The notes under the pieces: model-generated
Told to the model about the DNA's origin: nothing
The model's input: the letters and a program-made list of their open reading frames with translations, nothing else
Database searches by the model: none
Program-made: the position numbers and the translations under genes
Shown here: piece after piece, positions 1 to 64,000 of the stretch
How positions within the stretch are numbered: the first letter of the stretch is position 1
Layout of the letters: each line of letters starts with the position of its first letter
From: a virus
Virus record (IMG/VR): IMGVR_UViG_3300032083_003484
Coordinates: 1 to 64,000 of that record
Strand: one strand, 5' to 3'
DNA: 64,000 nt

Positions 1-392
1 TGGTCATCAAAAACGCACATAGCGTGTAAAACAAACTTTTCTGAGAGGTTTACTTGCTCATAACCCTTGAAAAGATGTAGATCCGGGTGTTTTAGGTTCT
101 GAACGATGGGAGTTAGGGCATCTTGGCGTGCTGAGTTCTTTAGATTTCCATCGTGGTTGCCCAAAAGAACATAAGTTGGCGCAATATCAGCCAAACTTGA
201 TAGGAAGTCTGATGCTAGCTCAACAAATTCGGGTGAAATCTGGGTCTTTGTGTGTGCGATGTCCCCTGTGTGAATAATAAAGTCGACATTTTCTTCTTTT
301 AAAGTTTTATAAAGCTGTGAAAATACTTGTCGATACTCTTTTTGGTATTTGTAGTTTCGGATGTGTGTGTCTGAAATTTGTGCAAAACGCAT
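1..392 (-). CDS. SbcD/Mre11-family metallophosphoesterase nuclease (T4 gp47-like), 3' end outside window
   Basis: Not in the ORF track. Manual translation gives MRFAQISDTHIRN...FIIHTGDIAH...LLGNHDGN, with the DxH, GD and GNHD phosphoesterase motifs. The ATG overlaps the primase stop (TAATG). Confidence 0.9.
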   Translation of the reverse strand, partial: MRFAQISDTHIRNYKYQKEYRQVFSQLYKTLKEENVDFIIHTGDIAHTKTQISPEFVELASDFLSSLADIAPTYVLLGNHDGNLKNSARQDALTPIVQNLKHPDLHLFKGYEQVNLSEKFVLHAMCVFDD

Positions 393-1348
393 TAAATCGC
401 CTCCAGTAAGTTTCTTGCTGTTAATTCGAATAAATCCTGTTGTAGGATAGGTGCTGCTTTTTTCTTTCGCAGTGAAAATTCGTTTTTGGGCATCTCTCCC
501 AAGTCATTAAAGCCGGATAAGTCAACCTTGAAGACTTCTACCTCAAAATCAAGTAGAAGTTTCATAATCTTTAGTTCTTTTTCGTATGCATCTGGATCTA
601 AGGCCAGATACACCGTGCTGTCGTTCTCAATAAGCTTGCGAAGCAGCAACGAATTCTCGGTCATTGTGGAACCAAGGAGTGGGACTGAGTTAGGTCCGGA
701 GACAATGGCGTCAAAAACACCTTCTGTAATCACAATGTCTTGGTCCCAATCGATAAAGAGTTCGTTAAATACAATGTTGCGGCTGGCTTTTGGGTTTTTA
801 TAGGCCGGCCATACGCTTTTATCGAAGGCCCTGGTAATAAAATAGTTTGGTGAGCCACTATCCCCAAAGGATGGAACAACCAAGCGGTCTTTATAGATGC
901 CCTTCTCACAAAAACCAACCTTCCAATAAGCAAGATCAAAATCAGTCAAGCCTCTGGAGCGTAGATAGTTGAGTGGTCGTCGCAAAGTTAGAGGTATTTC
1001 TCTTTTATGAAGCGCTTGGTACTCCTTTGGAAGCTGAACCACTTGCTGTTCTTCTTCATCTGAAATCTCAAATAAAAGCTTTTCGTCAAATTCAGAAAAG
1101 TCAATCTTTCTTGAGAACCGATCCCATTCTTTTAGAAGCGACCAGTTACCAAATTTCTTGACCAAACGACGAATGTTTCGCCCTGATGCGTCGCATACCC
1201 AACACTTATATACATTTTTTTCAACATTTAGTGAAAGCTTTGGTTTGCGGTGGTTACAAAAAGGGCAGTGAAATAAAAATTCACCGCCCGACCTGTAAGA
1301 ATGTCCTAACGCTTGTTTTATAATGTTTAGTTTTTCTCGTCCGTGCAT
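392..1348 (-). CDS. DNA primase (Zn-finger + TOPRIM)
   Basis: CPFC...CWVC zinc finger, YLRSRG, TOPRIM motifs ITEGVFDAI and LALDPDA, terminal DLGE. Confidence 0.9.
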   Translation of the reverse strand: MHGREKLNIIKQALGHSYRSGGEFLFHCPFCNHRKPKLSLNVEKNVYKCWVCDASGRNIRRLVKKFGNWSLLKEWDRFSRKIDFSEFDEKLLFEISDEEEQQVVQLPKEYQALHKREIPLTLRRPLNYLRSRGLTDFDLAYWKVGFCEKGIYKDRLVVPSFGDSGSPNYFITRAFDKSVWPAYKNPKASRNIVFNELFIDWDQDIVITEGVFDAIVSGPNSVPLLGSTMTENSLLLRKLIENDSTVYLALDPDAYEKELKIMKLLLDFEVEVFKVDLSGFNDLGEMPKNEFSLRKKKAAPILQQDLFELTARNLLEAI

Positions 1349-1845
1349 AGTTGTAGTCCCGCCCTGGCAATGATAAGTGAATCAGCCCGATCGAAAGTGT
1401 CGGGCTTGGGATTGCCATGTCTTGTATACTCTACCACGAATAAGGGCTCCGTGTCAAGCAAATGTTGCAGGACTTGTTTTTTTGCCGGTGTCCCCTTGGT
1501 TATTTTGATGCCGGCAAGTTTTCGAGCCGAGGTTGCGGCAATGTATCCTGGCTCTAGGGACCATTCTTTATAAGCAAGCCAAGAGACAACGCCATTAAAA
1601 CGAGAGAGAGTAGAAAGAGTTGCAGCTGAGCTAAATCCCGACCGAAAAGATTGTAAAGATTGCTCAATAAAAATCTTATCTGGTTCTTGAGAAAGACTTT
1701 TAAAATACTCAGCAACTTTTTCACTCTTTAAAAAGAAGTTCTTATACTTACGAAGATCTATAGAATCATTTAAAATAATGTTATTATTATAATCTAATAA
1801 CGTTATACCTGTTATACTTGTACTTATATCTAAACCTAAAATCAT
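1327..1845 (-). CDS. RuvC-like Holliday junction resolvase
   Basis: ILGLDIS (catalytic D), IFIEQ, DRADS; RNase H-fold RuvC pattern. Confidence 0.85.
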   Translation of the reverse strand: MILGLDISTSITGITLLDYNNNIILNDSIDLRKYKNFFLKSEKVAEYFKSLSQEPDKIFIEQSLQSFRSGFSSAATLSTLSRFNGVVSWLAYKEWSLEPGYIAATSARKLAGIKITKGTPAKKQVLQHLLDTEPLFVVEYTRHGNPKPDTFDRADSLIIARAGLQLCTDEKN

Positions 1846-1869
1846 ATAATGATCTTATCATATATTTTA

Positions 1870-3027
1870 TTAGATGTCAAGCTTTAGTTTAAAAGTTATA
1901 TCTCTAGATTCAGTTTTCTTTACGGGTCTGGCCAAAGAAGCAATTGCAATAAGGTTTTTATCTTCATCGTATAAGCCTATTTTAGATATATAAGTTGTTT
2001 TCTCAAATGGGGCTGTTGGATCTTGATAAGATGCTGATGTTATATTTTTTATTATTCTTGCTGGCTCTCTAAAACTACCAACAGACCCAGTAAACTCTAT
2101 AGGCTTGTGACTATCTTTTGTATAGAATGTTGGGTTTTCAGATTGGTTTAGTTCTCCACGAGGAGCTGTGCAAAACATTAGCTTTGTATTGACTTCGCTG
2201 GTAGACTCAAAATGAAGATGGAAAGAAGAAGATGGCAGTGCGGCTGTGTATTCAATGTTTCCTTGAATTCCAGCTGTGTAATAATACCACTTAAATGGTT
2301 CTTCGGTGCCTCCAGACTGGTCATAATTATCAATGTTGTCGGTTGTGACATTCCAAGATCCAGTAAGCAAGATAGCGCCCATGTCTCTTAGTACCACACC
2401 AGCAACTGAACCGGTGTTTGTGTCTATTGGTAGAGTTTGGACTAACTCTCCCTTAGCGTTTGCTTCCAAGCGTCCTGTGAGCGTTCCAGTGACATAAAAG
2501 TCTAGTTTCAGAGTATCCGCCTTCATTCCTGAACCAAAGAAGATGGAAGGGACATCAATAAGCGCTATATCCTGTGTGCTCTTATCTCCAAGTGATGAAG
2601 AATACGCAAAGTGGTTAGAATAAAGCCTGCGTCTGTTTAGAGTGTTTTTTAAAGATACTATTTCTCTTCTTGTTGATCCCGTATAAAAGTTTCTTGTAAT
2701 GCTAGCAGAAAGAGGATAAGATCCTGAAATAACATCTCCATAGGAAAATGCATTATAAGAAGCTTCACTAACAGTGCTCATGTTGTTCAAAGAGGCGCCT
2801 TTAACAACAAAAGGGTAAATCAAGTTATCGCTAGCACGATCAACATTCATCTCGTAAAGGGAAATGAAGCCGGATGGAACACCATTTATTGTTGAGCCAA
2901 GCGAGGCAGCGCTGTTTGGCGCTCCGTTATAATAAACAGTTCTATCGTTAACAAAAAAGGAGCACGATGGGTTGACCACCCGAAGTTGGTCGACCACATC
3001 GTTTTGCTTGAACTGATAGAACTTCAT
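1870..3027 (-). CDS. Virion/baseplate-associated structural protein
   Basis: C-terminal ISKIGLYDEDKNLIAIA resembles the tail-collar/fibre-attachment motif; paralogous to 3029..4054; lies in the structural block. Confidence 0.6.
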   Translation of the reverse strand: MKFYQFKQNDVVDQLRVVNPSCSFFVNDRTVYYNGAPNSAASLGSTINGVPSGFISLYEMNVDRASDNLIYPFVVKGASLNNMSTVSEASYNAFSYGDVISGSYPLSASITRNFYTGSTRREIVSLKNTLNRRRLYSNHFAYSSSLGDKSTQDIALIDVPSIFFGSGMKADTLKLDFYVTGTLTGRLEANAKGELVQTLPIDTNTGSVAGVVLRDMGAILLTGSWNVTTDNIDNYDQSGGTEEPFKWYYYTAGIQGNIEYTAALPSSSFHLHFESTSEVNTKLMFCTAPRGELNQSENPTFYTKDSHKPIEFTGSVGSFREPARIIKNITSASYQDPTAPFEKTTYISKIGLYDEDKNLIAIASLARPVKKTESRDITFKLKLDI

Positions 3028-3028
3028 T

Positions 3029-4054
3029 TTAGTAGTCTAGTCTGACTCGTAATGTAAGCTCGTTTGTTGGATCTTTTTTGAGTGGCTCTGAAAGCTTTGC
3101 GGTAGCTAAAAGAACGTTGTCTGATGAATACAGGCCAATGGAAGTTACATAAGACGCAGGAGTGTCTGTTCTAGCATTCTTTATAACAACCTGTGAGCCC
3201 GATAGGTATGTTGAGTTTGATGAATAGTTAAACTCGTTGGAGCCGGCACGGCAGAAGTAAATACTTGAGTTGAGTTCCGTTGTGTTGTTAAACTGGACGT
3301 TGTCAAGCCTGTGCCTAAAGCCATCAGTTGAGCCGGTTATTGATGAGCCGGTTAAAACTGCATCAATGTCTTCATCGTCAACATTAAAGCCGGACGGCTG
3401 GGCAAAAAGGTTAAAGACACTGGCTGTTAAAACAGTAATTCCCGCTTGATAATAAACATGACCAACTGGAGTACCAGTACCGGCTGAGTTGGTGTATAAT
3501 AAGCCATATTCTCCTGCAGGCGAGTTAACTTTGTAATCAGTCTGAGCGCCAGCATCATAAACAGTATTAGATTCGGTCAAATTAGTGTAAGTACCACTCA
3601 AATAAGCAGTCATTTGGAATGAGCCTTTTTTAATTTCATCCTTGACGAGCAAGCGTGAGAAGGGGAAAAAGAAGCATTCTTTCATTTTCGTGCCGCCGCC
3701 TGATATATCACCGTCCTGATCAAAATCTTGAATTGAGCCAGTAACATCAGGCTGAACTAAAACTTTTGCAAACTGATTATAAATGTTTATCTTTTTAGCG
3801 TTCTGGATGCTAGCAGCGCCTGATAATGATGAATTTGCAGAGTAACCAACAGTTATATCAAATATGTGGTTTGCTGAAGAGCTTAGATAGGGATAGTCAT
3901 AAACAGACTGAAACATACCGTGAGCATAGTTTTTGATATTGTTGTCAGAATAAGTTCCTGATACAATTGTGCCAGTAATTGGAATAACCTCGTGAAGGTT
4001 TGTTGCCGTTACTGTTTGGTCGTCCGATCCGAATGTTTTAAATGTTGATGCCAT
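3029..4054 (-). CDS. Virion/baseplate-associated structural protein
   Basis: C-terminal VTSIGLYSSDNVLLATAKL; Ser/Thr/Gly-rich; paralogous to 1870..3027. Confidence 0.6.
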   Translation of the reverse strand: MASTFKTFGSDDQTVTATNLHEVIPITGTIVSGTYSDNNIKNYAHGMFQSVYDYPYLSSSANHIFDITVGYSANSSLSGAASIQNAKKINIYNQFAKVLVQPDVTGSIQDFDQDGDISGGGTKMKECFFFPFSRLLVKDEIKKGSFQMTAYLSGTYTNLTESNTVYDAGAQTDYKVNSPAGEYGLLYTNSAGTGTPVGHVYYQAGITVLTASVFNLFAQPSGFNVDDEDIDAVLTGSSITGSTDGFRHRLDNVQFNNTTELNSSIYFCRAGSNEFNYSSNSTYLSGSQVVIKNARTDTPASYVTSIGLYSSDNVLLATAKLSEPLKKDPTNELTLRVRLDY

Positions 4055-4073
4055 TTTTTCTCTCTTTTATTTA

Positions 4074-5024
4074 TTATGAATTATTTTTTAAGAACCTGAT
4101 TGGTATCTGGACGGTGTAACCAGTTGACGCACCATAGATTGTAACAAATGAGTCAATATACTTAACATTGGCTGCAACGTCGGTATAATAGTCAATTGTA
4201 GCGCTAGTATCAACAGAACCGAATAAGTCAAAGTAGTAATCTGATTCTGCCAAGTCAATCTTCGGACGAATACGAAGCTGCAATATATTTCCTCTAGGGC
4301 CTGAAATAACCTGACCAGGTTGGCTACTGTTATTTCTATTTGCCCTTACGAAGGACGTGTCTGTTGTTGCACTAACCATGTAAGTTGCAATATCATCATC
4401 ATCAACGTTACTTGGGGTCTTTTCTGTAAGTTCTTCACTATTCAAGCCAGAAATTAGACCACCTAGTCGATTGTCCATCTCGATTATAAATGTATCTTCT
4501 CTAAGATCGGATGATAGGCCAGCGCCGGGGCTAATAGACGTAGTGTCTAAGCCTTGATCTACCCTAATGAATCGATTGCCGGTAGAGGATAGTTCATCGT
4601 CAGCAGGAGAGCGCAAGATGCCAATGTTATCCCCTGAGAATTTATCGTTTGTTGTTTTATCGACAGGGATTAGGAATGTATCTGCACCAAAATTTGCTGC
4701 TACTGGTCCTCGGCTGTCCGTATCGTTGAGTTTGATGACCGGTAGGTAAAGCAAGTTTGGATTGTTGATTGTTATGATCTTTGACTTCATTGACGACCCA
4801 TTGTTCGTGAATGCTTCAAAGATAGGAGTTTGGAGGATTTCTAGATCGAAGTAGGCAGAGCCACTTGGGTGGTTCTTGTCATAAAGGCCATAATCAATCT
4901 CATCGTCGCCTAAAGCAAACTTTGTGATTCTAAATGTTCCTTTTCCTTCTGCTAGGCGTCGTCGCCCTTCGTCTGTCAAGACTGCATCGAGTATGATGTC
5001 GCCTGAATTGTCTAAAAATGCCAT
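4074..5024 (-). CDS. Virion structural protein with tail-collar-like N-terminus
   Basis: VLTDEGRRRLA...ITKFALGDD N-terminal motif; SD AAGGAG and CTATTTA motif upstream. Confidence 0.6.
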   Translation of the reverse strand: MAFLDNSGDIILDAVLTDEGRRRLAEGKGTFRITKFALGDDEIDYGLYDKNHPSGSAYFDLEILQTPIFEAFTNNGSSMKSKIITINNPNLLYLPVIKLNDTDSRGPVAANFGADTFLIPVDKTTNDKFSGDNIGILRSPADDELSSTGNRFIRVDQGLDTTSISPGAGLSSDLREDTFIIEMDNRLGGLISGLNSEELTEKTPSNVDDDDIATYMVSATTDTSFVRANRNNSSQPGQVISGPRGNILQLRIRPKIDLAESDYYFDLFGSVDTSATIDYYTDVAANVKYIDSFVTIYGASTGYTVQIPIRFLKNNS

Positions 5025-5044
5025 GCATGAACTCCTTTTCTTAC

Positions 5045-5055
5045 TATAAATAGTT
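5045..5055 (-). promoter_or_regulatory. Candidate late promoter AACTATTTATA
   Basis: Intergenic, 20 nt upstream of the ATG at 5024; recurrent motif. Confidence 0.65.
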
Positions 5056-5074
5056 GTTAAATAATTTTATTCTA

Positions 5075-8000
5075 TTATGTATAATCAATACCACCACGGC
5101 TAATAGAGCCTAGGGTGTTTGCGGCGTCACCTTCTACTACCTCACGGGCCGTACCTGCTCTTTCACCGGCAGTCTCAAACTGTTCTTCACGAATGTTTTC
5201 TAGAGCCCGGTCCATAAGAGTGGCCCTAGGGCGCCCAGTTGGCACTGGGTCGCCTTCGTTTCTTCTTGCTATGGCATCTTGTATGTCTTTCTCTGTGACA
5301 GTATCTGGTACCATAGTTCTTCTTTCTTTTGTTGCAATGTTAAAATCGTTTAGAACATATTTAAACTCAACAAAGATTGACTTACCTGTTTTTTTAGATT
5401 TTAACTCAAGCATATACCTTTGATTGATAATGTTGTTTTGTGATTCTACCTTATCTGGATCTACACTTGATGGTAAAGCGCCTCTACCGAGAACTACTGA
5501 TGAAACATCCTCTGATTTCTTTCCATTAAATTGCCCACGAACAAAAGAGATCTCTTGAGCGTTAGGCCTGATCTTTATAAACCTTCTTACATTTTTGGAA
5601 TTAGTATCTTTTTTAATTTTTCTGAACTCTCCATCAGCCCCTAAAACACCAAACATTTCTTCAAGAGAAAATGTAGAAAGCAAAGGCTGGAGCGCTCCTT
5701 CGTTATCGACTAGCGTAAACTTAAATACTTCAGTTGGGTTGGAAATGTTTCCGTGAAAGTCCAAGGTTCTGAAAAGATAGTAATAGTCTACATTAGCAAC
5801 TATGTTATCCATAAAGGAAGTGCCGTCTGTGCTTTGATCTTTAGATGTTACACTTCTTATGATTCTTTTTCCTCTAACAAAATCTCGAATCGATTCTGGC
5901 TTTCGGTCTAACCTGAATACTTCGAAGGCTGCTGGAGTTTCATCTGAGTGGAATCTTATCTTTTCATCTTGTCTTACTTTTTGGGACTGTCTTATCTTTT
6001 GGAATAAAGCTCTATCTCCACTCTCAAGCACCACAGGCATTGCGTGTTCTGTTGCGTTCATTGATGAGAGTCTAATCTTGACTCGGTCACTAAAATCTTT
6101 TACCGGATAAAACTCAACGTTTGGTCTAACTGGGGGAGCGTCTGTTAGGACTGAATTCTCAAAAGCCAATGGAAGTTCTATTATCTTTGGCTGCTGACTG
6201 GTTCTTACCTTTGAACCTAAAACGTATCTGTCTTCTTCGGGGCGGGACCCAAGGTCAACACCCAATTCTATATTAGTGGCCACCTCATAGCGATAAGAAC
6301 TTTCTAAAACAAATGCTAATGCGGATAAAGAGTATTCGTATTCTTGATTTGGCTTGACTTGAGTATCAAAAAACTCTACAAGTTCTTCTGGTCTGTTGAA
6401 GATAAAGAACTGCTGACGGGCGCCTGTTAGGGTGTTTCTTTTACCAACCTTGTAAGCAAAAATCTCAAAATAGTTGTTTTTTCTTGACAAAAATAGGTCT
6501 TTTAGATTTGGAAGGTTGTCTGATGCGATATTTCCGATGGTTGTTTTAAGTTGATCAAGAAATTCAAAATTTGAAATAATTCCTTCATTTCTATAGTTGG
6601 TTAAGTTGAGATTATTCTTGTAGGGTGTTATAAAGCTTGAATTAAAACGCTCTACTTGCTCAAAAATGTCTGGCTTACCAATTATTTCAGTTTGTCCGGT
6701 TGACCTATTAATGGTGAATGGTTGTGTTGTATTGTTGAAGATTGTAGAAAAATCAAACTCTCTTGCCTCTCTAGTTGAAGTTGTTGTTGGTTGACCGGTA
6801 AAGTAATCAGTAATGGAAAGATTTTTTTGTCTTGATGTTATCTCACTTGCAGATGTTGCCGTGCCGTCCATCAAGTTGAGCATTATTTCTGCTTCTAGGT
6901 TATAGTTTGTTAGGATGTTCAACAAATTAAACTGGCTTGAAGGAAGATCCGAGATTTCTATCCTGTTGCCGAATGGGAAGAGTGATTGAAAATTAAAGTT
7001 TTGTGAGACTGTCGGATCAATCAAAATTAATCTTCTCTTTTGTTGGTCGGGCAGCTCTCCGTATGCCTCTTCAAACTCAACATTATTAAGGTTTTTGATT
7101 GAGATGCCAAACTTGTTGTATAAGTCTCTTGTTAGTTCACCAGATTGCTGACTAGTTTGCACTGGCTCTAAATCAAAAGGCCCAAAAAACAGCTTTTCTT
7201 TTAGTTCGTTGATATAGTTTGTTATTGTTGCAGTTGGCCGGTCTTCTTGGCGCATGTTATCTACCAAGGCTTCTAAGTACTTTATTATGCTAAAGAGATA
7301 GCCTGATGGCATCAAGCTTTCCTCAAAGCCTGTATAGAATCGGCTTGAGGGTGCTCTTTCTCCGAATTCGTACTCTCTAGATAAGAAATTGTAGTTCTCG
7401 TCGACAATAAATCTTAGATCAGATACTGCTTCTAAATTTGACTCTTTCTCCATCTTTACTAGCGTCTCGGGCACTTGCGCTAGAGTGTTAATGCTTAAAT
7501 CTAAGTATGAAGTGGCTATTTCTGATCTATCGACAAACGGCTTCATTCCTACCGGGCGAATAGTGAATTTTACAGAACTAAGGCCGGCTCTGGGTGCTAA
7601 GAGCGAAATTGTTTCTTCACACTTGTCCATCAGTGCGTGTGTGGCATAGTCATCGATAAGGTTGTATTTCCGACCTTCGAAATCGCCTCTCTGCAGGAAC
7701 TCGATGAAAACTTCCCGTGAATGAAAAACTTTTACCCATTCTAAGCTTCGAAAGTGAAACTTAATGTCTTGGAAAGATTCATAAAATAAAGATTGTTCGT
7801 CTTCGCCAACCTTTTGGACTGTTTTGTTTTTTATAAATCGAATCTTTGAGAAAGGTATACGGTATTCGAACTGAAAACTTTCCTGGAATCTTATAGTGTC
7901 ACCATCAAACGTTACTCGATCGTCAAATTTGGCAATGTTGCCTATCGTGACTTCTTCATCGGTTGTTGTTTTGTATCTGGCCAGTCCGGTTAGATAACGG

Positions 8001-8176
8001 AAAACATCGATGTTTGCCGGGATAACCTCTTCTATCGTTTCGCCGGTTTCTGTCGAGACGATAACTTCCCCACCAAACCTACTTTGAGGAAGGAAATCTG
8101 TCTGCTTTAAGTTTAGATCGAAAACAGTTTCATTATTGTAAAATTGTAAACTTCTATTTGATAAAATTGCTGACAT
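5075..8176 (-). CDS. Large hypothetical protein, probably structural (C-terminal FN3/Ig-like beta repeats)
   Basis: 1033-aa ORF; FFDTQVKPNQEYEY and FMDNIVANVDYYYLFRT resemble fibronectin-III strands. Confidence 0.5.
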   Translation of the reverse strand: MSAILSNRSLQFYNNETVFDLNLKQTDFLPQSRFGGEVIVSTETGETIEEVIPANIDVFRYLTGLARYKTTTDEEVTIGNIAKFDDRVTFDGDTIRFQESFQFEYRIPFSKIRFIKNKTVQKVGEDEQSLFYESFQDIKFHFRSLEWVKVFHSREVFIEFLQRGDFEGRKYNLIDDYATHALMDKCEETISLLAPRAGLSSVKFTIRPVGMKPFVDRSEIATSYLDLSINTLAQVPETLVKMEKESNLEAVSDLRFIVDENYNFLSREYEFGERAPSSRFYTGFEESLMPSGYLFSIIKYLEALVDNMRQEDRPTATITNYINELKEKLFFGPFDLEPVQTSQQSGELTRDLYNKFGISIKNLNNVEFEEAYGELPDQQKRRLILIDPTVSQNFNFQSLFPFGNRIEISDLPSSQFNLLNILTNYNLEAEIMLNLMDGTATSASEITSRQKNLSITDYFTGQPTTTSTREAREFDFSTIFNNTTQPFTINRSTGQTEIIGKPDIFEQVERFNSSFITPYKNNLNLTNYRNEGIISNFEFLDQLKTTIGNIASDNLPNLKDLFLSRKNNYFEIFAYKVGKRNTLTGARQQFFIFNRPEELVEFFDTQVKPNQEYEYSLSALAFVLESSYRYEVATNIELGVDLGSRPEEDRYVLGSKVRTSQQPKIIELPLAFENSVLTDAPPVRPNVEFYPVKDFSDRVKIRLSSMNATEHAMPVVLESGDRALFQKIRQSQKVRQDEKIRFHSDETPAAFEVFRLDRKPESIRDFVRGKRIIRSVTSKDQSTDGTSFMDNIVANVDYYYLFRTLDFHGNISNPTEVFKFTLVDNEGALQPLLSTFSLEEMFGVLGADGEFRKIKKDTNSKNVRRFIKIRPNAQEISFVRGQFNGKKSEDVSSVVLGRGALPSSVDPDKVESQNNIINQRYMLELKSKKTGKSIFVEFKYVLNDFNIATKERRTMVPDTVTEKDIQDAIARRNEGDPVPTGRPRATLMDRALENIREEQFETAGERAGTAREVVEGDAANTLGSISRGGIDYT

Positions 8177-8181
8177 TATAA

Positions 8182-11022
8182 TTATCCTTCAAAGTTCTCA
8201 ACCGCTTCTTCGAGCTGTTCCTGTGTTAGATTGCCGATTGTGGCTAGTTGTATTGAGTCTCCTACCTCAGTTAGGCGTGGCCCTGGCTCAACACTGTTTA
8301 TAAAGAAATGTTCCGCTTCTCCCTTGAGCCCCAAAAGGTTGTTGCTGTTTAAGTACCACATAGTGTTTTTATGTCCTATGTTATAATTAGACATCTTACA
8401 AAATAGTGCGCTGTTCGGCTCAAAACTTTCAGATGGCGGTATGGTCTCAAAAATAGGGCTGGAAAGATTAGGCTGGCCGTCCTCTAAGGTACTAAAGCCT
8501 GTTAGCGTTTGTATTTCTTTGATGTTTGCGAAGTTGAGTCTGATAAATGAGGAATTGAGGGCGCTTTGCAAGACTGTCTGGCCACCACCCCAGAAGAAAG
8601 TTATCCTTCCTTGATCTGGCGTCGTTTGGAATGTCTCATAAAGCGAGTATAGGGGGTATGGTAATCTAATCTCTGAAATAATGGAACCATCACCGCTAAC
8701 TGTCGGAGACCCCTTGATTGATCTTATGGATTCTAAAAATTGTGTTGAGTTTCTCAAGCCTGCATCTAGCAATAAAGAGTCATAATTGGTTGGGTGCTCT
8801 ATTAGGTTCTCAACATAATCTAAAAATAATGTTAGGACGCTCAGCCTATTCTCGATGGTGGCGTTTAGTTCGTCTAAATCCTCGAAATTCTCATCCAAGT
8901 TGTAGATTGCTTCTACGATTTCGTTATTTTCGTCTTCTGATGGTCGTAAAACTTCATTTGATACTGCGCTCTCTAGGATAGAATCAGTTGTTTCTCTTGT
9001 AAAGTCATCAGACTTGTCGACAACGAAAGGAAATGGAATAAAAGAGATAAGGTTGTATACTTCGTTTATCGCATTGTATAAGCTAGACTTAAGTGCTGGG
9101 CTTTCTGGTGATGTTTCTTCGAAACGCTCAATGTTGATGTTTGACAGTTTGTTTTTGATAATGTTTAATGCTGTCAAGTAGCTAGACTTTGCGCCTTGGA
9201 TTTCTGACACCTCTGAATAGAAACCCGGTCTAGTGTTGTCAAAAACAACTTCGTTTCGTTTCTTTACCGATCGGACAGTAAGATAGTCCATTGTTGGCAC
9301 TACACTATAACGATCAGGGTTCTCTATACCGGCTATAGCAGGAGATCTAGTGGGGGTATCTGTTGTGAAGTACTTGCGTACATTCTCGTTCATCAAAAGC
9401 CCATAAGCGCCTTGGGTTATCGCTGGGAAGTTAGTTGTTGGCCCACCGCCCATATATGAATACCTTAGAGAATAGTCTTCTGGCTTAAACTCATATCCAA
9501 AGGAGTGCTTGACTTTGATTAGAGTTTTCTCAGGGTTTGTTGAGCTTCCACTCTTTCCTTTCCCGCTAAAGGCGCCCGATAGTTGGAAACCAACTCCAAG
9601 GAAAACTTGCTGAAGTTCTTTCACTAGGCTATCAAAGAACCTAAAGAATAACTCAAAAGAGTATTCATTTGTATTCGCATTTTCATCCAAAGAGATTAGC
9701 TTTTTTAGTTCGACAATGGCGAAGCGCACAGATAATACCAGATCAATAGAATCAAACTTTGCAGTTGCTTGGATTATCTCTTCCATGACTTTGATAAAGT
9801 AGTCTATGCGATCCGGATAATCTTGAGCTTTGCTGCTGTCAAACTCATTCTGAAGGTCTTCTCGTAATGTTGGTAAACCATTTCGGTAAAAAGCTTGTGT
9901 TCCTCGTCTGTAAAAAACAGGCTTAGCAAAAGCGTCGTCCATAAAGGATCTAAAGCTTTCAATCTCTCTTGTATTATTTATTAGTTGTTCTATAACCGGA
10001 TAAATACCATTGAGGAAAATAATGTTTGTATTAAAGTTGTATTTTAGGTTCTTTGAGTATTCTCTTATCTCGTCGCCGCCGGTAAAAGCAATAACGTTCT
10101 CTGGGAGATTTAAGATCGTACGACCGGTTACTTGTGAAGTTTCTAAAGAGTTGTCCAAGAACTCTGGCGCTGTAGTTTCGATGTTGCTTTCTTTTTTAAA
10201 CAACTGATCTTTAATGATTGTTGATTCTAATGCTCTTTCTTGCTCTTTTTTAGATAGCAAAGAAAATAAGTTAGAGTTGTTTTCTAGGATCTTTCTTAGA
10301 TCTAGGAAGTATAAAAAGTTAAACCTATCATCTTTTATGCTTGGAAACAACTGAGAGAACGCTGCCGCCTTGAGTTCGGTAGTTGCGGGGTCAACCTCCT
10401 GTGCTCGGTTTAGTAAACTTGTCGGGCCACTCAGAGCGGTTTGTATTACTAGGATTTCGGGATTTTCCGGAATGTATATGGTGTCACTTTCTTTTATTGG
10501 AAAAAAAGTAGAACTTAAGAATCTTTCATTTCCAGAGAGAACCGATGGGGAATAGTCGACTACCCGAGTACAAAAAGCAAAAATGTTTCTTCTTTCAAAT
10601 GCTTCTTGTGTGTGTTGGACATCAAAAGTACCTATCCTGTATACGCTGTTACCATCTGGTGTTGTTCTTAGAAGTTTTGTACTTAAAATTAATTCTATGT
10701 CTTCTTCAGAGAGCTTATTCTTAAGAGAGATACCAGATGACAAAAAAGAAAAATCAATATCAACGTATTCTGTTGGAATATTTCTTTGCAGAACATCTCT
10801 TTTTAGCCGATCTTGGTCCCCTTTATAGGTATTATAAAACAAGTCGGTATCGATAGCAGCAGTTGCTAGCCGAAACTGCATCTGTATACCTCGGCCAACG
10901 AACTCAGCGGCCTCTCTTGTTGGTATTTCAAGACTTAGATCTACTTTTGTTCCCGCTTCAGAAACATACAACTTATCAAAAATAATTTTTTCGCCGGAAA
11001 TTCCGGTTGTGGTTATAACCAT
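8182..11022 (-). CDS. Large hypothetical protein in the structural block
   Basis: Long ORF; start moved to the ATG at 11022, which is TAATG-coupled to the upstream stop. Confidence 0.55.
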   Translation of the reverse strand: MVITTTGISGEKIIFDKLYVSEAGTKVDLSLEIPTREAAEFVGRGIQMQFRLATAAIDTDLFYNTYKGDQDRLKRDVLQRNIPTEYVDIDFSFLSSGISLKNKLSEEDIELILSTKLLRTTPDGNSVYRIGTFDVQHTQEAFERRNIFAFCTRVVDYSPSVLSGNERFLSSTFFPIKESDTIYIPENPEILVIQTALSGPTSLLNRAQEVDPATTELKAAAFSQLFPSIKDDRFNFLYFLDLRKILENNSNLFSLLSKKEQERALESTIIKDQLFKKESNIETTAPEFLDNSLETSQVTGRTILNLPENVIAFTGGDEIREYSKNLKYNFNTNIIFLNGIYPVIEQLINNTREIESFRSFMDDAFAKPVFYRRGTQAFYRNGLPTLREDLQNEFDSSKAQDYPDRIDYFIKVMEEIIQATAKFDSIDLVLSVRFAIVELKKLISLDENANTNEYSFELFFRFFDSLVKELQQVFLGVGFQLSGAFSGKGKSGSSTNPEKTLIKVKHSFGYEFKPEDYSLRYSYMGGGPTTNFPAITQGAYGLLMNENVRKYFTTDTPTRSPAIAGIENPDRYSVVPTMDYLTVRSVKKRNEVVFDNTRPGFYSEVSEIQGAKSSYLTALNIIKNKLSNINIERFEETSPESPALKSSLYNAINEVYNLISFIPFPFVVDKSDDFTRETTDSILESAVSNEVLRPSEDENNEIVEAIYNLDENFEDLDELNATIENRLSVLTLFLDYVENLIEHPTNYDSLLLDAGLRNSTQFLESIRSIKGSPTVSGDGSIISEIRLPYPLYSLYETFQTTPDQGRITFFWGGGQTVLQSALNSSFIRLNFANIKEIQTLTGFSTLEDGQPNLSSPIFETIPPSESFEPNSALFCKMSNYNIGHKNTMWYLNSNNLLGLKGEAEHFFINSVEPGPRLTEVGDSIQLATIGNLTQEQLEEAVENFEG

Positions 11023-12041
11023 TAGCAAGGATCTCCAGCGTCATCTCTTTCTCTGGAGAAGTCCGCATCTCGTCTTATGTCAAACGTATTCTGAATCAAA
11101 GGATCATCTAAAATCGGGTACCCAAGTGAATCTCTTGATACCTTACTAGTAAGTAGTGCCGGGTCTATTTCTTCGTCGATTTGTATGTCTAAATAAAACT
11201 CAACATCATCTGCTGTGATTGTAGAGTCTTGTGATGAGATTTCCACTTCATCTATCAAGAACCCTTCTTCATTGACTTGTTCTTGTTTGGTTTTAAAGTT
11301 TAGTTTTTTATACTCTTCTTCGTTGTTTTCGTTTGTTTCGATTTTGTAAACACTTATCTCAAAGTTGTCATAAGCCTCAACAGAGTTTAGTTCATCGACC
11401 GCCAAGAGTAGCTCGTCAACCTCAAGGAAAATGTACTTGTTGTCTTGGAGGACTGGAGAAACAACAGCTGGCTCTATTCTGGCTGGGTCAATCAGTTCTG
11501 GTGGGATTGTCATCGACGGGTCTGGCAAGCTTCTTATTTCGGGGGACAGATCCAAGTTTTGTGTAACAAGTTTTGTCTGAGGTTTGTCGTAAGCGGTTTT
11601 CGGGTTTAGATCGTTCCCAAAGACAAATGCGGAAGCAGTAGTATGGACACTTGTTAGTGTGCCATCTAAAAAACTAACACTGATTTGGGATCCGGTTACT
11701 TCGCCTATTTTTGACGTTCCTAGACCATATTTGAGTAAGTTGCTATTTTCATACAAGCGAATGTTGTCAAAAAGTTCTTGGTCGCCGTTGCCTTTATTTA
11801 GTTTGGTATCAGCGCCAACAATAGAATAAGTTGTTTTTAGATATGGTGTTTCTTTTCTTACACGATCGTCTGCTTCACCATTTGTGCTTTCTGTCAAGGC
11901 AGCATAAGCTCCATCATAAATAACGTCATCATCAAAGAAAGCATAGAAGGAAGGCCTAAACTTTCCTGATGCTAACTTCTTTTTTCCATATGAAGTTAGT
12001 TCTATGTTTATTACTTCTTGTTTTGAATCGAATAAGCTCAT
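11022..12041 (-). CDS. Virion structural protein, N-terminal paralogue of 4074..5024
   Basis: IELTSYGKKKLASG...FYAFFDDDVIY aligns with VLTDEGRRRLAEG...KFALGDDEIDY. Confidence 0.55.
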   Translation of the reverse strand: MSLFDSKQEVINIELTSYGKKKLASGKFRPSFYAFFDDDVIYDGAYAALTESTNGEADDRVRKETPYLKTTYSIVGADTKLNKGNGDQELFDNIRLYENSNLLKYGLGTSKIGEVTGSQISVSFLDGTLTSVHTTASAFVFGNDLNPKTAYDKPQTKLVTQNLDLSPEIRSLPDPSMTIPPELIDPARIEPAVVSPVLQDNKYIFLEVDELLLAVDELNSVEAYDNFEISVYKIETNENNEEEYKKLNFKTKQEQVNEEGFLIDEVEISSQDSTITADDVEFYLDIQIDEEIDPALLTSKVSRDSLGYPILDDPLIQNTFDIRRDADFSRERDDAGDPC

Positions 12042-12044
12042 TTT

Positions 12045-15000
12045 TTATTCACCGGTAAAGAAACCGCCTCCTGTCGTCCTTGATGCAGCCACCCCATCGG
12101 AGGGCCTTCCTGATGTTGCATCGTCTTCGGCTGCAGATCTTGTTGTTCGTTCTCTTGCCTCTTCTCGTCCGCTTGCGGCGGCTTCGGCGGCTCTCTCCCT
12201 TGGCGTGGTTGCTTCTGCGATCTCTACAACATTATTATCGACTGCGGCGTCAACCTTGGCCAGCTCCACAAAAGAGAAGAAGTCATAAGGCCAGTTGTAG
12301 CTGTAAGTCGGGTCAACGAATGCGCCTTGTACGTTAACTCTTTCTCTGAGGCCTTTCGCCAATGAGGAGTCTCTTACTTGTTCGTAATAGTCATAAGCAG
12401 CTCTTTGCTTGACTTTGAACACCATCCAGCGTGTGTCGGCCGGGAGGCCTTCAGGGAACCAAGAACCTGCTTCGCCATAAGCTACATTTACAATGCTTTC
12501 TTCTTTGTCAAATCCAGAAGTTAGATCTTTTTTGCCGCTTGTTGATGTTGGTGGTAAGTTCTGCCAAATGTCCGCAAGATCTTGTCTGTTGAGTTTCATA
12601 TTGAAGTCAAAAACAAACATTGCGAATGGTGACACTCCTTCGGGCCGATCTGGTCGCTCCAGGTTATAGAAGAAGTCATACTTAGGCGGTAGAACATACT
12701 CCTGTCCCTTTCTTGCTAGGCTGATATACTCATCTCTCACTGACGGTCTTTCACCGCCATTTCTAACAAAGAATCTAGCCAACTGGAACTCTGCGTAGTT
12801 TATGGGGAATAATCTTTTTTCTCCTTCGACAATCGTATACGGAATGGCGACGATAGCTTCTTTTACGGTTCTTCGGTCAGCAATTTCACCTATTTTTACA
12901 GGCTCGTTCGTAAAGCCAAGCGCTTGTGCTAGTGAGCCGGTTGTGCTTGTTATTATCGGCTCGGTGATCTGCATTTTGATACCTTGAGATCCGGTTGGAA
13001 TCCGGCCGTGTTGATGCCACATTCCAACATAATAGTTGTCGGACACAGAGGAGTTATCATAAAAGCCGGAGCCAATGGTTTCGTTAAAGCTGGTGAATCC
13101 ATTACCAGTGTTACTGTATACAACATTCTCTAGCGCACCCGGCACTCGGGCTGACATGGTAAATGCATTGGAGTTAACCGAGCAGGTAAAATTGTTGTTC
13201 AGCGTGGTTGCCTTTGAGTAGATGTCGCCGGCGCTAGAAGTTATGCATGCATGAAGGTTTTGCAAAAATTCGTTGGCGGACGAACCGGTTGCAACCCAGC
13301 CATTTGCGAAAACGTTGCCAGGCGACGGCGACGTGACGACTGTAAACGTAACGCCAATGTTGCCATCTGGCAGAGTTACCGTGTCGCCTGGACTCAATTG
13401 GTTATAGTCAACTTCAAATGTCAGCTGTGCACTTGTATTAGTGACGTTCATAGAAGATGTTCTATGGCTGAAGTCCAATACTGGCGTTTCCCACTTTGGT
13501 TGTATTGAGATTGCGTATTCTGGCGCTGATGGCACCGCACGAGAAGAATCTCCAACCCTTACTTTTCTTTTGAGTTGTATGGAGTCTGTTATTTTGGTTC
13601 GGCCGTCAATTCCAAAAGAAGTACCTTCGGCAATACCAAGATCATCATAAATTGTAAATGATTCAGTAAGGTTGCTTAGTATGTAGTCAATTGAGTGAAT
13701 CTCGGCAGTTGGTTTGAAGACTAGTTCTACACCTTCTTCCTGGGTTGTGCTTCCAATGTCATAAGGAGGCAAGAAAGGAAGATGAGAAACCGGTGTCCCA
13801 TTTGTATTATTGGCATCATCAACAGCCGGACCGAAGGAGCGATCGCCGTTGTACATATCGACACCCTCCTCAAAGACTCTAACTTTCATCCTGTATTCAT
13901 TGCCAGGGATAAAAGGCCCGAAATCATTTTCTCCGGATGATACCAAAGAAGAAACAGAGCGGTTAGCCAAAAACAGATTCATTGTTTCTGCTAAGAAGTT
14001 GTTTACAGCGTATGAGTATAATGGAGAGCCAGCACGACTTGAGTCATACGAGGCAGTGCTGTATAATACTGCTGATTCATCAGGCTCGGAATCAATAATC
14101 GTAGTGATGAAACTTAGTGGATCTGTCACCGACTCAAATGGCATTCTATAATTGAACGAGGCAGAGATTCTAGCGGAGAACCCATCATAAACTGCAGTGG
14201 AGCCATTGCCTAAATAAGTTCCGGTACACTGTGTTAGAACGTCAAAACTTGATGTGAATATTGGATATCCGACTGAGATTCCTGATTTGATACTGTTACA
14301 AAGAATACCCGGACTAAAGAATGGCGCCATGGCAGTTCTAAACGAACCACCAGCATTGACTCCATTGGTTCTTAATGGATGCCCGGTGCCGTTAGTTGTT
14401 ATGACGTCACTAAAGGACTGGCTGAATAAAGTACCTAATTGCAGAACACGCTGCGCCGGATAGAACCCTTCATAAGGTAAGAACTTTTTAATTGCTTTGC
14501 AGGAAAGCTTGAGAACGCCCTTATTTTCGATTTCGGCCGAATCGTGTTTATCTTTTATAACGCTAAAGTATTTTAGGAAGTCTGAATTTGTGTAATCAGT
14601 ATAGAAAGCATTATTTGTGTCATCGACCAAGTACCCTCCGGTGATTGAAAGCATTGGAGACAAGATAGTTGACCGGCCCTCTTCTCCAGTTAGGATCTGA
14701 TCTATTGTTTCGCTTATTCTAAATTCCGGAATGACGGAATAATCTTTTCCGGCGGCTTTTGCTTCTTGTACATAAGCATCATAATCTTCATAGTAGAAAG
14801 GCTCTTTTCCTGCTTCCTCGGGAGCGGTCCATGGCGTGGCGCCTATTATTTGATGTGGAACGAATGCCTGAACATCCGGATATCCCGATCCAGTGTAGGA
14901 GTAGATTAGATTTTGAACGTTTATTGTAAACGGTCTAGAATAAAGTGTAGATGGCTTTACCTTGGATTCCATCAATACCTGATCAGCGGTGAGCTGTTCG

Positions 15001-18000
15001 AAGGGACTTGGTGGTATATCTGGAGACCGCAGGCTGGCGCTGGAAGCGAAAGCTAGCGCTGCATAGGAGAAACTGCAGTTGTTATTTAACTCGCCGGCGC
15101 CAAAGATGTACTTATTGCTGTATTGATCTGTACTACTGGAAACAAAAGTCGTAAATAAATTTTGGGGTTGGTCAGTTGGATTCAATACGCCGTCTAAAGC
15201 CCAAATAGACTGTGTTAGAACGTTATTCCCTAGGGAGTTATCAACATCATTTCTACTTCTTGTTGCTCTTCCAGAACTCCACCAATTGATTGCAAACTGT
15301 GTTCTTTGTCGGTTTTCTTTTATAAATGTTCTTTCAGCTTTTGGCCAAATGTTTTGCTTGTATACAATATTTCTTAGTTGTGTTGAGGATCCTATGGCAT
15401 AAGAATCAGAGATATAGTTGAAGCTTGTTTTTTTCTTTCTTCGGATCTCGCTTGTGCCGGCTATGGCATTGAGTTGTGGGTCTGATAGCGGAAGATACTC
15501 AAGCTCGTTTCCGAATGAATACTGGAAGTTCGATACTTTGGTGCCGATCAGCAACTGCTGTTTCACAGGATAGTGCTCTACTATCGGCGCCATTGAGATG
15601 TTTCTGACTAACTCTATCGGATTTGACTCGCCGGGGCCGGTTTGCCGAGAATCAAGATAACTAAATGATAAAGTGTTATTTTCTCTTAGTGATCTTGCTT
15701 GTCTTGTATCCCCGCCTCTTATTTGGCTAAATGAGTTGTTCCCAAAGATAGAGTTGTTTATTGCGTGTGTATAGACGTGGAAGTTGTCTATGCCAACATT
15801 TGGAGCAGTAAGTTCGTTTGTGATTTCTGTGGTTCCCTGGTCAACCATCGAGGCATAAAGAGAAGAGGTCAATACCGCACTAGTTGGTGTTGAGGAACCA
15901 CTAAATAAACCAGTGAATGCTCTAAAGTCTATTGTGGTTCTTTCTATGGAACTAATCAACTCTGCAAACGGAATCGCTTCTGAGCTTGAGCCGCTAGCAA
16001 CTGTTGCGTTTCTGGAGTACGAGAGTGATCCGCTGGATCCATTTAAAGCGTACGCAACCCAAGAGTAGTTAGCTGGAGTTCTTGGGATCTGGTGTGACAC
16101 AAAAAAGTTGTCATAGTAAATTTTTGCTGGATATGTGTCGATAAACTCACTGATGGCATCAACTCCTCCGGCAAAACCTTCGACGTCGATGTCAGCCGGC
16201 ACACTAGTTGAAATTGCATAATTATTTGCGCCAAGGTGCGCTGGTTTAAATTCAAGTGTTATTTCGGCGCCCGATCCGAGGGCTTCCACATAGCCGCTAA
16301 GCACCGGGTGGGCGTTGATTTTAGATCTCGTGTTTGTGGCAGTGTCCCCCTTGGCCCCGCCAATTCCTATTTGTACGTTTGTCGTTGCCGTCGGCTTATA
16401 AGTGAAAGTGATAGAATTAGTCGCAGTGTACGGTATCGTTATAGTGTCATTGCCGGCCGGATTGTTAATTAACAACACGCTGCCGGAAGATGCAATTGCT
16501 GCCACAGCCGCCCTTTGCACTTCTGTTACGGCTTCTCTATAGTCTAATAGGTTTTCATAGACCTTCTGATAAGAGCCAGTCGTATCATAATCCAATTCTC
16601 TTACGGCACCAAAAATTGAATCAACGCCGAACTTTCCTCTTTTTCTAGCCAGGAGTACTCTCAACCCGTCATTTTGTGTGTGAATATTTGTGTAGATATT
16701 AACTCTTGGATCGGAGGATCCAGCGAAATCATTATTTCCGGATCCGCTTGATCTTAAGACTCCGGTGTTTCGAAATGGGTAAGCGTTATAAGGCGATAGC
16801 TCTTCGCCAGTGGGTTCAAAATAACCACGAGACTGGATCTCAGGCCCTCCAGGTGCAGAGAACCGGTTGACTATAACAGACTTAACAACGTCTCTAGAGG
16901 GTAGTGTGGCATTCAAATAAGGCGAATCCGTTCCTCTGTTCAAGTTCCAGACTTCGGTCTCGGTTAAGATGTCTGCAAAGTTGTCGTGGAACCAAAGGTT
17001 ATTTTTGGTCCTTCCGTTGGTCATAACAACTTCGTAATTAGATCTAAAGTTTCCTAGGCGTGAAGAAGCGGTTGAGTATTGCCTGTTTGCTATGTTTATA
17101 GGCCTTTTTGCTAGTTCATCACGGAACAAAGAAGCACGAGGTGTATCAGAGTCGGCTGTTCCGTCGGTGGTATAAGATGTTTTCGTGACTCTGATCTGTT
17201 TGTTTGAGCTTCCAGTAAGAGTTAGGTAGAAGCCTTCCGGACGTGTTCCAAATGCGTCTGAGCCGTTGTTTAGAGCGTTGTGGCGGTATTGCCTACCACC
17301 TACCCACCCTTCAGTAAATGGAGACTGTAGAGGGGCATTACGGAACTTTGAGTATGTATCGTCGTGTTGGTTGTTGATACCAATGCTTGTTTTAAAGTTG
17401 CTTGATAAGTTGGCTTGGTATCCTGTATCAACAGAAGAACTCCACATTGTGTATGGTGGAAGTAAGTGGCCTTTACCGTAAGAATATGACTCATTGGATT
17501 CTCTGTTATTCTGAACTTTAAAGTCCATTCTAACTTTTTTATTTGGATCCACAACATCATTGCAATCCTCAAGAGAAGCAACATCATCGGCATAGGAAAC
17601 AAGATAATCTTCAGATTCGCTGCCTACGATTGCTCCAAGTTCTTTTATTGCTGAATCCCAATAAGTTGCTTTTCTTGTGTCCTTTCCGGTATAAAAGTCA
17701 TCAACCTTATAACTTTGTGGGGTTGTATAAGATCTATTTGCAGCTGAAAGTTTGACTAGCCTTATCTGTTCTCGGCCAGCATCAACGTTAGAGTCTCCGG
17801 ATGTGATAATGGGGTTTGAGCGCTCGACTCTAAGCTTCCACCACTCACAGTTTGTATCTTGAGCTTCTGGGATTGGAGCGTGGTTCAGTCTCCAATTAAC
17901 AAGAAGGGCATCAAGACTTTCCGCTGAGTCTACCGGGTCTGGCTGGCGAAGTTCCAAAGTCGGGAACTTGGTTTGGTATTTGTTTCTTTCAAGAGCGTGC

Positions 18001-21000
18001 GATTCTATAACGTTAAATACATCTTCATTAAAGTTTGCTGTAGCAGGTATGAACTGCCCGACAAGTGCCTGGACTGCGCTGTCAATCCATTTATAGAAGT
18101 GTAGGAAGTCCTCAACATCAACGTCGTTTGCAACGTTTTTAAAGAACCTCTCTCTTAGGAATCTTAGGTTTTTATATTCTTTTTTATAACGATCTGCCGG
18201 CTGAGCAAAGTTTGATGCTAGTTCCTTGACAGAACCAAACATTTTTAGCATTTCTTCATTGATGCCTGCTTGCGCACTTTTCTCTACTGTGCTTACATAT
18301 GAAACAAAGCGTGAGTTTAGGCCGTACTTTTCGTCTTCTGTTGTCTTGATCTGAATCAAATTGTCAGAGTTGTAGCCATCAAACTCTACAGGCGAGTAAG
18401 AGTCAATAAACAAGGTCTGAACAACATCTGTCGATGATACCGGGAACTCGTATGATGTGGCTGGATAGTGATACCCGGCTATTTCATTGACGAACGTTCC
18501 TCTTGATCTTCTCTCGGATGAACCAGAGGTTGAGTCTAATACCTCAATCAATCCGGACGCATCTGTTGTGGTGATTTTGTCAAACTGCCAGTTAAGAGCA
18601 AGATAGTCAGTTGGCGCTAGATCTCCTTGTCTTACGGAACTAGTCAAAGAATAGGCATTGTCTAGCCTTGTCGAAGAACCATAGTTTAGGAAGTCTTGGG
18701 CGTGATCTTTCTGTTCGTCGGCTGTCAGGTTTCTAAGCCAAAATCTCAAGCCGGCGTTTCTAACATCTGAACTGTATACCGTTCCGGCAGTAAAGTTTGT
18801 TCGCTCTGCGCCTATGTAAGCCTTTTGGTTGGTCTGTAGGAATGAAAGTGCTGTTGCTCGACTTACTGATGAAGAAACAGCAAATGACTCATTTAGATTA
18901 TTTCCTGAGTATGAGTATCCGCTAAAGACTAGGTCATAATCAGGGGCTGACGAGGAAGGGAATAGAATGTTTTGCGGCTCCAACTGGACCGAGAAGTACC
19001 AGTCGCTGTTGTTGTATACATTATAGAAATTAGAAGATGTTAGAGCGGTGACGCCCACTACAGAAGAGCTTAGCTCAAAGTATACTTTTTCGGCAAGATA
19101 GTTATCCTTGACCGCTCTTACGAAAGCACTAGCAGAAGCCTGGGTTTTCCAAGTGTTGTATGGCGCTGACGTTTCATCAATGTCGTGAAAGCCGAAAAGA
19201 GAAGAAACTAAAAAGTTTGGTATAAGATCAGCGTTTGTATTTTCATTTATTTTTGGGAATCGAACAAAAGATTCTACACATAATGCATTTTTATCCGATG
19301 AAGAACTTATGTACCCTAGTTCGTTTGAGGTTGAGCCAGTTTGGTAAACAACGGCATCTCTAAAGTTTTTCTTGGAAAAGTCAATAAACCTTATACTTTG
19401 ATTGTTGTAAGATTTTTCGTCTTCTAATACTAGCTTTTCGCTGTCTATGTAGGTCTTGGCAGAAACTAACTCTTCACCGACCCCCATAGTGTGGAGGATG
19501 TTTCGTATTGCTTCTCTTGTGCCTTTCTGCTTTACTAGATCCGCTAAGTTGTTATAAATGTTTTGATAAATAAGGTTCTTTAGATCGAACAGATCTGATT
19601 CTAAAGCATCTCCTGATGTCTTTTGAGAAAGATCTTCTAATACTGTTCTCTCGACAAAGAAGTCGGGTGCTATCATTCCTCTTTCGGTCAAGAGGCGTTC
19701 CGCAAAAGGATTTGGCTTATCGTCTAGTGCGTCAGTTTGTGAAGAGTATTCTATGTCCTTTAGTTCTCTAAGAGACTGAACTTGTAGTTGAGCCGTGTCA
19801 AAATAACTTGCAGCTGCTTGTGCTAGTTGGAGCAGTTTCTCTCCACTTTCTAAGTCTTCATCAATAATCCAATCAGGGAATGAATAGTAAATGTTTGATG
19901 AGTTATTTAGATCGTGGCGCTTTCCTTTCTCTAGGGAATCATTATAATAAGTGGTATAAAGAGCGTTTGTGGTTCTTAGGATTGGATCTTTAAACTCTTT
20001 CTCGGCGGCAGAGGCTGAAACAATCGCTGAACCTATGTTGCGTGAGTTGGAGGTGTAACCGGTCCAAGAGCCATTAGAAATACGCCCTGAATAGTCTAGG
20101 ACAGTTGCGTCTGTTGTGGTGTCCCCTGTTATTCCTTCGTTAAACTTAAAATAAACGCCCAGATCTGTGTTTGCATCGTCTGTGTTGGTGCCTCCATAGA
20201 CGTTTGTATACCAGTTTCTTTCTATGTCTCGCTCAGTTCTGGTAGTTTTCCAGTATCTAAACTCGTCAATTGAGCCTGATAGCTTGCCAGAGCCGGTTGT
20301 TGCGGTAGATCCAGAAGGGTTTGTTATAAGTGCGCCAACAAAAGCGTTTAGTGTACCAGAAACATTTCCAAAGTCTGTTCCATAGGCCGCAGAGGAGTCT
20401 AATTCACCGTTCTTATAGAGCTTTATGGTGCTTTTTGATGTTGCAAAAGCAAAGTGGGTCCATTCTTGAGAGATAAACGAGGCGGTTGTTGTATAATCCC
20501 CAAGTAGAACCTCTTGTCTATTGGATCCAGAGTGTATAATGGCCCTGAAGGCCTTAGATGAAGCAAAATTGCCGGCACTTGAGGTGTTTAGTTCGATTCT
20601 AAACCGACCATAATCACCAGAGCTGCTTAGTTCGTTGTTCCAAAGGTCAAACACAACCTCTCGGGCTGTTGACCCAGGAACAAACTCGTCTTTTTTGAGC
20701 CAGAACTCAACCGTGGCGCCTTTTGTGTCTAGGTTTAGCGCTAAGTTTGAGTTTCTTTGTTTAGACGGGTCATATATGTTGCCGCCGGCGTATGTGTTAC
20801 CGGGACCTGCGTTTGGGCCGCCCTTGATAGAAATGTATTCCAAGGTTGCCGGAAGGCCATATCCATCCACTGTTGATGTTTGTGTTCCCCAACCATTTGC
20901 TGCGAAGATACCATAGCCATTAGACCTGGGATATTCATTCTCAAAGACATATAAGTCAAAGTAAGTTGAGTCATTATACCATTCGGTCAACTCTTTTTTA

Positions 21001-21245
21001 GAGCCATCATAAGGATAGTTGTTGATAACTCTTGACGTAGCATCTTTATAATACTGTTCGGCAAGACCGTAAAAAGCAAAGTTTTCCGGCTTAGAAAAGT
21101 CAACGTTGGGGATAAACCTTGTTCTTTGCTTTTCTAACTCATCAAGATACTCAAACGACTCAAAGTCTATTCCTTCCTTGTTTTCTAGGTCGGTTAATGA
21201 GTTATTCGAAAAAGAATTGTTTTCAAAATACTTTTTTATTGTCAT
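12045..21245 (-). CDS. Giant baseplate wedge-like protein (gp7/gpI-like motif) with LamG/concanavalin-like domains
   Basis: 3066 aa; LamG pattern TVEFWLK...WTHFAF...LYKNG...GSIDEFRYW; wedge motif KQKGTREAIRNIL; follows gp6. Confidence 0.65.
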   Translation of the reverse strand: MTIKKYFENNSFSNNSLTDLENKEGIDFESFEYLDELEKQRTRFIPNVDFSKPENFAFYGLAEQYYKDATSRVINNYPYDGSKKELTEWYNDSTYFDLYVFENEYPRSNGYGIFAANGWGTQTSTVDGYGLPATLEYISIKGGPNAGPGNTYAGGNIYDPSKQRNSNLALNLDTKGATVEFWLKKDEFVPGSTAREVVFDLWNNELSSSGDYGRFRIELNTSSAGNFASSKAFRAIIHSGSNRQEVLLGDYTTTASFISQEWTHFAFATSKSTIKLYKNGELDSSAAYGTDFGNVSGTLNAFVGALITNPSGSTATTGSGKLSGSIDEFRYWKTTRTERDIERNWYTNVYGGTNTDDANTDLGVYFKFNEGITGDTTTDATVLDYSGRISNGSWTGYTSNSRNIGSAIVSASAAEKEFKDPILRTTNALYTTYYNDSLEKGKRHDLNNSSNIYYSFPDWIIDEDLESGEKLLQLAQAAASYFDTAQLQVQSLRELKDIEYSSQTDALDDKPNPFAERLLTERGMIAPDFFVERTVLEDLSQKTSGDALESDLFDLKNLIYQNIYNNLADLVKQKGTREAIRNILHTMGVGEELVSAKTYIDSEKLVLEDEKSYNNQSIRFIDFSKKNFRDAVVYQTGSTSNELGYISSSSDKNALCVESFVRFPKINENTNADLIPNFLVSSLFGFHDIDETSAPYNTWKTQASASAFVRAVKDNYLAEKVYFELSSSVVGVTALTSSNFYNVYNNSDWYFSVQLEPQNILFPSSSAPDYDLVFSGYSYSGNNLNESFAVSSSVSRATALSFLQTNQKAYIGAERTNFTAGTVYSSDVRNAGLRFWLRNLTADEQKDHAQDFLNYGSSTRLDNAYSLTSSVRQGDLAPTDYLALNWQFDKITTTDASGLIEVLDSTSGSSERRSRGTFVNEIAGYHYPATSYEFPVSSTDVVQTLFIDSYSPVEFDGYNSDNLIQIKTTEDEKYGLNSRFVSYVSTVEKSAQAGINEEMLKMFGSVKELASNFAQPADRYKKEYKNLRFLRERFFKNVANDVDVEDFLHFYKWIDSAVQALVGQFIPATANFNEDVFNVIESHALERNKYQTKFPTLELRQPDPVDSAESLDALLVNWRLNHAPIPEAQDTNCEWWKLRVERSNPIITSGDSNVDAGREQIRLVKLSAANRSYTTPQSYKVDDFYTGKDTRKATYWDSAIKELGAIVGSESEDYLVSYADDVASLEDCNDVVDPNKKVRMDFKVQNNRESNESYSYGKGHLLPPYTMWSSSVDTGYQANLSSNFKTSIGINNQHDDTYSKFRNAPLQSPFTEGWVGGRQYRHNALNNGSDAFGTRPEGFYLTLTGSSNKQIRVTKTSYTTDGTADSDTPRASLFRDELAKRPINIANRQYSTASSRLGNFRSNYEVVMTNGRTKNNLWFHDNFADILTETEVWNLNRGTDSPYLNATLPSRDVVKSVIVNRFSAPGGPEIQSRGYFEPTGEELSPYNAYPFRNTGVLRSSGSGNNDFAGSSDPRVNIYTNIHTQNDGLRVLLARKRGKFGVDSIFGAVRELDYDTTGSYQKVYENLLDYREAVTEVQRAAVAAIASSGSVLLINNPAGNDTITIPYTATNSITFTYKPTATTNVQIGIGGAKGDTATNTRSKINAHPVLSGYVEALGSGAEITLEFKPAHLGANNYAISTSVPADIDVEGFAGGVDAISEFIDTYPAKIYYDNFFVSHQIPRTPANYSWVAYALNGSSGSLSYSRNATVASGSSSEAIPFAELISSIERTTIDFRAFTGLFSGSSTPTSAVLTSSLYASMVDQGTTEITNELTAPNVGIDNFHVYTHAINNSIFGNNSFSQIRGGDTRQARSLRENNTLSFSYLDSRQTGPGESNPIELVRNISMAPIVEHYPVKQQLLIGTKVSNFQYSFGNELEYLPLSDPQLNAIAGTSEIRRKKKTSFNYISDSYAIGSSTQLRNIVYKQNIWPKAERTFIKENRQRTQFAINWWSSGRATRSRNDVDNSLGNNVLTQSIWALDGVLNPTDQPQNLFTTFVSSSTDQYSNKYIFGAGELNNNCSFSYAALAFASSASLRSPDIPPSPFEQLTADQVLMESKVKPSTLYSRPFTINVQNLIYSYTGSGYPDVQAFVPHQIIGATPWTAPEEAGKEPFYYEDYDAYVQEAKAAGKDYSVIPEFRISETIDQILTGEEGRSTILSPMLSITGGYLVDDTNNAFYTDYTNSDFLKYFSVIKDKHDSAEIENKGVLKLSCKAIKKFLPYEGFYPAQRVLQLGTLFSQSFSDVITTNGTGHPLRTNGVNAGGSFRTAMAPFFSPGILCNSIKSGISVGYPIFTSSFDVLTQCTGTYLGNGSTAVYDGFSARISASFNYRMPFESVTDPLSFITTIIDSEPDESAVLYSTASYDSSRAGSPLYSYAVNNFLAETMNLFLANRSVSSLVSSGENDFGPFIPGNEYRMKVRVFEEGVDMYNGDRSFGPAVDDANNTNGTPVSHLPFLPPYDIGSTTQEEGVELVFKPTAEIHSIDYILSNLTESFTIYDDLGIAEGTSFGIDGRTKITDSIQLKRKVRVGDSSRAVPSAPEYAISIQPKWETPVLDFSHRTSSMNVTNTSAQLTFEVDYNQLSPGDTVTLPDGNIGVTFTVVTSPSPGNVFANGWVATGSSANEFLQNLHACITSSAGDIYSKATTLNNNFTCSVNSNAFTMSARVPGALENVVYSNTGNGFTSFNETIGSGFYDNSSVSDNYYVGMWHQHGRIPTGSQGIKMQITEPIITSTTGSLAQALGFTNEPVKIGEIADRRTVKEAIVAIPYTIVEGEKRLFPINYAEFQLARFFVRNGGERPSVRDEYISLARKGQEYVLPPKYDFFYNLERPDRPEGVSPFAMFVFDFNMKLNRQDLADIWQNLPPTSTSGKKDLTSGFDKEESIVNVAYGEAGSWFPEGLPADTRWMVFKVKQRAAYDYYEQVRDSSLAKGLRERVNVQGAFVDPTYSYNWPYDFFSFVELAKVDAAVDNNVVEIAEATTPRERAAEAAASGREEARERTTRSAAEDDATSGRPSDGVAASRTTGGGFFTGE

Positions 21246-22666
21246 TATTCGTCTACTCTAAACTTAAAGCCAGTTGGGTATTCATTATAAATAGTTCCTT
21301 CTTTAATAATGAACTTGAATTCATACAGGTACCCCGCTTCTAAGCTAGAGAAGTCAAAATCGAAATAAGAGCCTTGCTTATCGTAAGACAAAAGAGTGTG
21401 TTCTACTGAGCCTGTGCCATACTGAACAACATCAGTATTATCAACCTTTCTTACTACTTTATAGTAGATGTTGTCGACAAAATAGTTTTCTATTGCTGTG
21501 CTCGCCACCGTATAAACAGTTGGGGACCAGTTGCGTTTTCTAGTAAAGAGCCTTACCCTTGTGTCTATTCCTGTTCGACTATAAATGTCTTGTAAATTTG
21601 TAATAGAAAGAATTAAAGGTTCTATTTTATTATCTTCTTGCGCATTATAAGTTTTTAGATCTATTGTGCCTGTGTGGAAACAAGTTGAGTAATCTGCGTT
21701 AAACCATCGATCATACACTGTTGATGAAGTTGTGTTCAGATCAAATGAGCAAGAGTAAAGACCGGTATCAGCATAGCCGCCAGTCACTGGGTAGCTAACA
21801 GATACTGCTGAGTTTAGTTCTGTGCCACCTGACTCAGCATCAAAAATCTTTACATAAATCGGGCCGGTTCCTATTGCTGGAATGTTTTTTGCGATACCAC
21901 GAAAGTTATTATAAAGATAAACAGTATGAAGATTTTCTGTTGATAGCATTGAGGATGAAACATAAAAGTCTCCTCTTTGGTCCTTCACAGAAGAGTCCCA
22001 GCGAGCTTCTATTGTTGGGCGTTTAAAGAAAAACTCCGATGATCTTGCAAAGAACTTTTTCGTGTAATAAGAGTCAGAGTCTGTTTCCAAAGAGCCTGAG
22101 AGTCTTACAATAACTCCATAATTTGCTACGGTACTATCAATCCAATCCTCTACAAGGTCTGAAATATCAACTGATAAATCCTCGGTTCCTTCTGTTAGGC
22201 GATAAGTTTTGTTGTAGATAGCTGAATCAAGAAAATCGCCACCTGCTGTTGTCCAGCCGGTAGTGGTGGAAGCAGAGACCCAGTTTGATACGCCTAGATC
22301 TTTGTATTCGTCCATATCCATTCCACGGCCTTCGTCCCACGATCTAGAAACTGCTTGGACTATTAGATCGACGTTTCTTGGTGTCGTGAATGGGGTTTTA
22401 GCATTGAATAAGTTGAGGTAAAATGAAACGGAACCAGAGGCAGGAATCTGACCGCTGGTCCTTGCTGTGTTTATTTCTGCGGTGTCAAACTCAAATAAGG
22501 CACGGCTTTGTTCTACTGACGAGGTTGTTATGTTGCCATAGAGCTTAAAGATCTCAACAGAATCTGCTAAGCCCATGTTAGAACCGGTTGCCCTTGTTGT
22601 GCCACCAAACTTTGAGGCGTTTGTTATTGTATTATCTTTATTTGCAAAAAACTTTTTATAAGCCAT
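21245..22666 (-). CDS. Virion protein with DNRLRE/CBM96-like beta-sandwich domain
   Basis: SRALFEFD...VSRSWDEG...W..AGGD...VDISDLVEDW...NYGVIV...RPTIE pattern. Confidence 0.6.
   Translation of the reverse strand: MAYKKFFANKDNTITNASKFGGTTRATGSNMGLADSVEIFKLYGNITTSSVEQSRALFEFDTAEINTARTSGQIPASGSVSFYLNLFNAKTPFTTPRNVDLIVQAVSRSWDEGRGMDMDEYKDLGVSNWVSASTTTGWTTAGGDFLDSAIYNKTYRLTEGTEDLSVDISDLVEDWIDSTVANYGVIVRLSGSLETDSDSYYTKKFFARSSEFFFKRPTIEARWDSSVKDQRGDFYVSSSMLSTENLHTVYLYNNFRGIAKNIPAIGTGPIYVKIFDAESGGTELNSAVSVSYPVTGGYADTGLYSCSFDLNTTSSTVYDRWFNADYSTCFHTGTIDLKTYNAQEDNKIEPLILSITNLQDIYSRTGIDTRVRLFTRKRNWSPTVYTVASTAIENYFVDNIYYKVVRKVDNTDVVQYGTGSVEHTLLSYDKQGSYFDFDFSSLEAGYLYEFKFIIKEGTIYNEYPTGFKFRVDE
21286..21296 (-). 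promoter_or_regulatory. Candidate late promoter AACTATTTATA embedded in the upstream CDS
   Basis: Full 11-mer, 40 nt upstream of the 3066-aa gene start. Confidence 0.5.
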
Positions 22667-24480
22667 TATCTTACCTCTCCGTTGATATCTTGATTTGGAA
22701 ACTTAACTTCCCAAATAACATTTTTTGGTATAAAGATCTTCCTACCATCAGATGAATAGTTTGCGTTTAGATTGTATACAGTTGAGGAATAATCTGCTCC
22801 TGTTTTTCTCTCCAGGAAGACACGTATAACATCAGCAACGCCTTCTGTTTCGTTAATGATATTTGTAAGTTTTGTTACGTGAATTGAGTCACCTATTTCA
22901 TTTGGATTTTGTCTTAGGTATTTTGCGAGATCTCTTTTGATTCTTGCTAGAACTGAGGCCCTGTCATAGCCATCCTCGGACACAGCAACAAAATCTATTT
23001 TAACATTTACAATTTTTGCAGAAAAGATGTCAACTGAGTCGTTTATTAGTTTGTATCTAGCCAACCACGCTTTAGTGTTATTGAACATTGAGTCGGTAGG
23101 TGTAGATAGCTTTCCGGAATTATCCTCTGACAAAATAAATAAGTTTATATTATTTTTCAAACTTGCAGAATCTTTATAAGCCGCAACTCGTTTGACCCCT
23201 CCGAGACCGGAAGGCATTGCTGATAGCAGGGCTTTATAATCGGCCGTTGTTACCGCTCTGTTCTGTGCGAATAAGGAGTTAGAAGCAAGAACTTTTATGT
23301 CACTAGTTGTCAGCGGAGATAGGTCACCGGTGATAGGCTCCTCGTTGGTGACTTCTAGACTGTTTATTACTTGTGATTTTAAACTATCGCTAGTCGCAGC
23401 GTCAGTAAACTTAAAATAAGGTCTTGCGATTGCGTTTAGAGTGCCGGCGGCAATGTTGACATTCGCATTGGTATTCTCTCTATACGTTACGTTTAGGACC
23501 GTGTTTGCTGGAGATACTCCAAACTTACCACTCTTTAGAAGAACGTTTGGATCGAAAGAGGTGTCTGAGATATATTCTTTGCCGAATAAATCTAATGTTT
23601 TCTTGCTTGGTATGATTGTTTTTTCTTGACTCTCGATCTCTTCTTCTGATCCATATCCAAATCTAAGAAATGTTGCTCCCTGCTCTCTAAGGACTTCGAA
23701 CCTTCTTGGGGTTGCTTTTGGTTGTAGGAGATATTTTACATACGCCTTGTCTGGACCGTTATTAGGCATCTGTCTATAAACCGTGTCCTGGGCTAGGTTT
23801 GGTACTTGGAAGTATTCGTTGTTGTTTGAGTCAGAGACAGAAAGTATCTCAATAATGTTGTTATTGTTTAGTCTAACTTTCTGAAATGGTCTAAACTCTC
23901 CGATCGTTCTTTGTAGGACTGACGTCTTTCCGGAAATAACACGGCCAAAGCCTTTTATTGCGAATCGGGACGGGCGACCTGTTTCATCATCTCTTTCGGC
24001 TACAACGACCTCATTGTTGCGGTCAGAAAAGTCAATGTCTGCTGCTAACGTGAACGCTATCCCTGAAGAGGTTTTGAGTGAAGTGCCTCTTGATAAGGTG
24101 GGAGCATAGTTATAGTTTGGTGCTGCGCCGCCTTCTAGGTCACTGGAAGTTGTTGCCGGCACTAAAATATAAAACGAGCAAATACCAGTTGATGTTTTGT
24201 TTGGCTGATATCGATAACCCATTTGCCTGGCGATCTTTATTATGTTCTCAAACTCGCCGGCGGTGTCTAAAAAGGACTCGTTAACAGAATAGTCTAAGTA
24301 GAAAGAAAGAATGTCACCAACATAAGCAGTGGTGTCAAGAACCATTGAGCCAAATCCGGCTTCTTGGAAGTCTTGGAAAGTATCCGGATAATATCTTTTA
24401 ATGAAAGATACTAAATCCTGTTTGATTGTCTCAAACTCTCTTGATGTGTAACGTATCGCTGGTCTTGTAACCTTTGACAT
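22666..24480 (-). CDS. Baseplate wedge protein (T4 gp6-like)
   Basis: YTSREFETIKQDL, AYVGDILSFYLD...NESFL, LRFGYG, AQNRAVTTADY. Confidence 0.9.
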   Translation of the reverse strand: MSKVTRPAIRYTSREFETIKQDLVSFIKRYYPDTFQDFQEAGFGSMVLDTTAYVGDILSFYLDYSVNESFLDTAGEFENIIKIARQMGYRYQPNKTSTGICSFYILVPATTSSDLEGGAAPNYNYAPTLSRGTSLKTSSGIAFTLAADIDFSDRNNEVVVAERDDETGRPSRFAIKGFGRVISGKTSVLQRTIGEFRPFQKVRLNNNNIIEILSVSDSNNNEYFQVPNLAQDTVYRQMPNNGPDKAYVKYLLQPKATPRRFEVLREQGATFLRFGYGSEEEIESQEKTIIPSKKTLDLFGKEYISDTSFDPNVLLKSGKFGVSPANTVLNVTYRENTNANVNIAAGTLNAIARPYFKFTDAATSDSLKSQVINSLEVTNEEPITGDLSPLTTSDIKVLASNSLFAQNRAVTTADYKALLSAMPSGLGGVKRVAAYKDSASLKNNINLFILSEDNSGKLSTPTDSMFNNTKAWLARYKLINDSVDIFSAKIVNVKIDFVAVSEDGYDRASVLARIKRDLAKYLRQNPNEIGDSIHVTKLTNIINETEGVADVIRVFLERKTGADYSSTVYNLNANYSSDGRKIFIPKNVIWEVKFPNQDINGEVR

Positions 24481-24499
24481 TTGATTTCTCCTCTAGGGC

Positions 24500-25033
24500 C
24501 TATAAGCTTTGCTGGGTATTTGTAGAATAGTTAAAGAACTCGTTAATATTTAGCGGGTTGATAAAATAAGATACACTCACACCCAAGCGGTTATCGTTTT
24601 GTTGTTCACTAAAACTTACTTGTCTGATCGTTATATAGGAAAGGTATTTCTTAGTTTGTGAATAAATGCGGCCTTCCAGCTGGGATTCTATTCCTCGCTG
24701 TCTCAACTCAAACAAATACTTCTTTACGCCAACTCCAAATAAAGGATCCATAATCTTTTCGCCTGGTGATGTTAGCATTAGATTTTTGAAGTTCTGTTTA
24801 ACTAGATTTCTATAACCACGAATCATTTGATAGCCGTCCGAAGATGCGTTCGTTGAGTTTTTGTCTATTGGCAAACTAACAGATAGAAAGGGCGCTGCTG
24901 TTAGTATTTGATCGTCCGATGGAATTACAAGCGAGTTGTCTACTAATCGGTCAGCATCAGTGGCTGTATCGAAAACCTGATCGTTTTCAAAGATATCAAA
25001 ATCAATATTTGTTGTTTGTTTTATATTAGACAT
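24500..25033 (-). CDS. Baseplate wedge/sheath initiator (T4 gp25-like)
   Basis: VKQNFKNLMLTSPGEKIMDPLFGVG...YLFE gp25/GPW motif. Confidence 0.9.
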   Translation of the reverse strand: MSNIKQTTNIDFDIFENDQVFDTATDADRLVDNSLVIPSDDQILTAAPFLSVSLPIDKNSTNASSDGYQMIRGYRNLVKQNFKNLMLTSPGEKIMDPLFGVGVKKYLFELRQRGIESQLEGRIYSQTKKYLSYITIRQVSFSEQQNDNRLGVSVSYFINPLNINEFFNYSTNTQQSL

Positions 25034-28000
25034 TTTTTAAGAAGTCCTTGCTTACTTTTGTGCAGATCTTATTTTGTATTTTTACAGGCTTGAAGACTAT
25101 ATCTCTAACTTCCACTTCCCCAACCAGGCCTAGCGGCCCGGCTTCGTCTTCTTCTGAAGCTATTTCTTTTTGGACTTCCTCTACAGAATAACTAGTTGCT
25201 TCATTTATAATGTTTGGAATTGGCAGCATACAAGATAAGAAAATGTTAATAGAGGCGTTGGCTTTAAAGTCGCTAGCTAGTTGCGAGGTGTTGTTAGATA
25301 GCATTAGGTTTGAGATCAGTTGGTTATCTTGAGTCTCTTGCGGGGTGTTTATTTCTCTTTCGAATGAACAAAGCTCAGTCATTATGAAACCCGCACCGTT
25401 GATCCCAAAGATTGGAGCTTCAGCAGCTGCCAAGATTGTGCTTATTTTCTGATCTCTATATAGGCCTAGTGTTTTTGTCTCTGAGCTGATCATATTGAGT
25501 TGGTCAATTGCTTGCTCGGGGGGCCTCGGGAATTCGCTAGAAAGGAATTTGGTCAGATAGGAACTAAGTACTCTATATTTCATAGAGACATTAAAGTTAT
25601 TGAAAACAAAGTCTTCTAAGCTATCCTCAGACTCAGTAAGGGTTTGGATACTGGCCATAAGATTTTCGGTTTCAAACAGGTCGTCATGACCCAGGAGAAC
25701 CGGATTGCCATTTTTAATGTTTAAGAAAACTAATCGCTGGAGTTCCATCTTTGAACCAACAGCCCTCTCGGCAGCTGTTGTTTCATCGGAAGAAGGGAGG
25801 AGATCGTTCTGGTCAACGTCTTCCAGCGATGTTGCTAGGGTGCTTTCTGATTTGAGTGTAACTTTATAAGATAAGTTAGAGACTAAAAACGATGTCTTCC
25901 CCCTCGGGCCGTCAGCATCAGCGCCTCTGGTTAAAAATGGGCCAAAGTCTTCTTCGGCCAGTACAGCATCTTCAAGTAACGGCGTTTTAAAGTTGTATAT
26001 AATCGAAGCCGGCTCGGTGCCTTCGATGGCTGAATAAAGAAGTTGGTTCTCTGAAGACATGCCTGTAGCAAATGAGCCAGACACAGAAGAGGCGGCTTCA
26101 TCTATCAGTAAGAACATTAGATCTTGAGGTGTAGCACGTCGACCTAGTGAGCGACTTAGAGAGGATAGTTGACCGGTTATTTTTGCTATCTCGTATACAT
26201 AATAAGAGATGGCATTCCAGCCATAGATTTTATTATTGAGATAATTAACCTCAAAATCAGAAAATAGTGTATTGATTTTTACTTTTACCTTTTGTGCTGC
26301 GCTCGAACGATTATAAATAGATGTTGAGAAGTCGTTGATCGACAGGATATATCCTGCTGTATTTAGAACCGCAAATCTTAAATGGGCGTCCTCAAGAAGG
26401 ATACATGTAAAGATTGTTTTTATGTTTTCTTTTATAGATGCAATTTCATCATCTGTTTTTGTCAATAAAAGCTGAGAATATTCTGGAAGTTCCTTGATAA
26501 ATCTTTTATAAGTCATTTCTTGCTTTAAAGTTCCGTTCAGATAATCTTCCATTACGACTTCTAACTGCGAAGATGGTAGAAGGCTTGAGGAGCTTCCTTT
26601 GGGTACCTCTTCATTCCCGCCTAAAAGTTCAGCAATCCCACCTTCGTCCAAGCTAATACCGGAATTTTCCAACTTGATTCTTAGAGAAGCAGCAGCTATA
26701 CTTTTACCCGTCGTTTCCATTTGTCTAGCAAACGTATCGAAGTCGACCTCTTCATTGAAAGAAATCTTATCCAAAGCTTGTTTGACCAACTGACCTTCTT
26801 TTATTCTCTCGATACTTAACGCACCGGAGGCACGATTGGTCTCATCTCCATTTACCAAGCCTCTAAGAGGCGACTCGGGGTCTGTTTCAGAGTTGGCAAT
26901 AGCTATCCCTAGAGGTTCTGAGACTTCTTCCTCATAAAAACTCACCCCTATATCAAAGCTTTTCTTGTCACTATTGTTGATCTCTGGATTTCGATCTATG
27001 ATTTGGTATGCTAGTTCTCTTGGCTCTACCGGCATCTCATCTAAATAAAATAAATTATTCCGGAATGCTAGATCGATTGCGTCACTAATAGGGATTTCCG
27101 GAATAATCTCGGATATCGTTTTTGGTTCGGCTAGAAGCCTCAAGGGAGAGCCTAGTCTAGTGATCTTATCCTCATATCTTCTTGACCTTTCTATAAGGGA
27201 CGTACCATACGCTGCAACGCATGCGTCTAGACTTCCTAGTGTTGCCTTTATATTATCTTCGTGAAGTTCTCCTAGGGTCTCCTGGTCTCTGTTTAGGGCG
27301 AATTTTGGTGTGTTCTTAATTACCGGTAGTTCATTGGTTTGTCCGGCAGCTGCCAACTGTGGGATTAGCAGTGAAGGGTGGGCTTGGTTTGGAAGTTGGT
27401 CTTCTATCTCTCTTGTAAGGCTTTCTGGATCTGTAAGGTATTTAAAGATCTTTGCGGCATCGTCTTTATCTGCTTCTCTCTGTTGCTGCAAGATTCTTTC
27501 TAGCTCCTCTCTTAGTGCTGGGTTTGGCTCTGTGCACAGCTGATCAATCAAATCAGAAATATTAGGATCTGAACATAAGTCTAGGTTGTTAACAAAGCCG
27601 TTTGCGCTCAGGCCCGGTAGTTGGGGTGAGAAGCCATCTAGTGTGTCAAGCAAGTCGCCTATTCCAATGATACTACCCATTGCTGAGCCGGCATCTGAAA
27701 GGATACTTGGGTTTAGCCTTATTTCTGATGCCAAATCGGAATTGATTGCTCTGAAATAGACGTCTGCTCTTTGGAGGGTGTCCTCACTGACATCGCCATC
27801 AAGTAAGCGTGCTAGATCGGGTCCAGGTAAAATGCCTTTTCCGCAAGCATCTTTAAAAAAGTTGAGCAAGTCACGATTGTTTCTTTGGTTGCCTATTCTC
27901 GGTGTTAAGACACTACAGGCAGCGACAGAAGGCAGGTCGACACCATCTAGACCAGCACAAATAGCACCGGCAAGAGTTTGGCCAAAATCACGCAGGGCGT

Positions 28001-30401
28001 TTGCAAACTCGCAGGGCTCAAAATCAAAAATAAAGTCAGGTATCAGCGATAACAAGAACTGAACCAGTGCTTTAATCAACCTTAGCAAAAGAGCATATAG
28101 GATTGATAAAACTGAGCCTAAAATGAAACCAAATATGTCAGGCATTGATATATCTGGTAGTCTAATGTTTAGGGGGAATAACTTAAAGTCTGGTAAGTTT
28201 AGATCTGGTAGGTTGCAAAAGTCTAAATTTTTCACGTCCCAAGCATTTAACCATTCAGACCACTCATCAAAGTATTCTAAGATTGGTGCACCTAGTTCAT
28301 CGACCAAGAACATTATAAACTCTGTATAAACCTCAGCGTTATTTTGACGGTCGCAGTTTGACAAACCAATAATCAAATCGATTAGTTCGTTTTTTGTTTC
28401 GGCTGTAAACTCACCAGACACTCCGCCCGTTGCTATGTTGACTAGTCTTTTCCTTTGTTCTTTTTTAGCAGAACTCGGAGAGCTGACGTCTCGAAGATCA
28501 ACGTCAATGTCTCTAGCGCTATCCGGATCATCTAAATCAACACCATAAAACTGCTTTGCGAGGAAAGACCCTTCTGACTCTGGCATTTCAACGGTTGATA
28601 GATCTCCGATGTCTTCAAATGTTCCTAATATACTATTTAACTCGTTGATATATACGTCATCTTTATTTTCTTCCTCTCGTTCGGCTTCGATATCGGCTGA
28701 TAGGCCGGCTAGACCAGTTGGCCCATTTAACCTTTCTTTTGCTATCTCGATCCTAGCTTCTAACTCATCTCGACGGTTACGGATTTCTGCTATTTCTTCT
28801 GCTGTTCCTTCTTGTATTATTTGTCGCTCTTCTTCCACTAGGCCTGCACGCTCATCAAGCAAGGTGTTCAGTCTTCGTAGTCTTCTTTCCTCTATGGAGA
28901 ATCCACCACCTACCGAGTTGGCCAAGTCGATACTCGCAAAAAATAAAGCAGCTCTTTGCAGGGCAGCGGGTGGAAGTCCTGACATTAAAGTGTTTATTGT
29001 TCTTGGATCTTTGAAAAAATTAGAAATACGTTCAGCCATTATCTTCTTGACAAAACTATCATCTAAGATCTCGTCGATACCATATCTTGAGGCTGTGCTC
29101 GCTAACGCAATTGCCAAAATCTGCTGCCATTCTATAGAGTTTGCAAACTGGCCAAATTTTGAGAGCGCTTGTGAGTCTTGATCACTACTAATAAAACTGC
29201 CGGCATTCTGAAGTTGCTCGAAGAAGTCTGACACCTCGTCTTTTATCGAACTCCCCCCAACAAGAAACTCTTTTCTCAGAGTTTCTTTCATGGCGGCTCT
29301 AACATCGCTGCTTTCTAAGAATCCGCTTTCGTCTATAAGGTCCTCGGCGGTTTTGAAGGGGTTGTCCTTCAGTAGAGATCTGGCTTCTTTCGTGGGCACG
29401 TCTGATAAACTTTGTCTAATCCTTGCTGTAATGTCAGCAGAGGATACGTTTTGGCGAAAGTTAGCTGCAGCCAAACAATCATTTTGTACGATTTCTACAT
29501 TGGGCGCTATAAAGTTTCTTCTTACCAGGTTGTCAAACTTTATGTTCAACCCTCTGAATGTTGTCGCAAACAGGTCTGGATATATTGATTCAAAGTTATA
29601 AAGATAAAAGTTTGCTCGGGCGTCATTGAGGGCTTTGTATTTTCTAGTCTCAAACTCTTCGGCTGATTGACGAAAAACTAGTTGCATTTCGTTACTTACT
29701 TTTTCGTTTACATACTCGATCTTGGATATGGTCTGAAAGTTGTCTGCAAAGTGTATGATTATACTTTCACCATCTTTGTTTGGCTTGTTTGGGATAACAG
29801 TGTCTAGGAAGTTTGTAAGCTTGGTTAGCTGCTTCTTTTTAGTTGAGAACTTTCTAAAGTTGATTCCTTTTACTATGCTACGGCTTGTTGGTCTTTGTAA
29901 CGCTAAGAAGTTGATCTTCATAAACGTCTGTATGAACCTAATTTTCTTTTTAAAGTCTCTATAGTTGCAGATCTTTATTCTTGCAACTGTCGGTAAATCT
30001 CGGCTAGGACTCATAAAGTCTTCACCCATAGGGAGGCTCAATAAGTCTAATGATATAAAGAAAACCTTTTTAAATATAACATCTTCACACTCTTCTTCAC
30101 CTAGGTTTATAAATTCAACCCTTTCTAATGTGATCCTATCCCCCTCTGAAGTTATTGCAGTTCCGTCAACTGTATTGTTTGTAAAGAAGACTGACCCCTT
30201 TCCAAGATTTGCATAATGTAAGGAGAAAAGACTAGAAGCTTCTGTTTTTAGGCTAGCCCTTAAAGTAGGTAGGTCGATTCCGCCTGAGTTCTTCATGCTG
30301 AATCTAGTCTCTACATAGATTGCTGCAACTGAGGATAAGCCTCCAGGGTTGGACGTCTCTATTTCGCTAACTTTATTTAGTATTAGTTCTTCAAAAATCA
30401 T
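25026..30401 (-). CDS. Very large helical hypothetical protein with a central hydrophobic segment
   Basis: 1791 aa; coiled-coil stretch; hydrophobic DIFGFILGSVLSILYALLLRLIKALVQFLLSLI; lies between the spike-like gene and gp25. Confidence 0.5.
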   Translation of the reverse strand: MIFEELILNKVSEIETSNPGGLSSVAAIYVETRFSMKNSGGIDLPTLRASLKTEASSLFSLHYANLGKGSVFFTNNTVDGTAITSEGDRITLERVEFINLGEEECEDVIFKKVFFISLDLLSLPMGEDFMSPSRDLPTVARIKICNYRDFKKKIRFIQTFMKINFLALQRPTSRSIVKGINFRKFSTKKKQLTKLTNFLDTVIPNKPNKDGESIIIHFADNFQTISKIEYVNEKVSNEMQLVFRQSAEEFETRKYKALNDARANFYLYNFESIYPDLFATTFRGLNIKFDNLVRRNFIAPNVEIVQNDCLAAANFRQNVSSADITARIRQSLSDVPTKEARSLLKDNPFKTAEDLIDESGFLESSDVRAAMKETLRKEFLVGGSSIKDEVSDFFEQLQNAGSFISSDQDSQALSKFGQFANSIEWQQILAIALASTASRYGIDEILDDSFVKKIMAERISNFFKDPRTINTLMSGLPPAALQRAALFFASIDLANSVGGGFSIEERRLRRLNTLLDERAGLVEEERQIIQEGTAEEIAEIRNRRDELEARIEIAKERLNGPTGLAGLSADIEAEREEENKDDVYINELNSILGTFEDIGDLSTVEMPESEGSFLAKQFYGVDLDDPDSARDIDVDLRDVSSPSSAKKEQRKRLVNIATGGVSGEFTAETKNELIDLIIGLSNCDRQNNAEVYTEFIMFLVDELGAPILEYFDEWSEWLNAWDVKNLDFCNLPDLNLPDFKLFPLNIRLPDISMPDIFGFILGSVLSILYALLLRLIKALVQFLLSLIPDFIFDFEPCEFANALRDFGQTLAGAICAGLDGVDLPSVAACSVLTPRIGNQRNNRDLLNFFKDACGKGILPGPDLARLLDGDVSEDTLQRADVYFRAINSDLASEIRLNPSILSDAGSAMGSIIGIGDLLDTLDGFSPQLPGLSANGFVNNLDLCSDPNISDLIDQLCTEPNPALREELERILQQQREADKDDAAKIFKYLTDPESLTREIEDQLPNQAHPSLLIPQLAAAGQTNELPVIKNTPKFALNRDQETLGELHEDNIKATLGSLDACVAAYGTSLIERSRRYEDKITRLGSPLRLLAEPKTISEIIPEIPISDAIDLAFRNNLFYLDEMPVEPRELAYQIIDRNPEINNSDKKSFDIGVSFYEEEVSEPLGIAIANSETDPESPLRGLVNGDETNRASGALSIERIKEGQLVKQALDKISFNEEVDFDTFARQMETTGKSIAAASLRIKLENSGISLDEGGIAELLGGNEEVPKGSSSSLLPSSQLEVVMEDYLNGTLKQEMTYKRFIKELPEYSQLLLTKTDDEIASIKENIKTIFTCILLEDAHLRFAVLNTAGYILSINDFSTSIYNRSSAAQKVKVKINTLFSDFEVNYLNNKIYGWNAISYYVYEIAKITGQLSSLSRSLGRRATPQDLMFLLIDEAASSVSGSFATGMSSENQLLYSAIEGTEPASIIYNFKTPLLEDAVLAEEDFGPFLTRGADADGPRGKTSFLVSNLSYKVTLKSESTLATSLEDVDQNDLLPSSDETTAAERAVGSKMELQRLVFLNIKNGNPVLLGHDDLFETENLMASIQTLTESEDSLEDFVFNNFNVSMKYRVLSSYLTKFLSSEFPRPPEQAIDQLNMISSETKTLGLYRDQKISTILAAAEAPIFGINGAGFIMTELCSFEREINTPQETQDNQLISNLMLSNNTSQLASDFKANASINIFLSCMLPIPNIINEATSYSVEEVQKEIASEEDEAGPLGLVGEVEVRDIVFKPVKIQNKICTKVSKDFLKNV

Positions 30402-31303
30402 TAGTTTACTCTATGATAACTAGAAAGTATATCTTTATAGCCAATGCTAGTTAAATAGTTTACTGTGTCTGATGTCAAACTTATCTTTTGTGAGATACCT
30501 TTTAAGATAATCTTTGTGTCCTCTAGGGACTTGAGCACAGTGGGGACGGTTGCGACGGTGCCATTTCCTGGCCATGGCACTCCTAGGGCCGCTAAGATGC
30601 CGGCTTCGTAAATAAGCATCGCCTTGGACATTTCCATTACAAGACCGTTTGTATCGCTGATCTGCTTTATAAGTTTGTTTAGGAACTCAACTAAGTTCTC
30701 TCCTTTTACCATAGGCTGTAGATCCGAGTCATCATTCCCACCTATCAGGTCCACTCCAAGAGACCGGTTGATTAGTTTTCCATTGGAGTTTCTGTTATTG
30801 ACCTTTGTTACAAGTTTTATTCCAGCGTCGTCTGCTATTATTCTTATAGCGTCTGCTTTTAGAGCGACGGCAGAGCGAGCAATGGCGTTTGGAGAGTTCT
30901 TGCTGGTGATTTTAAAGTTTTGATCTACGTCTGTCTTCTCGGCAATGTAAACTCTGGCAGCGTCCGTTATAAAGTTAGGATCGACAAAAACCTTTTCGTC
31001 TTTTGGCGCACCCGGTGCTCTGCGGCCGACAACTAAGTCAATAGAATGGGCGCCCGGTGCTCCAATGCCGCCGTAGCCGGTTAGGCGGTCCTTTGGGCGG
31101 TCCCTTCCTAGAACAATAAAAGAGTTTGCGTTTGAGAGTACTTTTTCACACTTTGCAGAAATAAACTCTGGTAAGGGCTCAAACTTTTCTGCGCATCCAA
31201 TACCTGAGCCTGTACTGTTCTTTTCGAAAGTTTTTTCTTCTATCTGCTTGTTGGCTTCTTTGGATACAACATTGTTTTCATTTAGTTTTTCTATTCTTGG
31301 CAT
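30401..31303 (-). CDS. Baseplate hub/spike-associated protein (gp5 C-terminal-like)
   Basis: IVLGRDRP...IDLVVGR...DAARVYI...KADAIRII...QPMVKGENL; beta-rich then helical; position before gp25. Confidence 0.5.
   Translation of the reverse strand: MPRIEKLNENNVVSKEANKQIEEKTFEKNSTGSGIGCAEKFEPLPEFISAKCEKVLSNANSFIVLGRDRPKDRLTGYGGIGAPGAHSIDLVVGRRAPGAPKDEKVFVDPNFITDAARVYIAEKTDVDQNFKITSKNSPNAIARSAVALKADAIRIIADDAGIKLVTKVNNRNSNGKLINRSLGVDLIGGNDDSDLQPMVKGENLVEFLNKLIKQISDTNGLVMEMSKAMLIYEAGILAALGVPWPGNGTVATVPTVLKSLEDTKIILKGISQKISLTSDTVNYLTSIGYKDILSSYHRVN
30452..30460 (-). promoter_or_regulatory. Candidate late promoter AACTATTTA embedded in CDS
   Basis: About 50 nt upstream of the ATG at 30401. Confidence 0.4.
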
Positions 31304-31593
31304 TATTCTTCTTCTTTATCGTTTATGATGTCGTATAACTGATCTTTGTCTGATGATGAGAACTCAAAAGATGAAGTTTTTTGTTTTTGCATCAAAGCAG
31401 CAACTTTTACTAACTGTTCATTGGATCGTTGCAAGGTCTCAACATATTTAGCAGCAACAGGTCCAACTTCCCTGTGGCGTTCTTCGGCTGCGCCTAGGTA
31501 TTTCATTAGGTCTTGGAGAAGTTCTTTTGTTGTTGCCCTGTCTTCCTCAATGTTGTCGAGGGCGTTTGATAATGTTTCGTCTAGGTTTTTCAT
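31303..31593 (-). CDS. Small coiled-coil hypothetical protein
   Basis: 96-aa ORF, TAATG-coupled to the next gene. Confidence 0.6.
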   Translation of the reverse strand: MKNLDETLSNALDNIEEDRATTKELLQDLMKYLGAAEERHREVGPVAAKYVETLQRSNEQLVKVAALMQKQKTSSFEFSSSDKDQLYDIINDKEEE

Positions 31594-31609
31594 AAATTTG
31601 TGTTATAAA

Positions 31610-33952
31610 CTAGGGAGGAGCGTTCCCGGCAGCAGTCCATGCTCCCTTTACGAACTCAAGGGCTGAGGCTGTGGTGTAGTTGTCATTACCATCATCACCC
31701 CAGTAAGGCCTTCGGGAGCGGCCGTCATCTCGTGGGTTGCCTATATTGGCTATATCAACATGCAGATCTCCACTTTGATAGTCGTGGTCGGCGCCCATAC
31801 CGGTTATACCTGCTTGGAAAAACGCTAAGGCTATTTGATAAATTCTCTTTCCATAAATTTCATAAACTCTGTAATCTTCTGGATTTGTCATGGCGGCTAA
31901 AGTTCTGTCAACCCTGATTTTTGAGCCAGTTTTAGATGGTTGGCCGGTGGCCGGATCAGTAGTCGCATTATATATGTGTATATCTGCTGCCCAACCAAAG
32001 TCATGTCGGCCGCTCCCCGTGCGGTCTCCGCCTCCTTCAGGTGGTTGACCGCCGCTCCAAATCACAATGTACAAGTTTTCCTGACTAGCGACAGACTGCA
32101 AGACTTGAAGTAGTTGAGGCTGCACAGCATTCCGTCGTCTACCACTTAAATCATATTCTAAACGATCGTATCCAGGTATTGGCCCGCTTGTGGGCCTAGT
32201 GAGCAGCGCCTGAGCCCCTGGGCCATCAATACCTTCCGGGACAAACGAACCGTCACCCTCTCTTACCTGTCTATAAGCGTTAGTAACACCATAAACTGCG
32301 TTTTTGTTCTCTTGATTTTGAAGACGGCCGACGCTCCAAAAATAAATGCGATCCGCAGACGAGTTTTCGATCGTACTCAATACACACCTTAGCACGTTCT
32401 CGTAAGGAGATAGCGTTCCATTATCAAAGCCGGACAGTCTATATGCAGCGAGGCCCATACCAAGCTTGGGGTTGAGCGGTGAACTAGAACTAAATTGATC
32501 ATTAAACTTCTCAGCGGCTCGGGCCTGGAATGTGCCGGGCTGCCTCACTGCTTGTTCGGATGGCACAAACTTCGAATAGGCTTGTATATTCCACTGGCTA
32601 ATTTTGGCAATTGAGGTGGACGCTTCCTCTTCGGCTTGCTGGGCTGCTAGAACGAAATCTCCAACTGTCCCCATGCGCCCCTGGTGGGTGGTGGCTTCCA
32701 GATTAATCGATCCATTATTGATTGATGGTATTTCATTCATCTTGGTCAGTAGGTATTTTGCTGCTTCCACCTTGTCAGCAAAGGCTTCTGAGGGATCTAA
32801 CGCCCTGAAGTTTCGGTCTCCGTACCAAGCAGATGTATTCCAGCTTGCGCCTTCCACATCAAACTCAATAGCTTTTATTTTTTCTGGGCCTGCGGCGCCG
32901 ATAAATCCTCTAATCTTTGCAGCATAATCATCTATCAGGGCTCTGCTGGGATATGGCCAAACAGTGATTGTATATTCTATTCCTGCTGTAGCTAGCTTGT
33001 CTGCAATTTGGGCTATCTGAGCCGGAGTGAAACCATCGGCTGCTTCGTCAAAATTTAGTGGCCATCGCTTGTCTCCGCTAGAAAGCGTCGGAATTTGACT
33101 AGAATCTAAATTTGGATTTCTATTATCAACAGCCTGACTGGTGATCATGTGATTGACCATAGCTATGTTGTTATTTTTCCACATTGAGATAAAGTCATCC
33201 AAGTCCTGCATCGTCTCGGAGACTCCTCTATCGAGCCATACTCCAAATTTCATTGGCCTGTTGTTTTTGAACGTATCGACTACTTCAGCCGAGGTGACAC
33301 CCGGAAGAGTCGGGCCTAAGCCACCATACACGTTTCGGCCGTGGCCCGAACGAAACGGCTGGCCTCCGGAGCTATTAAAATAAAATGAAGCGCCGTCGCC
33401 AGTAACAACATCTGCAGAAAAGTTGTTTCTTACCACAACTTTTCTAACTACGGCGCCGTTCCATGAGTTTTGTTCTGGTTTATATACCTCAACAATGTCA
33501 CCGATACCAAAAGATTCTATTGTTTCACTAACGGGCTTTTCTGATATTGCTCGGCCTTGCAACCCAATCGTGTCGACATAACTTTGCACTGTTGTTGCAT
33601 AACTTGAGGGATCTGGGGCAAACTGGTCTGATTCATCCCTTAGAACAAATATAAAATATTCAGGGATCTCTCCTGTCGTTGTTGAGTTGGCGTATAAATC
33701 CGGATAAAGATGTGCCGCCGGCCTTCCCGCTGTAACTCCCAGTATTCTAGCTTTGAATGTGTTGCCAAATGTAGATAAAGAATCGACAGCGTAAGAGTTT
33801 TGTAAGGCACTCTGAGCTATTTGAGTATACGGATCCAATACTCCGTTTCTTACGTCTAAAATCTTCTCAGAGTTTGAGTAAGGGTTTGATCTTAAATTGT
33901 TATAAGATCCAAACCTTTCTATTAATCTTGGACGTGGTATACGAACTGCCAT
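31610..33952 (-). CDS. Tail-associated lysin (gp5-like N-terminus + glycoside-hydrolase-like TIM barrel + M15 Zn-peptidase)
   Basis: OB-like GDIVEVY; IEFDVEG...WNIQAY...GMGLAAY...YFWS; M15 motifs SGRHDFGWAADIH and DLHVD. Confidence 0.6.
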   Translation of the reverse strand: MAVRIPRPRLIERFGSYNNLRSNPYSNSEKILDVRNGVLDPYTQIAQSALQNSYAVDSLSTFGNTFKARILGVTAGRPAAHLYPDLYANSTTTGEIPEYFIFVLRDESDQFAPDPSSYATTVQSYVDTIGLQGRAISEKPVSETIESFGIGDIVEVYKPEQNSWNGAVVRKVVVRNNFSADVVTGDGASFYFNSSGGQPFRSGHGRNVYGGLGPTLPGVTSAEVVDTFKNNRPMKFGVWLDRGVSETMQDLDDFISMWKNNNIAMVNHMITSQAVDNRNPNLDSSQIPTLSSGDKRWPLNFDEAADGFTPAQIAQIADKLATAGIEYTITVWPYPSRALIDDYAAKIRGFIGAAGPEKIKAIEFDVEGASWNTSAWYGDRNFRALDPSEAFADKVEAAKYLLTKMNEIPSINNGSINLEATTHQGRMGTVGDFVLAAQQAEEEASTSIAKISQWNIQAYSKFVPSEQAVRQPGTFQARAAEKFNDQFSSSSPLNPKLGMGLAAYRLSGFDNGTLSPYENVLRCVLSTIENSSADRIYFWSVGRLQNQENKNAVYGVTNAYRQVREGDGSFVPEGIDGPGAQALLTRPTSGPIPGYDRLEYDLSGRRRNAVQPQLLQVLQSVASQENLYIVIWSGGQPPEGGGDRTGSGRHDFGWAADIHIYNATTDPATGQPSKTGSKIRVDRTLAAMTNPEDYRVYEIYGKRIYQIALAFFQAGITGMGADHDYQSGDLHVDIANIGNPRDDGRSRRPYWGDDGNDNYTTASALEFVKGAWTAAGNAPP

Positions 33953-33969
33953 ACAAAACTACCTCTAAG

Positions 33970-33979
33970 ATAAATAGTT
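33970..33979 (-). promoter_or_regulatory. Candidate late promoter AACTATTTAT
   Basis: Intergenic, upstream of the SD GAGG and the ATG at 33952; heads the structural block. Confidence 0.65.
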
Positions 33980-33984
33980 CCGCC

Positions 33985-34689
33985 TTAGATTTCTCCGTTG
34001 TCCCACTCGGCTCTTAGATTTCGATATTTTTTTCTTACTTTTGTTAGAGAAGAAGTTATTTGTTTTGTGCTAAAGCCGGTAATCTCCCGCAGATAAACAT
34101 ATACAGCTTTTTTGTTAAATATATCAATCTGTTCTACTGACTCAAATAAAACTTCGACTGCTTCTAAGATTTTTCTATCTTGAGCGCTGGATGTTTCTTC
34201 CTTCCACCATACTATTTCTTCGTGGAGCACCTCAATAAACTCTGCTTTTGTGCGATCTTGGATGTAAGTGTTTCGAACGATAAGCTTTTCATCTAATACT
34301 GTATCAGAAACATCCAAGGCAACTTCTTTTTGAAGCTTCTTTTTTCTTTTCTTGGTCTCGGCAATAAACCAGTTCTTTGTGATCACTGAAAAGTAAGTAA
34401 AGGCCTTATAGCCCTTTTCAACATCAAACTTTTCTAAGATTGTAACCAAAAAGACTTTGCAATCTTCTTTTAGAATATCGCAATTTGGAAGTGAGTTAAA
34501 CTTATACGTATAAACAATCTTATCAACCAACTCGTCAAAAGCAGGTTGGATTAGTGTTACGTATAACTCTTCTCTTCTAGCTTTTGATTTTGATTTACAG
34601 TACTCAAGAATTGCGTCTTCGTGTACCTGCGTAAAATACATGTTTTTTTTCTTTGGATACTTGCTCTTCCTTCTCTTCTTCGTTGTCAT
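33985..34689 (-). CDS. Phage sigma factor, late-transcription (gp55-like)
   Basis: YFTQVHEDAILEY...KFDVEKGYKAFTYFSVITKNWFI region-2-like; C-terminal HTH YLREITGFSTKQIT; SD GAGGAG. Confidence 0.7.
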   Translation of the reverse strand: MTTKKRRKSKYPKKKNMYFTQVHEDAILEYCKSKSKARREELYVTLIQPAFDELVDKIVYTYKFNSLPNCDILKEDCKVFLVTILEKFDVEKGYKAFTYFSVITKNWFIAETKKRKKKLQKEVALDVSDTVLDEKLIVRNTYIQDRTKAEFIEVLHEEIVWWKEETSSAQDRKILEAVEVLFESVEQIDIFNKKAVYVYLREITGFSTKQITSSLTKVRKKYRNLRAEWDNGEI

Positions 34690-34993
34690 CTATTTGCTCC
34701 TCTAGGGCACCTGTAAGCTCTTCTTCCTCTAACCTGCTAAACAGGGTCGTAAAGTCTCCAACTCTCTCTGAGACGGCCTTTGAGTGCTCTAACAAGGCAC
34801 GTAAGGTTTCATCTCCATAAAAGGATTCAAGCTGGTATACTTGTTCGACGTGGCGATGATAAATGTTGAGGTCTGTAATCACTTCCTCAACTTCTAATGA
34901 AAGGTCTGAAAGGTCGGTTACAAGGCGGCGGCCATACCAAGTTAGAATTACATTAAGTAATACCGAAACTGTTATAATACCATAAATCATCAA
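34604..34993 (-). CDS. Hypothetical protein with an N-terminal membrane anchor and coiled coil
   Basis: Hydrophobic N-terminus IYGIITVSVLLNVILTW; 3' end overlaps the sigma gene by 86 nt. Confidence 0.55.
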   Translation of the reverse strand: MMIYGIITVSVLLNVILTWYGRRLVTDLSDLSLEVEEVITDLNIYHRHVEQVYQLESFYGDETLRALLEHSKAVSERVGDFTTLFSRLEEEELTGALEEQIDDNEEEKEEQVSKEKKHVFYAGTRRRNS

Positions 34994-35256
34994 TCCAACA
35001 TCCTATTTGCTAAATTATCTTTTTCGTCTTGAAGAATCTTTCTGTTTTCTTCAATATAATCTTTTGTTAGTTCGCCGGTCTTTTTTGAAGTTTCTTCGGC
35101 GGTTCTTCGGATACTAACAGTAGATAATTGTTTTGTTATTTCGCCTTTATCGGCGCAATCATACACTTCTGAACAAGTGGTTGGGTCTTCATCTGCCCCA
35201 ACCATTGCCTTTAAAGTTGACCCACATTTTTTACATTCGTAAGCGTAAATGGGCAT
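34990..35256 (-). CDS. FmdB-family zinc-ribbon protein
   Basis: MPIYAYECKKCG signature. Confidence 0.8.
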   Translation of the reverse strand: MPIYAYECKKCGSTLKAMVGADEDPTTCSEVYDCADKGEITKQLSTVSIRRTAEETSKKTGELTKDYIEENRKILQDEKDNLANRMLD

Positions 35257-35672
35257 TATTCTTCTTTATTATAGTAATCAGAAGATGAACGGATCTTCAT
35301 TCCAAGTCCATCAACTATTTCTGCTCCAATCTCTTTACAAGTTGTAGCTTCTGGAATCTCATCTATAAAGCGATCTCCGCCTTTTGCGAAGATGTCGGGG
35401 TTTACGGCTTGTAAAGATCTACATACCGTAGGATCCTCATCGATAGAAAGGAATACCTCGTCGACACACTTGAGAGAGGAGACGATCTTAAGTCTATCTC
35501 CCTCGGTCATAAACGGGGTGCCCTTCTTGAGTACTGCCTGATTATCATTATTAACAATAACAATCAACTTATCTCCAAGTTTGGCGGCCATCTCTAAATA
35601 CTCAATGTGACCAACGTGAATCGGATCAAAATAACCGCTGGCCACGACTGTTCTACTCTCTTTCATAATCAT
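35256..35672 (-). CDS. HIGH-family cytidylyl/adenylyltransferase (TagD/RfaE-II/RibL-like)
   Basis: SGYFDPIHVGH, IVIVNND, KGGDR, RSSS. Confidence 0.85.
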   Translation of the reverse strand: MIMKESRTVVASGYFDPIHVGHIEYLEMAAKLGDKLIVIVNNDNQAVLKKGTPFMTEGDRLKIVSSLKCVDEVFLSIDEDPTVCRSLQAVNPDIFAKGGDRFIDEIPEATTCKEIGAEIVDGLGMKIRSSSDYYNKEE

Positions 35673-35988
35673 CCTCTAGTCTCACAACATCATCGAGGTG
35701 AGGTGTCGACACTTCCATTAAAACAACGTCTGCGCCCTGCATTGCCCCAAAGCGATGAACACGGCCCGGTTCGTTGTGCCAGGTGTTGCCTTGCTGGATG
35801 GCGACGGCTTCACTTGTATCAGTCCACACAATGAGAGTTCCCTCTAAGACGTATACAGTCTCTTCTTTGAGGTCGTGGTATTGGAGCGATAGGCGGTGAC
35901 CTCCATTGATGTGTAGAATCTTCCCAACATAGTTATCAGTCTCCGCCCAAATCACTTCGTGGCCCCAAGGTTTATCAACCTTCCGCAT
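35653..35988 (-). CDS. Cupin protein (type II mannose-6-phosphate isomerase-like)
   Basis: KPWG, RLSLQYH...ETVYVLEG, PGRVHR, EVSTP...DVVRLEDDY. Confidence 0.8.
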   Translation of the reverse strand: MRKVDKPWGHEVIWAETDNYVGKILHINGGHRLSLQYHDLKEETVYVLEGTLIVWTDTSEAVAIQQGNTWHNEPGRVHRFGAMQGADVVLMEVSTPHLDDVVRLEDDYERE

Positions 35989-36169
35989 TGACGGCCTCTT
36001 CTAGCTCTGAAAGGTCTCCGGATACGACAGGTGGATTGGTTACCACAAGCCCATCATCGGACATCTCAAAAACCATATCGTTAAGAAGCGGCATGATATC
36101 TGCTTGCTCCCAAAGACATTTTTGTAGAACCATTAACAGGGCTCCGGCTGCTTGATTTGATAGTTTCAT
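35975..36169 (-). CDS. Small hypothetical protein
   Basis: 64-aa ORF with SD AAGGAG. Confidence 0.6.
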   Translation of the reverse strand: MKLSNQAAGALLMVLQKCLWEQADIMPLLNDMVFEMSDDGLVVTNPPVVSGDLSELEEAVNAEG

Positions 36170-36184
36170 TATTTTTCTCCTTTA

Positions 36185-37150
36185 TTATAATTCCTTTTCC
36201 CAGCGATCGATCATATCATCTAATAGCGTTTCAAATGTGTACTCTGGCTTCCAGCCCAGCACGTTTTTTACTTTTGAAGGATCCCCCTTAAGGTATTTTA
36301 GCTCTTCAGGACGCATGTAAATCGGGTTCTGAACAATATGATCTTCGTAATTTAATCCAAGTTTTGAAAATACAACTTCACACAAATCTCTTACAGAGTG
36401 TGTTTCGCCGGTCGCAACAATAAACTCATCAGGAGTATCATGGTTAAGGATCATGTGCATAGCTCTCACATAATCTTTTGAGTGCCCCCAGTCTCTATAA
36501 GAATCCATGTTTCCTAGCTCTAGTTTATCTTGTAACCCTTTCTTAATTGCAACAGCGCCCTTAACAACTTTGTTGGTTACAAAATTTGAACCCCTTCTTG
36601 GGGATTCGTGATTGAAAAGAACTCCGTTGCAAGCGTGAAGTCCATATGCGTGCCTATAATGCCTAACAAGATTATAGCCCATTACCTTTGCACACCCATA
36701 TGGACTAACCGGGTTCATTGGTGTTGTGAGTCTTTGTGTCCCGTCTTCATCAACAGAGTTGCCAAACATCTCTGAAGAAGATGCCTGATAGAATTTTGCT
36801 TCTGGGCATGTTGTTCTATATACTTCCAACATGTTCAAGACGCCTAGAGCGTTTGTTTGTATTGTAAATGATGGCATATCAAAACTGATTCTAACATGAC
36901 TCATTGCGCCAAGGTTATATATTTCATCCGGCTGGACTTCATTAACTATTCTTACCAAAGAAGGGTAGTCTAACAAGTCACCATAGTACGTATTGATGTT
37001 TTTTGTTATATGATTTATTCTGGAATCTTGGTTTTCGGCTACCGAATGCCTTCTTATCATCCCATAGACCTCATAATCATTATCCAATAAATATTCCGCC
37101 AGGTAGCTGCCATCCTGGCCTCCTACGCCGGTTATTAATGCCTTTTTCAT
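36185..37150 (-). CDS. gmd: GDP-mannose 4,6-dehydratase
   Basis: ALITGVGGQDGSYLAE, YNLGAMSHV, YQASSSEMFG, SPYGCAK, LFNHESPRRG, RDWGH. Confidence 0.95.
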   Translation of the reverse strand: MKKALITGVGGQDGSYLAEYLLDNDYEVYGMIRRHSVAENQDSRINHITKNINTYYGDLLDYPSLVRIVNEVQPDEIYNLGAMSHVRISFDMPSFTIQTNALGVLNMLEVYRTTCPEAKFYQASSSEMFGNSVDEDGTQRLTTPMNPVSPYGCAKVMGYNLVRHYRHAYGLHACNGVLFNHESPRRGSNFVTNKVVKGAVAIKKGLQDKLELGNMDSYRDWGHSKDYVRAMHMILNHDTPDEFIVATGETHSVRDLCEVVFSKLGLNYEDHIVQNPIYMRPEELKYLKGDPSKVKNVLGWKPEYTFETLLDDMIDRWEKEL

Positions 37151-37576
37151 TTAAACATTCTCCTTTGTTTTTATGTATGTTTTATCTTTAATTTGGCCAA
37201 AATATGGCCCATTTTTAAATTCGTATAAAATAGTTCCCTCTTCTAAGACTTTAAAACCATGACCTCCAGAAAACACGATTGCGCAATCGCCCTTTTCTAG
37301 GATCTCTTCATGAACCAAGGTATTATCTAGATCCCAAAACCTTGCTTCAATCGAGCCTGAAAGAATGACCCATGCTTCATTGGTTCCAAAGGTTTCTCGC
37401 CTAATATTATTGTGCTTATGAGGCTCAAAAAGATCATTTTTTGATAAAACCTTCGAAGAAACTTGTAAAAGAGCATCATCAGGAGACAGATCGTTTCTAT
37501 CCGCAACTATATCATCTTTTTTATTAATAATTAATAACAGTTTTTCATTAACTTTTGAATAAATAAACCTAGGCAT
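37151..37576 (-). CDS. WbuC-like cupin protein
   Basis: PHKH...EAWVILSG...GGHGF...YEFKNGPY. Confidence 0.7.
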   Translation of the reverse strand: MPRFIYSKVNEKLLLIINKKDDIVADRNDLSPDDALLQVSSKVLSKNDLFEPHKHNNIRRETFGTNEAWVILSGSIEARFWDLDNTLVHEEILEKGDCAIVFSGGHGFKVLEEGTILYEFKNGPYFGQIKDKTYIKTKENV

Positions 37577-38498
37577 TTACTTTCTCCCAAGCTATAATCG
37601 AATACCCATTTATATACATGCTCCCAATAAAGCTTTCTTTTTCAAAAATAATATTAATTTTTTTCTCTTTTTCTAGCTTGTGCATATAGTTTTTAAAGTT
37701 TTTAAGATAATTTCTTTTTTCAAAATATTTTTTACTTAAAAAATCATATAAGTTTGTATCATCTAAGTATTCACTAATTGGTTCTATGTGAAAACATATT
37801 TTAGGATTATTTTCTAGTAAAAAATTAATAAAATCTTCATATTTATCGCCAATTTGCTCTAAAGCTGCAAAGGTATATACCCCTGAGTCTTTTTCTAGAG
37901 AAAGACCATAATTCGGATTAAAAAAATCAAACTTATTACACTTAAAATCAGTGTTGAAGACTTTGTTAATATTTTCAATCGATTGCTGTGAACTTGTGGC
38001 CCAATCAAGCCCAAAAACATTTGCTTCTGGATTGACTTCGTTAACTCTTAAAAGGTTATGTCCAGTCCCGCAGCCAAATTCATATATATTTGCACAGTTC
38101 TTAATAAATTTTTCGAATATCCAATATTGTAATAAGCTAACTAGATTATATTCCATATCTTTATTGCATGGTTTAATTATTTTTTTATTCCATCTAATAT
38201 ATGGATATTTTCCGAAGTATTTTGGGATTAAAAAATTATGTTTTCTGTGTTTTAGAAACCCTTCAGAATTTTCACTCCAGCCTTTTTCCCAATCTCCTAT
38301 TCGATGCTGTCCGGCACGAGTTACTTCCCCTGTATTTTTGTACAGATATTTTAATATTTCTAATATGACATCATTATTTTCTTCTTTATCTAATTCCATA
38401 TAAGATAAATCAAAATCTTTAATTTTCTCTTTTAGAAAAACAGACAGTTCTTCACCAAGAGAATTTTCAAGATCTTTTTCACAAATTTTATTAATCAT
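37569..38498 (-). CDS. Class I SAM-dependent methyltransferase
   Basis: IYEFGCGTGHNL motif I, GLDW, FDFF. Confidence 0.8.
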   Translation of the reverse strand: MINKICEKDLENSLGEELSVFLKEKIKDFDLSYMELDKEENNDVILEILKYLYKNTGEVTRAGQHRIGDWEKGWSENSEGFLKHRKHNFLIPKYFGKYPYIRWNKKIIKPCNKDMEYNLVSLLQYWIFEKFIKNCANIYEFGCGTGHNLLRVNEVNPEANVFGLDWATSSQQSIENINKVFNTDFKCNKFDFFNPNYGLSLEKDSGVYTFAALEQIGDKYEDFINFLLENNPKICFHIEPISEYLDDTNLYDFLSKKYFEKRNYLKNFKNYMHKLEKEKKINIIFEKESFIGSMYINGYSIIAWEKVNA

Positions 38499-39552
38499 CG
38501 GTTCCTCCTAAGTTAAACCATTTAATTGTCCTTTTAATCCCTTCATCTAAAGATATTATTTCTTTTTCATACTCAGGAAATTCATTTCGAAACCTGTCCA
38601 TGGCCAAACTAACAATTTTTGGCGCCTCTTTTGTGGCTTCTGAAGGAAGCTTATTTTTCTTTATGGCTTCTATATTAAAAAAGCTAGCTACTTTATTGGC
38701 TAATTCATAAATTGTTATTTCCTCAACATCTCCACCTACATTATATACTAATTCTTTTCCATCTGTCAATATATATATTAAAATATAAACACAATTAGTA
38801 ATATAAAGGTAGTTTCTTCTTGAGGCGCCTTCATCTAGTAGATTAATATTTCCATTTTGCGCTTTAAAAAGAAAATCCTGCAGCACCCTTTCATCAGAGA
38901 ATAACGCTCCGGGACCATATGTTAAAGCGACTCTAGCTATTTTTGTTTCAACGTTATTGTTTTCTGCATATTGTTTGCAAAGTATCTCGCCTAGGCGTTT
39001 TGATACGATATAACACGATCGATTGTTCTGTAAGTCGAAAACACCATTATAGCTCTCCGGAGTGGGGACAAAGTCTGTAGGAGGAGTGCCATAGACCTCA
39101 CTAGTACTTAAAAATAAAAATTTTCCACCTTTTTTATCCATGTGCTCTAATATTGATTCAACACCCACTACATTTATCAAGCATGTTGCTATACTATTTT
39201 TTAAAAATTTGGCTGGTTGTCCATAACCAGAACAAAAAAAACAAAAATCAATTTTTTCTGGTATTTTAGAGTGTTCAATTCTTGTTGTACAATCCCATGA
39301 AAAATATTTTGCCGTATTATCTTCTACTATATGTTTAATTCTTTTCAGATTATCTTTTTTACTTTTAGACGTCAAAAAAAGATTAATATTTAAAGAAAAA
39401 CATTTATTAATATAAACAAAAAAATCAGCTAAAAAACCACCAATTAATCCATTTGCCCCAGTGATTAATATATTCGAATTTTTAAATTTTTCAATATTAA
39501 TTTTTTTACTTAAAAAGCTACATTCCTCATATATAACATCATAATTATACAT
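38491..39552 (-). CDS. NAD-dependent sugar epimerase/dehydratase (UDP-glucuronate decarboxylase-like SDR)
   Basis: ILITGANGLIG, FLSTSEVYG, YIVSK (YxxxK), TYGPG. Confidence 0.85.
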   Translation of the reverse strand: MYNYDVIYEECSFLSKKINIEKFKNSNILITGANGLIGGFLADFFVYINKCFSLNINLFLTSKSKKDNLKRIKHIVEDNTAKYFSWDCTTRIEHSKIPEKIDFCFFCSGYGQPAKFLKNSIATCLINVVGVESILEHMDKKGGKFLFLSTSEVYGTPPTDFVPTPESYNGVFDLQNNRSCYIVSKRLGEILCKQYAENNNVETKIARVALTYGPGALFSDERVLQDFLFKAQNGNINLLDEGASRRNYLYITNCVYILIYILTDGKELVYNVGGDVEEITIYELANKVASFFNIEAIKKNKLPSEATKEAPKIVSLAMDRFRNEFPEYEKEIISLDEGIKRTIKWFNLGGTDD

Positions 39553-40417
39553 ACCTTAATTTCTCCTTTGTTAACCCTAAAATTTCTCTGTGTTCGTCAG
39601 CAGTTCCATAGTCTGTACAAAACTTTCTTGGTATACCTGTTTTTTTTAAATTTATTAGCATGTTGTTCCTGGAAGCAATATCGAATATTTTATCTCCCAG
39701 GGCGCCTATTGAAGAATTTTCTTCAACTGATATACAATTATTTTGTTTTTTTAATAAATTAACTATTTTTAGTTCGGTTTCTAATGAAAGCGGTTCTATT
39801 GTTGGTAAATATATAATTATGTTTTGCTTTTCCTTTACTATTTCTAGTGTATGCCCACACGTAAAAATAAGAGGCTTTGTTATATCTCCTTCTATTATAT
39901 GACAGTCATATGGATTAATATCAAAATCTTCTTCATGCATGCTTTTGAATAGTTTAAAGTATTTTGTCTTACCGTTAGACCATGTTTTATTAAAAAGATT
40001 TTTGAATTCTTTTTTATTTCCCGGACAAAATATATCGATATTTGGAAGTGGTCTTAAAATTGATATATCTGAATAACAATGGTGTGTGCATCCCAAGTGA
40101 GCGTAGTCAAACGAGCCACCAACTGTGACTATCGTCACATCCAGCTCTTGATAACATAAATCAATCTTAATTTGCTCATACGCCCTTTCAACACAGAATG
40201 GAGCTATCGTATGTACAACTGGCTTAAAGCCATTGAGAGCCAGGCCGGCGGCGATCCCGATCATGGACTGTTCACAGATCCCAATGTTATAAAATCTATC
40301 TGGGAACCTGCTTTCGAATTCTTTTAATAGAAAATGACTAATATCGCCAATCAAAACTACTAGTTTTTCATCTTCTTCAGCTTTTCTTATTAATATATCT
40401 GCAAATGTTTTACGCAT
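39545..40417 (-). CDS. Transketolase-like, pyrimidine-binding/C-terminal subunit
   Basis: NIGICEQSMIGIAAGLA, RAYEQIKID, GCTHH, VEENS..G.LG. Confidence 0.9.
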   Translation of the reverse strand: MRKTFADILIRKAEEDEKLVVLIGDISHFLLKEFESRFPDRFYNIGICEQSMIGIAAGLALNGFKPVVHTIAPFCVERAYEQIKIDLCYQELDVTIVTVGGSFDYAHLGCTHHCYSDISILRPLPNIDIFCPGNKKEFKNLFNKTWSNGKTKYFKLFKSMHEEDFDINPYDCHIIEGDITKPLIFTCGHTLEIVKEKQNIIIYLPTIEPLSLETELKIVNLLKKQNNCISVEENSSIGALGDKIFDIASRNNMLINLKKTGIPRKFCTDYGTADEHREILGLTKEKLRYV

Positions 40418-41174
40418 CTAACTCCTCAATGAATTTTTCATATTGTTCTTTGTTTGGCGGGCCATGGTGCCAGGAGTGCATGTTGGTTTCCATCTCCTTT
40501 ACCCCTTTTCCCTTTACAGTCTTGCACACCACACAAATAGGTAGGTCTTGCTCTTCCTTGGCGGCGCTTATCGCTTTATTGATATCGGCTATGTTGTGAC
40601 CGTCTAAAACAACTACTACTTTCCACCCAAAAGCTTCGAATTTTTTTTCGATTCTTTTAGTCGGTAAAGATCTGATTTGAGAATTATTTTCATCAATTAT
40701 GCATATTAAGTTGTTTAATTTTAAATTTGCGGCGACCATTGCGGATTCCCAAGTTGTGCCTTCGTTACACTCCCCATCACCAATTAAACAAAAGGTTCTT
40801 TCATCCCTTTGTGATATTTTATTTGCGATCGCAATCCCAACACATATTGGCAGACCATGACCAAGAGAACCGGTTGATGCGTGAATTTTTTTGTGCTTTC
40901 CCCTATGCGGGTGACCACCTAGTATACTATCGAAAGAACCGAATGAAAAAAACTCCTCTTCACTAATTATCCCCATCTCTAAAAACACAGCATAAAGAGC
41001 CAAGCAGCCGTGTCCTTTGCTTAAGATAAATTTTTCTTCATCTTTTATATGATCTTTATAAAGGCAATATATGATCTCTAAAATAGAAAAAGCACTTGGA
41101 ATGTGACCTAGTTGAGTTTCATATGAAACTTTTAAAATTTGTTTTTTTAATTTTTTTATTATCTTATGATCCAT
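40410..41174 (-). CDS. Transketolase-like, ThDP-binding N-terminal subunit
   Basis: GHIPS, ILSKGHG, STGSLGHGL, GDGECNEG..WE, VDGH-like LDGHN, TVKGKG. Confidence 0.9.
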   Translation of the reverse strand: MDHKIIKKLKKQILKVSYETQLGHIPSAFSILEIIYCLYKDHIKDEEKFILSKGHGCLALYAVFLEMGIISEEEFFSFGSFDSILGGHPHRGKHKKIHASTGSLGHGLPICVGIAIANKISQRDERTFCLIGDGECNEGTTWESAMVAANLKLNNLICIIDENNSQIRSLPTKRIEKKFEAFGWKVVVVLDGHNIADINKAISAAKEEQDLPICVVCKTVKGKGVKEMETNMHSWHHGPPNKEQYEKFIEELDA

Positions 41175-42186
41175 ATATCCTGTTTAAGTATGTTATTGCA
41201 CTGTGTGGATTAAAATATGCAGCTGCAGCTGCAACGTTTGAATCTGTACATATTAGACGGTCGCATCTTGACATCAAGACACAATCAATTAAACACTCCT
41301 CTCCGTGTTCCGGGCCAGTTGCAGACGTCAAACATATGGGATCGCTGGAGTTATACTTGCTCATCCTTACGGCGGGACGTGCAATTGTTCTCTTGCGGCC
41401 AAATGCTTTAAATATTTCCGCAATCGCCTCGTTGTTGTCAGATGCAACAAATATTTGACTATCTTTTTCTGTTAATTTTTCTTCGATCATATCTAAGTAT
41501 GCATGCAACGGTAAGGATTTGTGGGGGAATTCCATTTTTTTGTCTGTCCCCCTTACGTGCACAGCTAGAACGTCTTCTTTAAAGAATTTATTATAAAATT
41601 TATTTATTTTGTTTGTTATTTCTTTTTTTATTTTTATATTATTTAATATTATTCTGTTAGCACTTTCCCTGTGTTCTCTCTCTAGTGGCGTTCCTAGTAA
41701 GTCCCATAGAAGGAGCGGTTCATACAAATGAATATTTTTAATTAAAAATTTATTTTGCATGTTATAATCTAGCTCTCCTGCCATGAATATGTCAGATACA
41801 TCATGATTAGCGGCGAGCGCATCTTTAACACTATAACTATTTAATGGCTCAAAATAATATTCCCATGGGTTTAAAGAGTTATTCCAACCATCTTTTGACC
41901 AGTAAAGACACTGACAGTGTTTCATCCCAGGAGTGTTGTTGTAGGATGCGGGCGCTGAATCTGTTAGAAAATTGTTTTTGTCTAAAACGCTTGGGTCTTT
42001 AGTGTTCCTATACTCTATGGTACCTGAGCGGCCGTGATTAGAGTCTCTTCGACCCGGCCCCCAACGGACAACAGGAATATAGTTATTATCTTCTGCCCAC
42101 TTAATATTATCAATTGTATGTAAAAATATAGAAAAAAGACCATATGGTCTTGAATCAATAATCAAGAATTTTTTATTCATTTTCAT
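41164..42186 (-). CDS. NodZ/GT23-like (alpha-1,6) fucosyltransferase-family glycosyltransferase
   Basis: GLFS, LAVHVRGTDK, IFVASD, DCVLMSRCD...SNV. Confidence 0.75.
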   Translation of the reverse strand: MKMNKKFLIIDSRPYGLFSIFLHTIDNIKWAEDNNYIPVVRWGPGRRDSNHGRSGTIEYRNTKDPSVLDKNNFLTDSAPASYNNTPGMKHCQCLYWSKDGWNNSLNPWEYYFEPLNSYSVKDALAANHDVSDIFMAGELDYNMQNKFLIKNIHLYEPLLLWDLLGTPLEREHRESANRIILNNIKIKKEITNKINKFYNKFFKEDVLAVHVRGTDKKMEFPHKSLPLHAYLDMIEEKLTEKDSQIFVASDNNEAIAEIFKAFGRKRTIARPAVRMSKYNSSDPICLTSATGPEHGEECLIDCVLMSRCDRLICTDSNVAAAAAYFNPHSAITYLNRIYGS

Positions 42187-43819
42187 TAATGTTAAAGTGT
42201 TTCTTGTACGTATTGTAATTTTTTAAACCAAAAACGTTTTTATATTTATTAAATATCTTTGATTCTTCTTTTAATTTTTCATGAAAATTTTCTTTTGCTG
42301 TAGATAAACCATTTACGTTGTAGTAGTACAAGCCAAGTACCTGTTGTATTTTCTTAAACTTCGATCCGCTTTGTGTGCAGCGCAGCCACATTTCCCAATC
42401 TCCCGCAAAGTTTAATTTTGTATCAAATAACCCATTTTTTTCACTCATTGTTTTTCTCCACATCGGGAGCGGTCCCGGAAGACACTTAATCATGTTTTCT
42501 TTCGAATATTCTAACACCGAGTGCTCATAGAGTTTGTTGAACGAGCTGTTATTTAAATATGTTTCATTTTTTATATTTGTTTGATAAGAATCAGCATAAA
42601 CTAAATCAATTGTGTCGTCAACACTTAAATTTTTTGCCATTATCTCTAAAGAGTTATAAGCTCTGGTGTCGTCGACGTTCCACAAGGTAAGATAATCACC
42701 TGTCGATTTTTTAATCCCCAAGTTCATTGTTTCGTGCACATTTAAAGTTTTATTTAGTTTTTTATAAAATATATTATCATGCTTTTTAATGTATTTTTCT
42801 ATTATTTCAAATTCTTTATCCGGCGAATTAGCATCAAATATTAATAACTCACATTTATCAAATATGGTCTGTTTGACCACTTCTGACATAAAATGCTCTA
42901 TGTACTCTCCCCCTTTGTATAGGGAAGTTATTATTGAAATCTTAGGAATATATATCGATTTTATAAATTGAACTTTTTTATCTTGAATAACGTTTATAAA
43001 TTTTGAAATTGTTTCATTTTTCTTATTTTCAATAAAATTTATTAAATCTAATCCTTTCAGATCACCAAACCAGGGTTCACTAGTGGCTCCTACTAATTTA
43101 TTGGTGACAATTGTGCACCCCAGTATACGTGCCTCTATTGCAACCCGGCTAAAACTTTCAAGCCACTCGGGGAAAAAATATAACTTTTCGGCGGTGGCTA
43201 GCTCTTTTATAAAAGTCTCATATTTGGACGGCTGTATAAATTCAAATTCAATATTATTTTTCTTACAATATTGAACTGTTCTATCCATTCCTTTATTTTT
43301 GTTTTTTGTATACAATATTACATTTTTTTTTGTTTTTTTAATATTAATAGATTTTTTTAATAGTTCTATATTATCATTTGACCATAAATTGCACCCTAAA
43401 TTTACAACATGGTTTATTAAAAGATTTTTTTGTAAGACTTCTGCATGGATCTTACTTTGACAAAAAACTGCTTTTGCATTTTCAAAAAAATCTTTGTTTA
43501 TAATAAATCTCGAAGGCGCTAGCATGTTTAAAAACTTAGAAGGATCATTTGTTGAAACATACTTATGATCGTGCTCTAAGATAATATATTTTGTATTTTT
43601 AAGTAAATTTAAATTATTTTTACTTAAATTCATAAAATTTGAAATTATATAAAATTTATCATCTCTAATGTGAGCCGGCGTCAATAAATGACAATTAATT
43701 TTTTCAAGCTTGCATCCTTCTGATACTAGGCATTTAATGAGTTCATCATTAAATGCCTCTGCGCCCCCCGAGATCCCTTGTTCGGCAAAGAAATCAGATA
43801 CAAAAACAACATCATGCAT
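42173..43819 (-). CDS. Two-domain glycosyltransferase (GT-B/GT4-like + GT2)
   Basis: GGAE...ESFSRVAIEARILGC; ISIITSLY...WNVDD...GDWEMWLR. Confidence 0.85.
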   Translation of the reverse strand: MHDVVFVSDFFAEQGISGGAEAFNDELIKCLVSEGCKLEKINCHLLTPAHIRDDKFYIISNFMNLSKNNLNLLKNTKYIILEHDHKYVSTNDPSKFLNMLAPSRFIINKDFFENAKAVFCQSKIHAEVLQKNLLINHVVNLGCNLWSNDNIELLKKSINIKKTKKNVILYTKNKNKGMDRTVQYCKKNNIEFEFIQPSKYETFIKELATAEKLYFFPEWLESFSRVAIEARILGCTIVTNKLVGATSEPWFGDLKGLDLINFIENKKNETISKFINVIQDKKVQFIKSIYIPKISIITSLYKGGEYIEHFMSEVVKQTIFDKCELLIFDANSPDKEFEIIEKYIKKHDNIFYKKLNKTLNVHETMNLGIKKSTGDYLTLWNVDDTRAYNSLEIMAKNLSVDDTIDLVYADSYQTNIKNETYLNNSSFNKLYEHSVLEYSKENMIKCLPGPLPMWRKTMSEKNGLFDTKLNFAGDWEMWLRCTQSGSKFKKIQQVLGLYYYNVNGLSTAKENFHEKLKEESKIFNKYKNVFGLKNYNTYKKHFNINENE

Positions 43820-45101
43820 ATTCTTTTATTTCTTGTATGTTGTCAGACCATGTCTCCCAGTTAATTAATTCTGTCTTATCAACAACATTATCGATTATTT
43901 TCTCAAATACTTCTTCTTCGTTTGGCCATTCTTTCTCAAGCCATTCTGCTAACTGGGTTGCTTTCTTTTGCATTGCGCCGTGATTCTCCATCATCGAGCG
44001 CATCTTCATCTTAAATGAGCCTTCCTTTGGAAAACACCACATAGAATCAGGAATGATAACTTTATCCCATACAACTTCTTTCTGGACGTGGCGAAGTTCA
44101 TAATCTACCTTAAGTGGAATGAACTTGTTTTTTCCCTTTACAGGCATCGTCAAGAAGTCGGTGTGCCCTGACCAAGCCGGTGCGATGATAGGAAGGCCTG
44201 CTTGTGCTGCCTCGAATAGCGGAAGCCCATAACCTTCACCATGAGTTGTTGTGATAAAGGCGTGAATGTCCTTGTGTCGATAAAGGAGCGCCATCTCCTC
44301 TTCTGTCATATAGCCATGAAGAAGATATACCTTACATTTCTTTTCTTTGTAATCTTCGTGATCTAGAAGAACCTTGATTCTCTCAATACAATGAACCCGA
44401 TCGATCTCGCAGTTCTTTGCTAGGTTGGTCTTTAGAACTAAGCCAACATTTTCACGATCGAAGTTTTCTTCGATAAACCATTTGACTAGGTTCTCTAGAT
44501 TCTTTCGTGGTCCCCATTGGGCAACTGAAAGAAAGTTAAAGTCTGTTTCAAAAGAGATTTGGTTTTCAATTGACTCTGGGCTGTCTTTAAATTCCCAATC
44601 TTTTCTTGGATAAGGAATAACTTCAATGGGTGTTTCGTTTTTGTAGCCCTTGACGATTTCTCCAGTTTGTTGGTTTTGTGCGTCATAAGAGGTTTCGTCA
44701 AAAGCATAACGAGCAAACTGAGAAGGAACAATGATTTTATCCATCATATTTGCCTTCTCAATCCATTCTCCCGCAATCTTTGTGGTTTCAATACCTGCGG
44801 TGACGCCAATGTTGATCGGGGCCATACGCTCCCATTCAAGAGGTATTGTGACCTGTATTGAGACGTCTGGCTGAGGCATTTGCTTTTGTTGCATTAGCAT
44901 AGCTGTCTTTTGAACGAGCGAGTCAAGCCATGCTCGCTCCTCATCGTCTTCAAAGATCCAGTTTGTCGCACCCCAACTGGTTGAAAGAAGGTAAAGATCT
45001 AGATCTTCCTCTCTTGAACGAAGTGAACGAAGAACCAAGCGTGTGTGTTCTCCATAGCCTGATTGTGATAGCGCTGGGCCTCTAACTAATACCTTTTTCA
45101 T
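43812..45101 (-). CDS. GT4-family glycosyltransferase
   Basis: SGYG, RKN, HGEGYGLPLFEAAQAGLPII...SGH.DF. Confidence 0.9.
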   Translation of the reverse strand: MKKVLVRGPALSQSGYGEHTRLVLRSLRSREEDLDLYLLSTSWGATNWIFEDDEERAWLDSLVQKTAMLMQQKQMPQPDVSIQVTIPLEWERMAPINIGVTAGIETTKIAGEWIEKANMMDKIIVPSQFARYAFDETSYDAQNQQTGEIVKGYKNETPIEVIPYPRKDWEFKDSPESIENQISFETDFNFLSVAQWGPRKNLENLVKWFIEENFDRENVGLVLKTNLAKNCEIDRVHCIERIKVLLDHEDYKEKKCKVYLLHGYMTEEEMALLYRHKDIHAFITTTHGEGYGLPLFEAAQAGLPIIAPAWSGHTDFLTMPVKGKNKFIPLKVDYELRHVQKEVVWDKVIIPDSMWCFPKEGSFKMKMRSMMENHGAMQKKATQLAEWLEKEWPNEEEVFEKIIDNVVDKTELINWETWSDNIQEIKEYA

Positions 45102-46360
45102 ACTACCTCCTCAAATGTCCAAGTTGAATGATTTTTTCTGCTTTCCCAAGATCCATAACGATTATGAATGTCTTCTAGGAGTGTTGGCCATTTATCACAA
45201 AAGTCTTTAAAGTTATAGTTCTTTTGCACGTGCTCTCGACCAGCTTCGCCAAGTGCGTTTCGCTCTTCTTCGGGCATTTCCATAATCTTCGTGAGAGCCT
45301 CTATAAAGTCTTCCTTGTTGAGACGGTCCTCATAGATGTAAGGAATGTCTTGAGAGCCTATGATGGCCTTTGAGGACGGTTCTAGGCCTATTCCAAACCA
45401 GTTCTCACCATCAGTTACTTGTTCTTGGAGCCCACCGGTCATATTTACAATGATTGGGGTTCCACAAGAAAGAGACTCAAGGGTTGCTAGACCAAAACCT
45501 TCAGCATCTGAAATGTTGAGGGTGCAATCAACCATATTGTAAATGTTCGCAAGAATCTGCGGTGGATACTTTTGCTTTGAAAAGAATACTTGGCCATCTT
45601 CGTGCATATCAAGTTTCTTTGCAATTGCTTCTAGGTCTTGACCGTTTGGATCTTTTGGTTCTGTATGCATAATAAGAGTTGCCTTGTCCTTTCCAACTCT
45701 TTCCAAAAACTCTTTAAACCAAAATAGCAGGGTTCCTGACTGCTTTCGTCGTGCGTTTCGGTTGTTCCAAAAGAATACAAACTTTTCGTGGGACTCTCCT
45801 AGTTGTTCTTTCCTAAGATCTGATGTAGCTTCTGTTGGCATTGGCTTGAAGATGTCGCCATCAACTGCGTGTGGAACATAGTGAGATTCAACATCCGGCG
45901 CAACTTCTCGAACAATAGCATCTGTAACCTTTGAGATTGAACAAATAACATCATTTGAGTTATAAAACTTTTCATTGTAATAGGGAGCTGGGAAGTTGTC
46001 CCATACGTGATAATAAACCATCGGCATTTGAGAACGGATCTCGTCTTCCATTTCCCAAAGCCACCCAAAGAAACGTGGATCTGTCATAAACCACAAAAGG
46101 TCCGGTCGATGATTTCTCATAATCGACCGGACCACATCAGGCGTTCCAAACCCGTCAATCGGGTAAATGACCCAATCATCGCCCCATTCCTCTGTCTTGA
46201 TGGGGTCGTATTTTGGATGTTTTATAGCACCACCAAGCGAAATAACTTGGTACTTTCCTGTTTTCAGAAGGGATTCTATTACATACTTTGTTTGAGTGCC
46301 AACACCAGACGGGGAAAGAGGCATGTCTGATATTGTTAGAATCTTAATCTTGTCTGTCAT
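45098..46360 (-). CDS. GT4-family glycosyltransferase
   Basis: SGVG, VPHAVD, NRNARRK, EGFGLATLESLSCGTPII; start moved to the ATG at 46360. Confidence 0.9.
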   Translation of the reverse strand: MTDKIKILTISDMPLSPSGVGTQTKYVIESLLKTGKYQVISLGGAIKHPKYDPIKTEEWGDDWVIYPIDGFGTPDVVRSIMRNHRPDLLWFMTDPRFFGWLWEMEDEIRSQMPMVYYHVWDNFPAPYYNEKFYNSNDVICSISKVTDAIVREVAPDVESHYVPHAVDGDIFKPMPTEATSDLRKEQLGESHEKFVFFWNNRNARRKQSGTLLFWFKEFLERVGKDKATLIMHTEPKDPNGQDLEAIAKKLDMHEDGQVFFSKQKYPPQILANIYNMVDCTLNISDAEGFGLATLESLSCGTPIIVNMTGGLQEQVTDGENWFGIGLEPSSKAIIGSQDIPYIYEDRLNKEDFIEALTKIMEMPEEERNALGEAGREHVQKNYNFKDFCDKWPTLLEDIHNRYGSWESRKNHSTWTFEEVV

Positions 46361-46361
46361 T

Positions 46362-47165
46362 TTACCTCGGGCAATGTTTTGTATGTTTGAATTCACAATA
46401 AGTGCAATTCATTCTATTCTTAAAGTATAACTGTTTGTGAATATTATAAACTGCTTTTTTTGTAAAGTCAAGAGCATTTTCAACTTTTTTTTGCCCTGAA
46501 GTGATTTTAAATATTTCTACCCTATTTTTCTTTGCTGTTCTTTTAAGAAGCGCAAAGTGACATTCAACGTCTTTTAGTGGAATGCCGTATTTCTTAGCAT
46601 AAAAATACTTGTAAAGAACTAACTGGTAGTTCGTCATCTTGCTACTTTTCTTTTCTGCTTTCCATCCCCAAGAACAAGTTTTGTAATCTAGAATGTGAAT
46701 CTTGCCATCTGAAGTCTTGATAATAAGATCGATAAAACCTTTGAAAGAAAAGTTATAATCAATTCCTAGATCTTCTTTACAGTCTTCATAAAGAGAGTAC
46801 TCTACAGCAACTAACTCAAACTTGCCGAATTCGATGCGAAGAGCGGGTAAAATAAGCTCAACAAGGTCTTCACCCTGTGCTTTCATCTGTTCTACGAGCA
46901 TTTCATCGTATTCTACACCATCTTTTTGGAGTTGGTTGATTTGTTTTGTAAAATCTTTTTGGAAATAAGAAATAGGGTCTTCTATATTCTCCAAAAGCAA
47001 CTGTTCCGCTGTGTTGTGAACAGCGGAACCAAAAGCGGTATGGGCAGAGCCCTTGAAACCAGCAATGTCGTCGACGTATACTAACTTGTGATACCAAGGG
47101 CATTTATGCCAATTGGAAAGTTCGGAAAAAGAAATATGTGGTTTATGTAGCTTCGGCTCGGTCAT
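46362..47165 (-). CDS. Cas4/AddB-like PD-(D/E)XK exonuclease with Fe-S cysteines
   Basis: CP, G..VH, GFIDLI, ILDYKT, QLVLY, CTYCEF....C. Confidence 0.85.
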   Translation of the reverse strand: MTEPKLHKPHISFSELSNWHKCPWYHKLVYVDDIAGFKGSAHTAFGSAVHNTAEQLLLENIEDPISYFQKDFTKQINQLQKDGVEYDEMLVEQMKAQGEDLVELILPALRIEFGKFELVAVEYSLYEDCKEDLGIDYNFSFKGFIDLIIKTSDGKIHILDYKTCSWGWKAEKKSSKMTNYQLVLYKYFYAKKYGIPLKDVECHFALLKRTAKKNRVEIFKITSGQKKVENALDFTKKAVYNIHKQLYFKNRMNCTYCEFKHTKHCPR

Positions 47166-47793
47166 TTAGCTCCTTTATCTTGTTAAACGCCTCTGGTGAG
47201 ATCTTAGCAGATGCGGAGGCGCTTGTCAAGTAAAAGTGCTCAAAAGCGTTGGCCCAGTATTCCCTGAGAGACGTCGCCCCATACGGAGAGGCGAAGAGGC
47301 CTGGAGTTAGGATGTGTAAGATGTCGTAGCCAACAGTTTGATAAAGAAACTCATCCCATTCTGGGTCATACTCAAACGGAACAGTTATAAGGAACTTTTC
47401 TGGAATTGCTATTTGAGCTTGCTTTCCCATTAGGCCGATTAGCTTTAAGTATTTTTCTTTATACTCTTGTTGGATCTTGCCGTCGCCATAGATAAAGTCG
47501 GTGAAGCGCTCCTCAAGAGAGTGCGCAACCTCGTGCACGATGTCGTCTAGAAAGTCCTGTTCGGAAGACTGTTCAGGCAAGACATAGATAGCGCCGTCAG
47601 CATAGGCAGCATTTAGCTCTCTTTCTCTAAGATCCTCAAACTCACCAACATAAATAACATCGATGCCTTGCATTAGAAAATAACCCGGTAAGGCTTTTTC
47701 TAATTTTTCCAAGGCTTGTTTAAAATCAAACCTAGTCTTTCCTTGTATAAAAACCTCAATTTGTCCGGCGTATAAAGTAAAAAAATTATTCAT
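47143..47793 (-). CDS. Zincin metallopeptidase (lethal-factor/MtfA-like)
   Basis: IVHEVAH and downstream YGATSLREYWANAF. Confidence 0.7.
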   Translation of the reverse strand: MNNFFTLYAGQIEVFIQGKTRFDFKQALEKLEKALPGYFLMQGIDVIYVGEFEDLRERELNAAYADGAIYVLPEQSSEQDFLDDIVHEVAHSLEERFTDFIYGDGKIQQEYKEKYLKLIGLMGKQAQIAIPEKFLITVPFEYDPEWDEFLYQTVGYDILHILTPGLFASPYGATSLREYWANAFEHFYLTSASASAKISPEAFNKIKELNDRAEAT

Positions 47794-48055
47794 CGTCTTC
47801 AGCTTGCGGACCTAGATCGTCCATTGCTTGCTCGTAGCCACGAATAAAGTTTTCCTCAGCAAGAGCAAAAACAAGCTCTGGGAAGTGTGAAGCCAGTACA
47901 TCAATAACCATCTCAACCGTAACATTGCCGGTTTCCGGCTTAAGCTCTTTTCCAACATAATCAACAACAAAAGTCTTAAGTTCGTTGTCGACCTGTACAA
48001 CCTCATCAAGATCAGGATTACGCATTGCTTCTTCCATGGTTTTTATCTTTTCCAT
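47786..48055 (-). CDS. Hypothetical protein
   Basis: 89-aa ORF with SD GAGG; AEENFIRGYEQA. Confidence 0.6.
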   Translation of the reverse strand: MEKIKTMEEAMRNPDLDEVVQVDNELKTFVVDYVGKELKPETGNVTVEMVIDVLASHFPELVFALAEENFIRGYEQAMDDLGPQAEDDE

Positions 48056-48065
48056 TTTTTACCTC

Positions 48066-49376
48066 TTATAAGATCTTGGATGCTAGAGTAGCAATCTTGG
48101 ATCGCTCACCTCTAACAAGTGTGACGTGGCCGGAGATTTCGTACTCCTTGAACTTCTCAACTGCGTAAGCAAGTCCGTTTGACGTCTCGTCAGTATAGTC
48201 ATTATCGATTTGCTCAATGTCTCCGGTGAGAACAATCTTTGTATTATTTCCAACACGTGTAATAATAGTTTTTATTTCATGCATTGTCAAGTTTTGTGCT
48301 TCATCAATAATAATGTAAGCGTTGTTTATTGAACGACCACGAATGTAAGTAAGTGCTTCAATCTCAATAATTCCTCGCTCTTGGAACATCTTAAAATTTT
48401 CCTTGCCTGAGAGCAGGGTTTCTAAGTTGTCCTGAACGGGGGCTAGCCAGGGAAGCATCTTTTCTTCTAGCGTACCTGGAAGGAAGCCAATGTCCTTACC
48501 CATAGGAGTTACGGGACGTGATACAATAAGTTTGTCGTATTCTTCCTTCTCTAAGACTAGCTCCAACCCAGCAGCAATTGCGGTCAAGGTTTTGCCAGTT
48601 CCTGCTTTTCCGATAAGGCTTACCAAACTAATGCTGTCATCTAAAAGTAAGTTTATAGCAAATGCTTGCTCTTTGTTTCTTGGAGACAGAGTGTTAAATA
48701 CCTTTACACGCTCGCCTGAACGAACTTTTCGCAAAGGGGATGACGGTCTAATATATCTTGCTAGCGCAGTCTTTTTATCGTTAGCATTGGAAACCAACAT
48801 CAAGAACTGACTTGGGTAATAAGCTTCATCTACAAAGATTTCTTCACCGGCATAAAACCGATCAACAACTTCATCATCAACCAAAACTGATGAGAAGCCT
48901 GTGTAAAGTTCGCTTGTGTCTTTTACGACCTTTGAGCGAATATAGTCTTCACACAGGAGACCAAGAGAGTCGCACTTGACTCGCATGTTGATGTCCCTGG
49001 AGACCATGACATGCTTTCTCCGTGGGTTGGCGGCTCGCTCTTGGAAAGCGCAGCAAATGATCTCATTGTCTGGATCTTTTAATTGAATGTCCGGACAGTC
49101 TGCTAGATTTTCAGGATCTAACTGAACTGCTTTTAAAATTCCTAAACCTTTTCCTAAACGAACTCCTTTATAAAGAGATCCTTTTTCTCGCAAACTGTCT
49201 AAAATGCGGATTGTTTCTCTGGCATTTCTGCCAACACCATCTTGCCTTTTCTTGTGTTTATCTAACTCTTCTAGGACCTTAAAGGGTAATAAAATATCGT
49301 TATTCTCAAACGCATAAAGCGAATCCGGATGTGTCAAAGGTACATTCGTATCTAGAACATAAGTTTTTTTTGCCAT
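48066..49376 (-). CDS. phoH: PIN-domain + PhoH ATPase (PhoH2/YlaK-like)
   Basis: YVLDTNV...EELD PIN domain; GKAGTGKT Walker A; RGRS, IIDEAQN, LTGDIEQID. Confidence 0.92.
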   Translation of the reverse strand: MAKKTYVLDTNVPLTHPDSLYAFENNDILLPFKVLEELDKHKKRQDGVGRNARETIRILDSLREKGSLYKGVRLGKGLGILKAVQLDPENLADCPDIQLKDPDNEIICCAFQERAANPRRKHVMVSRDINMRVKCDSLGLLCEDYIRSKVVKDTSELYTGFSSVLVDDEVVDRFYAGEEIFVDEAYYPSQFLMLVSNANDKKTALARYIRPSSPLRKVRSGERVKVFNTLSPRNKEQAFAINLLLDDSISLVSLIGKAGTGKTLTAIAAGLELVLEKEEYDKLIVSRPVTPMGKDIGFLPGTLEEKMLPWLAPVQDNLETLLSGKENFKMFQERGIIEIEALTYIRGRSINNAYIIIDEAQNLTMHEIKTIITRVGNNTKIVLTGDIEQIDNDYTDETSNGLAYAVEKFKEYEISGHVTLVRGERSKIATLASKIL

Positions 49377-49395
49377 GTGGTTTATCTCCTTTCTT

Positions 49396-49403
49396 TAAAT
49401 AGT
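49396..49403 (-). promoter_or_regulatory. Candidate late promoter ACTATTTA
   Basis: Intergenic, just upstream of the SD AAGGAG of phoH. Confidence 0.5.
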
Positions 49404-49405
49404 GT

Positions 49406-49600
49406 TTAGATCGATTCCATGGCCTTTCTATAACATTTTGGGAGAACCGAGAAACTAGTAAAAACAACCTTTCTTTTTGTTGTTCCAAAGTTAGTTTTCG
49501 TTGTGAGAATAAAGTTTAAGCATCTTTCTGAGGAATTCGCCTTGTCAAACTCAATATTGATATTTCTAGCAAAGCTAGGGTCTAATTTTTCATCATACAT
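49406..49600 (-). CDS. Small hypothetical protein
   Basis: Start reassigned to the ATG at 49600 (MYDEK) because the longer ORF runs into tRNA-Asn. Confidence 0.4.
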   Translation of the reverse strand: MYDEKLDPSFARNINIEFDKANSSERCLNFILTTKTNFGTTKRKVVFTSFSVLPKCYRKAMESI

Positions 49601-49630
49601 AATTTTTTTCCTTTTGTGTTTCGCTACCAG

Positions 49631-49705
49631 CTCTGACACTTGGACTCGAACCAAGGACAAGCGGATTAACAGTCCGCCGCTCTAAACCAACTGAGCTATG
49701 CCAGA
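49631..49705 (-). tRNA. tRNA-Asn(GUU), CCA not encoded
   Basis: Cloverleaf: TCTGGCA/TGTCAGA acceptor, GCTC/GAGC D-stem, GCGGA-CTGTTAA-TCCGC, CTTGG-TTCGAGT-CCAAG, discriminator G. Confidence 0.95.
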
Positions 49706-50415
49706 ATATTTAATATATTTATTGTCTCTTCCCATCCTTCTGTCTGAACGGAAACTCCTAATCTATTATCAACAATCTTTTTAGAAAGAGCATAATCATT
49801 TCCACCAGGGCGAGTTCTGTCTCCAACAAAAGCCAACCTTGCATTCGGGTGAAGCTCTAAGACTTCTTCAGCAACCTGGGACTTGTCTTGACCTGGATTG
49901 TTTAGGTCTAATGAGATCTCTCCACCGGCAACAGCAGATACTCCTGGGAATGTTTGTTCTATCTTCTTTACCAAGCCTAATCTTTCACCGGACATTTTAT
50001 CCCAAGTATGGTATTCTTTTCGTTCCTGTAGTGTCGCATTTCGGCCAACAATAGAAAAGTTCCACATTCCAATTCTTTTTTCTATGTGGTTTCCAGTCTT
50101 AAAAGGATAGTCAGAAGATCTAAGCTGGAATTTAAGAAACCTTTCAAAGCCAAGTGGTGGTCTAAAGTCTCTTTGATAAACTTTTTTATCGTTCTTGTAA
50201 AAGGCATTTCCCATACAAGCAAAAATACCCCCGGACAAGTTGAGAGTGTCCGGGGGTAACTGCTCTTCTATTTTTTCTAGATCTGAACCTGAGCATAAAT
50301 AAAATGTATGCTCTTTTGCCCAGTCCTCAAAGAAAGTTAGGAACTCTTTTGTTGCGGGCTGTCTTGCCGGGGTTAAAGTTCCATCAACATCAAATATATA
50401 TACTTTTTCAGTCAT
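49696..50415 (-). CDS. HAD-IIB phosphomannomutase (eukaryote-type PMM family)
   Basis: FDVDGTLT, SGSD, HIEKR.GM.NFS.VGR, GGEISLD, DK, GDRT..GGND. Confidence 0.88.
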   Translation of the reverse strand: MTEKVYIFDVDGTLTPARQPATKEFLTFFEDWAKEHTFYLCSGSDLEKIEEQLPPDTLNLSGGIFACMGNAFYKNDKKVYQRDFRPPLGFERFLKFQLRSSDYPFKTGNHIEKRIGMWNFSIVGRNATLQERKEYHTWDKMSGERLGLVKKIEQTFPGVSAVAGGEISLDLNNPGQDKSQVAEEVLELHPNARLAFVGDRTRPGGNDYALSKKIVDNRLGVSVQTEGWEETINILNILA

Positions 50416-51109
50416 TTGAGCATTCTAGTGAGAACTCTTGTTTCTCTCCGGAGTTTAGTTTGATTGTAACATCACGCTTTTCAAACCAAGTTCTTCCGAT
50501 GCGGCTGTCGGCGGCATCCTCTAATGTTGCTCTGAGTTCTCCAACGGTTGTAGTAATAACGGTGGAAATAGAAACTTCGGCGCTCTCACGATCAGTCATC
50601 TCGGTTGTTTTCTCAAACGCATCGTAGATAGCACTTGGCTTAGCATCAATTAGCGTATCAAAGTAATCAACAATGGCATTAGACATTGTGCGGCCTCTAT
50701 CTTCCCTTAGAGCGGCATTAACATTTTCTCCGTTCATCTCCTTTCCATCTAGAAGCTTCTCAAGGGGCGCAGTAATCACGCTGGTTGAAAGCTCTTCTTC
50801 TAAGTTTAGGAGGGTCTTGAAAACATCCCAATCAAAATAGAAGCCGCCAATCAAAGCCACCCCATCACCATAAAGGTCTAGATAGGTTTCTCCCTCAAAG
50901 CAAAGGTTATTGTTTCTAATAACTTCCCGATCTGTGAGAAGTTGATATACATCGTCCAAAAGGCCGGTCTCTTCAATTGCCAGATCTACAAAGTCATCAT
51001 CAACGTGGATGCCATAGTAAGTTCCTTCAATAGTGATAGAGACTTGGTTTTCATCGTCGGCATCTAAGTTATCAAAAAAGCTTGTCCAGTTTTTTGTTGT
51101 TGTATTCAT
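50408..51109 (-). CDS. Acidic hypothetical protein
   Basis: 233-aa ORF with SD AAGGAG. Confidence 0.6.
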   Translation of the reverse strand: MNTTTKNWTSFFDNLDADDENQVSITIEGTYYGIHVDDDFVDLAIEETGLLDDVYQLLTDREVIRNNNLCFEGETYLDLYGDGVALIGGFYFDWDVFKTLLNLEEELSTSVITAPLEKLLDGKEMNGENVNAALREDRGRTMSNAIVDYFDTLIDAKPSAIYDAFEKTTEMTDRESAEVSISTVITTTVGELRATLEDAADSRIGRTWFEKRDVTIKLNSGEKQEFSLECSND

Positions 51110-51125
51110 TTTTCTCCTTATTTAG

Positions 51126-51170
51126 TAGACCCACCAGGACTTGAACCTGGAACCAATCGTTTATGAGACG
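51126..51170 (-). pseudogene. 3'-half tRNA(CAU) relic
   Basis: CGT-CTCATAA-ACGAT, CCAGG-TTCAAGT-CCTGG, TGGGTCT-A present; D-arm and 5' acceptor strand absent. Confidence 0.8.
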
Positions 51171-51186
51171 TATGATTTAATATTAA

Positions 51187-51260
51187 TGGGCGCAGAGGGA
51201 CTTGAACCCCCATTGGATCGTTTATGAGACGACGGCATTAACCAATTATGCTATACGCCC
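51187..51260 (-). tRNA. tRNA with CAU anticodon, most likely Ile2 (lysidine substrate)
   Basis: GGGCGTA/TGCGCCC acceptor, GCAT/ATGC D-stem, GTCGT-CTCATAA-ACGAT, GGGGG-TTCAAGT-CCCTC; directly downstream of tilS; lacks initiator features. Confidence 0.9.
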
Positions 51261-51323
51261 TTATACGGTTTTTACAGACTGATCAGGAGGGACGGTGACA
51301 GTGTCTGAAGGGAACCGTAAACC

Positions 51324-51935
51324 TTATAACTCATTGTATAAGCTTTTTACTTTTTTTGCAACAACTTTTTGTATGCCTGGGTTGATTTTCTTAATTTCTG
51401 GAATAATAACGTTTCGGATTCTGTTTCTTGCGAAAGCATTATCATTATTAGATCTATCCTCAATCCAAGGCATTTCTTTTTTATCACACCATTTGATCAA
51501 CTTTTCTTTTTTTGTCAAAAGGAAAGGACGTATAACATTACCCCTCCTGTATGGTGTGATTTTTGCTTTTCCGTGTAGTGAAGAAAAAACATAAAATTCA
51601 ACAACATCATCCAAGTGGTGACCTGTGATGATTGGCTTGTCGCTAAATTCATCAAAGAATTTATATCTTTGATCTCGCCAGAACTCCTCTTGAGAGGCTC
51701 CAGGAGGCTTCACAGCGCCAAGGAAGCCGGTGTGAAGGGTAAGGGTGCGGTTTTCACAGAAACGTCTTAGAAAGGCTTCTGCTTCGTTTGACGTTGGGGT
51801 GTTGTGATTAAAGAAAAGCACCTCAACGTCATTTGATGGGTTGTTTGAGATAAAACTCAAGGCCGCCATAGAGTCAACGCCGCCAGAACAGGCAACATAA
51901 GATACTCTTGGGATGTTTCCAAGTAGTTGAATCAT
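51324..51935 (-). CDS. tilS: tRNA(Ile)-lysidine synthetase, catalytic domain only
   Basis: ACSGGVDS PP-loop, R..RY.FF, TGHHLDD, IRPFL, EDRSN...RNRIR. Confidence 0.9.
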   Translation of the reverse strand: MIQLLGNIPRVSYVACSGGVDSMAALSFISNNPSNDVEVLFFNHNTPTSNEAEAFLRRFCENRTLTLHTGFLGAVKPPGASQEEFWRDQRYKFFDEFSDKPIITGHHLDDVVEFYVFSSLHGKAKITPYRRGNVIRPFLLTKKEKLIKWCDKKEMPWIEDRSNNDNAFARNRIRNVIIPEIKKINPGIQKVVAKKVKSLYNEL

Positions 51936-51941
51936 ACAAGC

Positions 51942-51970
51942 ATTATAAATTACTTGTATGAAAAAGTCAA
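51942..51970 (-). promoter_or_regulatory. Sigma70-type promoter for tilS (leaderless)
   Basis: TTGACT-N17-TATAAT with the ATG 6 nt downstream and no SD. Confidence 0.8.
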
Positions 51971-52038
51971 TAAATTATTTTTTCAAGCTAGCGCAGACAA
52001 CGAAAGAAGAAAAGAGCCAATAATAAAACTTACTGCTC

Positions 52039-52368
52039 TTATATAACTCCAGCTGCGTGTAGACTTACCGTTACTATGTTCCATGTTACTGTTGCTACGT
52101 AGGCCGTGATCAAGAAATACCATACCCATTTTTTTGAAAGTTTATCTTTTTTAACCCAGCGATCGTACTCAACCAACAAGGCGTGTTGCATAACAAAGAT
52201 TTTAAACATAGCAAAGGAGATTACTGAATTCTCTAAAAAGTATCCCATTACTGGATTAACTTCTTCGGCAAAGCCTCCTTCTACAGCAAAAATTGTTATG
52301 CATAGATCTAAAAGGTTTAAAATAACTAGTGCTTTTAGAAATTTATCATGTGGGTGTTTTTCAATCAT
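52039..52368 (-). CDS. Small membrane protein (DUF5658-like)
   Basis: LNLLD..IT...G..EVNP.M...FK pattern; three hydrophobic segments. Confidence 0.65.
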   Translation of the reverse strand: MIEKHPHDKFLKALVILNLLDLCITIFAVEGGFAEEVNPVMGYFLENSVISFAMFKIFVMQHALLVEYDRWVKKDKLSKKWVWYFLITAYVATVTWNIVTVSLHAAGVI

Positions 52369-52371
52369 TAG

Positions 52372-52679
52372 TGGAGATGTGGGGAGTCGAACCCCAGTCC
52401 TTAAAACTTAAAATCAATCGTCATTCACAAAATTAGTTAGTCAACCACCCGACTAACAAGCCACCTCGTACAACGAGGGTATCTACATTAAATAGAAACA
52501 AATTAACAAAAAAGCAACTTTGGATAACAAGGCAGTTGCCGCCCCCTGATTATGCTGCTAACGCAACAGAGTCAAATTCAACGTTATTGTTGGCAATTAT
52601 TTTTTTTCTGGTTTTCGTATGTCCAGCCAAGCTTTTGCACGATTTATTTTTTATTCCAAGTCGAAGCCAGTGCATCCCC
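52372..52679 (-). ncRNA. ssrA: tmRNA; tag peptide ANNNVEFDSVALAA* (52550..52594)
   Basis: 5' GGGGATG...GGCTTCGAC; 3' GGGG-TTCGACT-CCCC T-arm and CATCTCC-A; G3.U70 pair; resume context ATAATT-GCC; tag ends ALAA-stop. Confidence 0.95.
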
Positions 52680-53006
52680 TTATTTTCTAAGGCTATTTTC
52701 TAGCCGGTTTAGGTGTATAGTGTCTATCCCTAAAAACAAAGCTGTTTCTTGTTGGGATGAACAAACAGATTTGGCATACTTTACTAATGCCTCTATAGTT
52801 ATTTTTTTTATTGATCTTGCTAAACTTAGGCCGTACATCTTGCCATTTATCTTGTGGCTCAAAGACTCAAGCTTGATTGCTATAATGTCTTCTAGTGGCA
52901 GGTTTGATATACGAACTAAGAATCTATCGTCAATCAAATTTTCTTCTTTAAGATTTTTTATGATTGAGTATTTAGATTTTTTTATTTTACTTTTTGTTTT
53001 TCTCAA
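52680..53006 (-). CDS. Basic protein with a C-terminal Fis-like HTH
   Basis: ALVKYA..SQQETALFLGID. Confidence 0.55.
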   Translation of the reverse strand: MRKTKSKIKKSKYSIIKNLKEENLIDDRFLVRISNLPLEDIIAIKLESLSHKINGKMYGLSLARSIKKITIEALVKYAKSVCSSQQETALFLGIDTIHLNRLENSLRK

Positions 53007-55757
53007 TTAAAGTAAGCTAGCTAGTTTGTGAAGAAGGTCCTCTGATAAGTCAAGCTGGTCTTCGACCTCGGCTTCAGGTTCAGGCTCTTCGACCTCAACA
53101 GAACCGGTAGGGTCTTCTACTTCCACTTCCGGAGCAGGTGTTATTTCTGCTTCCTGGTCCTCTAAATGAGCTTCGATGTTCGGAAGAATATAATCTTTAA
53201 AAGCTTTCTCGTCTTCAGGGTTAGATAAGGTCTCATAAGTATTGAGAATCTGTGTCTGGATCTTCTTGAGTGTTACAGCTGCTTCTCTCATCCCTGTTAA
53301 CTGGTCAGGGTCGGTTGGTATATCATCGCCAGATACTAGCTTCTCTTCTTCGGTCCTAGAATCTCCTTCTTCAGGATCGATTACCGGTTCTTCTTCCCTA
53401 CCAAGACCTAAGTCCATTCTATTTGGGTCACTCGGAGCGACACCAATCTCGATATCTTCTTCTAACTCTAAGTTGGCGGCCGGGTCAGTCTCTGAACTCT
53501 TTGAGATGTCTGCGATACCTAAGAGGTTTTTGATGCCAATCATTAAGTGGTTGGAATACGCCTGTCTTTGTTCTGACGAGGTTGTAAGATCTTTATAGTC
53601 ATCCTGAATTGATGGGATAATATTTTTTAAGAGATCACGAAGTTTATTGACGCCGGTGTTTTGATAAACAACTTCATCGGACTGTTTTGCTTCTGTGAGG
53701 ATCCCACGAATAGCTTTACGTAGGCGTTGCTCTTCGTTTAGTTGTTTTCTTTTATTCTCGGTGATAATCTTTCGTATTGCTTTTCGAAGTTTGAGTTCTT
53801 CCATTAAATCTTCTCTTTTTATGAAATAGTTTTCTTGCATCTCTCTATAAATAGTGCGCTTTTTAGGTTCATCGCCTACAGGGGCAGCAAACCCACCAAC
53901 TGCTCCTCCCCCCATCGCAGACATTTCATCCAGCGAAGATTCCGAAGAAGGGGGTTGGTCTTTTCCCAGAATAACTAAAACCTCATCAGGGTCAACGCCC
54001 TGCGGTATGAATGGAGTTATATCCTCTCCTTTCGAAAAGGCTTCTCTAAAGTCTGTAGCACTCAATTCCGGAGGTTGTGGAGTGAATGCGTGTTCCATTG
54101 GATCTAAGACCTTTACTCCCTCTGCCGCATAGTTTTGTACACTTTTTGCAAAACGACTTTGATCGCCGCCTTTTGTGCTAGTACCTAATAGGACTTTCTC
54201 ACCGGGCTTTGCCACTTCTTCTACATGCTTGTAGGCTGCGGTTACTGGTGATGCTGATGGGGACTCTTCGACTCTTACGTTTCTAAGGCCAAGTGCTTTT
54301 GCGTATACGTCAAATATTTGTTTTGCCTGCTCTGACGTTACCTGAACTCCGTTTGCTTCTCTGGTCTTCGGAGAGACGTATACGATAACCTCGTCTGCGA
54401 TGCCGGCATAGTGTGCTACCATATCCATATGGCCACGATGAGGCGGTTTGAAGCTTCCTGGTATTACTGCGACTATCTTTTCTTGACCTTCTTGTTCTGT
54501 TAGAGTGCTAAGGGCCGGTATCTTTCCTCGGCCATATTTAAACATACCCAAGATCTGGTTGATGGGAGCAAAATTACCGGTAAATTTATAGGTGCTTCCA
54601 TTCCAGTCAAAGACAAAACCTTCGGCGGCAGTAGTAACACGATCGGCATCTTTTAATTTTTCTAGTTGAGACTTGAGAATTTCTATAGCCTCTTCATGAC
54701 CGGAGGCCTCTATAACTTTTATTGCGTTGGCTACTTCATCTTTCAGTCTTGCTACTTCTGTTGAGTTGTCAAGAATAAAAAGTGATTGGAGGCCTTCTAA
54801 AACATCAACAGTAAAGTCGTGGACAACACTCTCTACGGGAGCAATCGCTGCTTTCAAAAACTTTGCATCTGCTTCTTTAACCATACGACTAAAAGCTGCC
54901 CGCTGTTCGGAAGGGATAATGCTTTTAAGTTTTGTTACTGAGTATGGGCCGCTACGTTGACCGGAGGCGAATCGATTTACCAAGAGAGCTTTTGCTTCGT
55001 CTGGTAGGAAGCCAAAACTGTCTTCTACCATTGGGGTTATTCTAGCAACAAGATAATCTAATACAGTATCATTATCTGAAACTCCAACCCTGGATATTGT
55101 TTGTTCTAAAGCAGCAAGATTCCTATTCAGTGTCTCGTCACTTAGTTTGTCTAGCTTTCGAATCGGGTTAACCATAAACCCAAACTCTTCATTGGCGACG
55201 GCCTCTTGCATCTTTACAAGGGCGTTCCGAAGAGTGTTAAAGCTCTCAGAGACATCAACATCCTCAACTTGGCCCGACTCTTTATTAAAATAGGCATGAC
55301 CAACGTGGTGGATGGTTAGATTCTTGGTATCATAGTTAATGACGTTTGCGTTTCTAGGATCTTGTATCTCGGCGTTATAATAGATGTTTGCATCTGGTCC
55401 GAAGATCTTTTCCTGTGTCTCTGCTGGAAGTGACTGAACTGCTTTCTCGAAAACAGAAAAAGCATCGTTGAACGCTTGCTCAACAGAACCTCGCCCAGCA
55501 AACTTCGCAGCAAGGCCGGCGGCGTCTAGGCCGCCTTTCTTGATGTTCCCCTTGTTCCTGGCTGCTTTGGCCTTACCATCCTTTACAGAATAAGAAATGT
55601 AAAGGTTCTGACCATCAGTCTTCTCTGTTCCCTCAAGTTCGCCCTGGGAAGCTGCGATGAATATTTCTTTCATCTGCTTAAAAGTTAACGCCGGGTTATC
55701 ATAAAGGTGAGACATGTGACCGGCGACGCCTCCTTCGTTAACGAACATTGAAGTCAT
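53007..55757 (-). CDS. Fusion: ATP-dependent ligase-like (KxDG) domain + HIGH nucleotidyltransferase + acidic/helical C-terminal domain
   Basis: TEKTDGQN (motif I), AEGFVF (IV), YKF (V); IPGSFKPPHRGH...SATDFR. Confidence 0.7.
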   Translation of the reverse strand: MTSMFVNEGGVAGHMSHLYDNPALTFKQMKEIFIAASQGELEGTEKTDGQNLYISYSVKDGKAKAARNKGNIKKGGLDAAGLAAKFAGRGSVEQAFNDAFSVFEKAVQSLPAETQEKIFGPDANIYYNAEIQDPRNANVINYDTKNLTIHHVGHAYFNKESGQVEDVDVSESFNTLRNALVKMQEAVANEEFGFMVNPIRKLDKLSDETLNRNLAALEQTISRVGVSDNDTVLDYLVARITPMVEDSFGFLPDEAKALLVNRFASGQRSGPYSVTKLKSIIPSEQRAAFSRMVKEADAKFLKAAIAPVESVVHDFTVDVLEGLQSLFILDNSTEVARLKDEVANAIKVIEASGHEEAIEILKSQLEKLKDADRVTTAAEGFVFDWNGSTYKFTGNFAPINQILGMFKYGRGKIPALSTLTEQEGQEKIVAVIPGSFKPPHRGHMDMVAHYAGIADEVIVYVSPKTREANGVQVTSEQAKQIFDVYAKALGLRNVRVEESPSASPVTAAYKHVEEVAKPGEKVLLGTSTKGGDQSRFAKSVQNYAAEGVKVLDPMEHAFTPQPPELSATDFREAFSKGEDITPFIPQGVDPDEVLVILGKDQPPSSESSLDEMSAMGGGAVGGFAAPVGDEPKKRTIYREMQENYFIKREDLMEELKLRKAIRKIITENKRKQLNEEQRLRKAIRGILTEAKQSDEVVYQNTGVNKLRDLLKNIIPSIQDDYKDLTTSSEQRQAYSNHLMIGIKNLLGIADISKSSETDPAANLELEEDIEIGVAPSDPNRMDLGLGREEEPVIDPEEGDSRTEEEKLVSGDDIPTDPDQLTGMREAAVTLKKIQTQILNTYETLSNPEDEKAFKDYILPNIEAHLEDQEAEITPAPEVEVEDPTGSVEVEEPEPEAEVEDQLDLSEDLLHKLASLL
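53846..53855 (-). promoter_or_regulatory. Candidate internal late promoter ACTATTTATA before an in-frame ATG (53840)
   Basis: ACTATTTATAGAGAGATG inside the 916-aa ORF, at a domain boundary. Confidence 0.45.
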
Positions 55758-55758
55758 C

Positions 55759-56013
55759 TTATTTTCCTTCTTCTAGAACTTTTATTTGTTCTTGTAGAGT
55801 CTTTAACCGCTCATCCATCCTTCGGGATTCTAAGCATGCTTGTTTAAGTTCGTGAAGAGCCATAACAAGCGCCCGCCGAGAACTAACAGTACGAGGTTTA
55901 AGTGACTCTAGATTCCTTATAGCAGACTCTAAGATGGCACTTAAGCCAGGTTTGTTTTTGGATTCGTTAAGGTATAAAAAATCATTAAACTTTTTTTCTA
56001 TACTCTTTAACAC
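55759..56013 (-). CDS. Small coiled-coil hypothetical protein
   Basis: 84-aa ORF abutting its neighbours; several L-x-E sites. Confidence 0.55.
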   Translation of the reverse strand: MLKSIEKKFNDFLYLNESKNKPGLSAILESAIRNLESLKPRTVSSRRALVMALHELKQACLESRRMDERLKTLQEQIKVLEEGK

Positions 56014-56014
56014 T

Positions 56015-56260
56015 TTATCCCTCTGCTAGATCAGCCGGAGCCGCCTTCTTCGCTTTTCGTCTAGGAGCCGGCTTGGCTTCTTTCTTCGCAACTGGCTCGG
56101 GCTTAGGCTCGGGCTTAGGTGCTGGCTTGGGTGCTGGCTTGGGTGCTGGCTTGGGTGCTGGTACTGGTTTTGCTGCCGGCTCTACTGCAGCTGCTTTTCG
56201 GGCCTCGGCAGCTCTTATTGCTCGGAGCTTTCGAATCCTTCTTGTTCTTGGTGATGCCAT
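56015..56260 (-). CDS. Basic Pro/Ala/Lys-rich protein (H1-like composition)
   Basis: SD GGAG; Arg-rich N-terminus; PKPA repeats. Confidence 0.6.
   Translation of the reverse strand: MASPRTRRIRKLRAIRAAEARKAAAVEPAAKPVPAPKPAPKPAPKPAPKPEPKPEPVAKKEAKPAPRRKAKKAAPADLAEG
56094..56165. repeat. 12-bp tandem repeat, six units, encoding PKPA/PKPE
   Basis: ggctcgggctta x2, ggtgctggcttg x3, ggtgctggtact. Confidence 0.9.
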
Positions 56261-56262
56261 TT

Positions 56263-56763
56263 TTATTCTCCTTTTTTGATTCCAAACTTTCGGAGCAGCA
56301 TGTTATGAAGCATACTGTTCTTTTTGTCATGGTAATCTTTTGATTCAGTTTGTGTTTCTTTATTTTTTGATGTTTCTTGCTTTCCTTCACTCATTGGGTA
56401 TCCTCCGATTTGATTTTGATATCTTTTCATCAACCGACCTGAACCTATGTGGAAAGCTTCATCTTCCATTGCTTTTAGATTTGGGTCAGCGTCAATGTCG
56501 TGTGTCTTGACCATTAGATCTTCGCCACGACAGTTTTGTGAATGATGCACTAACTCATGAGAAAGAGACCTTAGAATGTCTTTTGGGTGTCTTCCGGTAG
56601 TATAAATAGTCACCACCATAGAAGAAGGATCATAATGAGCAGTATACCCCATTGGATTCTGCGCATTTTCTTGATCATCTACAAAGTTTATTGTTGGATC
56701 TTGATCGAATCCAAGTTGCTTTTTAGCAAACGGATAAAACTCATTTACCAAATCTTCATACAT
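56263..56763 (-). CDS. Zincin-like metallopeptidase domain protein
   Basis: RHPKDILRSLSHELVHHSQ...EDEA. Confidence 0.7.
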   Translation of the reverse strand: MYEDLVNEFYPFAKKQLGFDQDPTINFVDDQENAQNPMGYTAHYDPSSMVVTIYTTGRHPKDILRSLSHELVHHSQNCRGEDLMVKTHDIDADPNLKAMEDEAFHIGSGRLMKRYQNQIGGYPMSEGKQETSKNKETQTESKDYHDKKNSMLHNMLLRKFGIKKGE

Positions 56764-56780
56764 TATAAGGTACCTTTACT

Positions 56781-56790
56781 TATAATTAGT
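56781..56790 (-). promoter_or_regulatory. Candidate late promoter variant ACTAATTATA
   Basis: 17 nt upstream of the ATG at 56763. Confidence 0.45.
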
Positions 56791-56995
56791 GTGTAAACTC
56801 AGAATTAACCGTTTTACATTCTACACAACGAAAAATTGGAATCGGTGCATACGATGTTTGACCTGATGGTGACTGTAGTGCGGAAAGTCTCTTGATCTGA
56901 ACGACTTGCTCAAAAAAGATACTGTCGCACTCATCGCACTTAACGTCAGTGCAGTCTTCTGGTCGGATGTTGATGTTTAGATTGTCTTGTTGCAT
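56786..56995 (-). CDS. Small zinc-ribbon protein
   Basis: CDEC...CVEC; SD AGGAG. Confidence 0.7.
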   Translation of the reverse strand: MQQDNLNINIRPEDCTDVKCDECDSIFFEQVVQIKRLSALQSPSGQTSYAPIPIFRCVECKTVNSEFTH

Positions 56996-57007
56996 TATTG
57001 TATTCTC

Positions 57008-57259
57008 CTATATGTTTATTGCTCTTCGGAATAAGCTTAAATCTTTTTGCTTAAACCATTCTGGATCTAACCCTTCTATTGGCGCCAACTCAGCAGTTAA
57101 CGCCCATTCAATTTTATAACAATGAAATCCCATTAACTTTCGGTGATCAATAACAACACCAATTAAAAGATCATTAATATAATTAACTGATACTCCTAAT
57201 ACTAAGTCACTAACATTATATTGCTTAGTTGTATCATTAATATTAACTTTATTAGTCAT
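57008..57259 (-). CDS. Small hypothetical protein (SH3-like beta barrel?)
   Basis: DLV...IGVVID...YKIEW pattern. Confidence 0.5.
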   Translation of the reverse strand: MTNKVNINDTTKQYNVSDLVLGVSVNYINDLLIGVVIDHRKLMGFHCYKIEWALTAELAPIEGLDPEWFKQKDLSLFRRAINI

Positions 57260-57438
57260 TGTTTATTAATATAAAGTACCGGAACTTCTATGTGTTCAAT
57301 AATAGTATTCATGCTTTCTAGCTTAGTAAACCATATTCTATCATACTTTACGTAAATGTCAACAACTAAATACAGTTCTTTTTTATACAGTATTAAATCA
57401 CCAAGTTCCAAGTTCTTTACAAACGACTCTCCAATCAC
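57256..57438 (-). CDS. Small hypothetical protein
   Basis: 60-aa ORF coupled to both neighbours; LELGDLI. Confidence 0.45.
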   Translation of the reverse strand: MIGESFVKNLELGDLILYKKELYLVVDIYVKYDRIWFTKLESMNTIIEHIEVPVLYINKQ

Positions 57439-57968
57439 TAGATACAGATCTGTTCGCTAATTCTATCACTATTGCGAGTTACTGCTTCCGATAGTAGATC
57501 AGCACGTCTAATGATCCGACGAGCATAAGCTCTAGATCTAGGTGTGCACTGATTTCCAGCATTATAATGACAGAGAGGATCAGCCCACTCTTGTTGGTGA
57601 TCTACAGAGAAAAGCTGGAACGGCTCTGTTGAGATCGATCTAGAAAACCTATAATGAAAATCTTTTACCGCATTGACTCCATCCTTAATTAAATCACAAT
57701 TCTCCAATCTTCCTTCTTCACAAAAGTATCTAGGATTGATCTGCAATGGTCCGTGGCAACAACCTGTGTAAGAAACAACTCCTTTTTGAAGTCTAGATTC
57801 TTCCCAGGCTACCGATACAGCAATTAGGGGTGAAACATTTCTAGCAATTGCTTCACTAGCAATCACCTCACAAGTATTAAACCTTTCAGGGTTCAGGACA
57901 TGATCTGGAGTGTTTAGTACTCCAGCAGTAAAAAGGATATAGCAAATCCCATAGCTTAACTTAACCAT
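57438..57968 (-). CDS. Lytic transglycosylase (SLT-like) with signal peptide
   Basis: AWEESRL, GPLQIN, HYNAG...YARRI; hydrophobic N-terminus; Cys-rich. Confidence 0.75.
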   Translation of the reverse strand: MVKLSYGICYILFTAGVLNTPDHVLNPERFNTCEVIASEAIARNVSPLIAVSVAWEESRLQKGVVSYTGCCHGPLQINPRYFCEEGRLENCDLIKDGVNAVKDFHYRFSRSISTEPFQLFSVDHQQEWADPLCHYNAGNQCTPRSRAYARRIIRRADLLSEAVTRNSDRISEQICI

Positions 57969-58890
57969 TGATAATCTCCGTTTTGTATTTAATAACTGCT
58001 AGTTCTTTAGCCTTAGCTTCTACCATAATATGCATATTGTTATTATAGTTATTAATAGTATTATATATATAGTTAGAATGTTTCTCTTCTCTAATCTTAA
58101 TATTGTTCTGTTCTTCTCTAGCTGACTCTGAGTAATGTACCACAGGGGTGATATCCCCCCAGGTCGACAAAGCTAGTTCTAGCGCATCTTGTTCAGACTG
58201 ACCTCCTGTACAAAGCTTGTGATGGTGGTAATCAAAAACAATAGGGATCCCAGTTTGTTCATGAACCCCTTCGTAAAGATCTTTTGTTGAGTAGAGAGAA
58301 ACCTTATCATCATTTTCCACCGTTAGTCTTGATCTAACTGCTGGAGAAAGTTTGTTTACATTCTCACAAAACGTTTTCAGAGCACTTGGCTTGTCTCCAT
58401 AAGCAGCACCAACGTGAATGTTGATTTTAGCCCAGTGATCTCTTGGGAGACCCATCAAATCCATAACCTTGCCGTGAATCTCCAAATCAGTAATGGTGTT
58501 TTGGACTACACGCTCTTTAGGTGAGGCCAACTTGTTGAAAGGCCCAGGGTGGTATGTAAGTCTATGGTTGTGCTTTTTAGCAAAGTCACCAACTTCTTTT
58601 AGCTTCTTAGAGATCTCCTTGATGTCCGGCATATCATCAATGTTGTAATGAGATGCCCAAGGAAACATGTTAGAACTCATTCGAAAAAACTTTACATTGT
58701 TTTGCTCATTCCACTTGACAATCTCAAGCAGGTCTGTTATATTTAGTAGAGTTAGTTGAGAGGCATAATGGATACCCTTCGCATCAAAAGTTTTTTTAAT
58801 CATTGTTCTGTTAGTAGTGATGCGTTGACTCTTAGGTCGTTCACTGAAACCCATGTTAATGCAAGCGTAGCCGATATAGTCGCTATTCAT
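57961..58890 (-). CDS. uvdE: UV-damage endonuclease
   Basis: IGYACIN, FFRMSS..FP, HPG.F..L.S, INIHVG, LTVENDD, FDYHHH, HYSE, EAKAKE; SD AGGAGG. Confidence 0.93.
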   Translation of the reverse strand: MNSDYIGYACINMGFSERPKSQRITTNRTMIKKTFDAKGIHYASQLTLLNITDLLEIVKWNEQNNVKFFRMSSNMFPWASHYNIDDMPDIKEISKKLKEVGDFAKKHNHRLTYHPGPFNKLASPKERVVQNTITDLEIHGKVMDLMGLPRDHWAKINIHVGAAYGDKPSALKTFCENVNKLSPAVRSRLTVENDDKVSLYSTKDLYEGVHEQTGIPIVFDYHHHKLCTGGQSEQDALELALSTWGDITPVVHYSESAREEQNNIKIREEKHSNYIYNTINNYNNNMHIMVEAKAKELAVIKYKTEIING

Positions 58891-59045
58891 AATCCTCCTG
58901 TGAGTTGGCCCGGAAAGCCCGGTGTGTATATTAGACGAACGAGCGACGGATCTTATCCACTTTTCGAACGCTTTTTTCCGATAAGTTTACCGGTCCTGGC
59001 GGCGCAAGCGACCGACGACCAGTACGAGGCGTTCGGGGAGATGTC

Positions 59046-59255
59046 GTGAGGATACCGAAGTTACCTGACGGCTGGATCTGGCGTTTCGACGACGATGAGG
59101 AGATGCCCTCCTTCGACCTCTTCCATAACACCCTAGGATACCAGGGCTCGGCCTTCCGAGACTCTTGCGAGCCCGAAGGCTATGCCGGAGGACCGGTAGA
59201 CTCTTGGCAAAGCGCCCTTGACCTGCTGGTGGAGATTAAAGTTCCGCTACACTAA
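59046..59255 (+). CDS. Small hypothetical protein in a GC-rich patch
   Basis: GTG start preceded by GGGGAG; 69 aa. Confidence 0.45.
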   Translation: MRIPKLPDGWIWRFDDDEEMPSFDLFHNTLGYQGSAFRDSCEPEGYAGGPVDSWQSALDLLVEIKVPLH

Positions 59256-59337
59256 GGCCCCGACCCACCTACTCGGGACGTCGGAGTAGACGTCCTTCCT
59301 GCAGGAACCTGTCCAGGACGATCCTCGCAGTCCCTTC

Positions 59338-59916
59338 TTACCAAATCTTTTTATCAACTTCGCCAAAAACGGGTGTATCACCTGGCTTGATTGATACTAC
59401 TTCTATCATTGCCGCAGTTAGCACCTCGGCATTATACCTTTCCGCACTTTGTTCTGCCCAGTCCCAACGAGAGTCAATATCGGAAGGCATACGATAATCG
59501 CACCACTTCATTTTATTTTCCTTGTCGATAAAAACACAAACAACGTGCCCGCTTAGCTTTCTAGTATCTCTTGATCGCATTTGGAAGAAAGAAAACCAAA
59601 CTTTTAAAACTAGGTCAGATTTTAGTAGACAAGTAGCCCAGTAAATGCTATGATCATCACAGTCACCAATTAGTTCACCATTAACGATTCTTTTTTGAAT
59701 TTCAGTTGGGTGAGAGAGATTATCGAGCTTTCCTTCCCATTTATCTTTTCGGTACCGCTTGCCCCACTCTAGTCTTTCACCAACTTCACTATACGTAGAA
59801 ACTTTCTCAACAGGAAACTCGTTATTTTTTGTAACCTTCATTGTGAGCCCATACCACCACTTGCCAAAGTTCGGTATAAAGTTCCAAAAAAAGTAAAGTA
59901 ATTTAATTAAAAACAT
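59338..59916 (-). CDS. Transglutaminase-like cysteine protease
   Basis: GDCDDH...GHVVCV...WCDY Cys-His-Asp triad; SD AAGGAG. Confidence 0.7.
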   Translation of the reverse strand: MFLIKLLYFFWNFIPNFGKWWYGLTMKVTKNNEFPVEKVSTYSEVGERLEWGKRYRKDKWEGKLDNLSHPTEIQKRIVNGELIGDCDDHSIYWATCLLKSDLVLKVWFSFFQMRSRDTRKLSGHVVCVFIDKENKMKWCDYRMPSDIDSRWDWAEQSAERYNAEVLTAAMIEVVSIKPGDTPVFGEVDKKIW

Positions 59917-59937
59917 TATTTTATTCTCCTTTATTAA

Positions 59938-60051
59938 TTATTTATTCTTGCTAGCTATAAGGATTATGGTAAATACCACAAGCCACAAAAAAGCAATTGC
60001 AAACAAAGTGCTTTGAACAACTAAATTGTTCTTTATTTTTTCTTTAATCAT
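59938..60051 (-). CDS. 37-aa single-TM protein
   Basis: MIKEKIKNNLVVQSTLFAIAFLWLVVFTIILIASKNK; the part of ORF 59938..60228 that does not overlap the M15 gene. Confidence 0.4.
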   Translation of the reverse strand: MIKEKIKNNLVVQSTLFAIAFLWLVVFTIILIASKNK

Positions 60052-60052
60052 T

Positions 60053-60059
60053 CTATTTA
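60053..60059 (+). promoter_or_regulatory. Candidate late promoter core CTATTTA on the plus strand
   Basis: 20 nt upstream of the ATG (60080) of the plus-strand M15 gene; the motif flips with gene orientation. Confidence 0.45.
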
Positions 60060-60079
60060 CCACAATACATTCCAATAAT

Positions 60080-60721
60080 ATGAAAACCCTATATAACATT
60101 CTAAGAACTGCTTTAAATAGTTTGCGCAACCCAAATGCGCCAGCAGAAGAGGAGACCGATGAAATGCCCAAGACTGATAGATTTAAAGAAATGAACCCTT
60201 TTGAAAGAATTGTAGATCGATTCAACAAGGCAGTTGTCGATCCACAGGACTATGAACTAACTATGGCTGGGTATCAATCTTATCTAGACGCCACAGGTAT
60301 TGTTTTTGTTTCCGCCAAGGAGATGTGCACACCTCACCACCTTGATACTGCCTCTGAGTTGGGCTATGAAGCGTTTGTTCCGAAACACGAATGGTGGGAC
60401 AGGGGTGCTGCGCTAGCGTCCTTCTTCGACTATCTCAGGAAAGATTTAGGAAATCCGATTGTTGTAAGAAACTGGTGGCGCCCAGAAGATTATAATGAAA
60501 AAGTTGGCGGAGCAAAAGCCTCCGATCATATTGGCGCTTATGCTTTTGACATGGATTTCAAGACACAAGATGATCGCCGGCACGTTGAGGCGTTGTTGGA
60601 AGGTTTTTATAACGATCTAGAACTAGGAATGTCTTTAGGTTTAGGCGGTTATACTATCCATCTTGGCCTTCTTTCCGAACGTGGGAACAGACGCTGGTAT
60701 TATAATAGCTACGAAAAGTAA
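60080..60721 (+). CDS. Peptidase M15A-like Zn D-Ala-D-Ala peptidase (endolysin candidate)
   Basis: WWRPEDYNEKVGGAKASDHIGAYAFDM...TIHLG; start moved to the ATG at 60080. Confidence 0.8.
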   Translation: MKTLYNILRTALNSLRNPNAPAEEETDEMPKTDRFKEMNPFERIVDRFNKAVVDPQDYELTMAGYQSYLDATGIVFVSAKEMCTPHHLDTASELGYEAFVPKHEWWDRGAALASFFDYLRKDLGNPIVVRNWWRPEDYNEKVGGAKASDHIGAYAFDMDFKTQDDRRHVEALLEGFYNDLELGMSLGLGGYTIHLGLLSERGNRRWYYNSYEK

Positions 60722-60742
60722 ACTTTAGAAAGCTTAATGATG

Positions 60743-60762
60743 TGCCCCCTTGAGCGGGGGCA
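60743..60762. terminator. Hairpin between convergent genes
   Basis: TGCCCCC-TTGAGC-GGGGGCA. Confidence 0.55.
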
Positions 60763-60768
60763 GTAAAT

Positions 60769-60882
60769 TTACTCTGCTTTCTTAAGAACGCTGAGGTATT
60801 TACGATAACACCACTTCAAGCCTTCCCAAACGAAAGGTGAAGCAACGGCGCCACAAACGACGCCCCACATAAATGCTGACAT
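60769..60882 (-). CDS. 37-aa membrane peptide (not in ORF track)
   Basis: MSAFMWGVVCGAVASPFVWEGLKWCYRKYLSVLKKAE*; SD AAGGAG, own CTATTTA motif and downstream hairpin. Confidence 0.7.
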   Translation of the reverse strand: MSAFMWGVVCGAVASPFVWEGLKWCYRKYLSVLKKAE

Positions 60883-60924
60883 AATGATACTCCTTTGCAA
60901 GCTGTGGTAAAAATCACCACTACA

Positions 60925-60934
60925 ATAAATAGTT
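60925..60934 (-). promoter_or_regulatory. Candidate late promoter AACTATTTAT
   Basis: Intergenic, upstream of the 37-aa ORF. Confidence 0.6.
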
Positions 60935-60958
60935 AAGTAAAGGTTTTAAAGTATTTTG

Positions 60959-61783
60959 TTATAAATAAGGCTTGACAATGTTATTTGCCCTTAGAAAATT
61001 ATTTATAATAGACGGACGAGCTGAAATTCCAAAACTATCAACAGAAGAATTTGAAGCAACTTGCAATCCAAACAGTTTTTCACCTAAATAAATTGCAGAT
61101 CCGGATTGACCAGAAGATGTGGGAATAGAATGCATGAAAAAGTTGTTTCCATCTAAGTTATTTGGAAGCTGACAAAAGTCGTCACACCAACCTCCCCAGT
61201 ATCCTTCAAACAAAAGCAGCCCAAAAGAAGGAAACGTGCGGAAAAACCCTCTTGGTGCGCCCCAATTGCGAAGTTCAGCAAAGATTTTTATGTTTTCTTC
61301 ATCAGCAATAGCATAAATTTCATGATCAAAGTCGCCTTGAAGCCAAATCAAGCATAAATCAACATCCGGATTTTGCGCAACCACCCAGCCATCACCGGTT
61401 TCGCCCGCCAAGTTCTCACCAGAAAAAGAATATTTAAAATTAACGCTATAATCAATGTGCTCTGGCTCCGGCCCAAACAAATCTTCGGGGTCAGAATGGC
61501 AAAAATGATCAACAGTTAAGATAAAACAGCCGTCTTCATCGCTTTTGATACAAACACCGCCGGCAGACCACCAGCCATAAGGTATTTCATTGCCCTCAAA
61601 ACGCATTGTAAGCGCTTTGGAGAGTTGAACATAGGCAAGGGCCGGGACAAAACCTTCGGAGGCAGCAGAAGACGTTTGAGGAAGATTGTTTCCTTTACAA
61701 TCAAACAAAGAAAAACAAAAAATCGCAATAAAAATCATTCGCCGCATAAAATAAATAGAAACCGCAAGTAAAAATAACCACAA
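60959..61783 (-). CDS. Trypsin-like serine protease with signal/lipoprotein-type N-terminus
   Basis: LTVDHFC, DLCLI, GQSGSAI catalytic triad; true start may be MRRMIF near 61747. Confidence 0.8.
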   Translation of the reverse strand: MWLFLLAVSIYFMRRMIFIAIFCFSLFDCKGNNLPQTSSAASEGFVPALAYVQLSKALTMRFEGNEIPYGWWSAGGVCIKSDEDGCFILTVDHFCHSDPEDLFGPEPEHIDYSVNFKYSFSGENLAGETGDGWVVAQNPDVDLCLIWLQGDFDHEIYAIADEENIKIFAELRNWGAPRGFFRTFPSFGLLLFEGYWGGWCDDFCQLPNNLDGNNFFMHSIPTSSGQSGSAIYLGEKLFGLQVASNSSVDSFGISARPSIINNFLRANNIVKPYL

Positions 61784-61789
61784 AATTTT

Positions 61790-61975
61790 TTATTTATTTA
61801 AGCTTTCCCAAACTGTTTCAAATAAATAATGTAAAAACATCATCAAGAAAGTTAAAAAAATTGTAAGCGTTAAAGATTTTTTAAGTTCGCCAATCCAAAT
61901 CCAAGAAACGGTACCGGCCACTGTGGTAGAAAAAATTCGCCAAACAATAACTTTGTAAATTAAAGGTTTTTTCAT
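61790..61975 (-). CDS. Small membrane protein (DUF2061-like)
   Basis: KVIVWRIFST...HYLFETVW. Confidence 0.6.
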   Translation of the reverse strand: MKKPLIYKVIVWRIFSTTVAGTVSWIWIGELKKSLTLTIFLTFLMMFLHYLFETVWESLNK

Positions 61976-61984
61976 AATTTAGAT

Positions 61985-62016
61985 AAAAGAAAAGGGCGGG
62001 AAGAACCCGCCCTTTC
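61985..62016 (-). terminator. Rho-independent terminator after the ECF sigma gene
   Basis: AAAGGGCGGG-TTCTT-CCCGCCCTTT followed by a U-rich tail on the minus strand. Confidence 0.9.
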
Positions 62017-62040
62017 ATTATAACATAACTTTAAAGTTGT

Positions 62041-63192
62041 TTATAGACCCAAAGTCTCTTTTACGACTGCAGCAATTGTTTCTTCTAAAGAAAGTTCTTC
62101 GTTTTTGCGATATCTTTCATCTGGTCGCCTAGGAAACATAGATCCTCGCCTAGTGGCTGTCGCCGGCGTTGGGTTTGGTGATGAGCCGGCCATTGATCCT
62201 CGCTTTGGAAGTTCATAGTCCAAGTCGATTCCGGGCTCCATAAGGTCGGCATCCGGATCTTCTGGCATACCCTGGTATTCGGCGTCCTCATAGTTCATAA
62301 GATCATCTATAGCGCCCTCAGCTTCTTTCTCGCTCCGAAATCGGAACCCAGGCCGAACGTTGTGTATTTCTTTAAACATATCTGAAAAAAGATCGTTTAG
62401 ATAATCCAAGCCCATTTCCGGCTTGGCTGTTTCGCCTTCTCGGATATCGCCGGGCTTCACACCACCAGCAAATGCGATTCGAAGAGTTTTCTTGACGCCT
62501 TCATCACCTGGAGAGTGCAGCCATCGATCAATTCTTTCACGTGACCGAGAAATTTCACGACCAACTTCTCCGACAGTGTTATAACCAAGCTCGACACGCA
62601 GTTCCTCGACTGACTTTGGATCGGCCGCAAACTGATTTAGGGTAACAATTTTTTGCCGATCGTTGAGGTTGACTTTGTCATCCTTGATTGCTTGGACCAT
62701 AGCATCGAAAGCTTCATTGCGCTCTTTGTCAAGAAGAATCTGCTCGGGGTTCTTAATTTTTGGAACCAACGGATAGATTTCGCTCTTGTCGGACATACTT
62801 GTGATATCCGGCTCGCCTTCAGCTGCGCCGCCACCGGCAAAAGGAAGCTCTTTGCGTCCTGCTCGGAAACTGTCAATTAATGCATTTTTCACAATAGCGC
62901 CGGCCCAAGTGGAGAATGCAGAATCTCCTCGGAACCCACCAATTTGAGTCATGATTTTGATAAGGGCGCTTTGCATTGCGTCCTCGGCGTCAGCTTCGTT
63001 TCCGCCGGCTAGCTTAAGCGCAAGAAAACGATGCTTTTTTGAAAGTCTGGTTAGAAGTTCTTCCATTGCCGGACTATTTGGGTTTTCTTTGGCTTTGGCA
63101 GCAAGCGCTTCCATGCTGTCCCCTTTCTCTTCATCAATGCGTGCAATCTCCTCTTGGATGATTTGCAGCAGCCTAGTTTTCTTGATTTTCAC
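62041..63192 (-). CDS. RpoE-like ECF sigma factor with N-terminal leader and C-terminal extension
   Basis: Region 2 DAEDAMQSALIKI...FRGDSAFSTWAGAIVKNALID; region 4 LNDRQK...SVEELRVELG..VGEVGREISRSR; SD AAGGAG, GTG start. Confidence 0.85.
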   Translation of the reverse strand: MKIKKTRLLQIIQEEIARIDEEKGDSMEALAAKAKENPNSPAMEELLTRLSKKHRFLALKLAGGNEADAEDAMQSALIKIMTQIGGFRGDSAFSTWAGAIVKNALIDSFRAGRKELPFAGGGAAEGEPDITSMSDKSEIYPLVPKIKNPEQILLDKERNEAFDAMVQAIKDDKVNLNDRQKIVTLNQFAADPKSVEELRVELGYNTVGEVGREISRSRERIDRWLHSPGDEGVKKTLRIAFAGGVKPGDIREGETAKPEMGLDYLNDLFSDMFKEIHNVRPGFRFRSEKEAEGAIDDLMNYEDAEYQGMPEDPDADLMEPGIDLDYELPKRGSMAGSSPNPTPATATRRGSMFPRRPDERYRKNEELSLEETIAAVVKETLGL

Positions 63193-63223
63193 TTTAAAAA
63201 ACTCCTTATAAGTTATGTTTTGT

Positions 63224-63234
63224 TATAAATAGTT
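63224..63234 (-). promoter_or_regulatory. Candidate late promoter AACTATTTATA
   Basis: Between the upstream terminator and the ECF sigma SD. Confidence 0.65.
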
Positions 63235-63243
63235 AGTCAAAAC

Positions 63244-63274
63244 AAAAAAAGCCCCGCCGAAAAAGGCGGGGCTT
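63244..63274 (-). terminator. Rho-independent terminator
   Basis: AAGCCCCGCC-TTTTTC-GGCGGGGCTT followed by a T-run on the minus strand. Confidence 0.9.
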
Positions 63275-63295
63275 GGATTCGCAAGATTTTTTTTC

Positions 63296-63556
63296 TTAGA
63301 AGTCTATGCCGTCATCGTTTGCCGGGAGGGCTTCGGAAGTTTCCGCATTTCTTAGCGCATCAACTTCTGCATTTGCGTGAGCGGATGCCTCATCGACATC
63401 AGCACCGGCAGCTTCGGCTTCTTCGAAAGCGCTTTTCCAAAATTCCCACTCTGCGTCGGTAAGACCTTCAATTGGCATGGGGCTTTTGGATTCGGCAAGA
63501 GCAGCCTCAAGCTCTTCTTTGATAATCTTGACAAGTTTTTGTTTTGTGATTTTCAT
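63296..63556 (-). CDS. Small acidic protein with MKITKQKLVKIIKEE leader
   Basis: SD AAGGAG; leader shared with the ECF sigma. Confidence 0.7.
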   Translation of the reverse strand: MKITKQKLVKIIKEELEAALAESKSPMPIEGLTDAEWEFWKSAFEEAEAAGADVDEASAHANAEVDALRNAETSEALPANDDGIDF

Positions 63557-63577
63557 TATAATCTCCTTTAGTTTATT

Positions 63578-64000
63578 TTAATCCAAGCGAGCAAGTCGTG
63601 GGTTTGGGGCAATTGAAAGCTCGGCATCACCAATAAGCAGCACTTCACCTTCGGTCCAAGCAACAAGCGGGATTGGGTTTCCGTTAACAGCGTCGTGCCC
63701 GCCGGAACCAATTGTTGGGACAGCAGAAACACCAAAGTTGGCCAAGGGTGAAAGCTCATTGGCGGCGCAAAGCCCATCTTGATTAAAATCTTGCCAAACA
63801 ACCAACCCAGAAAAAATTTTATCATTTTTTGTTATAAGGTTGTCCATGTCTAAATCAAAAGAAGCAAGGTGGTCAAATCCGTCGGTCCAATCGCCTTGAA
63901 CGTTTCCAAAAAGTTCTGCGCCGGAAGTTATAACGCCATCACCATTCCAATCATAAGCCAAAAAGCCGTCGCCACCATTAGGCCATGCAATTGCTTGTTC
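63578..64000 (-). CDS. Ca2+-binding protein with FrpC self-processing-module-like domain (5' end outside window)
   Basis: Frame stays open to the window edge: EQAIAWPNGGDGFLAYDWNGDGVITSGAELFG...DGFDHLASFDLDMDNLI...FSGLVVWQDFNQDG...NEL. Confidence 0.75.
   Translation of the reverse strand, partial: EQAIAWPNGGDGFLAYDWNGDGVITSGAELFGNVQGDWTDGFDHLASFDLDMDNLITKNDKIFSGLVVWQDFNQDGLCAANELSPLANFGVSAVPTIGSGGHDAVNGNPIPLVAWTEGEVLLIGDAELSIAPNPRLARLD

Follow-up and report, generated by a model that had tools for sequence, protein, structure and literature searches.

The window analysed here, the whole stretch of 64,000 nucleotides (IMGVR_UViG_3300032083_003484:1-64000), belongs to an uncultured marine T4-like myophage that is kin of Flavobacterium phage immuto and Microcystis phage Mel-JY01, and it carries an island of sugar genes in which a cassette containing a split transketolase (TK) lies beside a conserved pair of GT4 glycosyltransferases and is replaced by other sugar pathways in sibling phages. 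This swap between siblings is the main comparative fact and was absent from an earlier interpretation made without database searches (the sequence-only reading). We regard it as an even prospect that the locus is a soluble, cytoplasmic glycan island composed of a conserved GT4 anchor and an exchanged cassette, in which TK acts on a keto sugar and virion proteins are the likeliest acceptor.

Gene content of the island

Genes were assigned by Pfam and NCBIfam profile searches, and the features are as follows.

49696-50415, minus strand: PMM, eukaryote-type (HAD-IIB), outside the cassette (PF03332, 95.7 bits)
46362-47165, minus strand: PD-(D/E)XK nuclease, lineage-conserved upstream neighbour of the GT4 pair (PF12705, 80 bits)
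45098-46360, minus strand: GT4a, conserved anchor glycosyltransferase (Pfam Glycos_transf_1, 54.5 bits)
43812-45101, minus strand: GT4b, second conserved glycosyltransferase (Pfam Glycos_transf_1, 31.6 bits)
42173-43819, minus strand: two-domain glycosyltransferase fusion of 548 aa, with a virus-typical N-domain of ~285 aa and a GT2 domain
41164-42186, minus strand: GT23-like (FUT8/NodZ-fold) transferase, from a fold model and phmmer
40410-41174, minus strand: TK-N, N-subunit of the split transketolase with the ThDP/PP domain (PF00456, 133 bits)
39545-40417, minus strand: TK-C, C-subunit of the split transketolase with the Pyr and C-terminal domains (PF02779, 88 bits)
38491-39552, minus strand: extended SDR of the UXS / CDP-6-fructose-reductase branch, from PDB matches
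37569-38498, minus strand: SAM-dependent methyltransferase (MT) with an extra N-terminal domain of ~130 aa, from a fold model
37151-37576, minus strand: WbuC-like cupin (TIGR04366, 31 bits against a cut-off of 42)
36185-37150, minus strand: Gmd or a very close homologue (PF16363, 384 bits, full length)
36188-43900, no strand: exchangeable cassette, from Gmd to the GT2 fusion, delimited by blastn breakpoints against G001 and G003 and by composition
35975-36169, minus strand: o64, 64-aa ORF at the cassette boundary, conserved in relatives
35653-35988, minus strand: mannose-6-phosphate-isomerase (PMI)-type cupin, C-terminal domain only (PF01050, 36.6 bits)
35256-35672, minus strand: NTase, small HIGH-motif nucleotidyltransferase of HldC/TagD type, conserved flank gene (PF01467, 71 bits)
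33985-34689: gp55-like sigma

All the sugar genes listed in the sequence-only reading were found, co-oriented on the minus strand and overlapping or abutting in the ORF map, and they lead downstream, as it had stated, into the sigma gene, with gp25/gp6-like baseplate genes coming next. The best matches of the baseplate genes were in immuto and Mel-JY01, and identity to Kyanoviridae was only partial. The likely start of GT4a is the ATG at 46360, with GAGG as its ribosome-binding site; starting instead from a GTG would lengthen the ORF to 46396. No family match to o64 was found in Pfam or NCBIfam. The sole instance of a late-type motif lies upstream of PhoH, and matches to sigma70-like promoters did not exceed the chance level.

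Cassette exchange between sibling phages

On one side the cassette is flanked by the PD-(D/E)XK nuclease, GT4a and GT4b, and on the other by o64, NTase and sigma; these flanks showed DNA identities of 96-98% and 87-91% to the siblings G001 and G003, respectively. Blastn homology to both was absent between 36187 and 43901 (7.7 kb), with the exception of the Gmd gene, which matched G003 at 80% (36181-37155). The last ~30 codons of GT4b fall within the exchanged segment, DNA homology to G001 returning at 43901. The GC content of the cassette is 0.33, compared with 0.40-0.42 in the flanks. In the siblings, the segment is replaced by unrelated sugar pathways of 12-15 kb: that of G001 (~15 kb) encodes a UDP-GlcNAc 2-epimerase, GNAT, WbqC, radical-SAM and sugar C-methyltransferase proteins, three SDRs, a PfkB kinase and a second NTase, and that of G003 encodes a CMP-sugar synthetase, a C-methyltransferase and an FkbM methyltransferase. 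Among the retained genes, identities between siblings were 91-99% for GT4a, 88-93% for GT4b, 89-95% for o64 and 86-95% for PMM, and NTase was 97% identical in G001. Synteny over the whole cassette, at 50-80% amino acid identity, extended to three distant phage contigs, L015 (187 kb, 100% complete), L016 and L018, in which o64 is 54-55% identical. Homologues of the WbuC-like cupin (47-64%) occupy the same position in G003, L015, L016 and L018. The PMI-like cupin, in turn, lies on a 312-bp indel with a GC content of 0.50 and was not found at the corresponding site in G001 and G003.

The order of nuclease, GT4, GT4 and variable sugar genes was also found in the cultured phages immuto and Mel-JY01, in which homologues of GT4a (31-33%) directly follow the nuclease; the nuclease holds the equivalent position in these two phages and in G001, G003, G006 and G007. 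Phages of Flavobacterium, Microcystis and Rhodothermus share the GT4 pair as a deep core feature, and its presence in phages of such unlike hosts points to an acceptor on the phage side. This is evidence against an alternative in which the island, drawing on the lipid carrier, flippase and ligase of the host, alters a surface glycan of infected cells (LPS, capsule or S-layer), for instance to prevent superinfection or to stop progeny adsorbing to lysing cells. That alternative agrees with the published interpretation of comparable clusters in the T4-like cyanophages P-SSM2 (PMC1079782) and S-SCSM1 (PMC9602691), and with a cassette polymorphism that recalls O-antigen loci. However, across the three alternative cassettes (~35 kb in total), a hydropathy scan revealed no transmembrane segment, and no flippase, transporter, polymerase, ligase or initiating phosphoglycosyl transferase was matched in Pfam among the cassette ORFs scanned, which comprised all but a few short ORFs of G003. 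Since peripheral GT4 and GT2 enzymes can use undecaprenyl-linked intermediates of the host even if the phage encodes no membrane protein, and the GT4, GT2 and GT23 families also serve O-antigen assembly, we regard remodelling of the host surface as possible, if somewhat improbable.

Supply of the nucleotide sugar

The sequence-only reading proposed a phage-borne nucleotide-sugar and glycosyltransferase pathway, and this proposal is supported, with a GDP-4-keto-6-deoxyhexose probably supplied by Gmd. The Gmd protein scored 384 bits against PF16363 (cut-off 27) and 377.6 bits against the equivalog TIGR01472 (cut-off 415), and it shares 48-52% identity with cyanophage Gmd genes; a GDP-heptose 4,6-dehydratase would be expected to score here like a Gmd-type protein. 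The fuller chain that had been suggested, from MPI through PMM and NTase to Gmd, broke at NTase. The best NCBIfam match of NTase was TIGR02199 (RfaE domain II) at 90.4 bits, under the equivalog cut-off of 181.5. Furthermore, it matched only PF01467 (HldC/TagD) and is not a ManC-type GDP-mannose pyrophosphorylase; PF00483 (NTP_transferase) was not found among the ORFs scanned from 33985 to 51935. Neither NTase nor PMM belongs to the exchangeable cassette, and both are retained in siblings without Gmd and TK.

The transketolase, SDR and methyltransferase module

TK-N retains the equivalents of all of Escherichia coli H26, H66, H100, G114, D155, N185 and H261. In TK-C, E411, H473 and R358 are retained, whereas H461 is replaced by Gly, D469 by Leu and R520 by Lys. 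In the wider family, the residues of the ThDP/metal motif, D133 and N163 (E. coli D155 and N185), and the activating Glu, E49 of TK-C (E411), were invariant among 129-147 members, and the five catalytic or donor histidines H26, H66, H100, H261 and H473, all present in the window protein, were conserved in at least 144 of 147. H100 distinguishes TK from DXS chemistry (PMC7661550). The acceptor-side changes are also familial: H461 is Gly in 119 of 129 members and D469 is Leu in 91 of 129, and the R520 position holds Glu, Lys, Arg or Asp. These substitutions suggest that the split TK has an altered acceptor pocket. The alignment at S385 is uncertain, with a Ser two residues past an Asp; the retained Arg358 and a Ser near Ser385 suggest that some phosphate binding may survive. 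The best solved relative of TK-C was the C-chain of the Carboxydothermus split TK (6yaj, 101 bits).

The SDR, which carries the STSEVYG and YxxxK motifs, matched Campylobacter jejuni HS5.17 (8v4g, 93.6 bits) and human UXS1 (90.9 bits) in the PDB. The methyltransferase was weak by sequence, but its AF2 model (pLDDT 95.7) retrieved class-I SAM methyltransferases in Foldseek with a probability of 1.0, and E140-x-G-C-G144 and D165 are invariant in its family. This family was found in 37 of 146 TK neighbourhoods, both viral and bacterial, and SDRs in 114 of 146; in many viral contigs, and also in bacteria, the genes for TK-N, TK-C, SDR and MT form a contiguous run. The TK neighbourhoods are also rich in NDP-sugar enzymes, such as DegT, RmlC and GT10, and a true Gmd lies near TK in 33 of 80 viral loci. 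A tblastn search for the module returned no convincing cultured phage genome, the matches being small unannotated or apparently bacterial contigs.

The sequence-only reading invoked a ThDP enzyme that adds a C2 unit to a nucleotide-linked keto sugar. There is precedent for such a role (PMC12247030), and this putative chemistry gains support from the conserved four-gene module together with the loss of the canonical sugar-contact residues His461 and Asp469. Alternatively, the TK pair, whatever the glycan's target, may act on sugar phosphates and yield a ketose phosphate such as sedoheptulose-7-P, which the PMI-like cupin, PMM and the HldC-like NTase might convert to an NDP-heptose, or which might, after activation, be reduced by SDR to an NDP-alditol in the manner of CDP-6-glucitol synthesis. 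This route is consistent with the NTase, which is closest to heptose-1-phosphate adenylyltransferase and whose best family is RfaE domain II, with HldE-like PfkB-NTase fusions in 21 of the 146 TK neighbourhoods, with the retained Arg358, and with an SDR that resembles the CDP-6-fructose reductase HS5.17 (PMC10918830), its best solved relative, as closely as it does UXS. Viral split TKs have also been interpreted as pentose-phosphate genes (PMC5454428). However, His461 and Asp469 are gone and the family does not conserve Arg520; NTase and PMM belong to the flanks and persist where TK is missing, and the cupin sits on its separate indel; TK forms a contiguous run with SDR and MT and lies near a true Gmd in 33 of 80 viral loci; and at Met139-Glu140 of HS5.17 the SDR has the UXS-type Ser-Glu (T-S-E rather than T-M-E). 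We thus consider a sugar-phosphate substrate unlikely.

More speculatively, and with considerable doubt, TK, SDR and MT may constitute a widespread, hitherto unrecognised four-gene module of phages and bacteria, making a C-branched or C2-extended, methylated GDP-sugar from the Gmd product, with cassette exchange behind the fixed GT4 anchor giving rise to virion 'serotypes'. If true, it would extend transketolase-dependent sugar branching beyond Streptomyces antibiotics for the first time.

Glycosyltransferases and the glycan acceptor

GT4a showed a weak sequence match to the chlorovirus glycosyltransferase B736L (3oy2). The protein described in the sequence-only reading as a GT4+GT2 fusion proved to contain the GT2 domain (residues 295-426, 55 bits in Pfam), with the GT2 domains of chondroitin and heparosan synthases as PDB matches. 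Its N-terminal half had no Pfam match; its relatives in the ESM Atlas are viral proteins of ~280 aa, some with Glycos_transf_1, which makes a GT4 identity of this half only a lead. Elsewhere, each half is encoded by a gene of its own. The GT23-like protein scored under the Pfam cut-offs for both FUT8_N_cat (24.6 against 27.6) and NodZ (19.1 against 28.3), and phmmer matched it to NodZ (2hhc, E 9e-5). Foldseek with its fold model (pLDDT 75) ranked FUT8 and NodZ best (probability 1.0, TMq 0.45-0.59), followed by POFUT and FUT1, also at probability 1.0, and nothing else. All members of the family alignment share the stretch HVRGTDK. This transferase is probably a user of GDP-sugars.

The adjacency of the GT4 pair to a nuclease, among replication-side genes, raises the idea that the pair and the cassette glycosylate phage DNA in T-even fashion against restriction, the nuclease destroying unmodified DNA. 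Sugar diversity would be consistent with a restriction arms race, and viral glycosyltransferases placing diverse glycans on DNA have been reported (cited in PMC12619734). However, sugar pathways of the amino, C-methyl and nonulosonic types, together with at least four glycosyltransferases, go far past known DNA glycans, and the known entry enzymes of DNA glycosylation were missing from near-complete relatives: neither G001 (93% complete) nor G006 (100% complete) had a match to ThyA/hydroxymethylase (dCMP/dUMP hydroxymethylase family), C5 DNA methylase or TGT/DpdA, and PF00303 and PF00145 were absent from G000, G001, G006 and G007, with working positive controls in both cases. PF12851 (TET/JBP) gave no match, but its control was also blank. 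DNA as the target, which the sequence-only reading had allowed for, is therefore very unlikely.

Virion proteins are the most likely acceptor, which would give serotype-like variation of the particle surface. We propose that the two GT4s behind the nuclease, conserved in the lineage, probably begin a glycan on a phage-determined acceptor, and that the cassette, swapped by recombination among siblings, would make the distal sugars and bring their transferases. Gmd may convert GDP-mannose, probably made by the host, to GDP-4-keto-6-deoxymannose. The split TK may transfer a two-carbon ketol unit from a presumed donor to a non-canonical carbonyl acceptor, most plausibly this GDP-4-keto-6-deoxymannose; the UXS-like SDR would reduce the product, the methyltransferase would then methylate it, and the GT23-like enzyme and the GT2 fusion would attach the products to the chain.

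Comparison with known systems

Cyanophage clusters with Gmd, MPI and NodZ have already been published, and the present locus adds a rare two-piece transketolase module. P-SSM2 has 24 'LPS genes', interpreted as host-surface genes (PMC1079782), and S-SCSM1 has 13 cell-wall genes including Gmd, MPI and NodZ (PMC9602691). Like our phage, these are marine T4-like myophages with clustered Gmd, single-domain type-II MPI, NodZ-type or other fucosyltransferases, epimerases and GT2/GT4 genes, which vary among related phages and whose function is predicted from genes; this island differs in its lineage, its nuclease-GT4-GT4 anchor, its defined breakpoints and its split TK/SDR/MT module. Bacterial O-antigen and capsule loci likewise have conserved flanks around a polymorphic, low-GC block of NDP-sugar and glycosyltransferase genes replaced by recombination, but the initiating transferase, Wzx/Wzy or ABC transporter and ligase are missing from all three cassettes.

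The split TK of Carboxydothermus hydrogenoformans (6yaj/6yak; PMC7661550) also has two chains, with identical cofactor-binding and catalytic residues; this active enzyme retains the His461 and Asp469 equivalents in ChTK-C, whereas the phage family has Gly and Leu there. For miharamycin and amipurimycin, the branched sugars have been proposed to arise when split TKs transfer a hydroxyacetyl (C2) unit to a keto sugar; the known candidates of this kind are all from Streptomycetes, and none is proven in vitro (PMC12247030). Compared by layout and proposed reaction, they resemble the phage genes in having a two-gene TK beside an oxidoreductase and sugar-tailoring genes, but theirs are Streptomyces antibiotic clusters and here the setting is a phage glycan cassette with Gmd and a GT23-like transferase. 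Finally, in chloroviruses and in mycobacteriophages (Freeman et al., 2023, as summarised in PMC12619734), virion proteins are modified in the cytoplasm by soluble glycosyltransferases that the virus encodes, bypassing host membrane export. The predicted glycan island described here would differ in also making its own nucleotide sugars and in being swapped as a cassette.

Results

Gene content of the island

The sequence-only reading described a co-oriented nucleotide-sugar and glycosyltransferase pathway next to the tail genes. The genes at 35256-46396 are all encoded on the minus strand, each overlapping or adjoining the next, and Pfam and NCBIfam models confirmed the two GT4 enzymes, the split transketolase (subunits TK-N and TK-C) and extended SDR, the two cupins (one WbuC-like, the other resembling the PMI C-terminal domain), Gmd, a small nucleotidyltransferase (NTase) and, 3 kb upstream, a eukaryote-type PMM. 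Two proteins with weak sequence calls were decided by structure prediction. The model of the 309-aa protein (pLDDT 95.7) has a class-I SAM methyltransferase fold plus an extra N-terminal domain, in line with the proposed methyltransferase (MT), while that of the 340-aa protein (pLDDT 75), called a NodZ-like fucosyltransferase, matched FUT8, NodZ and then other GDP-fucose transferases only, supporting by fold a call that is weak by sequence. The suggested GT4+GT2 fusion stood in part, as the C-terminal half of the 548-aa protein is a GT2 by the same models, but the N-terminal half has no family match. Relatives of this N-terminal half in the ESM Atlas are viral proteins of ~280 aa in which the share of Glycos_transf_1 ranges from a minority to a majority, and the two halves are found elsewhere as separate genes. 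The NTase, which had been assigned to the GDP-mannose step, belongs to PF01467 and is not ManC-type, and the GDP-mannose pyrophosphorylase step is thus not visibly phage-encoded. Its best model was the heptose-1-phosphate adenylyltransferase domain, at half of the cut-off score. The PDB matches of the first GT4 (GT4a), namely BshA, MshA, PimB and chlorovirus B736L, do not reveal the acceptor type, and no solved relative of the second (GT4b) was found by sequence. A tRNA gene (49631-49710) begins in the last codons of PMM, the stop codon of which lies within the tRNA 5' end.

The window covers the initial 64 kb of an IMG/VR viral contig of 76.7 kb, estimated to be 42% complete. It is assigned to the T4-like myophages by a gp55-like sigma and by baseplate genes resembling gp6 and gp25. 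The best cultured matches of the gp6-like protein, at 28-31% identity, were Microcystis phage Mel-JY01 and Flavobacterium phage vB_FspM_immuto, and its matches to cyanomyophages were only partial. No match to the island was obtained by megablast among 50,697 phage records. Seawater, marine and estuary metagenomes contained near-identical cassette DNA. They stem from ~10 studies in addition to the possible source samples, two of them with a freshwater label. The phage is therefore common in nature; no RNA dataset was listed among these matches.

A fixed anchor and an exchangeable cassette

The island is divided as follows.

46362-47165, minus strand, PD-(D/E)XK nuclease (anchor)
45098-46360, minus strand, GT4a (anchor)
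43812-45101, minus strand, GT4b (anchor)
36188-43900, cassette
35679-35990, insertion with the PMI-like cupin gene

Close relatives were retrieved via the baseplate protein, and in the near-identical sibling contigs G001, G002 and G003 the cassette was replaced.

Sibling contigs, DNA identity of the flanks and state of 36188-43900
G001 (169 kb, 93% complete) and G002: 96-98%; replaced by ~15 kb
G003: 87-91%; replaced by ~12 kb

Homology to G001 ends at 36187 and restarts at 43901, within the last 30 codons of GT4b. The G001 segment encodes a UDP-GlcNAc 2-epimerase, a GT-D-like protein, GNAT, a DegT fragment, WbqC, a radical-SAM/SPASM enzyme, a sugar C-methyltransferase, three SDRs, a PfkB kinase and a second NTase. 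The replacement in G003 carries genes for a CMP-sugar synthetase, an MptE/CST-I-like protein, a C-methyltransferase, an FkbM methyltransferase, a HAD-NTP-transferase fusion and a Gmd that is 86% identical to that of the window. The sugar chemistry of the sibling cassettes (L175, G001 45000-64999; L011, G003 1-20000) is markedly different.

The window cassette has a GC content of 0.33 compared with 0.40-0.42 in its flanks. Three phage contigs that are far more distant, namely L015 (187 kb, 100% complete), L016 and L018, carry the same cassette gene for gene at 50-80% aa identity. Their PhoH and nuclease are only 45-59% identical to those of the window, and their cassette and flank GC are equal. 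That the cassette is present in distant relatives and missing from the nearest siblings is taken as evidence of recombinational exchange, with GT4b and o64, a 64-aa ORF at the cassette boundary, as the putative homology arms. A second, independent indel lies beside the main cassette: the PMI-like cupin gene sits on an insertion of 312 bp with a GC of 0.50, which separates NTase from o64, two genes that abut in G001 and G003, where the insertion is missing.

The annotations of immuto and Mel-JY01 follow the same order of PD-(D/E)XK nuclease, GT, GT and then variable sugar genes, and Rhodothermus phage RM378 holds a GT4a homologue, which makes the GT4 pair an old core feature of the lineage. A second phage group in IMG/VR (L019-L026, L055 and L061) carries nuclease-GT4-GT4 (26-36% identical), after which come a GT10 fucosyltransferase, TKN-TKC-SDR, a DegT aminotransferase and Gmd (~60% identical), which is the same architecture with a different cassette. 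Outside the island, the 780-aa protein at 31610-33952 has ~71% identity to G001 over a 191-aa stretch, compared with 97-99% for its neighbours; this is a second variable spot, and the protein may bind a receptor.

Promoter motifs

The T4 late box TATAAATA was not enriched on the sense strand. The late-type motif ACTATTTA was found at 12 sites against 3.6 expected, 10 of them on the sense strand, with copies ~20-50 nt ahead of the structural-gene and PhoH starts, and is a candidate late promoter. It lies at 49396-49403 before PhoH, next at 33971-33978 after sigma, and at 8 other minus-strand sites, with none inside the island. The 780-aa protein gene is the first to follow the copy at 33971. 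A sigma70-like motif scan gave 54 matches against 54.2 expected. One sequence, TTGACT-17-TATAAT at 46443-46471, within the 3' end of the nuclease gene and 83 nt before the GT4a ATG, may be an early island promoter, although such matches occur at chance level in the region.

The transketolase module

Thousands of TK-N relatives were found, the closest (70-80% identity) in marine metagenomes. A single-protein scan of IMG/VR returned no match, and an alignment-based scan detected 94 IMG/VR contigs with a relative, the highest identity being 66%. No relative exceeded 48% identity in one scan of ~186,000 species genomes, and tblastn in cultured phages returned small unannotated or apparently bacterial contigs only. 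One relative with 63% identity (in the protein cluster of P0027) bears names from Flavobacteriaceae and Xanthomarina MAGs, and a member of an 80% TK-N cluster is located on a 173-kb contig; as clues to host or donor, these are leads only.

Across 146 neighbourhoods, the TK pair was surrounded by nucleotide-sugar genes.

Genes neighbouring the TK pair, in loci of 146
SDRs: 114
DegT aminotransferases: 38
309-aa methyltransferase family: 37
RmlC epimerases: 29
HldE-like kinase-NTase fusions: 21
GT10 fucosyltransferases: 15

Many viral contigs carry the four genes in the unbroken order TKN-TKC-SDR-MT, and the order is also kept in bacteria (Bacteriovoracaceae, Omnitrophota, Sediminibacterium and Saccharibacteria), usually with ~1 kb extra between SDR and MT. 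A true Gmd (at least 45% identity) lies at most 10 kb from TK in ~33 of 80 viral loci.

Alignment of the TK pair to E. coli TktA (annotated K-12 record) indicated that all cofactor and catalytic residues are kept, including His100, which is Phe in DXS (PMC7661550). In most of the TK family, His461 is replaced by Gly and Asp469 by Leu, and Arg520 is not conserved. In E. coli transketolase, Asp469 binds the acceptor aldose at its 2-hydroxyl, and engineered changes of this residue shift acceptor specificity.

Discussion

GDP-6-deoxyhexoses are the donors of GT23 enzymes. For the split-gene transketolases of miharamycin and amipurimycin, hydroxyacetyl addition to a keto sugar has been proposed and is unproven (PMC12247030). 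Considering this proposal together with the TK module and the lost sugar-contact residues, we propose the following scenario as the most economical. The Gmd product would enter the pathway and receive a C2 unit in a TK-dependent step, the SDR would reduce the TK product, the reduced sugar would be methylated, and the GT23-like enzyme would transfer the finished sugar. Alternatively, the NTase (HldC-like) could act together with PMM and the PMI-like cupin to convert, in principle, a TK-made heptulose phosphate to NDP-heptose. Consistent with this, the best solved relative of the SDR, which is UXS-like, is C. jejuni HS5.17, tied with human UXS1; HS5.17 reduces open-chain CDP-6-fructose (PMC10918830), and Arg164, Arg208, Asp212 and Arg233, which contact the nucleotide, are conserved in the SDR. 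However, the SDR carries the motif T-S-E as in UXS instead of the T-M-E of HS5.17, so that the residue comparison is mixed, and NTase, PMM and the PMI-like cupin are all outside the cassette, with NTase and PMM retained in siblings without TK. With His461 and Asp469 lost from its transketolase, the compact, conserved TK/SDR/MT module is a tractable candidate for the unproven transketolase route to branched sugars.

The sequence-only reading named virion, DNA and host surface as possible glycan targets. Known entry families of DNA glycosylation (the ThyA/hydroxymethylase family, C5 DNA methylases and TGT/DpdA) were not found in near-complete relatives, where positive controls worked, making DNA an unlikely target; the search for the TET/JBP family ran without a positive control and carries no weight here. 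Hydropathy scans detected no membrane protein in any of the three cassettes (window, G001 and G003), and export or initiation families were absent from the cassette ORFs scanned with Pfam, favouring a cytoplasmic acceptor. Sequence cannot decide between virion and envelope, but virion proteins are favoured as the probable acceptor, because phages that infect unrelated hosts keep the GT4 anchor and every part of the pathway is soluble. The glycan may instead be directed to the host envelope, as comparable cyanophage clusters have been read as host-surface change (PMC1079782, PMC9602691). A fixed anchor with a swappable cassette and exact breakpoints is characteristic of diversifying selection on a surface structure. 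Since 2005, marine T4-like phages have been known to carry sugar-gene clusters, the glycosylation target of which has, to our knowledge, never been tested. Immuto and Mel-JY01 are cultured and share the anchor layout, and their virion, DNA and cell-surface glycans are directly measurable.

Sugar genes including Gmd, MPI and NodZ-type were already described in marine T4-like phages (PMC1079782, PMC9602691), and the split TK pair of a prasinovirus was noted before and interpreted as a pentose-phosphate gene (PMC5454428). According to a recent review, the known split-gene TK candidates for sugar branching are all from Streptomycetes (PMC12247030), and an initial search for literature on transketolase in O-antigen or capsule loci found nothing relevant. 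The anchor-plus-cassette architecture with its exact breakpoints is new, as are the recognition that sugar loci of phages and bacteria share a conserved TK/SDR/MT module and the finding that its TK family has lost two canonical sugar-contact residues, His461 and Asp469. In contrast, both residues are retained in the Carboxydothermus split TK, an enzyme with biochemically demonstrated activity.

What the first reader, a model, noticed from the sequence alone, without database searches (positions are those of the whole stretch)
53007..55757. Ligase-like + HIGH nucleotidyltransferase polyprotein with protease-type sites at domain boundaries
Seen: an N-terminal domain with covalent nucleotidyltransferase motifs (EKTDG, EGFVF, YK) is fused to a HIGH-family domain (GSFKPPHRGH, SAT.R) and an acidic tail. 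Hydrophobic-x-E sites fall at the boundaries (FVNE|GG, TLTE|QE, SLDE|MS), and two internal copies of the leader-like helix occur (LRKAIRKIITE, LRKAIRGILTE). The gene lies just upstream of the tmRNA/tilS/tRNA module. Inference: a packaged polyprotein cut into separate enzymes and delivered with the DNA, perhaps for RNA repair against anticodon nucleases and/or NAD+/nucleotide restoration (NMNAT-like) against nucleotide-depleting defences. Substrates are unknown.
Basis: partly seen in the sequence, partly recalled or inferred. Interest (0 to 1): 0.75.

Follow-up and report, generated by a model that had tools for sequence, protein, structure and literature searches.

The report
Protease-cut ligase-like phage enzyme cargo
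A very common but unstudied gene of marine T4-like phages joins an RNA-ligase-like enzyme, a PPAT/NMNAT-like adenylyltransferase and a late helical protein, separated by sites that copy the phage's own capsid-protein cleavage site, so it is probably loaded into the head, cut up there and perhaps delivered with the DNA.

Summary
ORF 53007-55757 (-) encodes 916 aa. Residues 9-415 fold as a ligase/capping-type nucleotidyltransferase, with every named motif invariant and a roughly 200-aa helical insert. Residues 426-598 are an intact HIGH adenylyltransferase, closest to PPAT and NadM-type NMNAT. Residues 640-916 are a helical, acidic "TAIL".

New here:
- TAIL is a separate gene directly downstream in 34 of 53 related loci, with its own late-type promoter written into the last codons of the enzyme gene. 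Fusion recurred several times.
- The two enzyme domains occur in both orders.
- In 126 cluster representatives, the ligase domain either starts at M|GG (55) or follows hydrophobic-x-Glu|GG (71), without exception.
- The linker after the HIGH domain (LDE|MSAMGGGAVGGFAA) copies the predicted maturation site of the phage's major capsid protein (LRE|SSTMAGADVEGFAA). Profile searches confirm this in both directions.
- A T4 gp21-type head protease, which cuts after L/I-x-Glu, is present in the related genomes.

The polyprotein/head-cargo reading is therefore substantially supported but unproven. Substrates are unknown, and RNA repair or NAD+ supply are guesses. The "leader-like helix" claim failed profile tests. 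The same stretch was noted once more in this scan, in an overlapping window of the same genome, without follow-up. The family has at least 1,777 clusters at 50% identity.

The parts
53007..55757 (-). Whole ORF, 916 aa plus stop: short leader, LIG, HIGH, capsid-site-like linker and TAIL
55734..55757 (-). 8-aa N-terminal leader MTSMFVNE, ending in hydrophobic-x-Glu just before GG. Candidate propeptide.
   Evidence: pLDDT is below 50. In 126 cluster representatives the position before GG is either the start Met (55) or hyd-x-E (71), with no exception.
54513..55733 (-). LIG: ligase/capping-type (covalent) nucleotidyltransferase domain, aa 9-415
   Evidence: AF2 pLDDT 88.9. The top 23 VIA matches are all ligases or capping enzymes, best NgrRnl 5cot at Z 8.9. 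Foldseek's top hits are RNA ligases. Pfam RNA_ligase is hit in 9 of 35 distant members.
55611..55625 (-). Motif I, EKTDG; K46 is the predicted AMP-accepting lysine
   Evidence: Invariant. hhalign's best local match pairs it with EKIHG of T4 Rnl2, at a non-significant E of 0.17.
54648..55280 (-). All-helical insert of about 200 aa (aa ~160-370) between motifs IIIa and IV, which sets this family apart from known ligases
   Evidence: Secondary structure of the model; it has only generic helical matches.
54579..54623 (-). Motifs IV and V: EGFVF ... YKFTG (E379, G380, K391, T393)
   Evidence: Invariant columns
54495..54503 (-). L419-T-E421, candidate cleavage site in the LIG|HIGH linker
   Evidence: Kept in 62% of homologues. 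[LI]xE occurs in 77 of 86 linkers against 26.4 expected.
53964..54482 (-). HIGH-motif adenylyltransferase domain, aa 426-598 (HRGH at 440-443, SATDFR at 566-571)
   Evidence: Pfam PF01467 at 25.7 bits against a cut-off of 21. PPAT by phmmer at E 2.6e-4. The family profile's best match is NMNAT MJ0541. Foldseek finds PPAT at E 4e-6, TM 0.70-0.75.
53877..53939 (-). Linker SSLDE|MSAMGGGAVGGFAAPV (aa 607-627): candidate protease site that copies the capsid protein's predicted maturation site. Disordered in the model.
   Evidence: LxE is kept in 90% of homologues and the E in 98%. The linker profile hits the major capsid protein at aa 55-72 with E 5e-4 as the best non-self hit among 208 ORFs. The reciprocal search gives only LIG-HIGH linkers among 3,721 ORFs. 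Both motifs are present in 10 of 10 paired genomes.
53846..53854 (-). Internal CTATTTATA late-promoter-type motif, 5 nt before the M640 ATG and 42 nt before the M652 ATG
   Evidence: The motif is strand-specific and lies before head genes in G001. A homologous motif lies about 30 nt before stand-alone TAIL genes.
53010..53840 (-). TAIL (aa 640-916), a formerly separate late gene: a basic 46-aa helix (aa 648-693) holding both LRKAIR repeats, two helical hairpin modules, and an acidic disordered end
   Evidence: It is a separate downstream gene in 34 of 53 forward-type loci. Model. At least 1,314 stand-alone homologues. Composition.
56601..56609 (-). CTATTTATA late-type motif 844 nt upstream of the LIG start, inside the HExxH ORF, with no terminator-like site in between
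55759..56013 (-). 84-aa ORF directly upstream, stop and start adjacent (TAAGATG). A conserved partner.
   Evidence: Immediately upstream in 34 loci; sequence
56263..56763 (-). 166-aa HExxH ORF of the same operon. A conserved upstream partner, fused to LIG in one relative and carrying the same capsid-site-like tag in another.
   Evidence: Homologues in 42 loci. The L044 homologue has DLTE|TSTMAGAAVEGTPA. The L027 protein of 1,564 aa carries HExxH, LIG, DUF4116 repeats, HIGH and the tag.

Best explanation
The gene encodes a head-packaged enzyme cargo built as a small polyprotein.

**How it is made and processed (inferred)**
- It is made from a late-type promoter together with the head genes.
- It enters the prohead.
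- The phage's T4 gp21-type prohead protease, which cuts after L/I-x-Glu, cleaves it at up to three inter-domain sites: VNE|GG, LTE|QE and LDE|MSAMGGG. The last site imitates the capsid protein's own predicted maturation junction.
- This would release three pieces:
  1. An RNA-ligase-like lysine-adenylyltransferase with a free Gly-Gly N-terminus. This is the same end that 44% of homologues reach simply by starting at Met-Gly-Gly.
  2. A PPAT/NMNAT-like HIGH adenylyltransferase.
  3. A helical, acidic late protein (TAIL). TAIL is a separate, separately promoted gene in most relatives and probably acts as the head-core partner or adaptor.
- The enzymes would then leave the capsid with the DNA, as T4 Alt does.

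**What the enzymes do**
Both enzymes transfer AMP, to a lysine and 5'-phosphate or to a phosphate ester. The most likely job is sealing or repairing broken nucleic-acid ends at the very start of infection. The HIGH domain would make or recycle an adenylylated cofactor or intermediate.

**Shown versus inferred**
- Shown: folds, catalytic motifs, domain architectures, the gene fusion, site conservation, the capsid-site mimicry, presence of the protease, and the promoter motifs.
- Inferred: cleavage, packaging, ejection and every substrate.
For: **Fold and motifs**
- LIG model at pLDDT 88.9. The top 23 VIA matches are all ligase or capping enzymes, with RNA ligases first: 5cot Z 8.9, then 1xdn, 1s68 and 9do4 at Z 7.9.
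- K46, E130, E379-G380 and K391 are invariant.
- PF09414 is hit in 9 of 35 distant members.
- HIGH.

**Modularity**
- HIGH-LIG, LIG-HIGH, LIG alone and HExxH-LIG-...-HIGH all exist.
- TAIL is split off in 34 loci and fused in 19. The tree needs 12-13 changes, of which at least 3-4 are forced by well-supported branches.

**Sites**
- Among 126 representatives of 50%-identity clusters, 55 start at M|GG and 71 of 71 others have hyd-x-E right before GG.
- Among the IMG/VR loci, 15 of 16 internal LIG domains have [LI]xE|GG.
- The LIG|HIGH linker has the site in 77 of 86 sequences against 26.4 expected.
- The post-HIGH LxE is kept in 90%.

**Capsid-site mimicry**
- The linker profile's best non-self hit in the 208-ORF proteome of the 98%-identical relative G001 is the capsid protein at ELLRE|SSTMAGADVEGFA, E 5e-4; the next hit is at 0.21.
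- The reciprocal profile finds only four hits among 3,721 ORFs, and all four are LIG-HIGH linkers.
- Both motifs are present in 10 of 10 genomes that hold both genes.
- The same tag sits on a second operon protein in L044.

**Protease**
- PF03420 is found in G001 and in 4 of 5 reversed-form records including Microcystis phage Mel-JY01. In those four the LIG gene lies 6-10 kb from the protease, in Mel-JY01 beside the terminase gene.
- gp21 cuts after L/I-X-E, and Alt loses a short N-propeptide and a C-terminal piece (PMC9026906).

**Timing**
- CTATTTATA occurs 15 times in G001, all on the coding strand, against 3.6 expected. In 10 of the 15 it lies 21-112 nt before a called start (mostly 21-41 nt); these genes include the scaffold-like, protease and leader-protein genes.
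- It occurs 6 times in the window against 0.72 expected, including 844 nt upstream of the gene and inside it.
- It lies about 30 nt before many stand-alone TAIL genes.
- Stand-alone TAIL proteins start M-I-D-R-x-E-F-x-x-E, which has the shape of T4 Inh, gp22, gp24 and Alt N-termini.
Against: - There are no protein data: no virion proteome, no cleavage assay, no activity assay.
- L/I-x-E is a three-residue motif in Glu-rich linkers, and its conservation could reflect structure or another partner.
- The capsid protein's cleavage position is itself inferred from T4 gp23 E65|A66. It is the only L/I-x-E in the homologous stretch, and the alignment has a gap there.
- The 'E before GG' could be part of a conserved [E/M]GGxxGH element rather than a P1 residue.
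- In this phage the gene lies about 90 kb from the head module, among auxiliary genes.
- A sigma70-like promoter also lies upstream, so expression need not be only late.
- The window's own record is 42% complete and shows no protease.
- Reversed-form relatives lack the SSMAGG tag.
- If the domains are cut apart, their fusion says little about a shared pathway.
- The second lysine of motif V is Thr.
- Fold-match scores are middling: Foldseek E is 0.014 at best, and Z 8.9 lies in the range the tool calls common.
Confidence: 0.45

Rival explanations
1. It is a cytoplasmic, non-packaged multidomain enzyme: the phage's only ligase, sealing nicks in replication, recombination or RNA repair. The HIGH domain supplies or recycles the adenylyl donor, and TAIL is a nucleic-acid-binding or oligomerising partner. 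The L/I-x-E and capsid-like motifs would be linker features, or would tether the enzyme to assembling heads or the packaging site without any cleavage.
For: - None of five 92-100% complete genomes with the family has a PF01068 or PF01653 DNA ligase.
- BLASTP of T4 gp30, Rnl1, Rnl2 and PseT finds nothing in G001.
- In this phage the gene sits among auxiliary genes (UvdE, PhoH, PD-(D/E)XK nuclease, tmRNA, tilS), not head genes.
- A sigma70-like promoter lies upstream.
- TAIL's first helix is 30% Lys+Arg, and split LIG-HIGH proteins end in poly-basic stretches, which would suit nucleic-acid binding.
- Both domain orders suggest functional coupling.
Against: - It does not explain why the linker copies the capsid maturation site.
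- It does not explain why every N-terminal or internal extension ends in hyd-x-E exactly at GG while 44% start at M|GG.
- It does not explain why TAIL has its own late-type promoter.
- In reversed-form phages the gene lies 6-10 kb from the head protease, and in Mel-JY01 next to the terminase gene.
- T4-like cyanophages are also said to lack a ligase and use the host's (own knowledge), so absence of another ligase is weak evidence.
Confidence: 0.3
2. It is mainly an NAD+ (or CoA-type dinucleotide) supply or counter-defence enzyme. The HIGH domain is an NMNAT that rebuilds NAD+ when host defences deplete it. The ligase-like domain uses or senses that product, for example by NAD+-dependent adenylylation.
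For: - The family profile's best solved match is the NadM-type NMNAT MJ0541.
- Relatives carry the GRFQPFHxGH signature of that group.
- PHROG phrog_3462 (NMNAT) at E 1.7e-4.
- The HIGH part matches the annotated NMNAT of Flavobacterium phages at 29% identity.
- Some sources name the protein NMNAT.
Against: - Structure and single-sequence searches put PPAT first, so the substrate is open.
- No Nampt, Nudix or other NAD-salvage partner is among the conserved neighbours.
- The LIG domain has no NAD+-ligase domain Ia.
- This reading explains none of the site, tag or promoter features.
Confidence: 0.12
3. It is a head-core or scaffold component, or a pseudo-substrate regulator of the prohead protease in the manner of T4 Inh. 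The enzyme folds would be relics and would not work after injection.
For: - TAIL is helical, acidic and late, like core and scaffold proteins.
- A capsid-site mimic could act as a competing substrate.
Against: - All catalytic residues of both enzyme domains are invariant or nearly so across at least 1,777 clusters. That argues for selection on catalysis.
- hhalign finds no relation of TAIL to T4 Inh or gp22.
Confidence: 0.08

Closest known systems
T4 Alt (packaged ADP-ribosyltransferase) and the CTS-bearing internal proteins of T4
   Same: - An enzyme of a T4-like phage that would be loaded into the prohead, trimmed by the gp21-type protease after L/I-x-Glu at a short N-terminal propeptide and at a C-terminal site, and ejected with the DNA (PMC9026906).
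- The phage lineage has the protease.
- Stand-alone TAIL proteins start with a 10-residue peptide shaped like those of T4 Inh, gp22, gp24 and Alt.
   Different: - The enzymes are different: ligase-like plus HIGH adenylyltransferase, not an ADP-ribosyltransferase.
- Several modules sit in one chain, with internal sites.
- The strongest site imitates the capsid protein's maturation junction, including about 12 residues after the cut. This is not described for T4 cargo as far as I know.
- Packaging and cleavage are not demonstrated here.
ATP-dependent RNA ligases of the Rnl2/Rnl5 type (T4 Rnl2, T. brucei REL1, Naegleria NgrRnl; Pfam PF09414)
   Same: - The nucleotidyltransferase fold: best matches 5cot Z 8.9, then 1xdn and 1s68 at Z 7.9.
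- Motifs I (EKxDGxN), III, IV (EGxVF) and the first lysine of V.
- Weak PF09414 hits in distant members.
   Different: - The query has no Pfam hit.
- A helical insert of about 200 aa lies between motifs IIIa and IV.
- There is no Rnl2 C-domain or Rnl5 N-domain.
- A conserved N-terminal GGxxGHxxH element is present.
- Motif V is K-x-T, not K-x-K.
- It is obligatorily linked to a HIGH domain.
- Sequence identity to solved ligases is 8-14%.
Phosphopantetheine adenylyltransferase (CoaD) and NadM/NadR-type NMN adenylyltransferase (Pfam PF01467)
   Same: - HxGH and SxTxxR motifs, a size of about 170 aa, and the fold: Foldseek E 4e-6, TM 0.70-0.75 to PPAT.
- Profile match to MJ0541 NMNAT.
   Different: - It is equidistant from both groups (E about 1e-4), so the substrate cannot be assigned.
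- The FKPPHxGH variant of the motif is used.
- It is always linked to the ligase-like domain in this family.
Encapsulin cargo-loading peptides (analogy only)
   Same: A short C-terminal peptide on an enzyme that would direct it to the inside of an HK97-fold shell.
   Different: - Here the peptide resembles the shell protein's own N-terminal junction and is preceded by a protease site.
- No homology is implied, and no binding has been tested.

Membership tests
Covalent nucleotidyltransferase superfamily (ATP/NAD+ ligases, capping enzymes) | Motif I KxDG with the nucleophilic lysine | tested here: met
   E45-K46-T-D-G49 is invariant in 89 homologues and in 35 distant ones. The lysine sits at the end of a strand and is followed by an antiparallel strand.
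Covalent nucleotidyltransferase superfamily (ATP/NAD+ ligases, capping enzymes) | Motifs III, IV and V in the right order | tested here: inconclusive
   E130 (III), E379-G380 (IV) and K391 (V) are invariant. The second lysine of motif V is an invariant Thr393. The assignment of motifs to residues rests on order and strand position, not on a residue-level superposition.
Covalent nucleotidyltransferase superfamily (ATP/NAD+ ligases, capping enzymes) | Nucleotidyltransferase fold | tested here: met
   The top 23 of 48,161 representative chains are all members, at Z 5.9-8.9 over 157-222 aligned residues. Foldseek's leading hits are almost all members too, though weak (E at least 0.014).
Covalent nucleotidyltransferase superfamily (ATP/NAD+ ligases, capping enzymes) | Forms a covalent enzyme-NMP adduct | not testable with these tools
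   Needs a labelled-ATP or NAD+ assay with a K46A control.
Rnl2/Rnl5-type RNA ligase (Pfam PF09414) | Match to the family model above its threshold | tested here: inconclusive
   The query has no hit at E up to 1. Nine of 35 distant members hit, best E 6.9e-4. hhalign against T4 Rnl2 pairs the motif I residues but at E 0.17.
Rnl2/Rnl5-type RNA ligase (Pfam PF09414) | Family-specific accessory domain (Rnl2 C-terminal domain or Rnl5 N-terminal domain) | tested here: not met
   The model shows no such domain. Instead there is a helical insert at aa ~160-370, and the domain ends at about aa 415.
HIGH-motif nucleotidylyltransferases (PF01467; PPAT, NMNAT) | HxGH and ISxTxxR-type motifs | tested here: met
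   H440-R-G-H443 and S566-A-T-D-F-R571. Both are nearly invariant in the family.
HIGH-motif nucleotidylyltransferases (PF01467; PPAT, NMNAT) | Pfam match above the gathering score, and the fold | tested here: met
   25.7 bits against a cut-off of 21. Foldseek finds PPAT at E 4e-6, TM 0.70-0.75 over about 175 columns.
HIGH-motif nucleotidylyltransferases (PF01467; PPAT, NMNAT) | Known substrate class (4'-phosphopantetheine or NMN/NaMN) | not testable with these tools
   PPAT and NMNAT score alike.
gp21-processed head cargo of T4-like phages (Alt, internal proteins) | The phage encodes a gp21-type (Peptidase_S77) prohead protease | tested here: met
   It is absent from the window's own 42%-complete record. 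It is present in the relative G001, whose LIG domain is 98% identical (E 2.7e-29), and in 4 of 5 reversed-form records.
gp21-processed head cargo of T4-like phages (Alt, internal proteins) | L/I-x-Glu sites at propeptide or linker positions | tested here: met
   The post-HIGH site also matches the capsid protein's predicted site.
gp21-processed head cargo of T4-like phages (Alt, internal proteins) | Late expression | tested here: inconclusive
   Late-type CTATTTATA motifs lie 844 nt upstream and inside the gene, and before stand-alone TAIL genes. The motif's function is inferred from its association with head genes. RNA-library contigs cover the gene but cannot give timing or starts.
gp21-processed head cargo of T4-like phages (Alt, internal proteins) | Found in virions as processed fragments | not testable with these tools
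   Needs virion or virome proteomics.

The most novel reading that the evidence does not exclude
Marine T4-like phages load a set of nucleic-acid-end enzymes into the capsid: an RNA-ligase-like adenylyltransferase, a PPAT/NMNAT-like adenylyltransferase, and in some relatives an HExxH protein.

- Loading would use a tag that mimics the capsid protein's own maturation junction.
- The head protease would cut the enzymes free.
- They would be injected with the genome.

This would be the first case of a ligase-type repair or modification enzyme delivered pre-made by a virion. It would also be a new, transferable cargo signal, acting at the C-terminus or internally, distinct from the N-terminal T4 CTS.
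Probability: 0.3. Interest if true: 0.85.

Novelty: new variant of a known kind. Interest (0 to 1): 0.7.

Why it matters
**Abundance.** The family is very common in ocean viromes. The LIG domain has at least 1,777 clusters at 50% identity, and stand-alone TAIL has at least 1,314 proteins. Public annotation calls it only 'cytidyltransferase-like' or 'hypothetical'. This work gives it a domain map, catalytic residues to mutate and a concrete processing model.

**If the model holds**
- The list of enzymes that phages deliver with their DNA would extend beyond ADP-ribosyltransferases and RNA polymerases.
- It would point to an immediate-early need to seal or modify nucleic-acid ends in marine hosts.
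- It would provide a short capsid-site-like peptide that could be tested as a cargo-loading and release signal in T4-type heads.
- It would show that a conserved C-terminal 'protein motif' (N-Y-L-L) is really a promoter written into coding sequence. That is a caution for motif hunting in compact phage genomes.

**If the model fails.** The phages would still carry a new ligase-like family, which is their only detectable ligase.

Tried and rejected
- **Leader-like helices.**
  - A profile of the seven MK(I/L/T)(T/K)K-type leaders of G001 (most read MKITK..L..IIKEEL) hits all seven and one more protein, but not the LIG-HIGH-TAIL protein.
  - A profile of the TAIL helix hits only itself.
  - The likeness is rejected as unsupported.
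- **T4-type TATAAATA inside the gene.** The only copy is on the non-coding strand. The sense-strand motif is CTATTTATA.
- **TAIL as a homologue of T4 Inh or gp22.** hhalign gives probability below 1%. Only the first ten residues look alike.
- **Sequence-level link of LIG to T4 Rnl1 or Rnl2.** hhalign is not significant: E 0.17 with the right motif I register for Rnl2, and an irrelevant match for Rnl1. The PDB profile search found no ligase.
- **Library searches for LIG and TAIL.** Pfam and PHROGs find nothing for these parts of the query.
- **TAIL fold.**
  - Foldseek against PDB and BFVD listed mainly HIGH-domain matches.
  - The top BFVD rows were unnamed or 'cytidyltransferase-like' phage proteins of about 650-970 aa, plus one of 309 aa that may be a stand-alone TAIL.
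  - No named fold was found for TAIL.
- **Fine co-variation of the linker tag with the capsid site.** Only hints in 11 pairs, for example MSAG with MSAG in L026. No statistic is claimed.
- **Neighbourhood clues to function.** The conserved neighbours are an 84-aa ORF, an HExxH ORF, an HTH-like ORF, PhoH, a PD-(D/E)XK nuclease and a glycosyltransferase. No Pnkp, RtcB, Nampt or Nudix was seen.
- **Literature.** No paper was found on 'RNA ligase' with 'HIGH nucleotidyltransferase' and phage, on Mel-JY01, or on 'cytitidyltransferase'.
- **RNA evidence.**
  - Metatranscriptome contigs at 90-99% identity from four runs of three studies cover the gene.
  - Contigs cannot show starts, strand or timing.
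  - Contig ends at 53826-53832 in three studies are only a weak hint, and no DNA run was laid beside them.

Full report
**What is there.** The window is part of a 76,684-bp IMG/VR record of an uncultured marine T4-like phage that is 42% complete. The ORF 53007..55757 on the minus strand encodes 916 aa. It starts one base after the stop of an 84-aa ORF (TAAGATG).

The protein belongs to a very large family. More than 2,696 proteins were found in the 90%-clustered collection. The N-domain alone finds 1,777 cluster representatives at 50% identity with E up to 1e-3, and 648 with E up to 1e-30. Sources call them 'hypothetical', 'cytidyltransferase-like' or 'NMN adenylyltransferase'.

**N-domain (LIG, aa 9-415).**
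- An AlphaFold model built on 89 sequences is confident: pLDDT 88.9, pTM 0.85, with only residues 1-13 below 50.
- Foldseek against the PDB gives weak E-values (0.014 or more). Its best-ranked hits are nevertheless RNA ligases: Pab1020-type, Trl1 LIG, Rnl2 and Rnl1. DNA ligases and capping enzymes follow, with unrelated folds appearing only further down the list.
- An independent all-against-representatives alignment puts 23 members of the covalent nucleotidyltransferase superfamily in the first 23 places:
  - NgrRnl 5cot at Z 8.9 (187 residues, rmsd 4.1);
  - REL1, T4 Rnl2 and T4 Rnl1 at Z 7.9;
  - DNA ligases at about 6-7.5;
  - capping enzymes at 6-6.5.
- These Z values are middling by the tool's own calibration. 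The uniformity of the list and the motif pattern carry the argument.
- E45-K46-T-D-G, R67-N68, E130, N138/Y142/H150, E379-G380-F-V-F and K391 are invariant in 89 homologues, and again in 35 relatives of only 22-35% identity.
- Nine of those 35 relatives touch Pfam RNA_ligase (best E 6.9e-4).
- What sets the family apart:
  - an all-helical insert of about 200 residues between motifs IIIa and IV;
  - an invariant N-terminal GGxxGHxxH element;
  - Thr in place of the second lysine of motif V;
  - no Rnl2-type or Rnl5-type accessory domain.
- I therefore call it a new ligase-like family, closest to RNA ligases, not a member of Rnl2 or Rnl5.

**Middle domain (HIGH, aa 426-598).**
- Pfam CTP_transf_like is above threshold.
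- PPAT is found by phmmer at E 2.6e-4 over aa 428-588.
- The family profile's best solved match is the NadM-type NMNAT MJ0541, followed by PPATs.
- The model's best structural matches are PPATs, at E 4e-6 and TM 0.70-0.75.
- HxGH and SxTxxR are conserved, so the domain should be active. Its substrate cannot be told.
- Relatives carry the GRFQPFHxGH signature typical of NadM/NadR enzymes.

**The tail is a fused neighbour gene.** I built profiles of the three parts and searched them against 80 IMG/VR loci. They show five architectures:
- LIG-HIGH-TAIL in one chain (19 loci);
- LIG-HIGH followed directly by a separate TAIL gene (34 loci), often with overlapping stop and start;
- LIG alone (421-430 aa);
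- HIGH-LIG in the reverse order, including the cultured Microcystis phage Mel-JY01;
- X-LIG-HIGH.

On a quick ML tree of the LIG domain, the fused and split states need 12-13 changes, of which at least 3-4 are forced by well-supported branches.

Stand-alone TAIL proteins start M-I-D-R-x-E-F-x-x-E-L..LR..IRK.., which aligns to aa ~643 onward of the query. The two 'LRKAIR' helices are therefore the conserved first helix of TAIL. The model shows them as a single 46-residue helix.

**A promoter hidden in codons.** In split forms the LIG-HIGH protein ends ...E-A-L-N-Y-L-L-Q-K-L-G-V. The codons AAC TAT TTA TTA form AACTATTTAT, about 30 nt before the TAIL start.
- CTATTTATA occurs 15 times in G001 (168,882 bp, 93% complete), whose copy of this gene is 98% identical over the LIG domain. 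All 15 copies are on the coding strand, against 3.6 expected.
- In 10 of the 15 it lies 21-112 nt before a called start, mostly 21-41 nt. These starts include a scaffold-like gene next to the capsid gene, the protease, a 3,009-aa protein, the ECF sigma and five 'leader' proteins.
- In the window it occurs six times, all on the minus strand, against 0.72 expected; none of 100 shuffles reached six.
- One window copy lies 844 nt upstream of the LIG start with no terminator-like site between.
- Another lies inside the gene at 53846-53854, 5 nt before the M640 codon and 42 nt before M652.
- I read it as the late promoter. This agrees with an earlier first-reader note that I re-tested here.
- TAIL is thus a late protein with its own promoter. 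The fused gene keeps that promoter, so a TAIL-only product is possible.
- Contigs from RNA libraries of three studies cover the gene, and several end at 53826-53832. This is only a weak hint.

**Protease-type sites.** T4 gp21 cuts after L/I-X-Glu. Virion proteins lose N-terminal propeptides of 7-65 residues, and Alt is also trimmed at its C-terminus (PMC9026906). Four observations bear on this.

1. *Position and conservation.*
   - Of the 24 hydrophobic-x-E sites in the protein, the three at the boundaries are kept in 58%, 62% and 90% of homologues.
   - Three further sites, one in the HIGH domain and two in TAIL, reach 58-87%. Most of the rest are below 15%.
   - The LIG|HIGH linker has [LI]xE in 77 of 86 sequences, against 26.4 expected from shuffles.
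2. *The ligase N-terminus.*
   - Among 147 representatives of different 50% clusters, 126 show the GGxxGH element.
   - Of these, 55 begin exactly M|GG. All 71 others, 62 with short leaders and 9 with LIG internal, have hydrophobic-x-E immediately before GG.
   - The IMG/VR loci agree: 15 of 16 internal domains have the site.
   - Methionine aminopeptidase removes Met before Gly (established knowledge). Both routes would therefore give the same Gly-Gly N-terminus.
3. *Capsid-site mimicry.*
   - The G001 capsid protein reads ...ENQAKELLRE|SSTMAGADVEGFAAVAFPLVRR.
   - LRE is the only L/I-x-E in the stretch homologous to T4 gp23's FLTE65|AEIGG junction.
   - The query linker reads SSLDE|MSAMGGGAVGGFAAPV, and the family consensus is eeLeE|mSsMAGGaVeGya.
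   - A profile of 77 linkers searched against all 208 G001 ORFs finds itself at E 3.6e-11, then the capsid protein at exactly this place at E 5e-4, then nothing better than 0.21.
   - The reverse profile, from 11 capsid proteins, searched against 3,721 ORFs of the loci returns four hits with E up to 1. All four are LIG-HIGH linkers.
   - Both motifs are present in 10 of 10 further genomes that hold both genes.
   - The same tag occurs near the C-terminus of the HExxH protein of the same operon in L044.
   - In L027 the HExxH, LIG, DUF4116 repeats, HIGH and the tag lie in one chain of 1,564 aa.
4. *The protease is present.*
   - Peptidase_S77 is found in G001 and in 4 of 5 reversed-form records.
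   - In those four the LIG gene lies 6-10 kb from the protease, in Mel-JY01 beside the terminase gene.

**Reading.** Because gp21-type proteases act inside proheads, a conserved copy of the capsid's own cleavage junction is most simply explained if the protein is a prohead cargo that is cut there.
- The modular chain then makes sense as a way to co-load several proteins: either domain order, recurrent fusion with TAIL, and occasional fusion with HExxH.
It remains inference, with no protein-level data.
- It also weakens the usual 'fusion means same pathway' argument for the two enzymes.
- What the enzymes do is open. Both transfer AMP.
- These phages have no other detectable ligase: no PF01068 or PF01653 match in five 92-100% complete genomes, and no T4 gp30, Rnl1, Rnl2 or PseT homologue in G001 by BLASTP.
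- End sealing or repair is therefore my first guess, and a cytoplasmic replicative or repair role is the main rival.

**What failed.** Profile tests in both directions do not support the 'leader-like' likeness of the TAIL helices to the MKITK..IIKEEL leader that earlier notes describe on the ECF sigma and small late proteins. TAIL shows no relation to T4 Inh or gp22 beyond the first ten residues.

**Verdict.**
- The protein is a new variant of known kinds: a new ligase-like family joined to a HIGH adenylyltransferase, and Alt-like processed head cargo carrying a new kind of tag.
- My confidence that it is a processed head cargo is about 0.45. Confidence in the fold assignments is about 0.9.

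Noticed in passing
L035:7120-7165 and other split-form loci; homologous place in the window 53815-53830: The conserved C-terminal peptide N-Y-L-L of split LIG-HIGH proteins is encoded by AAC TAT TTA TTA. This is the late-type promoter motif for the next gene (TAIL). An apparent protein motif is really a DNA signal inside coding sequence.
   Followed up: yes
window 56263-56763 (-): - A 166-aa HExxH protein (SHELVHH) with no Pfam hit is a conserved upstream partner in 42 loci.
- Relatives end either in a ...L(F/Y)E.L.K(R/K)W.K peptide or in an LR..IR..I.E helix like the TAIL helix.
- One relative carries the capsid-site-like tag, and another is fused to LIG.
   Followed up: partly
window 56015-56260 (-): An 81-aa protein made largely of PAPKP/PEPKP repeats. 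RNA-library contigs show 24-nt and 36-nt length variants in the repeat (56105-56142), so the repeat number varies between strains.
   Followed up: no
G001 79154-84388 and 167353-167580 (relative of the window; window 62041-63556): Seven late proteins start with MK(I/L/T)(T/K)K..L..; six of them, including the ECF sigma, go on ..(I/V)I(K/Q)EE(L/I). Six of the seven have CTATTTATA 30-32 nt before the start. An eighth protein (G001 4511-5113) matches the leader profile internally at aa 15-33.
   Followed up: partly
L005:14368-14823, L011:4901-5413, L014:7594-8094, L018:9220-9663, L026:16281-16715, L028:14050-14472: Several relatives carry a second, small stand-alone HIGH-motif protein (140-170 aa) 2-4 kb downstream of the LIG-HIGH gene.
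   Followed up: no
window 53826-53832: Contigs from RNA libraries of three different studies end within 7 nt of each other. This lies just downstream of the internal CTATTTATA motif on the minus strand and could mark an RNA 5' end. No DNA run was laid for comparison.
   Followed up: partly
window 57335-57362 (-): A near-consensus sigma70-type promoter (TTGACA-16-TAGAAT with an upstream TG). It could give the operon early expression in addition to the late-type motif.
   Followed up: no
L027:137-4828: A 1,564-aa relative carries eight DUF4116 repeats (E 2e-34) between the LIG and HIGH domains, and an HExxH domain at the N-terminus.
   Followed up: partly
window 52680-53006 (-) and its relatives (42 loci): A conserved 108-128-aa ORF lies just downstream. 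By eye its C-terminal part looks like a Fis-type helix-turn-helix; Pfam gave only a sub-threshold hit.
   Followed up: no

Follow-up and report, generated by a model that had tools for sequence, protein, structure and literature searches.

An ECF sigma factor of uncultured marine T4-like phages bears a leader shared with proteins encoded beside a gp21-type protease and is a candidate virion cargo

The gene at 62041..63192 on the minus strand of the DNA analysed here, which comes from an uncultured marine T4-like phage, encodes an ECF sigma factor with sigma2 and sigma4 domains. The sigma begins with a short leader that is a real module conserved at the protein level; in this analysis it was confined to T4-like phages that encode a gp21-type prohead protease, and genes encoding it are enriched beside the protease gene. 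Because the sigma gene has a late-type promoter and shares this peptide with protease-adjacent proteins of relatives, we suggest that the sigma may enter the capsid, be clipped there and be delivered. It would be a pro-sigma that is made late, loaded by its leader, trimmed by the protease and delivered with the DNA to its own class of promoters. We hold this reading tentatively, at somewhat less than even confidence, and packaging, cleavage and injection of the sigma are each put forward at that same strength. Slightly more tentative is the full picture of the sigma as a virion cargo that is activated by the protease, injected, and able to redirect the host core RNA polymerase (RNAP) at once to private ECF-type promoters. 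The packaged pro-sigma is nonetheless ranked first, ahead of a late role inside the producing cell, an early sigma with a passenger leader, and a mistaken regulon, in that order.

The contig and its relatives

The window, by which we mean the whole stretch of DNA analysed, makes up the first 64 kb of a viral contig of 76.7 kb that is rated 42% complete. The contig is a fragment lacking the head module, and for this reason the gp21-type protease was seen only in relatives. Two larger relatives, G001 (155 kb) and G002 (169 kb, 93% complete), were compared whole, and both carry a sigma 83% identical to the one studied here. A megablast search with 24 kb of the window gave no phage match, and tblastn against cultured phages with the sigma, a 25-aa leader, and a 104-aa leader protein as queries gave no useful match. 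Assembled contigs from four RNA libraries span relatives of the sigma region, and the phage is present in samples of seawater and estuary water. Presence of the leader in giant viruses, suggested by a GVMAG-labelled contig (L070), was dropped; L070 and G002 have phage genes in common, and L070 is therefore no evidence of a giant-virus leader.

The gene product is an ECF sigma factor

The sigma gene has 383 codons plus a stop and a GTG start, and a ribosome-binding site, AAGGAG, was read from the sequence 9 nt upstream of the GTG (63202..63207, minus strand) and is kept in homologous loci. Its product begins with MKIKKTRLLQIIQEEIARIDEE and ends with ...LSLEETIAAVVKETLGL. The first-pass annotation had called it an RpoE-like ECF sigma, and this was borne out by the agreement of Pfam, a PDB profile covering both domains, and Foldseek. 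Pfam Sigma70_r2 (PF04542) was found at residues 56-113 (E 5.7e-11), and a PHROGs search matched a phage sigma family. When a profile of 25 homologues was compared with solved structures, AlgU (8z6g_B) was matched at E 2e-17, with profile positions 41-234 aligned to 12-188 of the chain, and SigW and RpoE were matched as well, both domains being covered. The AlphaFold model had a mean pLDDT of 63, with sigma2 and sigma4 at 70-87, and its top Foldseek matches were E. coli sigmaE, AlgU, SigH, and SigW.

The region 2 domain lies at 62854..63114 (minus strand, about residues 27-113); it was recognised by Pfam and by the PDB profile, was modelled at pLDDT 70-78, and had a TM score of 0.8 to region 2 of E. 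coli sigmaE. The region 4 domain lies at 62458..62748 (minus strand, about residues 149-245), with the PDB profile extending to position 234 and a pLDDT of 80-87, and is followed by I-R-E at 250-252. The linker between them (residues 114-148) was disordered in the model and no region 3 fold appeared. With region 2 and region 4 found and neither region 1.1 nor region 3, the protein has the make-up of an ECF (group 4) sigma. Beyond region 4 is an acidic C-terminal extension of pI 4.5 (62095..62433, minus strand, residues 254-366), which consists of a small helical part (helices in 262-307, pLDDT about 80) and then a disordered acidic and proline-rich portion with a basic stretch, the remainder having a pLDDT below 50. 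Homologues of 249 aa lack this acidic extension. The contig, G001, and G002 each have one Sigma70_r2 gene, namely this sigma.

The leader is shared by proteins with unrelated bodies

The leader corresponds to 63127..63192 (minus strand, residues 1-22), contains I-Q-E (12-14) and I-D-E (19-21), and matches leader profile A3. In the model it formed a helix at residues 5-22, of low confidence and undocked from the core. An acidic neighbour of 86 aa, encoded at 63296..63556 on the minus strand, begins with MKITKQKLVKIIKEELEAALAE and is the top leader-profile match in the contig (E 1e-11). It had been proposed that this otherwise unrelated protein has the same leader, and BLASTP agreed: the alignment with the sigma was limited to residues 1-16, of which 9 are identical and 14 similar, and the bodies are unrelated. 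The contig has two further leader genes a short distance outside the window, at positions 65206-65553 and 65634-66188. The count per genome is four in this contig and six to eight in G001 and G002.

A degenerate DNA pattern detected at least 120 leader-like stretches in IMG/VR, often in clusters of two to five. Among the matches listed, the leaders sat on small proteins with unrelated bodies, and positions that the pattern had left free held Thr at 4 in 82%, Lys at 9 in 63%, Gln at 10 in 57%, and Lys at 13 in 65%; past residue 22, these same listed matches continued into linkers rich in Gly, Asp, Pro, and Ser. The I-x-E at 12-14 was invariant, and an [LIMV]xE ending at position 21 or 22 was present in 56 of 110 leaders. 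A profile made from 75 leaders recognised 1-24 clustered copies per contig in 21 related contigs. This profile had no match in Syn9, S-PM2, P-SSM2, S-SM2, HTVC008M, Mel-JY01, C48C1, or T4, and one borderline match of 10 residues in a ninth cultured T4-like phage, immuto. Since the leader is absent from the cultured T4-like phages tested, virion proteomes of cultured phages are not applicable to it. Comparison of about 25 leader cargo proteins with Pfam and PHROGs gave one GNAT as the sole family match, and phrog_7338 matched two leader proteins weakly. A literature search for the leader string returned nothing relevant.

The leader is associated with a gp21-type protease

Peptidase_S77 (gp21-type) is encoded in 18 of the 23 leader-bearing contigs tested, including each of the three with a completeness of 90% or more, and the five contigs without it are fragments. 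In 5 of 19 genomes the protease gene has a leader gene no more than 1 kb away, compared with 1.03 expected (P ~0.002, the genomes being mutually related). G002 has a 75-aa leader gene directly 5' of the protease, at the place where T4 has the prohead core genes 67/68. When the leader was compared by hhalign with a conserved 130-aa protein adjoining the protease, the match was weak (probability 14%), and the stretch IDLIKEEK of T4 gp67 bears a resemblance to the leader that goes no further than that. According to reviews of T4, cleavage by gp21 occurs after L/I-x-E, an N-terminal targeting propeptide of 10-19 residues is all that the IP proteins have in common, and Alt loses residues from both termini (PMC9026906, PMC3012670).

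Of the five [LI]xE motifs in the sigma (residues 12, 19, 250, 317, and 369), three are conserved. It had been claimed that I/L-x-E sites flank the sigma core, and indeed I-D-E (19-21) and I-R-E (250-252) enclose a core of 227 residues that contains none. An [LIMV]xE is kept at 19-21 in 24/24 homologues, as is the I-x-E at 12-14, and at 250-252 in 17/25. In the cores of the whole family we counted 22 such motifs where shuffling predicted 60, the genome-wide ratio of observed to expected being 1.17. This depletion would fit exposure of the core to the protease. It is soft evidence, because the sequences are related, the controls were two cellular ECFs, and the major capsid protein is undepleted (9 such motifs versus 4.2 expected, so that depletion is no general mark of head proteins).

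The C-terminal end of the sigma is a helix (...LSLEETIAAVVKETLGL, 62044..62094, minus strand) preceded by L-E-E at 369-371. The suggestion that this helix is similar to the leader was right in part: the helix is real and conserved across the family, but it resembles the leader only loosely, and the proposed similarity is unsupported. The helix was found in no other protein of G002 and is thus unique to the sigma. We rejected the idea that it is a second general tag, since no other protein of the genome ends in this way.

Among the homologues, of which we saw about 60, the best-conserved parts of the sigma were the leader and the C-terminal 16 residues, both near-invariant, with cores 32-50% identical. 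The leader codons of these homologues showed 59 synonymous differences, which argues that the leader is under selection as a protein. The upstream region and the leader DNA are nearly identical among many of the homologues, so part of the conservation at the termini could stem from recombination of a cassette.

The sigma gene is a separate unit with a late-type promoter

The first-pass annotation had described the sigma gene as a transcription unit of its own, made up of terminator, motif, gene, and terminator, and we found hairpins on both sides with AACTATTTATA in between. The first hairpin (63249..63274, minus strand), with a 10-bp stem of which 8 are GC pairs and then a run of T, is the intrinsic terminator of the upstream operon, which consists of a 115-aa leader gene, a lipoprotein gene, and the 86-aa leader gene; a hairpin of this type is also present 5' of nearly all sigma homologues. 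The second (61990..62016, minus strand), with an 11-bp stem, is an intrinsic terminator 3' of the sigma gene. The motif AACTATTTATA, with the core CTATTTAT, lies at 63224..63234 on the minus strand, 32 nt 5' of the sigma start. Most of the sigma homologues from metagenomes are likewise preceded by this terminator, late motif, and UTR.

The late motif was matched 15 times in the window with at most one mismatch, compared with 2.6 expected, and 13 of the 15 matches are on the minus strand. A motif scan placed minus-strand copies before a 780-aa gene of the tail/baseplate block (33969..33979), a 3066-aa gene (21286..21296), and a 316-aa gene of the baseplate block (5045..5055). In the contig, G001, and G002, CTATTTAT is located 25-50 nt 5' of scaffold, prohead protease, baseplate, and leader genes, and in G001 and G002 it also precedes the giant tail genes and nearly all leader genes. 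The association of leader and late motif, which had been put forward as a check on the genome and its relatives, was evident in G002, where the motif stands at 5 of 6 leader genes versus 9 of the 192 others (Fisher 4.8e-6). Its coding-strand form is TATTTATA, the reverse complement of the T4 late TATAAATA. A gene at 33985..34689 (minus strand) encodes a distant gp55-like late sigma (phrog_234, E 4.5e-4; 1e-5 at the genome level) that probably reads the late motif, CTATTTATA; its assignment as gp55-like is weak, solved sigmas being matched weakly and in region 2 only, and such genes occur as one distant copy per genome. Because head and baseplate genes share the motif, because it is like that of T4, and because each genome has one gp55-like gene, we read CTATTTATA as a probable late promoter, and the sigma would be expressed late, to judge from its sharing of this promoter.

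Another explanation is that the protein is an ordinary sigma for middle genes, made early from a missed promoter or by read-through, and that its leader is a passenger of recombination. The conserved flanks of the locus (terminator, promoter, UTR, and leader on one side, C-terminal end and terminator on the other) would then have been swapped as DNA. The near-identity of upstream DNA and leader in homologues whose cores are 28-47% identical agrees with such swapping, as do the mosaic appearance of region 4 among the homologues and the metatranscriptome contigs of relatives, which cease to match the window at 63129, codon 21. Yet the distant lineages L208-L210 and L217/218 keep the leader residues despite many synonymous changes and a different UTR. 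Also against early expression, the strand of the sigma gene has no sigma70-like promoter there, strong terminators stand on both sides, and CTATTTATA is the sole recognisable promoter of the unit. A sigma70 promoter overlapping the late motif, TTGACT-N17-CATAAC, was considered and rejected, its -10 being poor and its -35 (TTGACT) not conserved. We regard an early sigma with a passenger leader as improbable.

A candidate promoter set for the sigma

An ECF-like promoter, GGATAAGATCC-N10-CGTCTAAC (TGTGGATAAGATCC-N10-CGTCTAAC), is present in 11 copies in the contig and 19 in G002, with constant spacing and always directed at downstream genes. One copy, GGATAAGATCC-N10-CGTCTAA at 58930..58958 (minus strand), precedes the UvdE gene (57961-58890), and the ten others of the contig lie beyond the window. 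Among the genes that follow it are those for a gp32-like SSB, RecA/UvsX, a DNA methylase, a DnaE-type polymerase, AAA plus DUF2201, and UvdE, together with arrays of small ORFs. Across all of IMG/VR the exact motif was almost confined to sigma-bearing contigs. In a diverged sigma lineage, 44-47% identical, the promoter shifts from TGGATAAG...CGTCTAAC to TGAATAAG...CGTCTAAT, its metagenome loci having the variant TGAATAAGATCC-N10-CGTCTAAT. This co-occurrence and co-variation make the set a candidate regulon of the sigma, whose promoter specificity, like its late timing, we infer.

These promoters could be misassigned: a host ECF sigma might read GGATAAGATCC-N10-CGTCTAAC, or sigma70 with an activator might do so, in the manner of MotA-like middle promoters, in which case the targets of the phage sigma would be others. 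This would be consistent with a specificity deduced only from co-occurrence, with a -35 part that does not have the usual AAC, and with GGATAAGATCC being nearly palindromic in this lineage. The palindrome is, however, broken in the TGAATAAG variant, which is found with another sigma lineage, and the region fits sigma70 hexamers poorly. Moreover, a CGTC -10 with a 15-16-nt spacer is ECF-like, and each genome has a single Sigma70_r2 gene. We consider a mistaken regulon very unlikely.

Host-type promoters are also present. In G002 there are five perfect sigma70 consensus promoters on the gene strand, versus an estimate of well under one expected; looser sigma70-type matches barely exceed shuffles. 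The gp32-like gene of G002 has both an ECF-like promoter and a perfect TTGACA-N17-TATAAT upstream, and in relatives without the sigma the gp32-like orthologues are under sigma70-type promoters. The perfect sigma70 promoters suggest that early transcription need not depend on a delivered sigma. Host sigma should thus be able to start infection, and a delivered sigma would be an option and no necessity.

Early genes that are already under host-type promoters, and a gp32-like gene with both classes, would also suit a sigma that acts only in the cell that produces it. Such a sigma would be made late, as its late-type promoter would suggest, and would drive a very late or boosting ECF-like class serving recombination-dependent replication, methylation, repair, and accessory ORFs; T4 gene 32, too, is also expressed late. 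If the sigma were not packaged, the ECF-like promoters would simply fire late, and the leader might serve in oligomerisation, chaperone binding, or localisation to assembly sites instead of packaging. This explanation does not account for the occurrence of the leader with a gp21-type protease, its enrichment beside the protease, the I-x-E sites, or the avoidance of the motif in the core. In addition, the closely spaced promoters and small-ORF arrays resemble early host-takeover regions, not late ones. We think a purely intracellular role unlikely, though the least so of the alternatives.

In the preferred reading of a packaged pro-sigma, the gene product would be a precursor whose core (about residues 23-250) lies between a head-loading leader and an acidic extension with a terminal helix. 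It would be transcribed late alongside the structural genes, and its leader would direct it to the core of the prohead. Cuts by the gp21-type prohead protease would fall after the Glu of (I/L)-x-E at the borders of the domains, and the trimmed sigma would exit the capsid together with the DNA. Once inside the next cell it would bind the host core RNAP and read the GGATAAGATCC-N10-CGTCTAAC promoters, which front small ORFs and genes for replication and recombination. Host sigma70 would work in parallel on the consensus early promoters of the phage.

Comparison with known systems

The known means by which phages take over transcription are packaged polymerases (N4, phiKZ), packaged RNAP-modifying enzymes (T4 Alt), and factors made after entry. 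Our literature search for a virion-packaged sigma found no description of one. If the proposal is true, a delivered sigma would add a third strategy to the packaging of polymerases and of RNAP-modifying enzymes, a new and cheaper route of viral transcription takeover that is undescribed in the literature searched. Among uncultured marine T4-like phages the MKITK..LKQIIKEE leader is widespread, and with the sigma it has a cargo whose biochemical function is known, which makes the capsid-loading idea testable. If that idea holds, the leader-bearing genes of these abundant phages could be understood as their injected arsenal, and the compact pair of sigma and promoter would be a candidate orthogonal expression part.

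The phage protein has the sigma2 and sigma4 fold of cellular ECF sigmas of the RpoE/AlgU/SigW type, and the string FRGDSAFSTW is common to it and the cellular matches P0026 and P0027. Unlike these sigmas, it is phage-borne, has an N-terminal leader of about 25 aa and a C-terminal extension of about 130 aa, and is encoded under a probable late phage promoter in a unit with no recognisable anti-sigma partner. Bacillus pro-sigmaE and pro-sigmaK are inactive precursors from which a dedicated protease removes an N-terminal pro-sequence. The proposed pro-sequence of the phage sigma is similar, and inactivity of its precursor is our guess; the Bacillus proteins, in contrast, are group 3 sigmas that are cut by a membrane protease and are not packaged.

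The closest parallel is the CTS cargo of T4 (IPI/IPII/IPIII and Alt), in which a short N-terminal peptide is likewise found on otherwise unrelated proteins (PMC9026906, PMC3012670). Both also have polymorphic gene clusters and a gp21-type protease, which in T4 cuts after (L/I)-x-E, and late expression, as in T4, is presumed here. The leader is different from the T4 peptide and longer (MKITKxQLKQIIKEE versus MKTYQEFIAE), and because the leader profile finds nothing in T4, we regard it as an analogue of the T4 CTS and not as a member by sequence. These phages, unlike T4, can have as many as 24 putative cargo genes in one genome. T4 Alt travels in the virion and reprograms the RNA polymerase of the host (PMC9026906, PMC3012670); that T4 cargo is an RNAP-modifying enzyme, whereas the cargo proposed here is a sigma factor. 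The virion RNAPs of N4 and of the phiKZ type are described as made late, borne in the particle, and reading phage promoters at the start of infection, as we propose for the sigma. Those are complete, host-independent polymerases, whereas the phage described here would deliver a specificity subunit of about 26 kDa that works with the core RNAP of its host.

Results and Discussion

The leader, the conserved N-terminal peptide that the ECF-type sigma factor shares with otherwise unrelated proteins, ends where related sequences part. Because the relatives' metatranscriptome contigs matched the window through sigma codon 21 and diverged after it (window 63129), we placed a recombination boundary at the leader end. 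Among about 25 leader cargoes tested, the only one besides sigma with a recognisable enzyme fold was a GNAT acetyltransferase encoded on another contig (L059:4679-5431, minus strand).

The opposite end of sigma was conserved to the same degree as the leader. This terminal helix, SLEETIAAVVKETLGL (window 62044-62094, minus strand), was found in sigma alone, and one sigma lineage carried a further SLEETI copy at the border between sigma4 and the extension (P0010). The helix may serve as a propeptide or autoinhibitor, or as a tail for partner binding. Just downstream of the sigma terminator, a 61-aa predicted membrane protein is encoded on the minus strand (window 61790-61975).

We also analyzed the occurrence of [LI]xE, the cleavage motif of the T4 gp21-type prohead protease. 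The largest excess in the genome of G002, a 169-kb relative, occurred in a 362-aa protein (G002 111708-112796, minus strand), which had 21 motifs vs. 5.8 expected and might be another scaffold-like protein, degraded by the protease. A 526-aa lipoprotein flanked by two leader genes (window 63578-64000, continuing to contig position 65158, minus strand) had one motif vs. 6.1 expected. The head module encodes a conserved, roughly 130-aa protein (L013:6196-6588, minus strand; alignment A4) downstream of the prohead protease; of the relatives examined, about half have it immediately next to the protease. The N-terminus of this protein, MKKSELKK.IKPLVKEC.KE, loosely resembles the leader and it contains six [LI]xE motifs vs. 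2.0 expected; by analogy, this protein may be a prohead core protein comparable to T4 gp68. The same module includes a ribosomal protein S21-like gene (L013:5862-6188, minus strand), located two genes downstream of the protease, kept across the clade and found at the equivalent position in many relatives (L146-L155).

Judging from sequence at G002 76-145 kb and at window 38769, 46471 and 51970 (minus strand), the phage seems to use three promoter classes: a perfect host-type TTGACA-N16-18-TATAAT, the ECF-like promoter and the late motif CTATTTATA. The gp32-like gene was preceded by host-type and ECF-like promoters in tandem.

The T4-like phage G002 was also found to encode a DnaE-type DNA polymerase III alpha with PHP, alpha and finger domains (G002 126262-129705, equivalent to L011:6265-9705, minus strand). 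Such a polymerase would be unusual in a T4-like phage if it substitutes for the family B polymerase of the T4 gp43 type.
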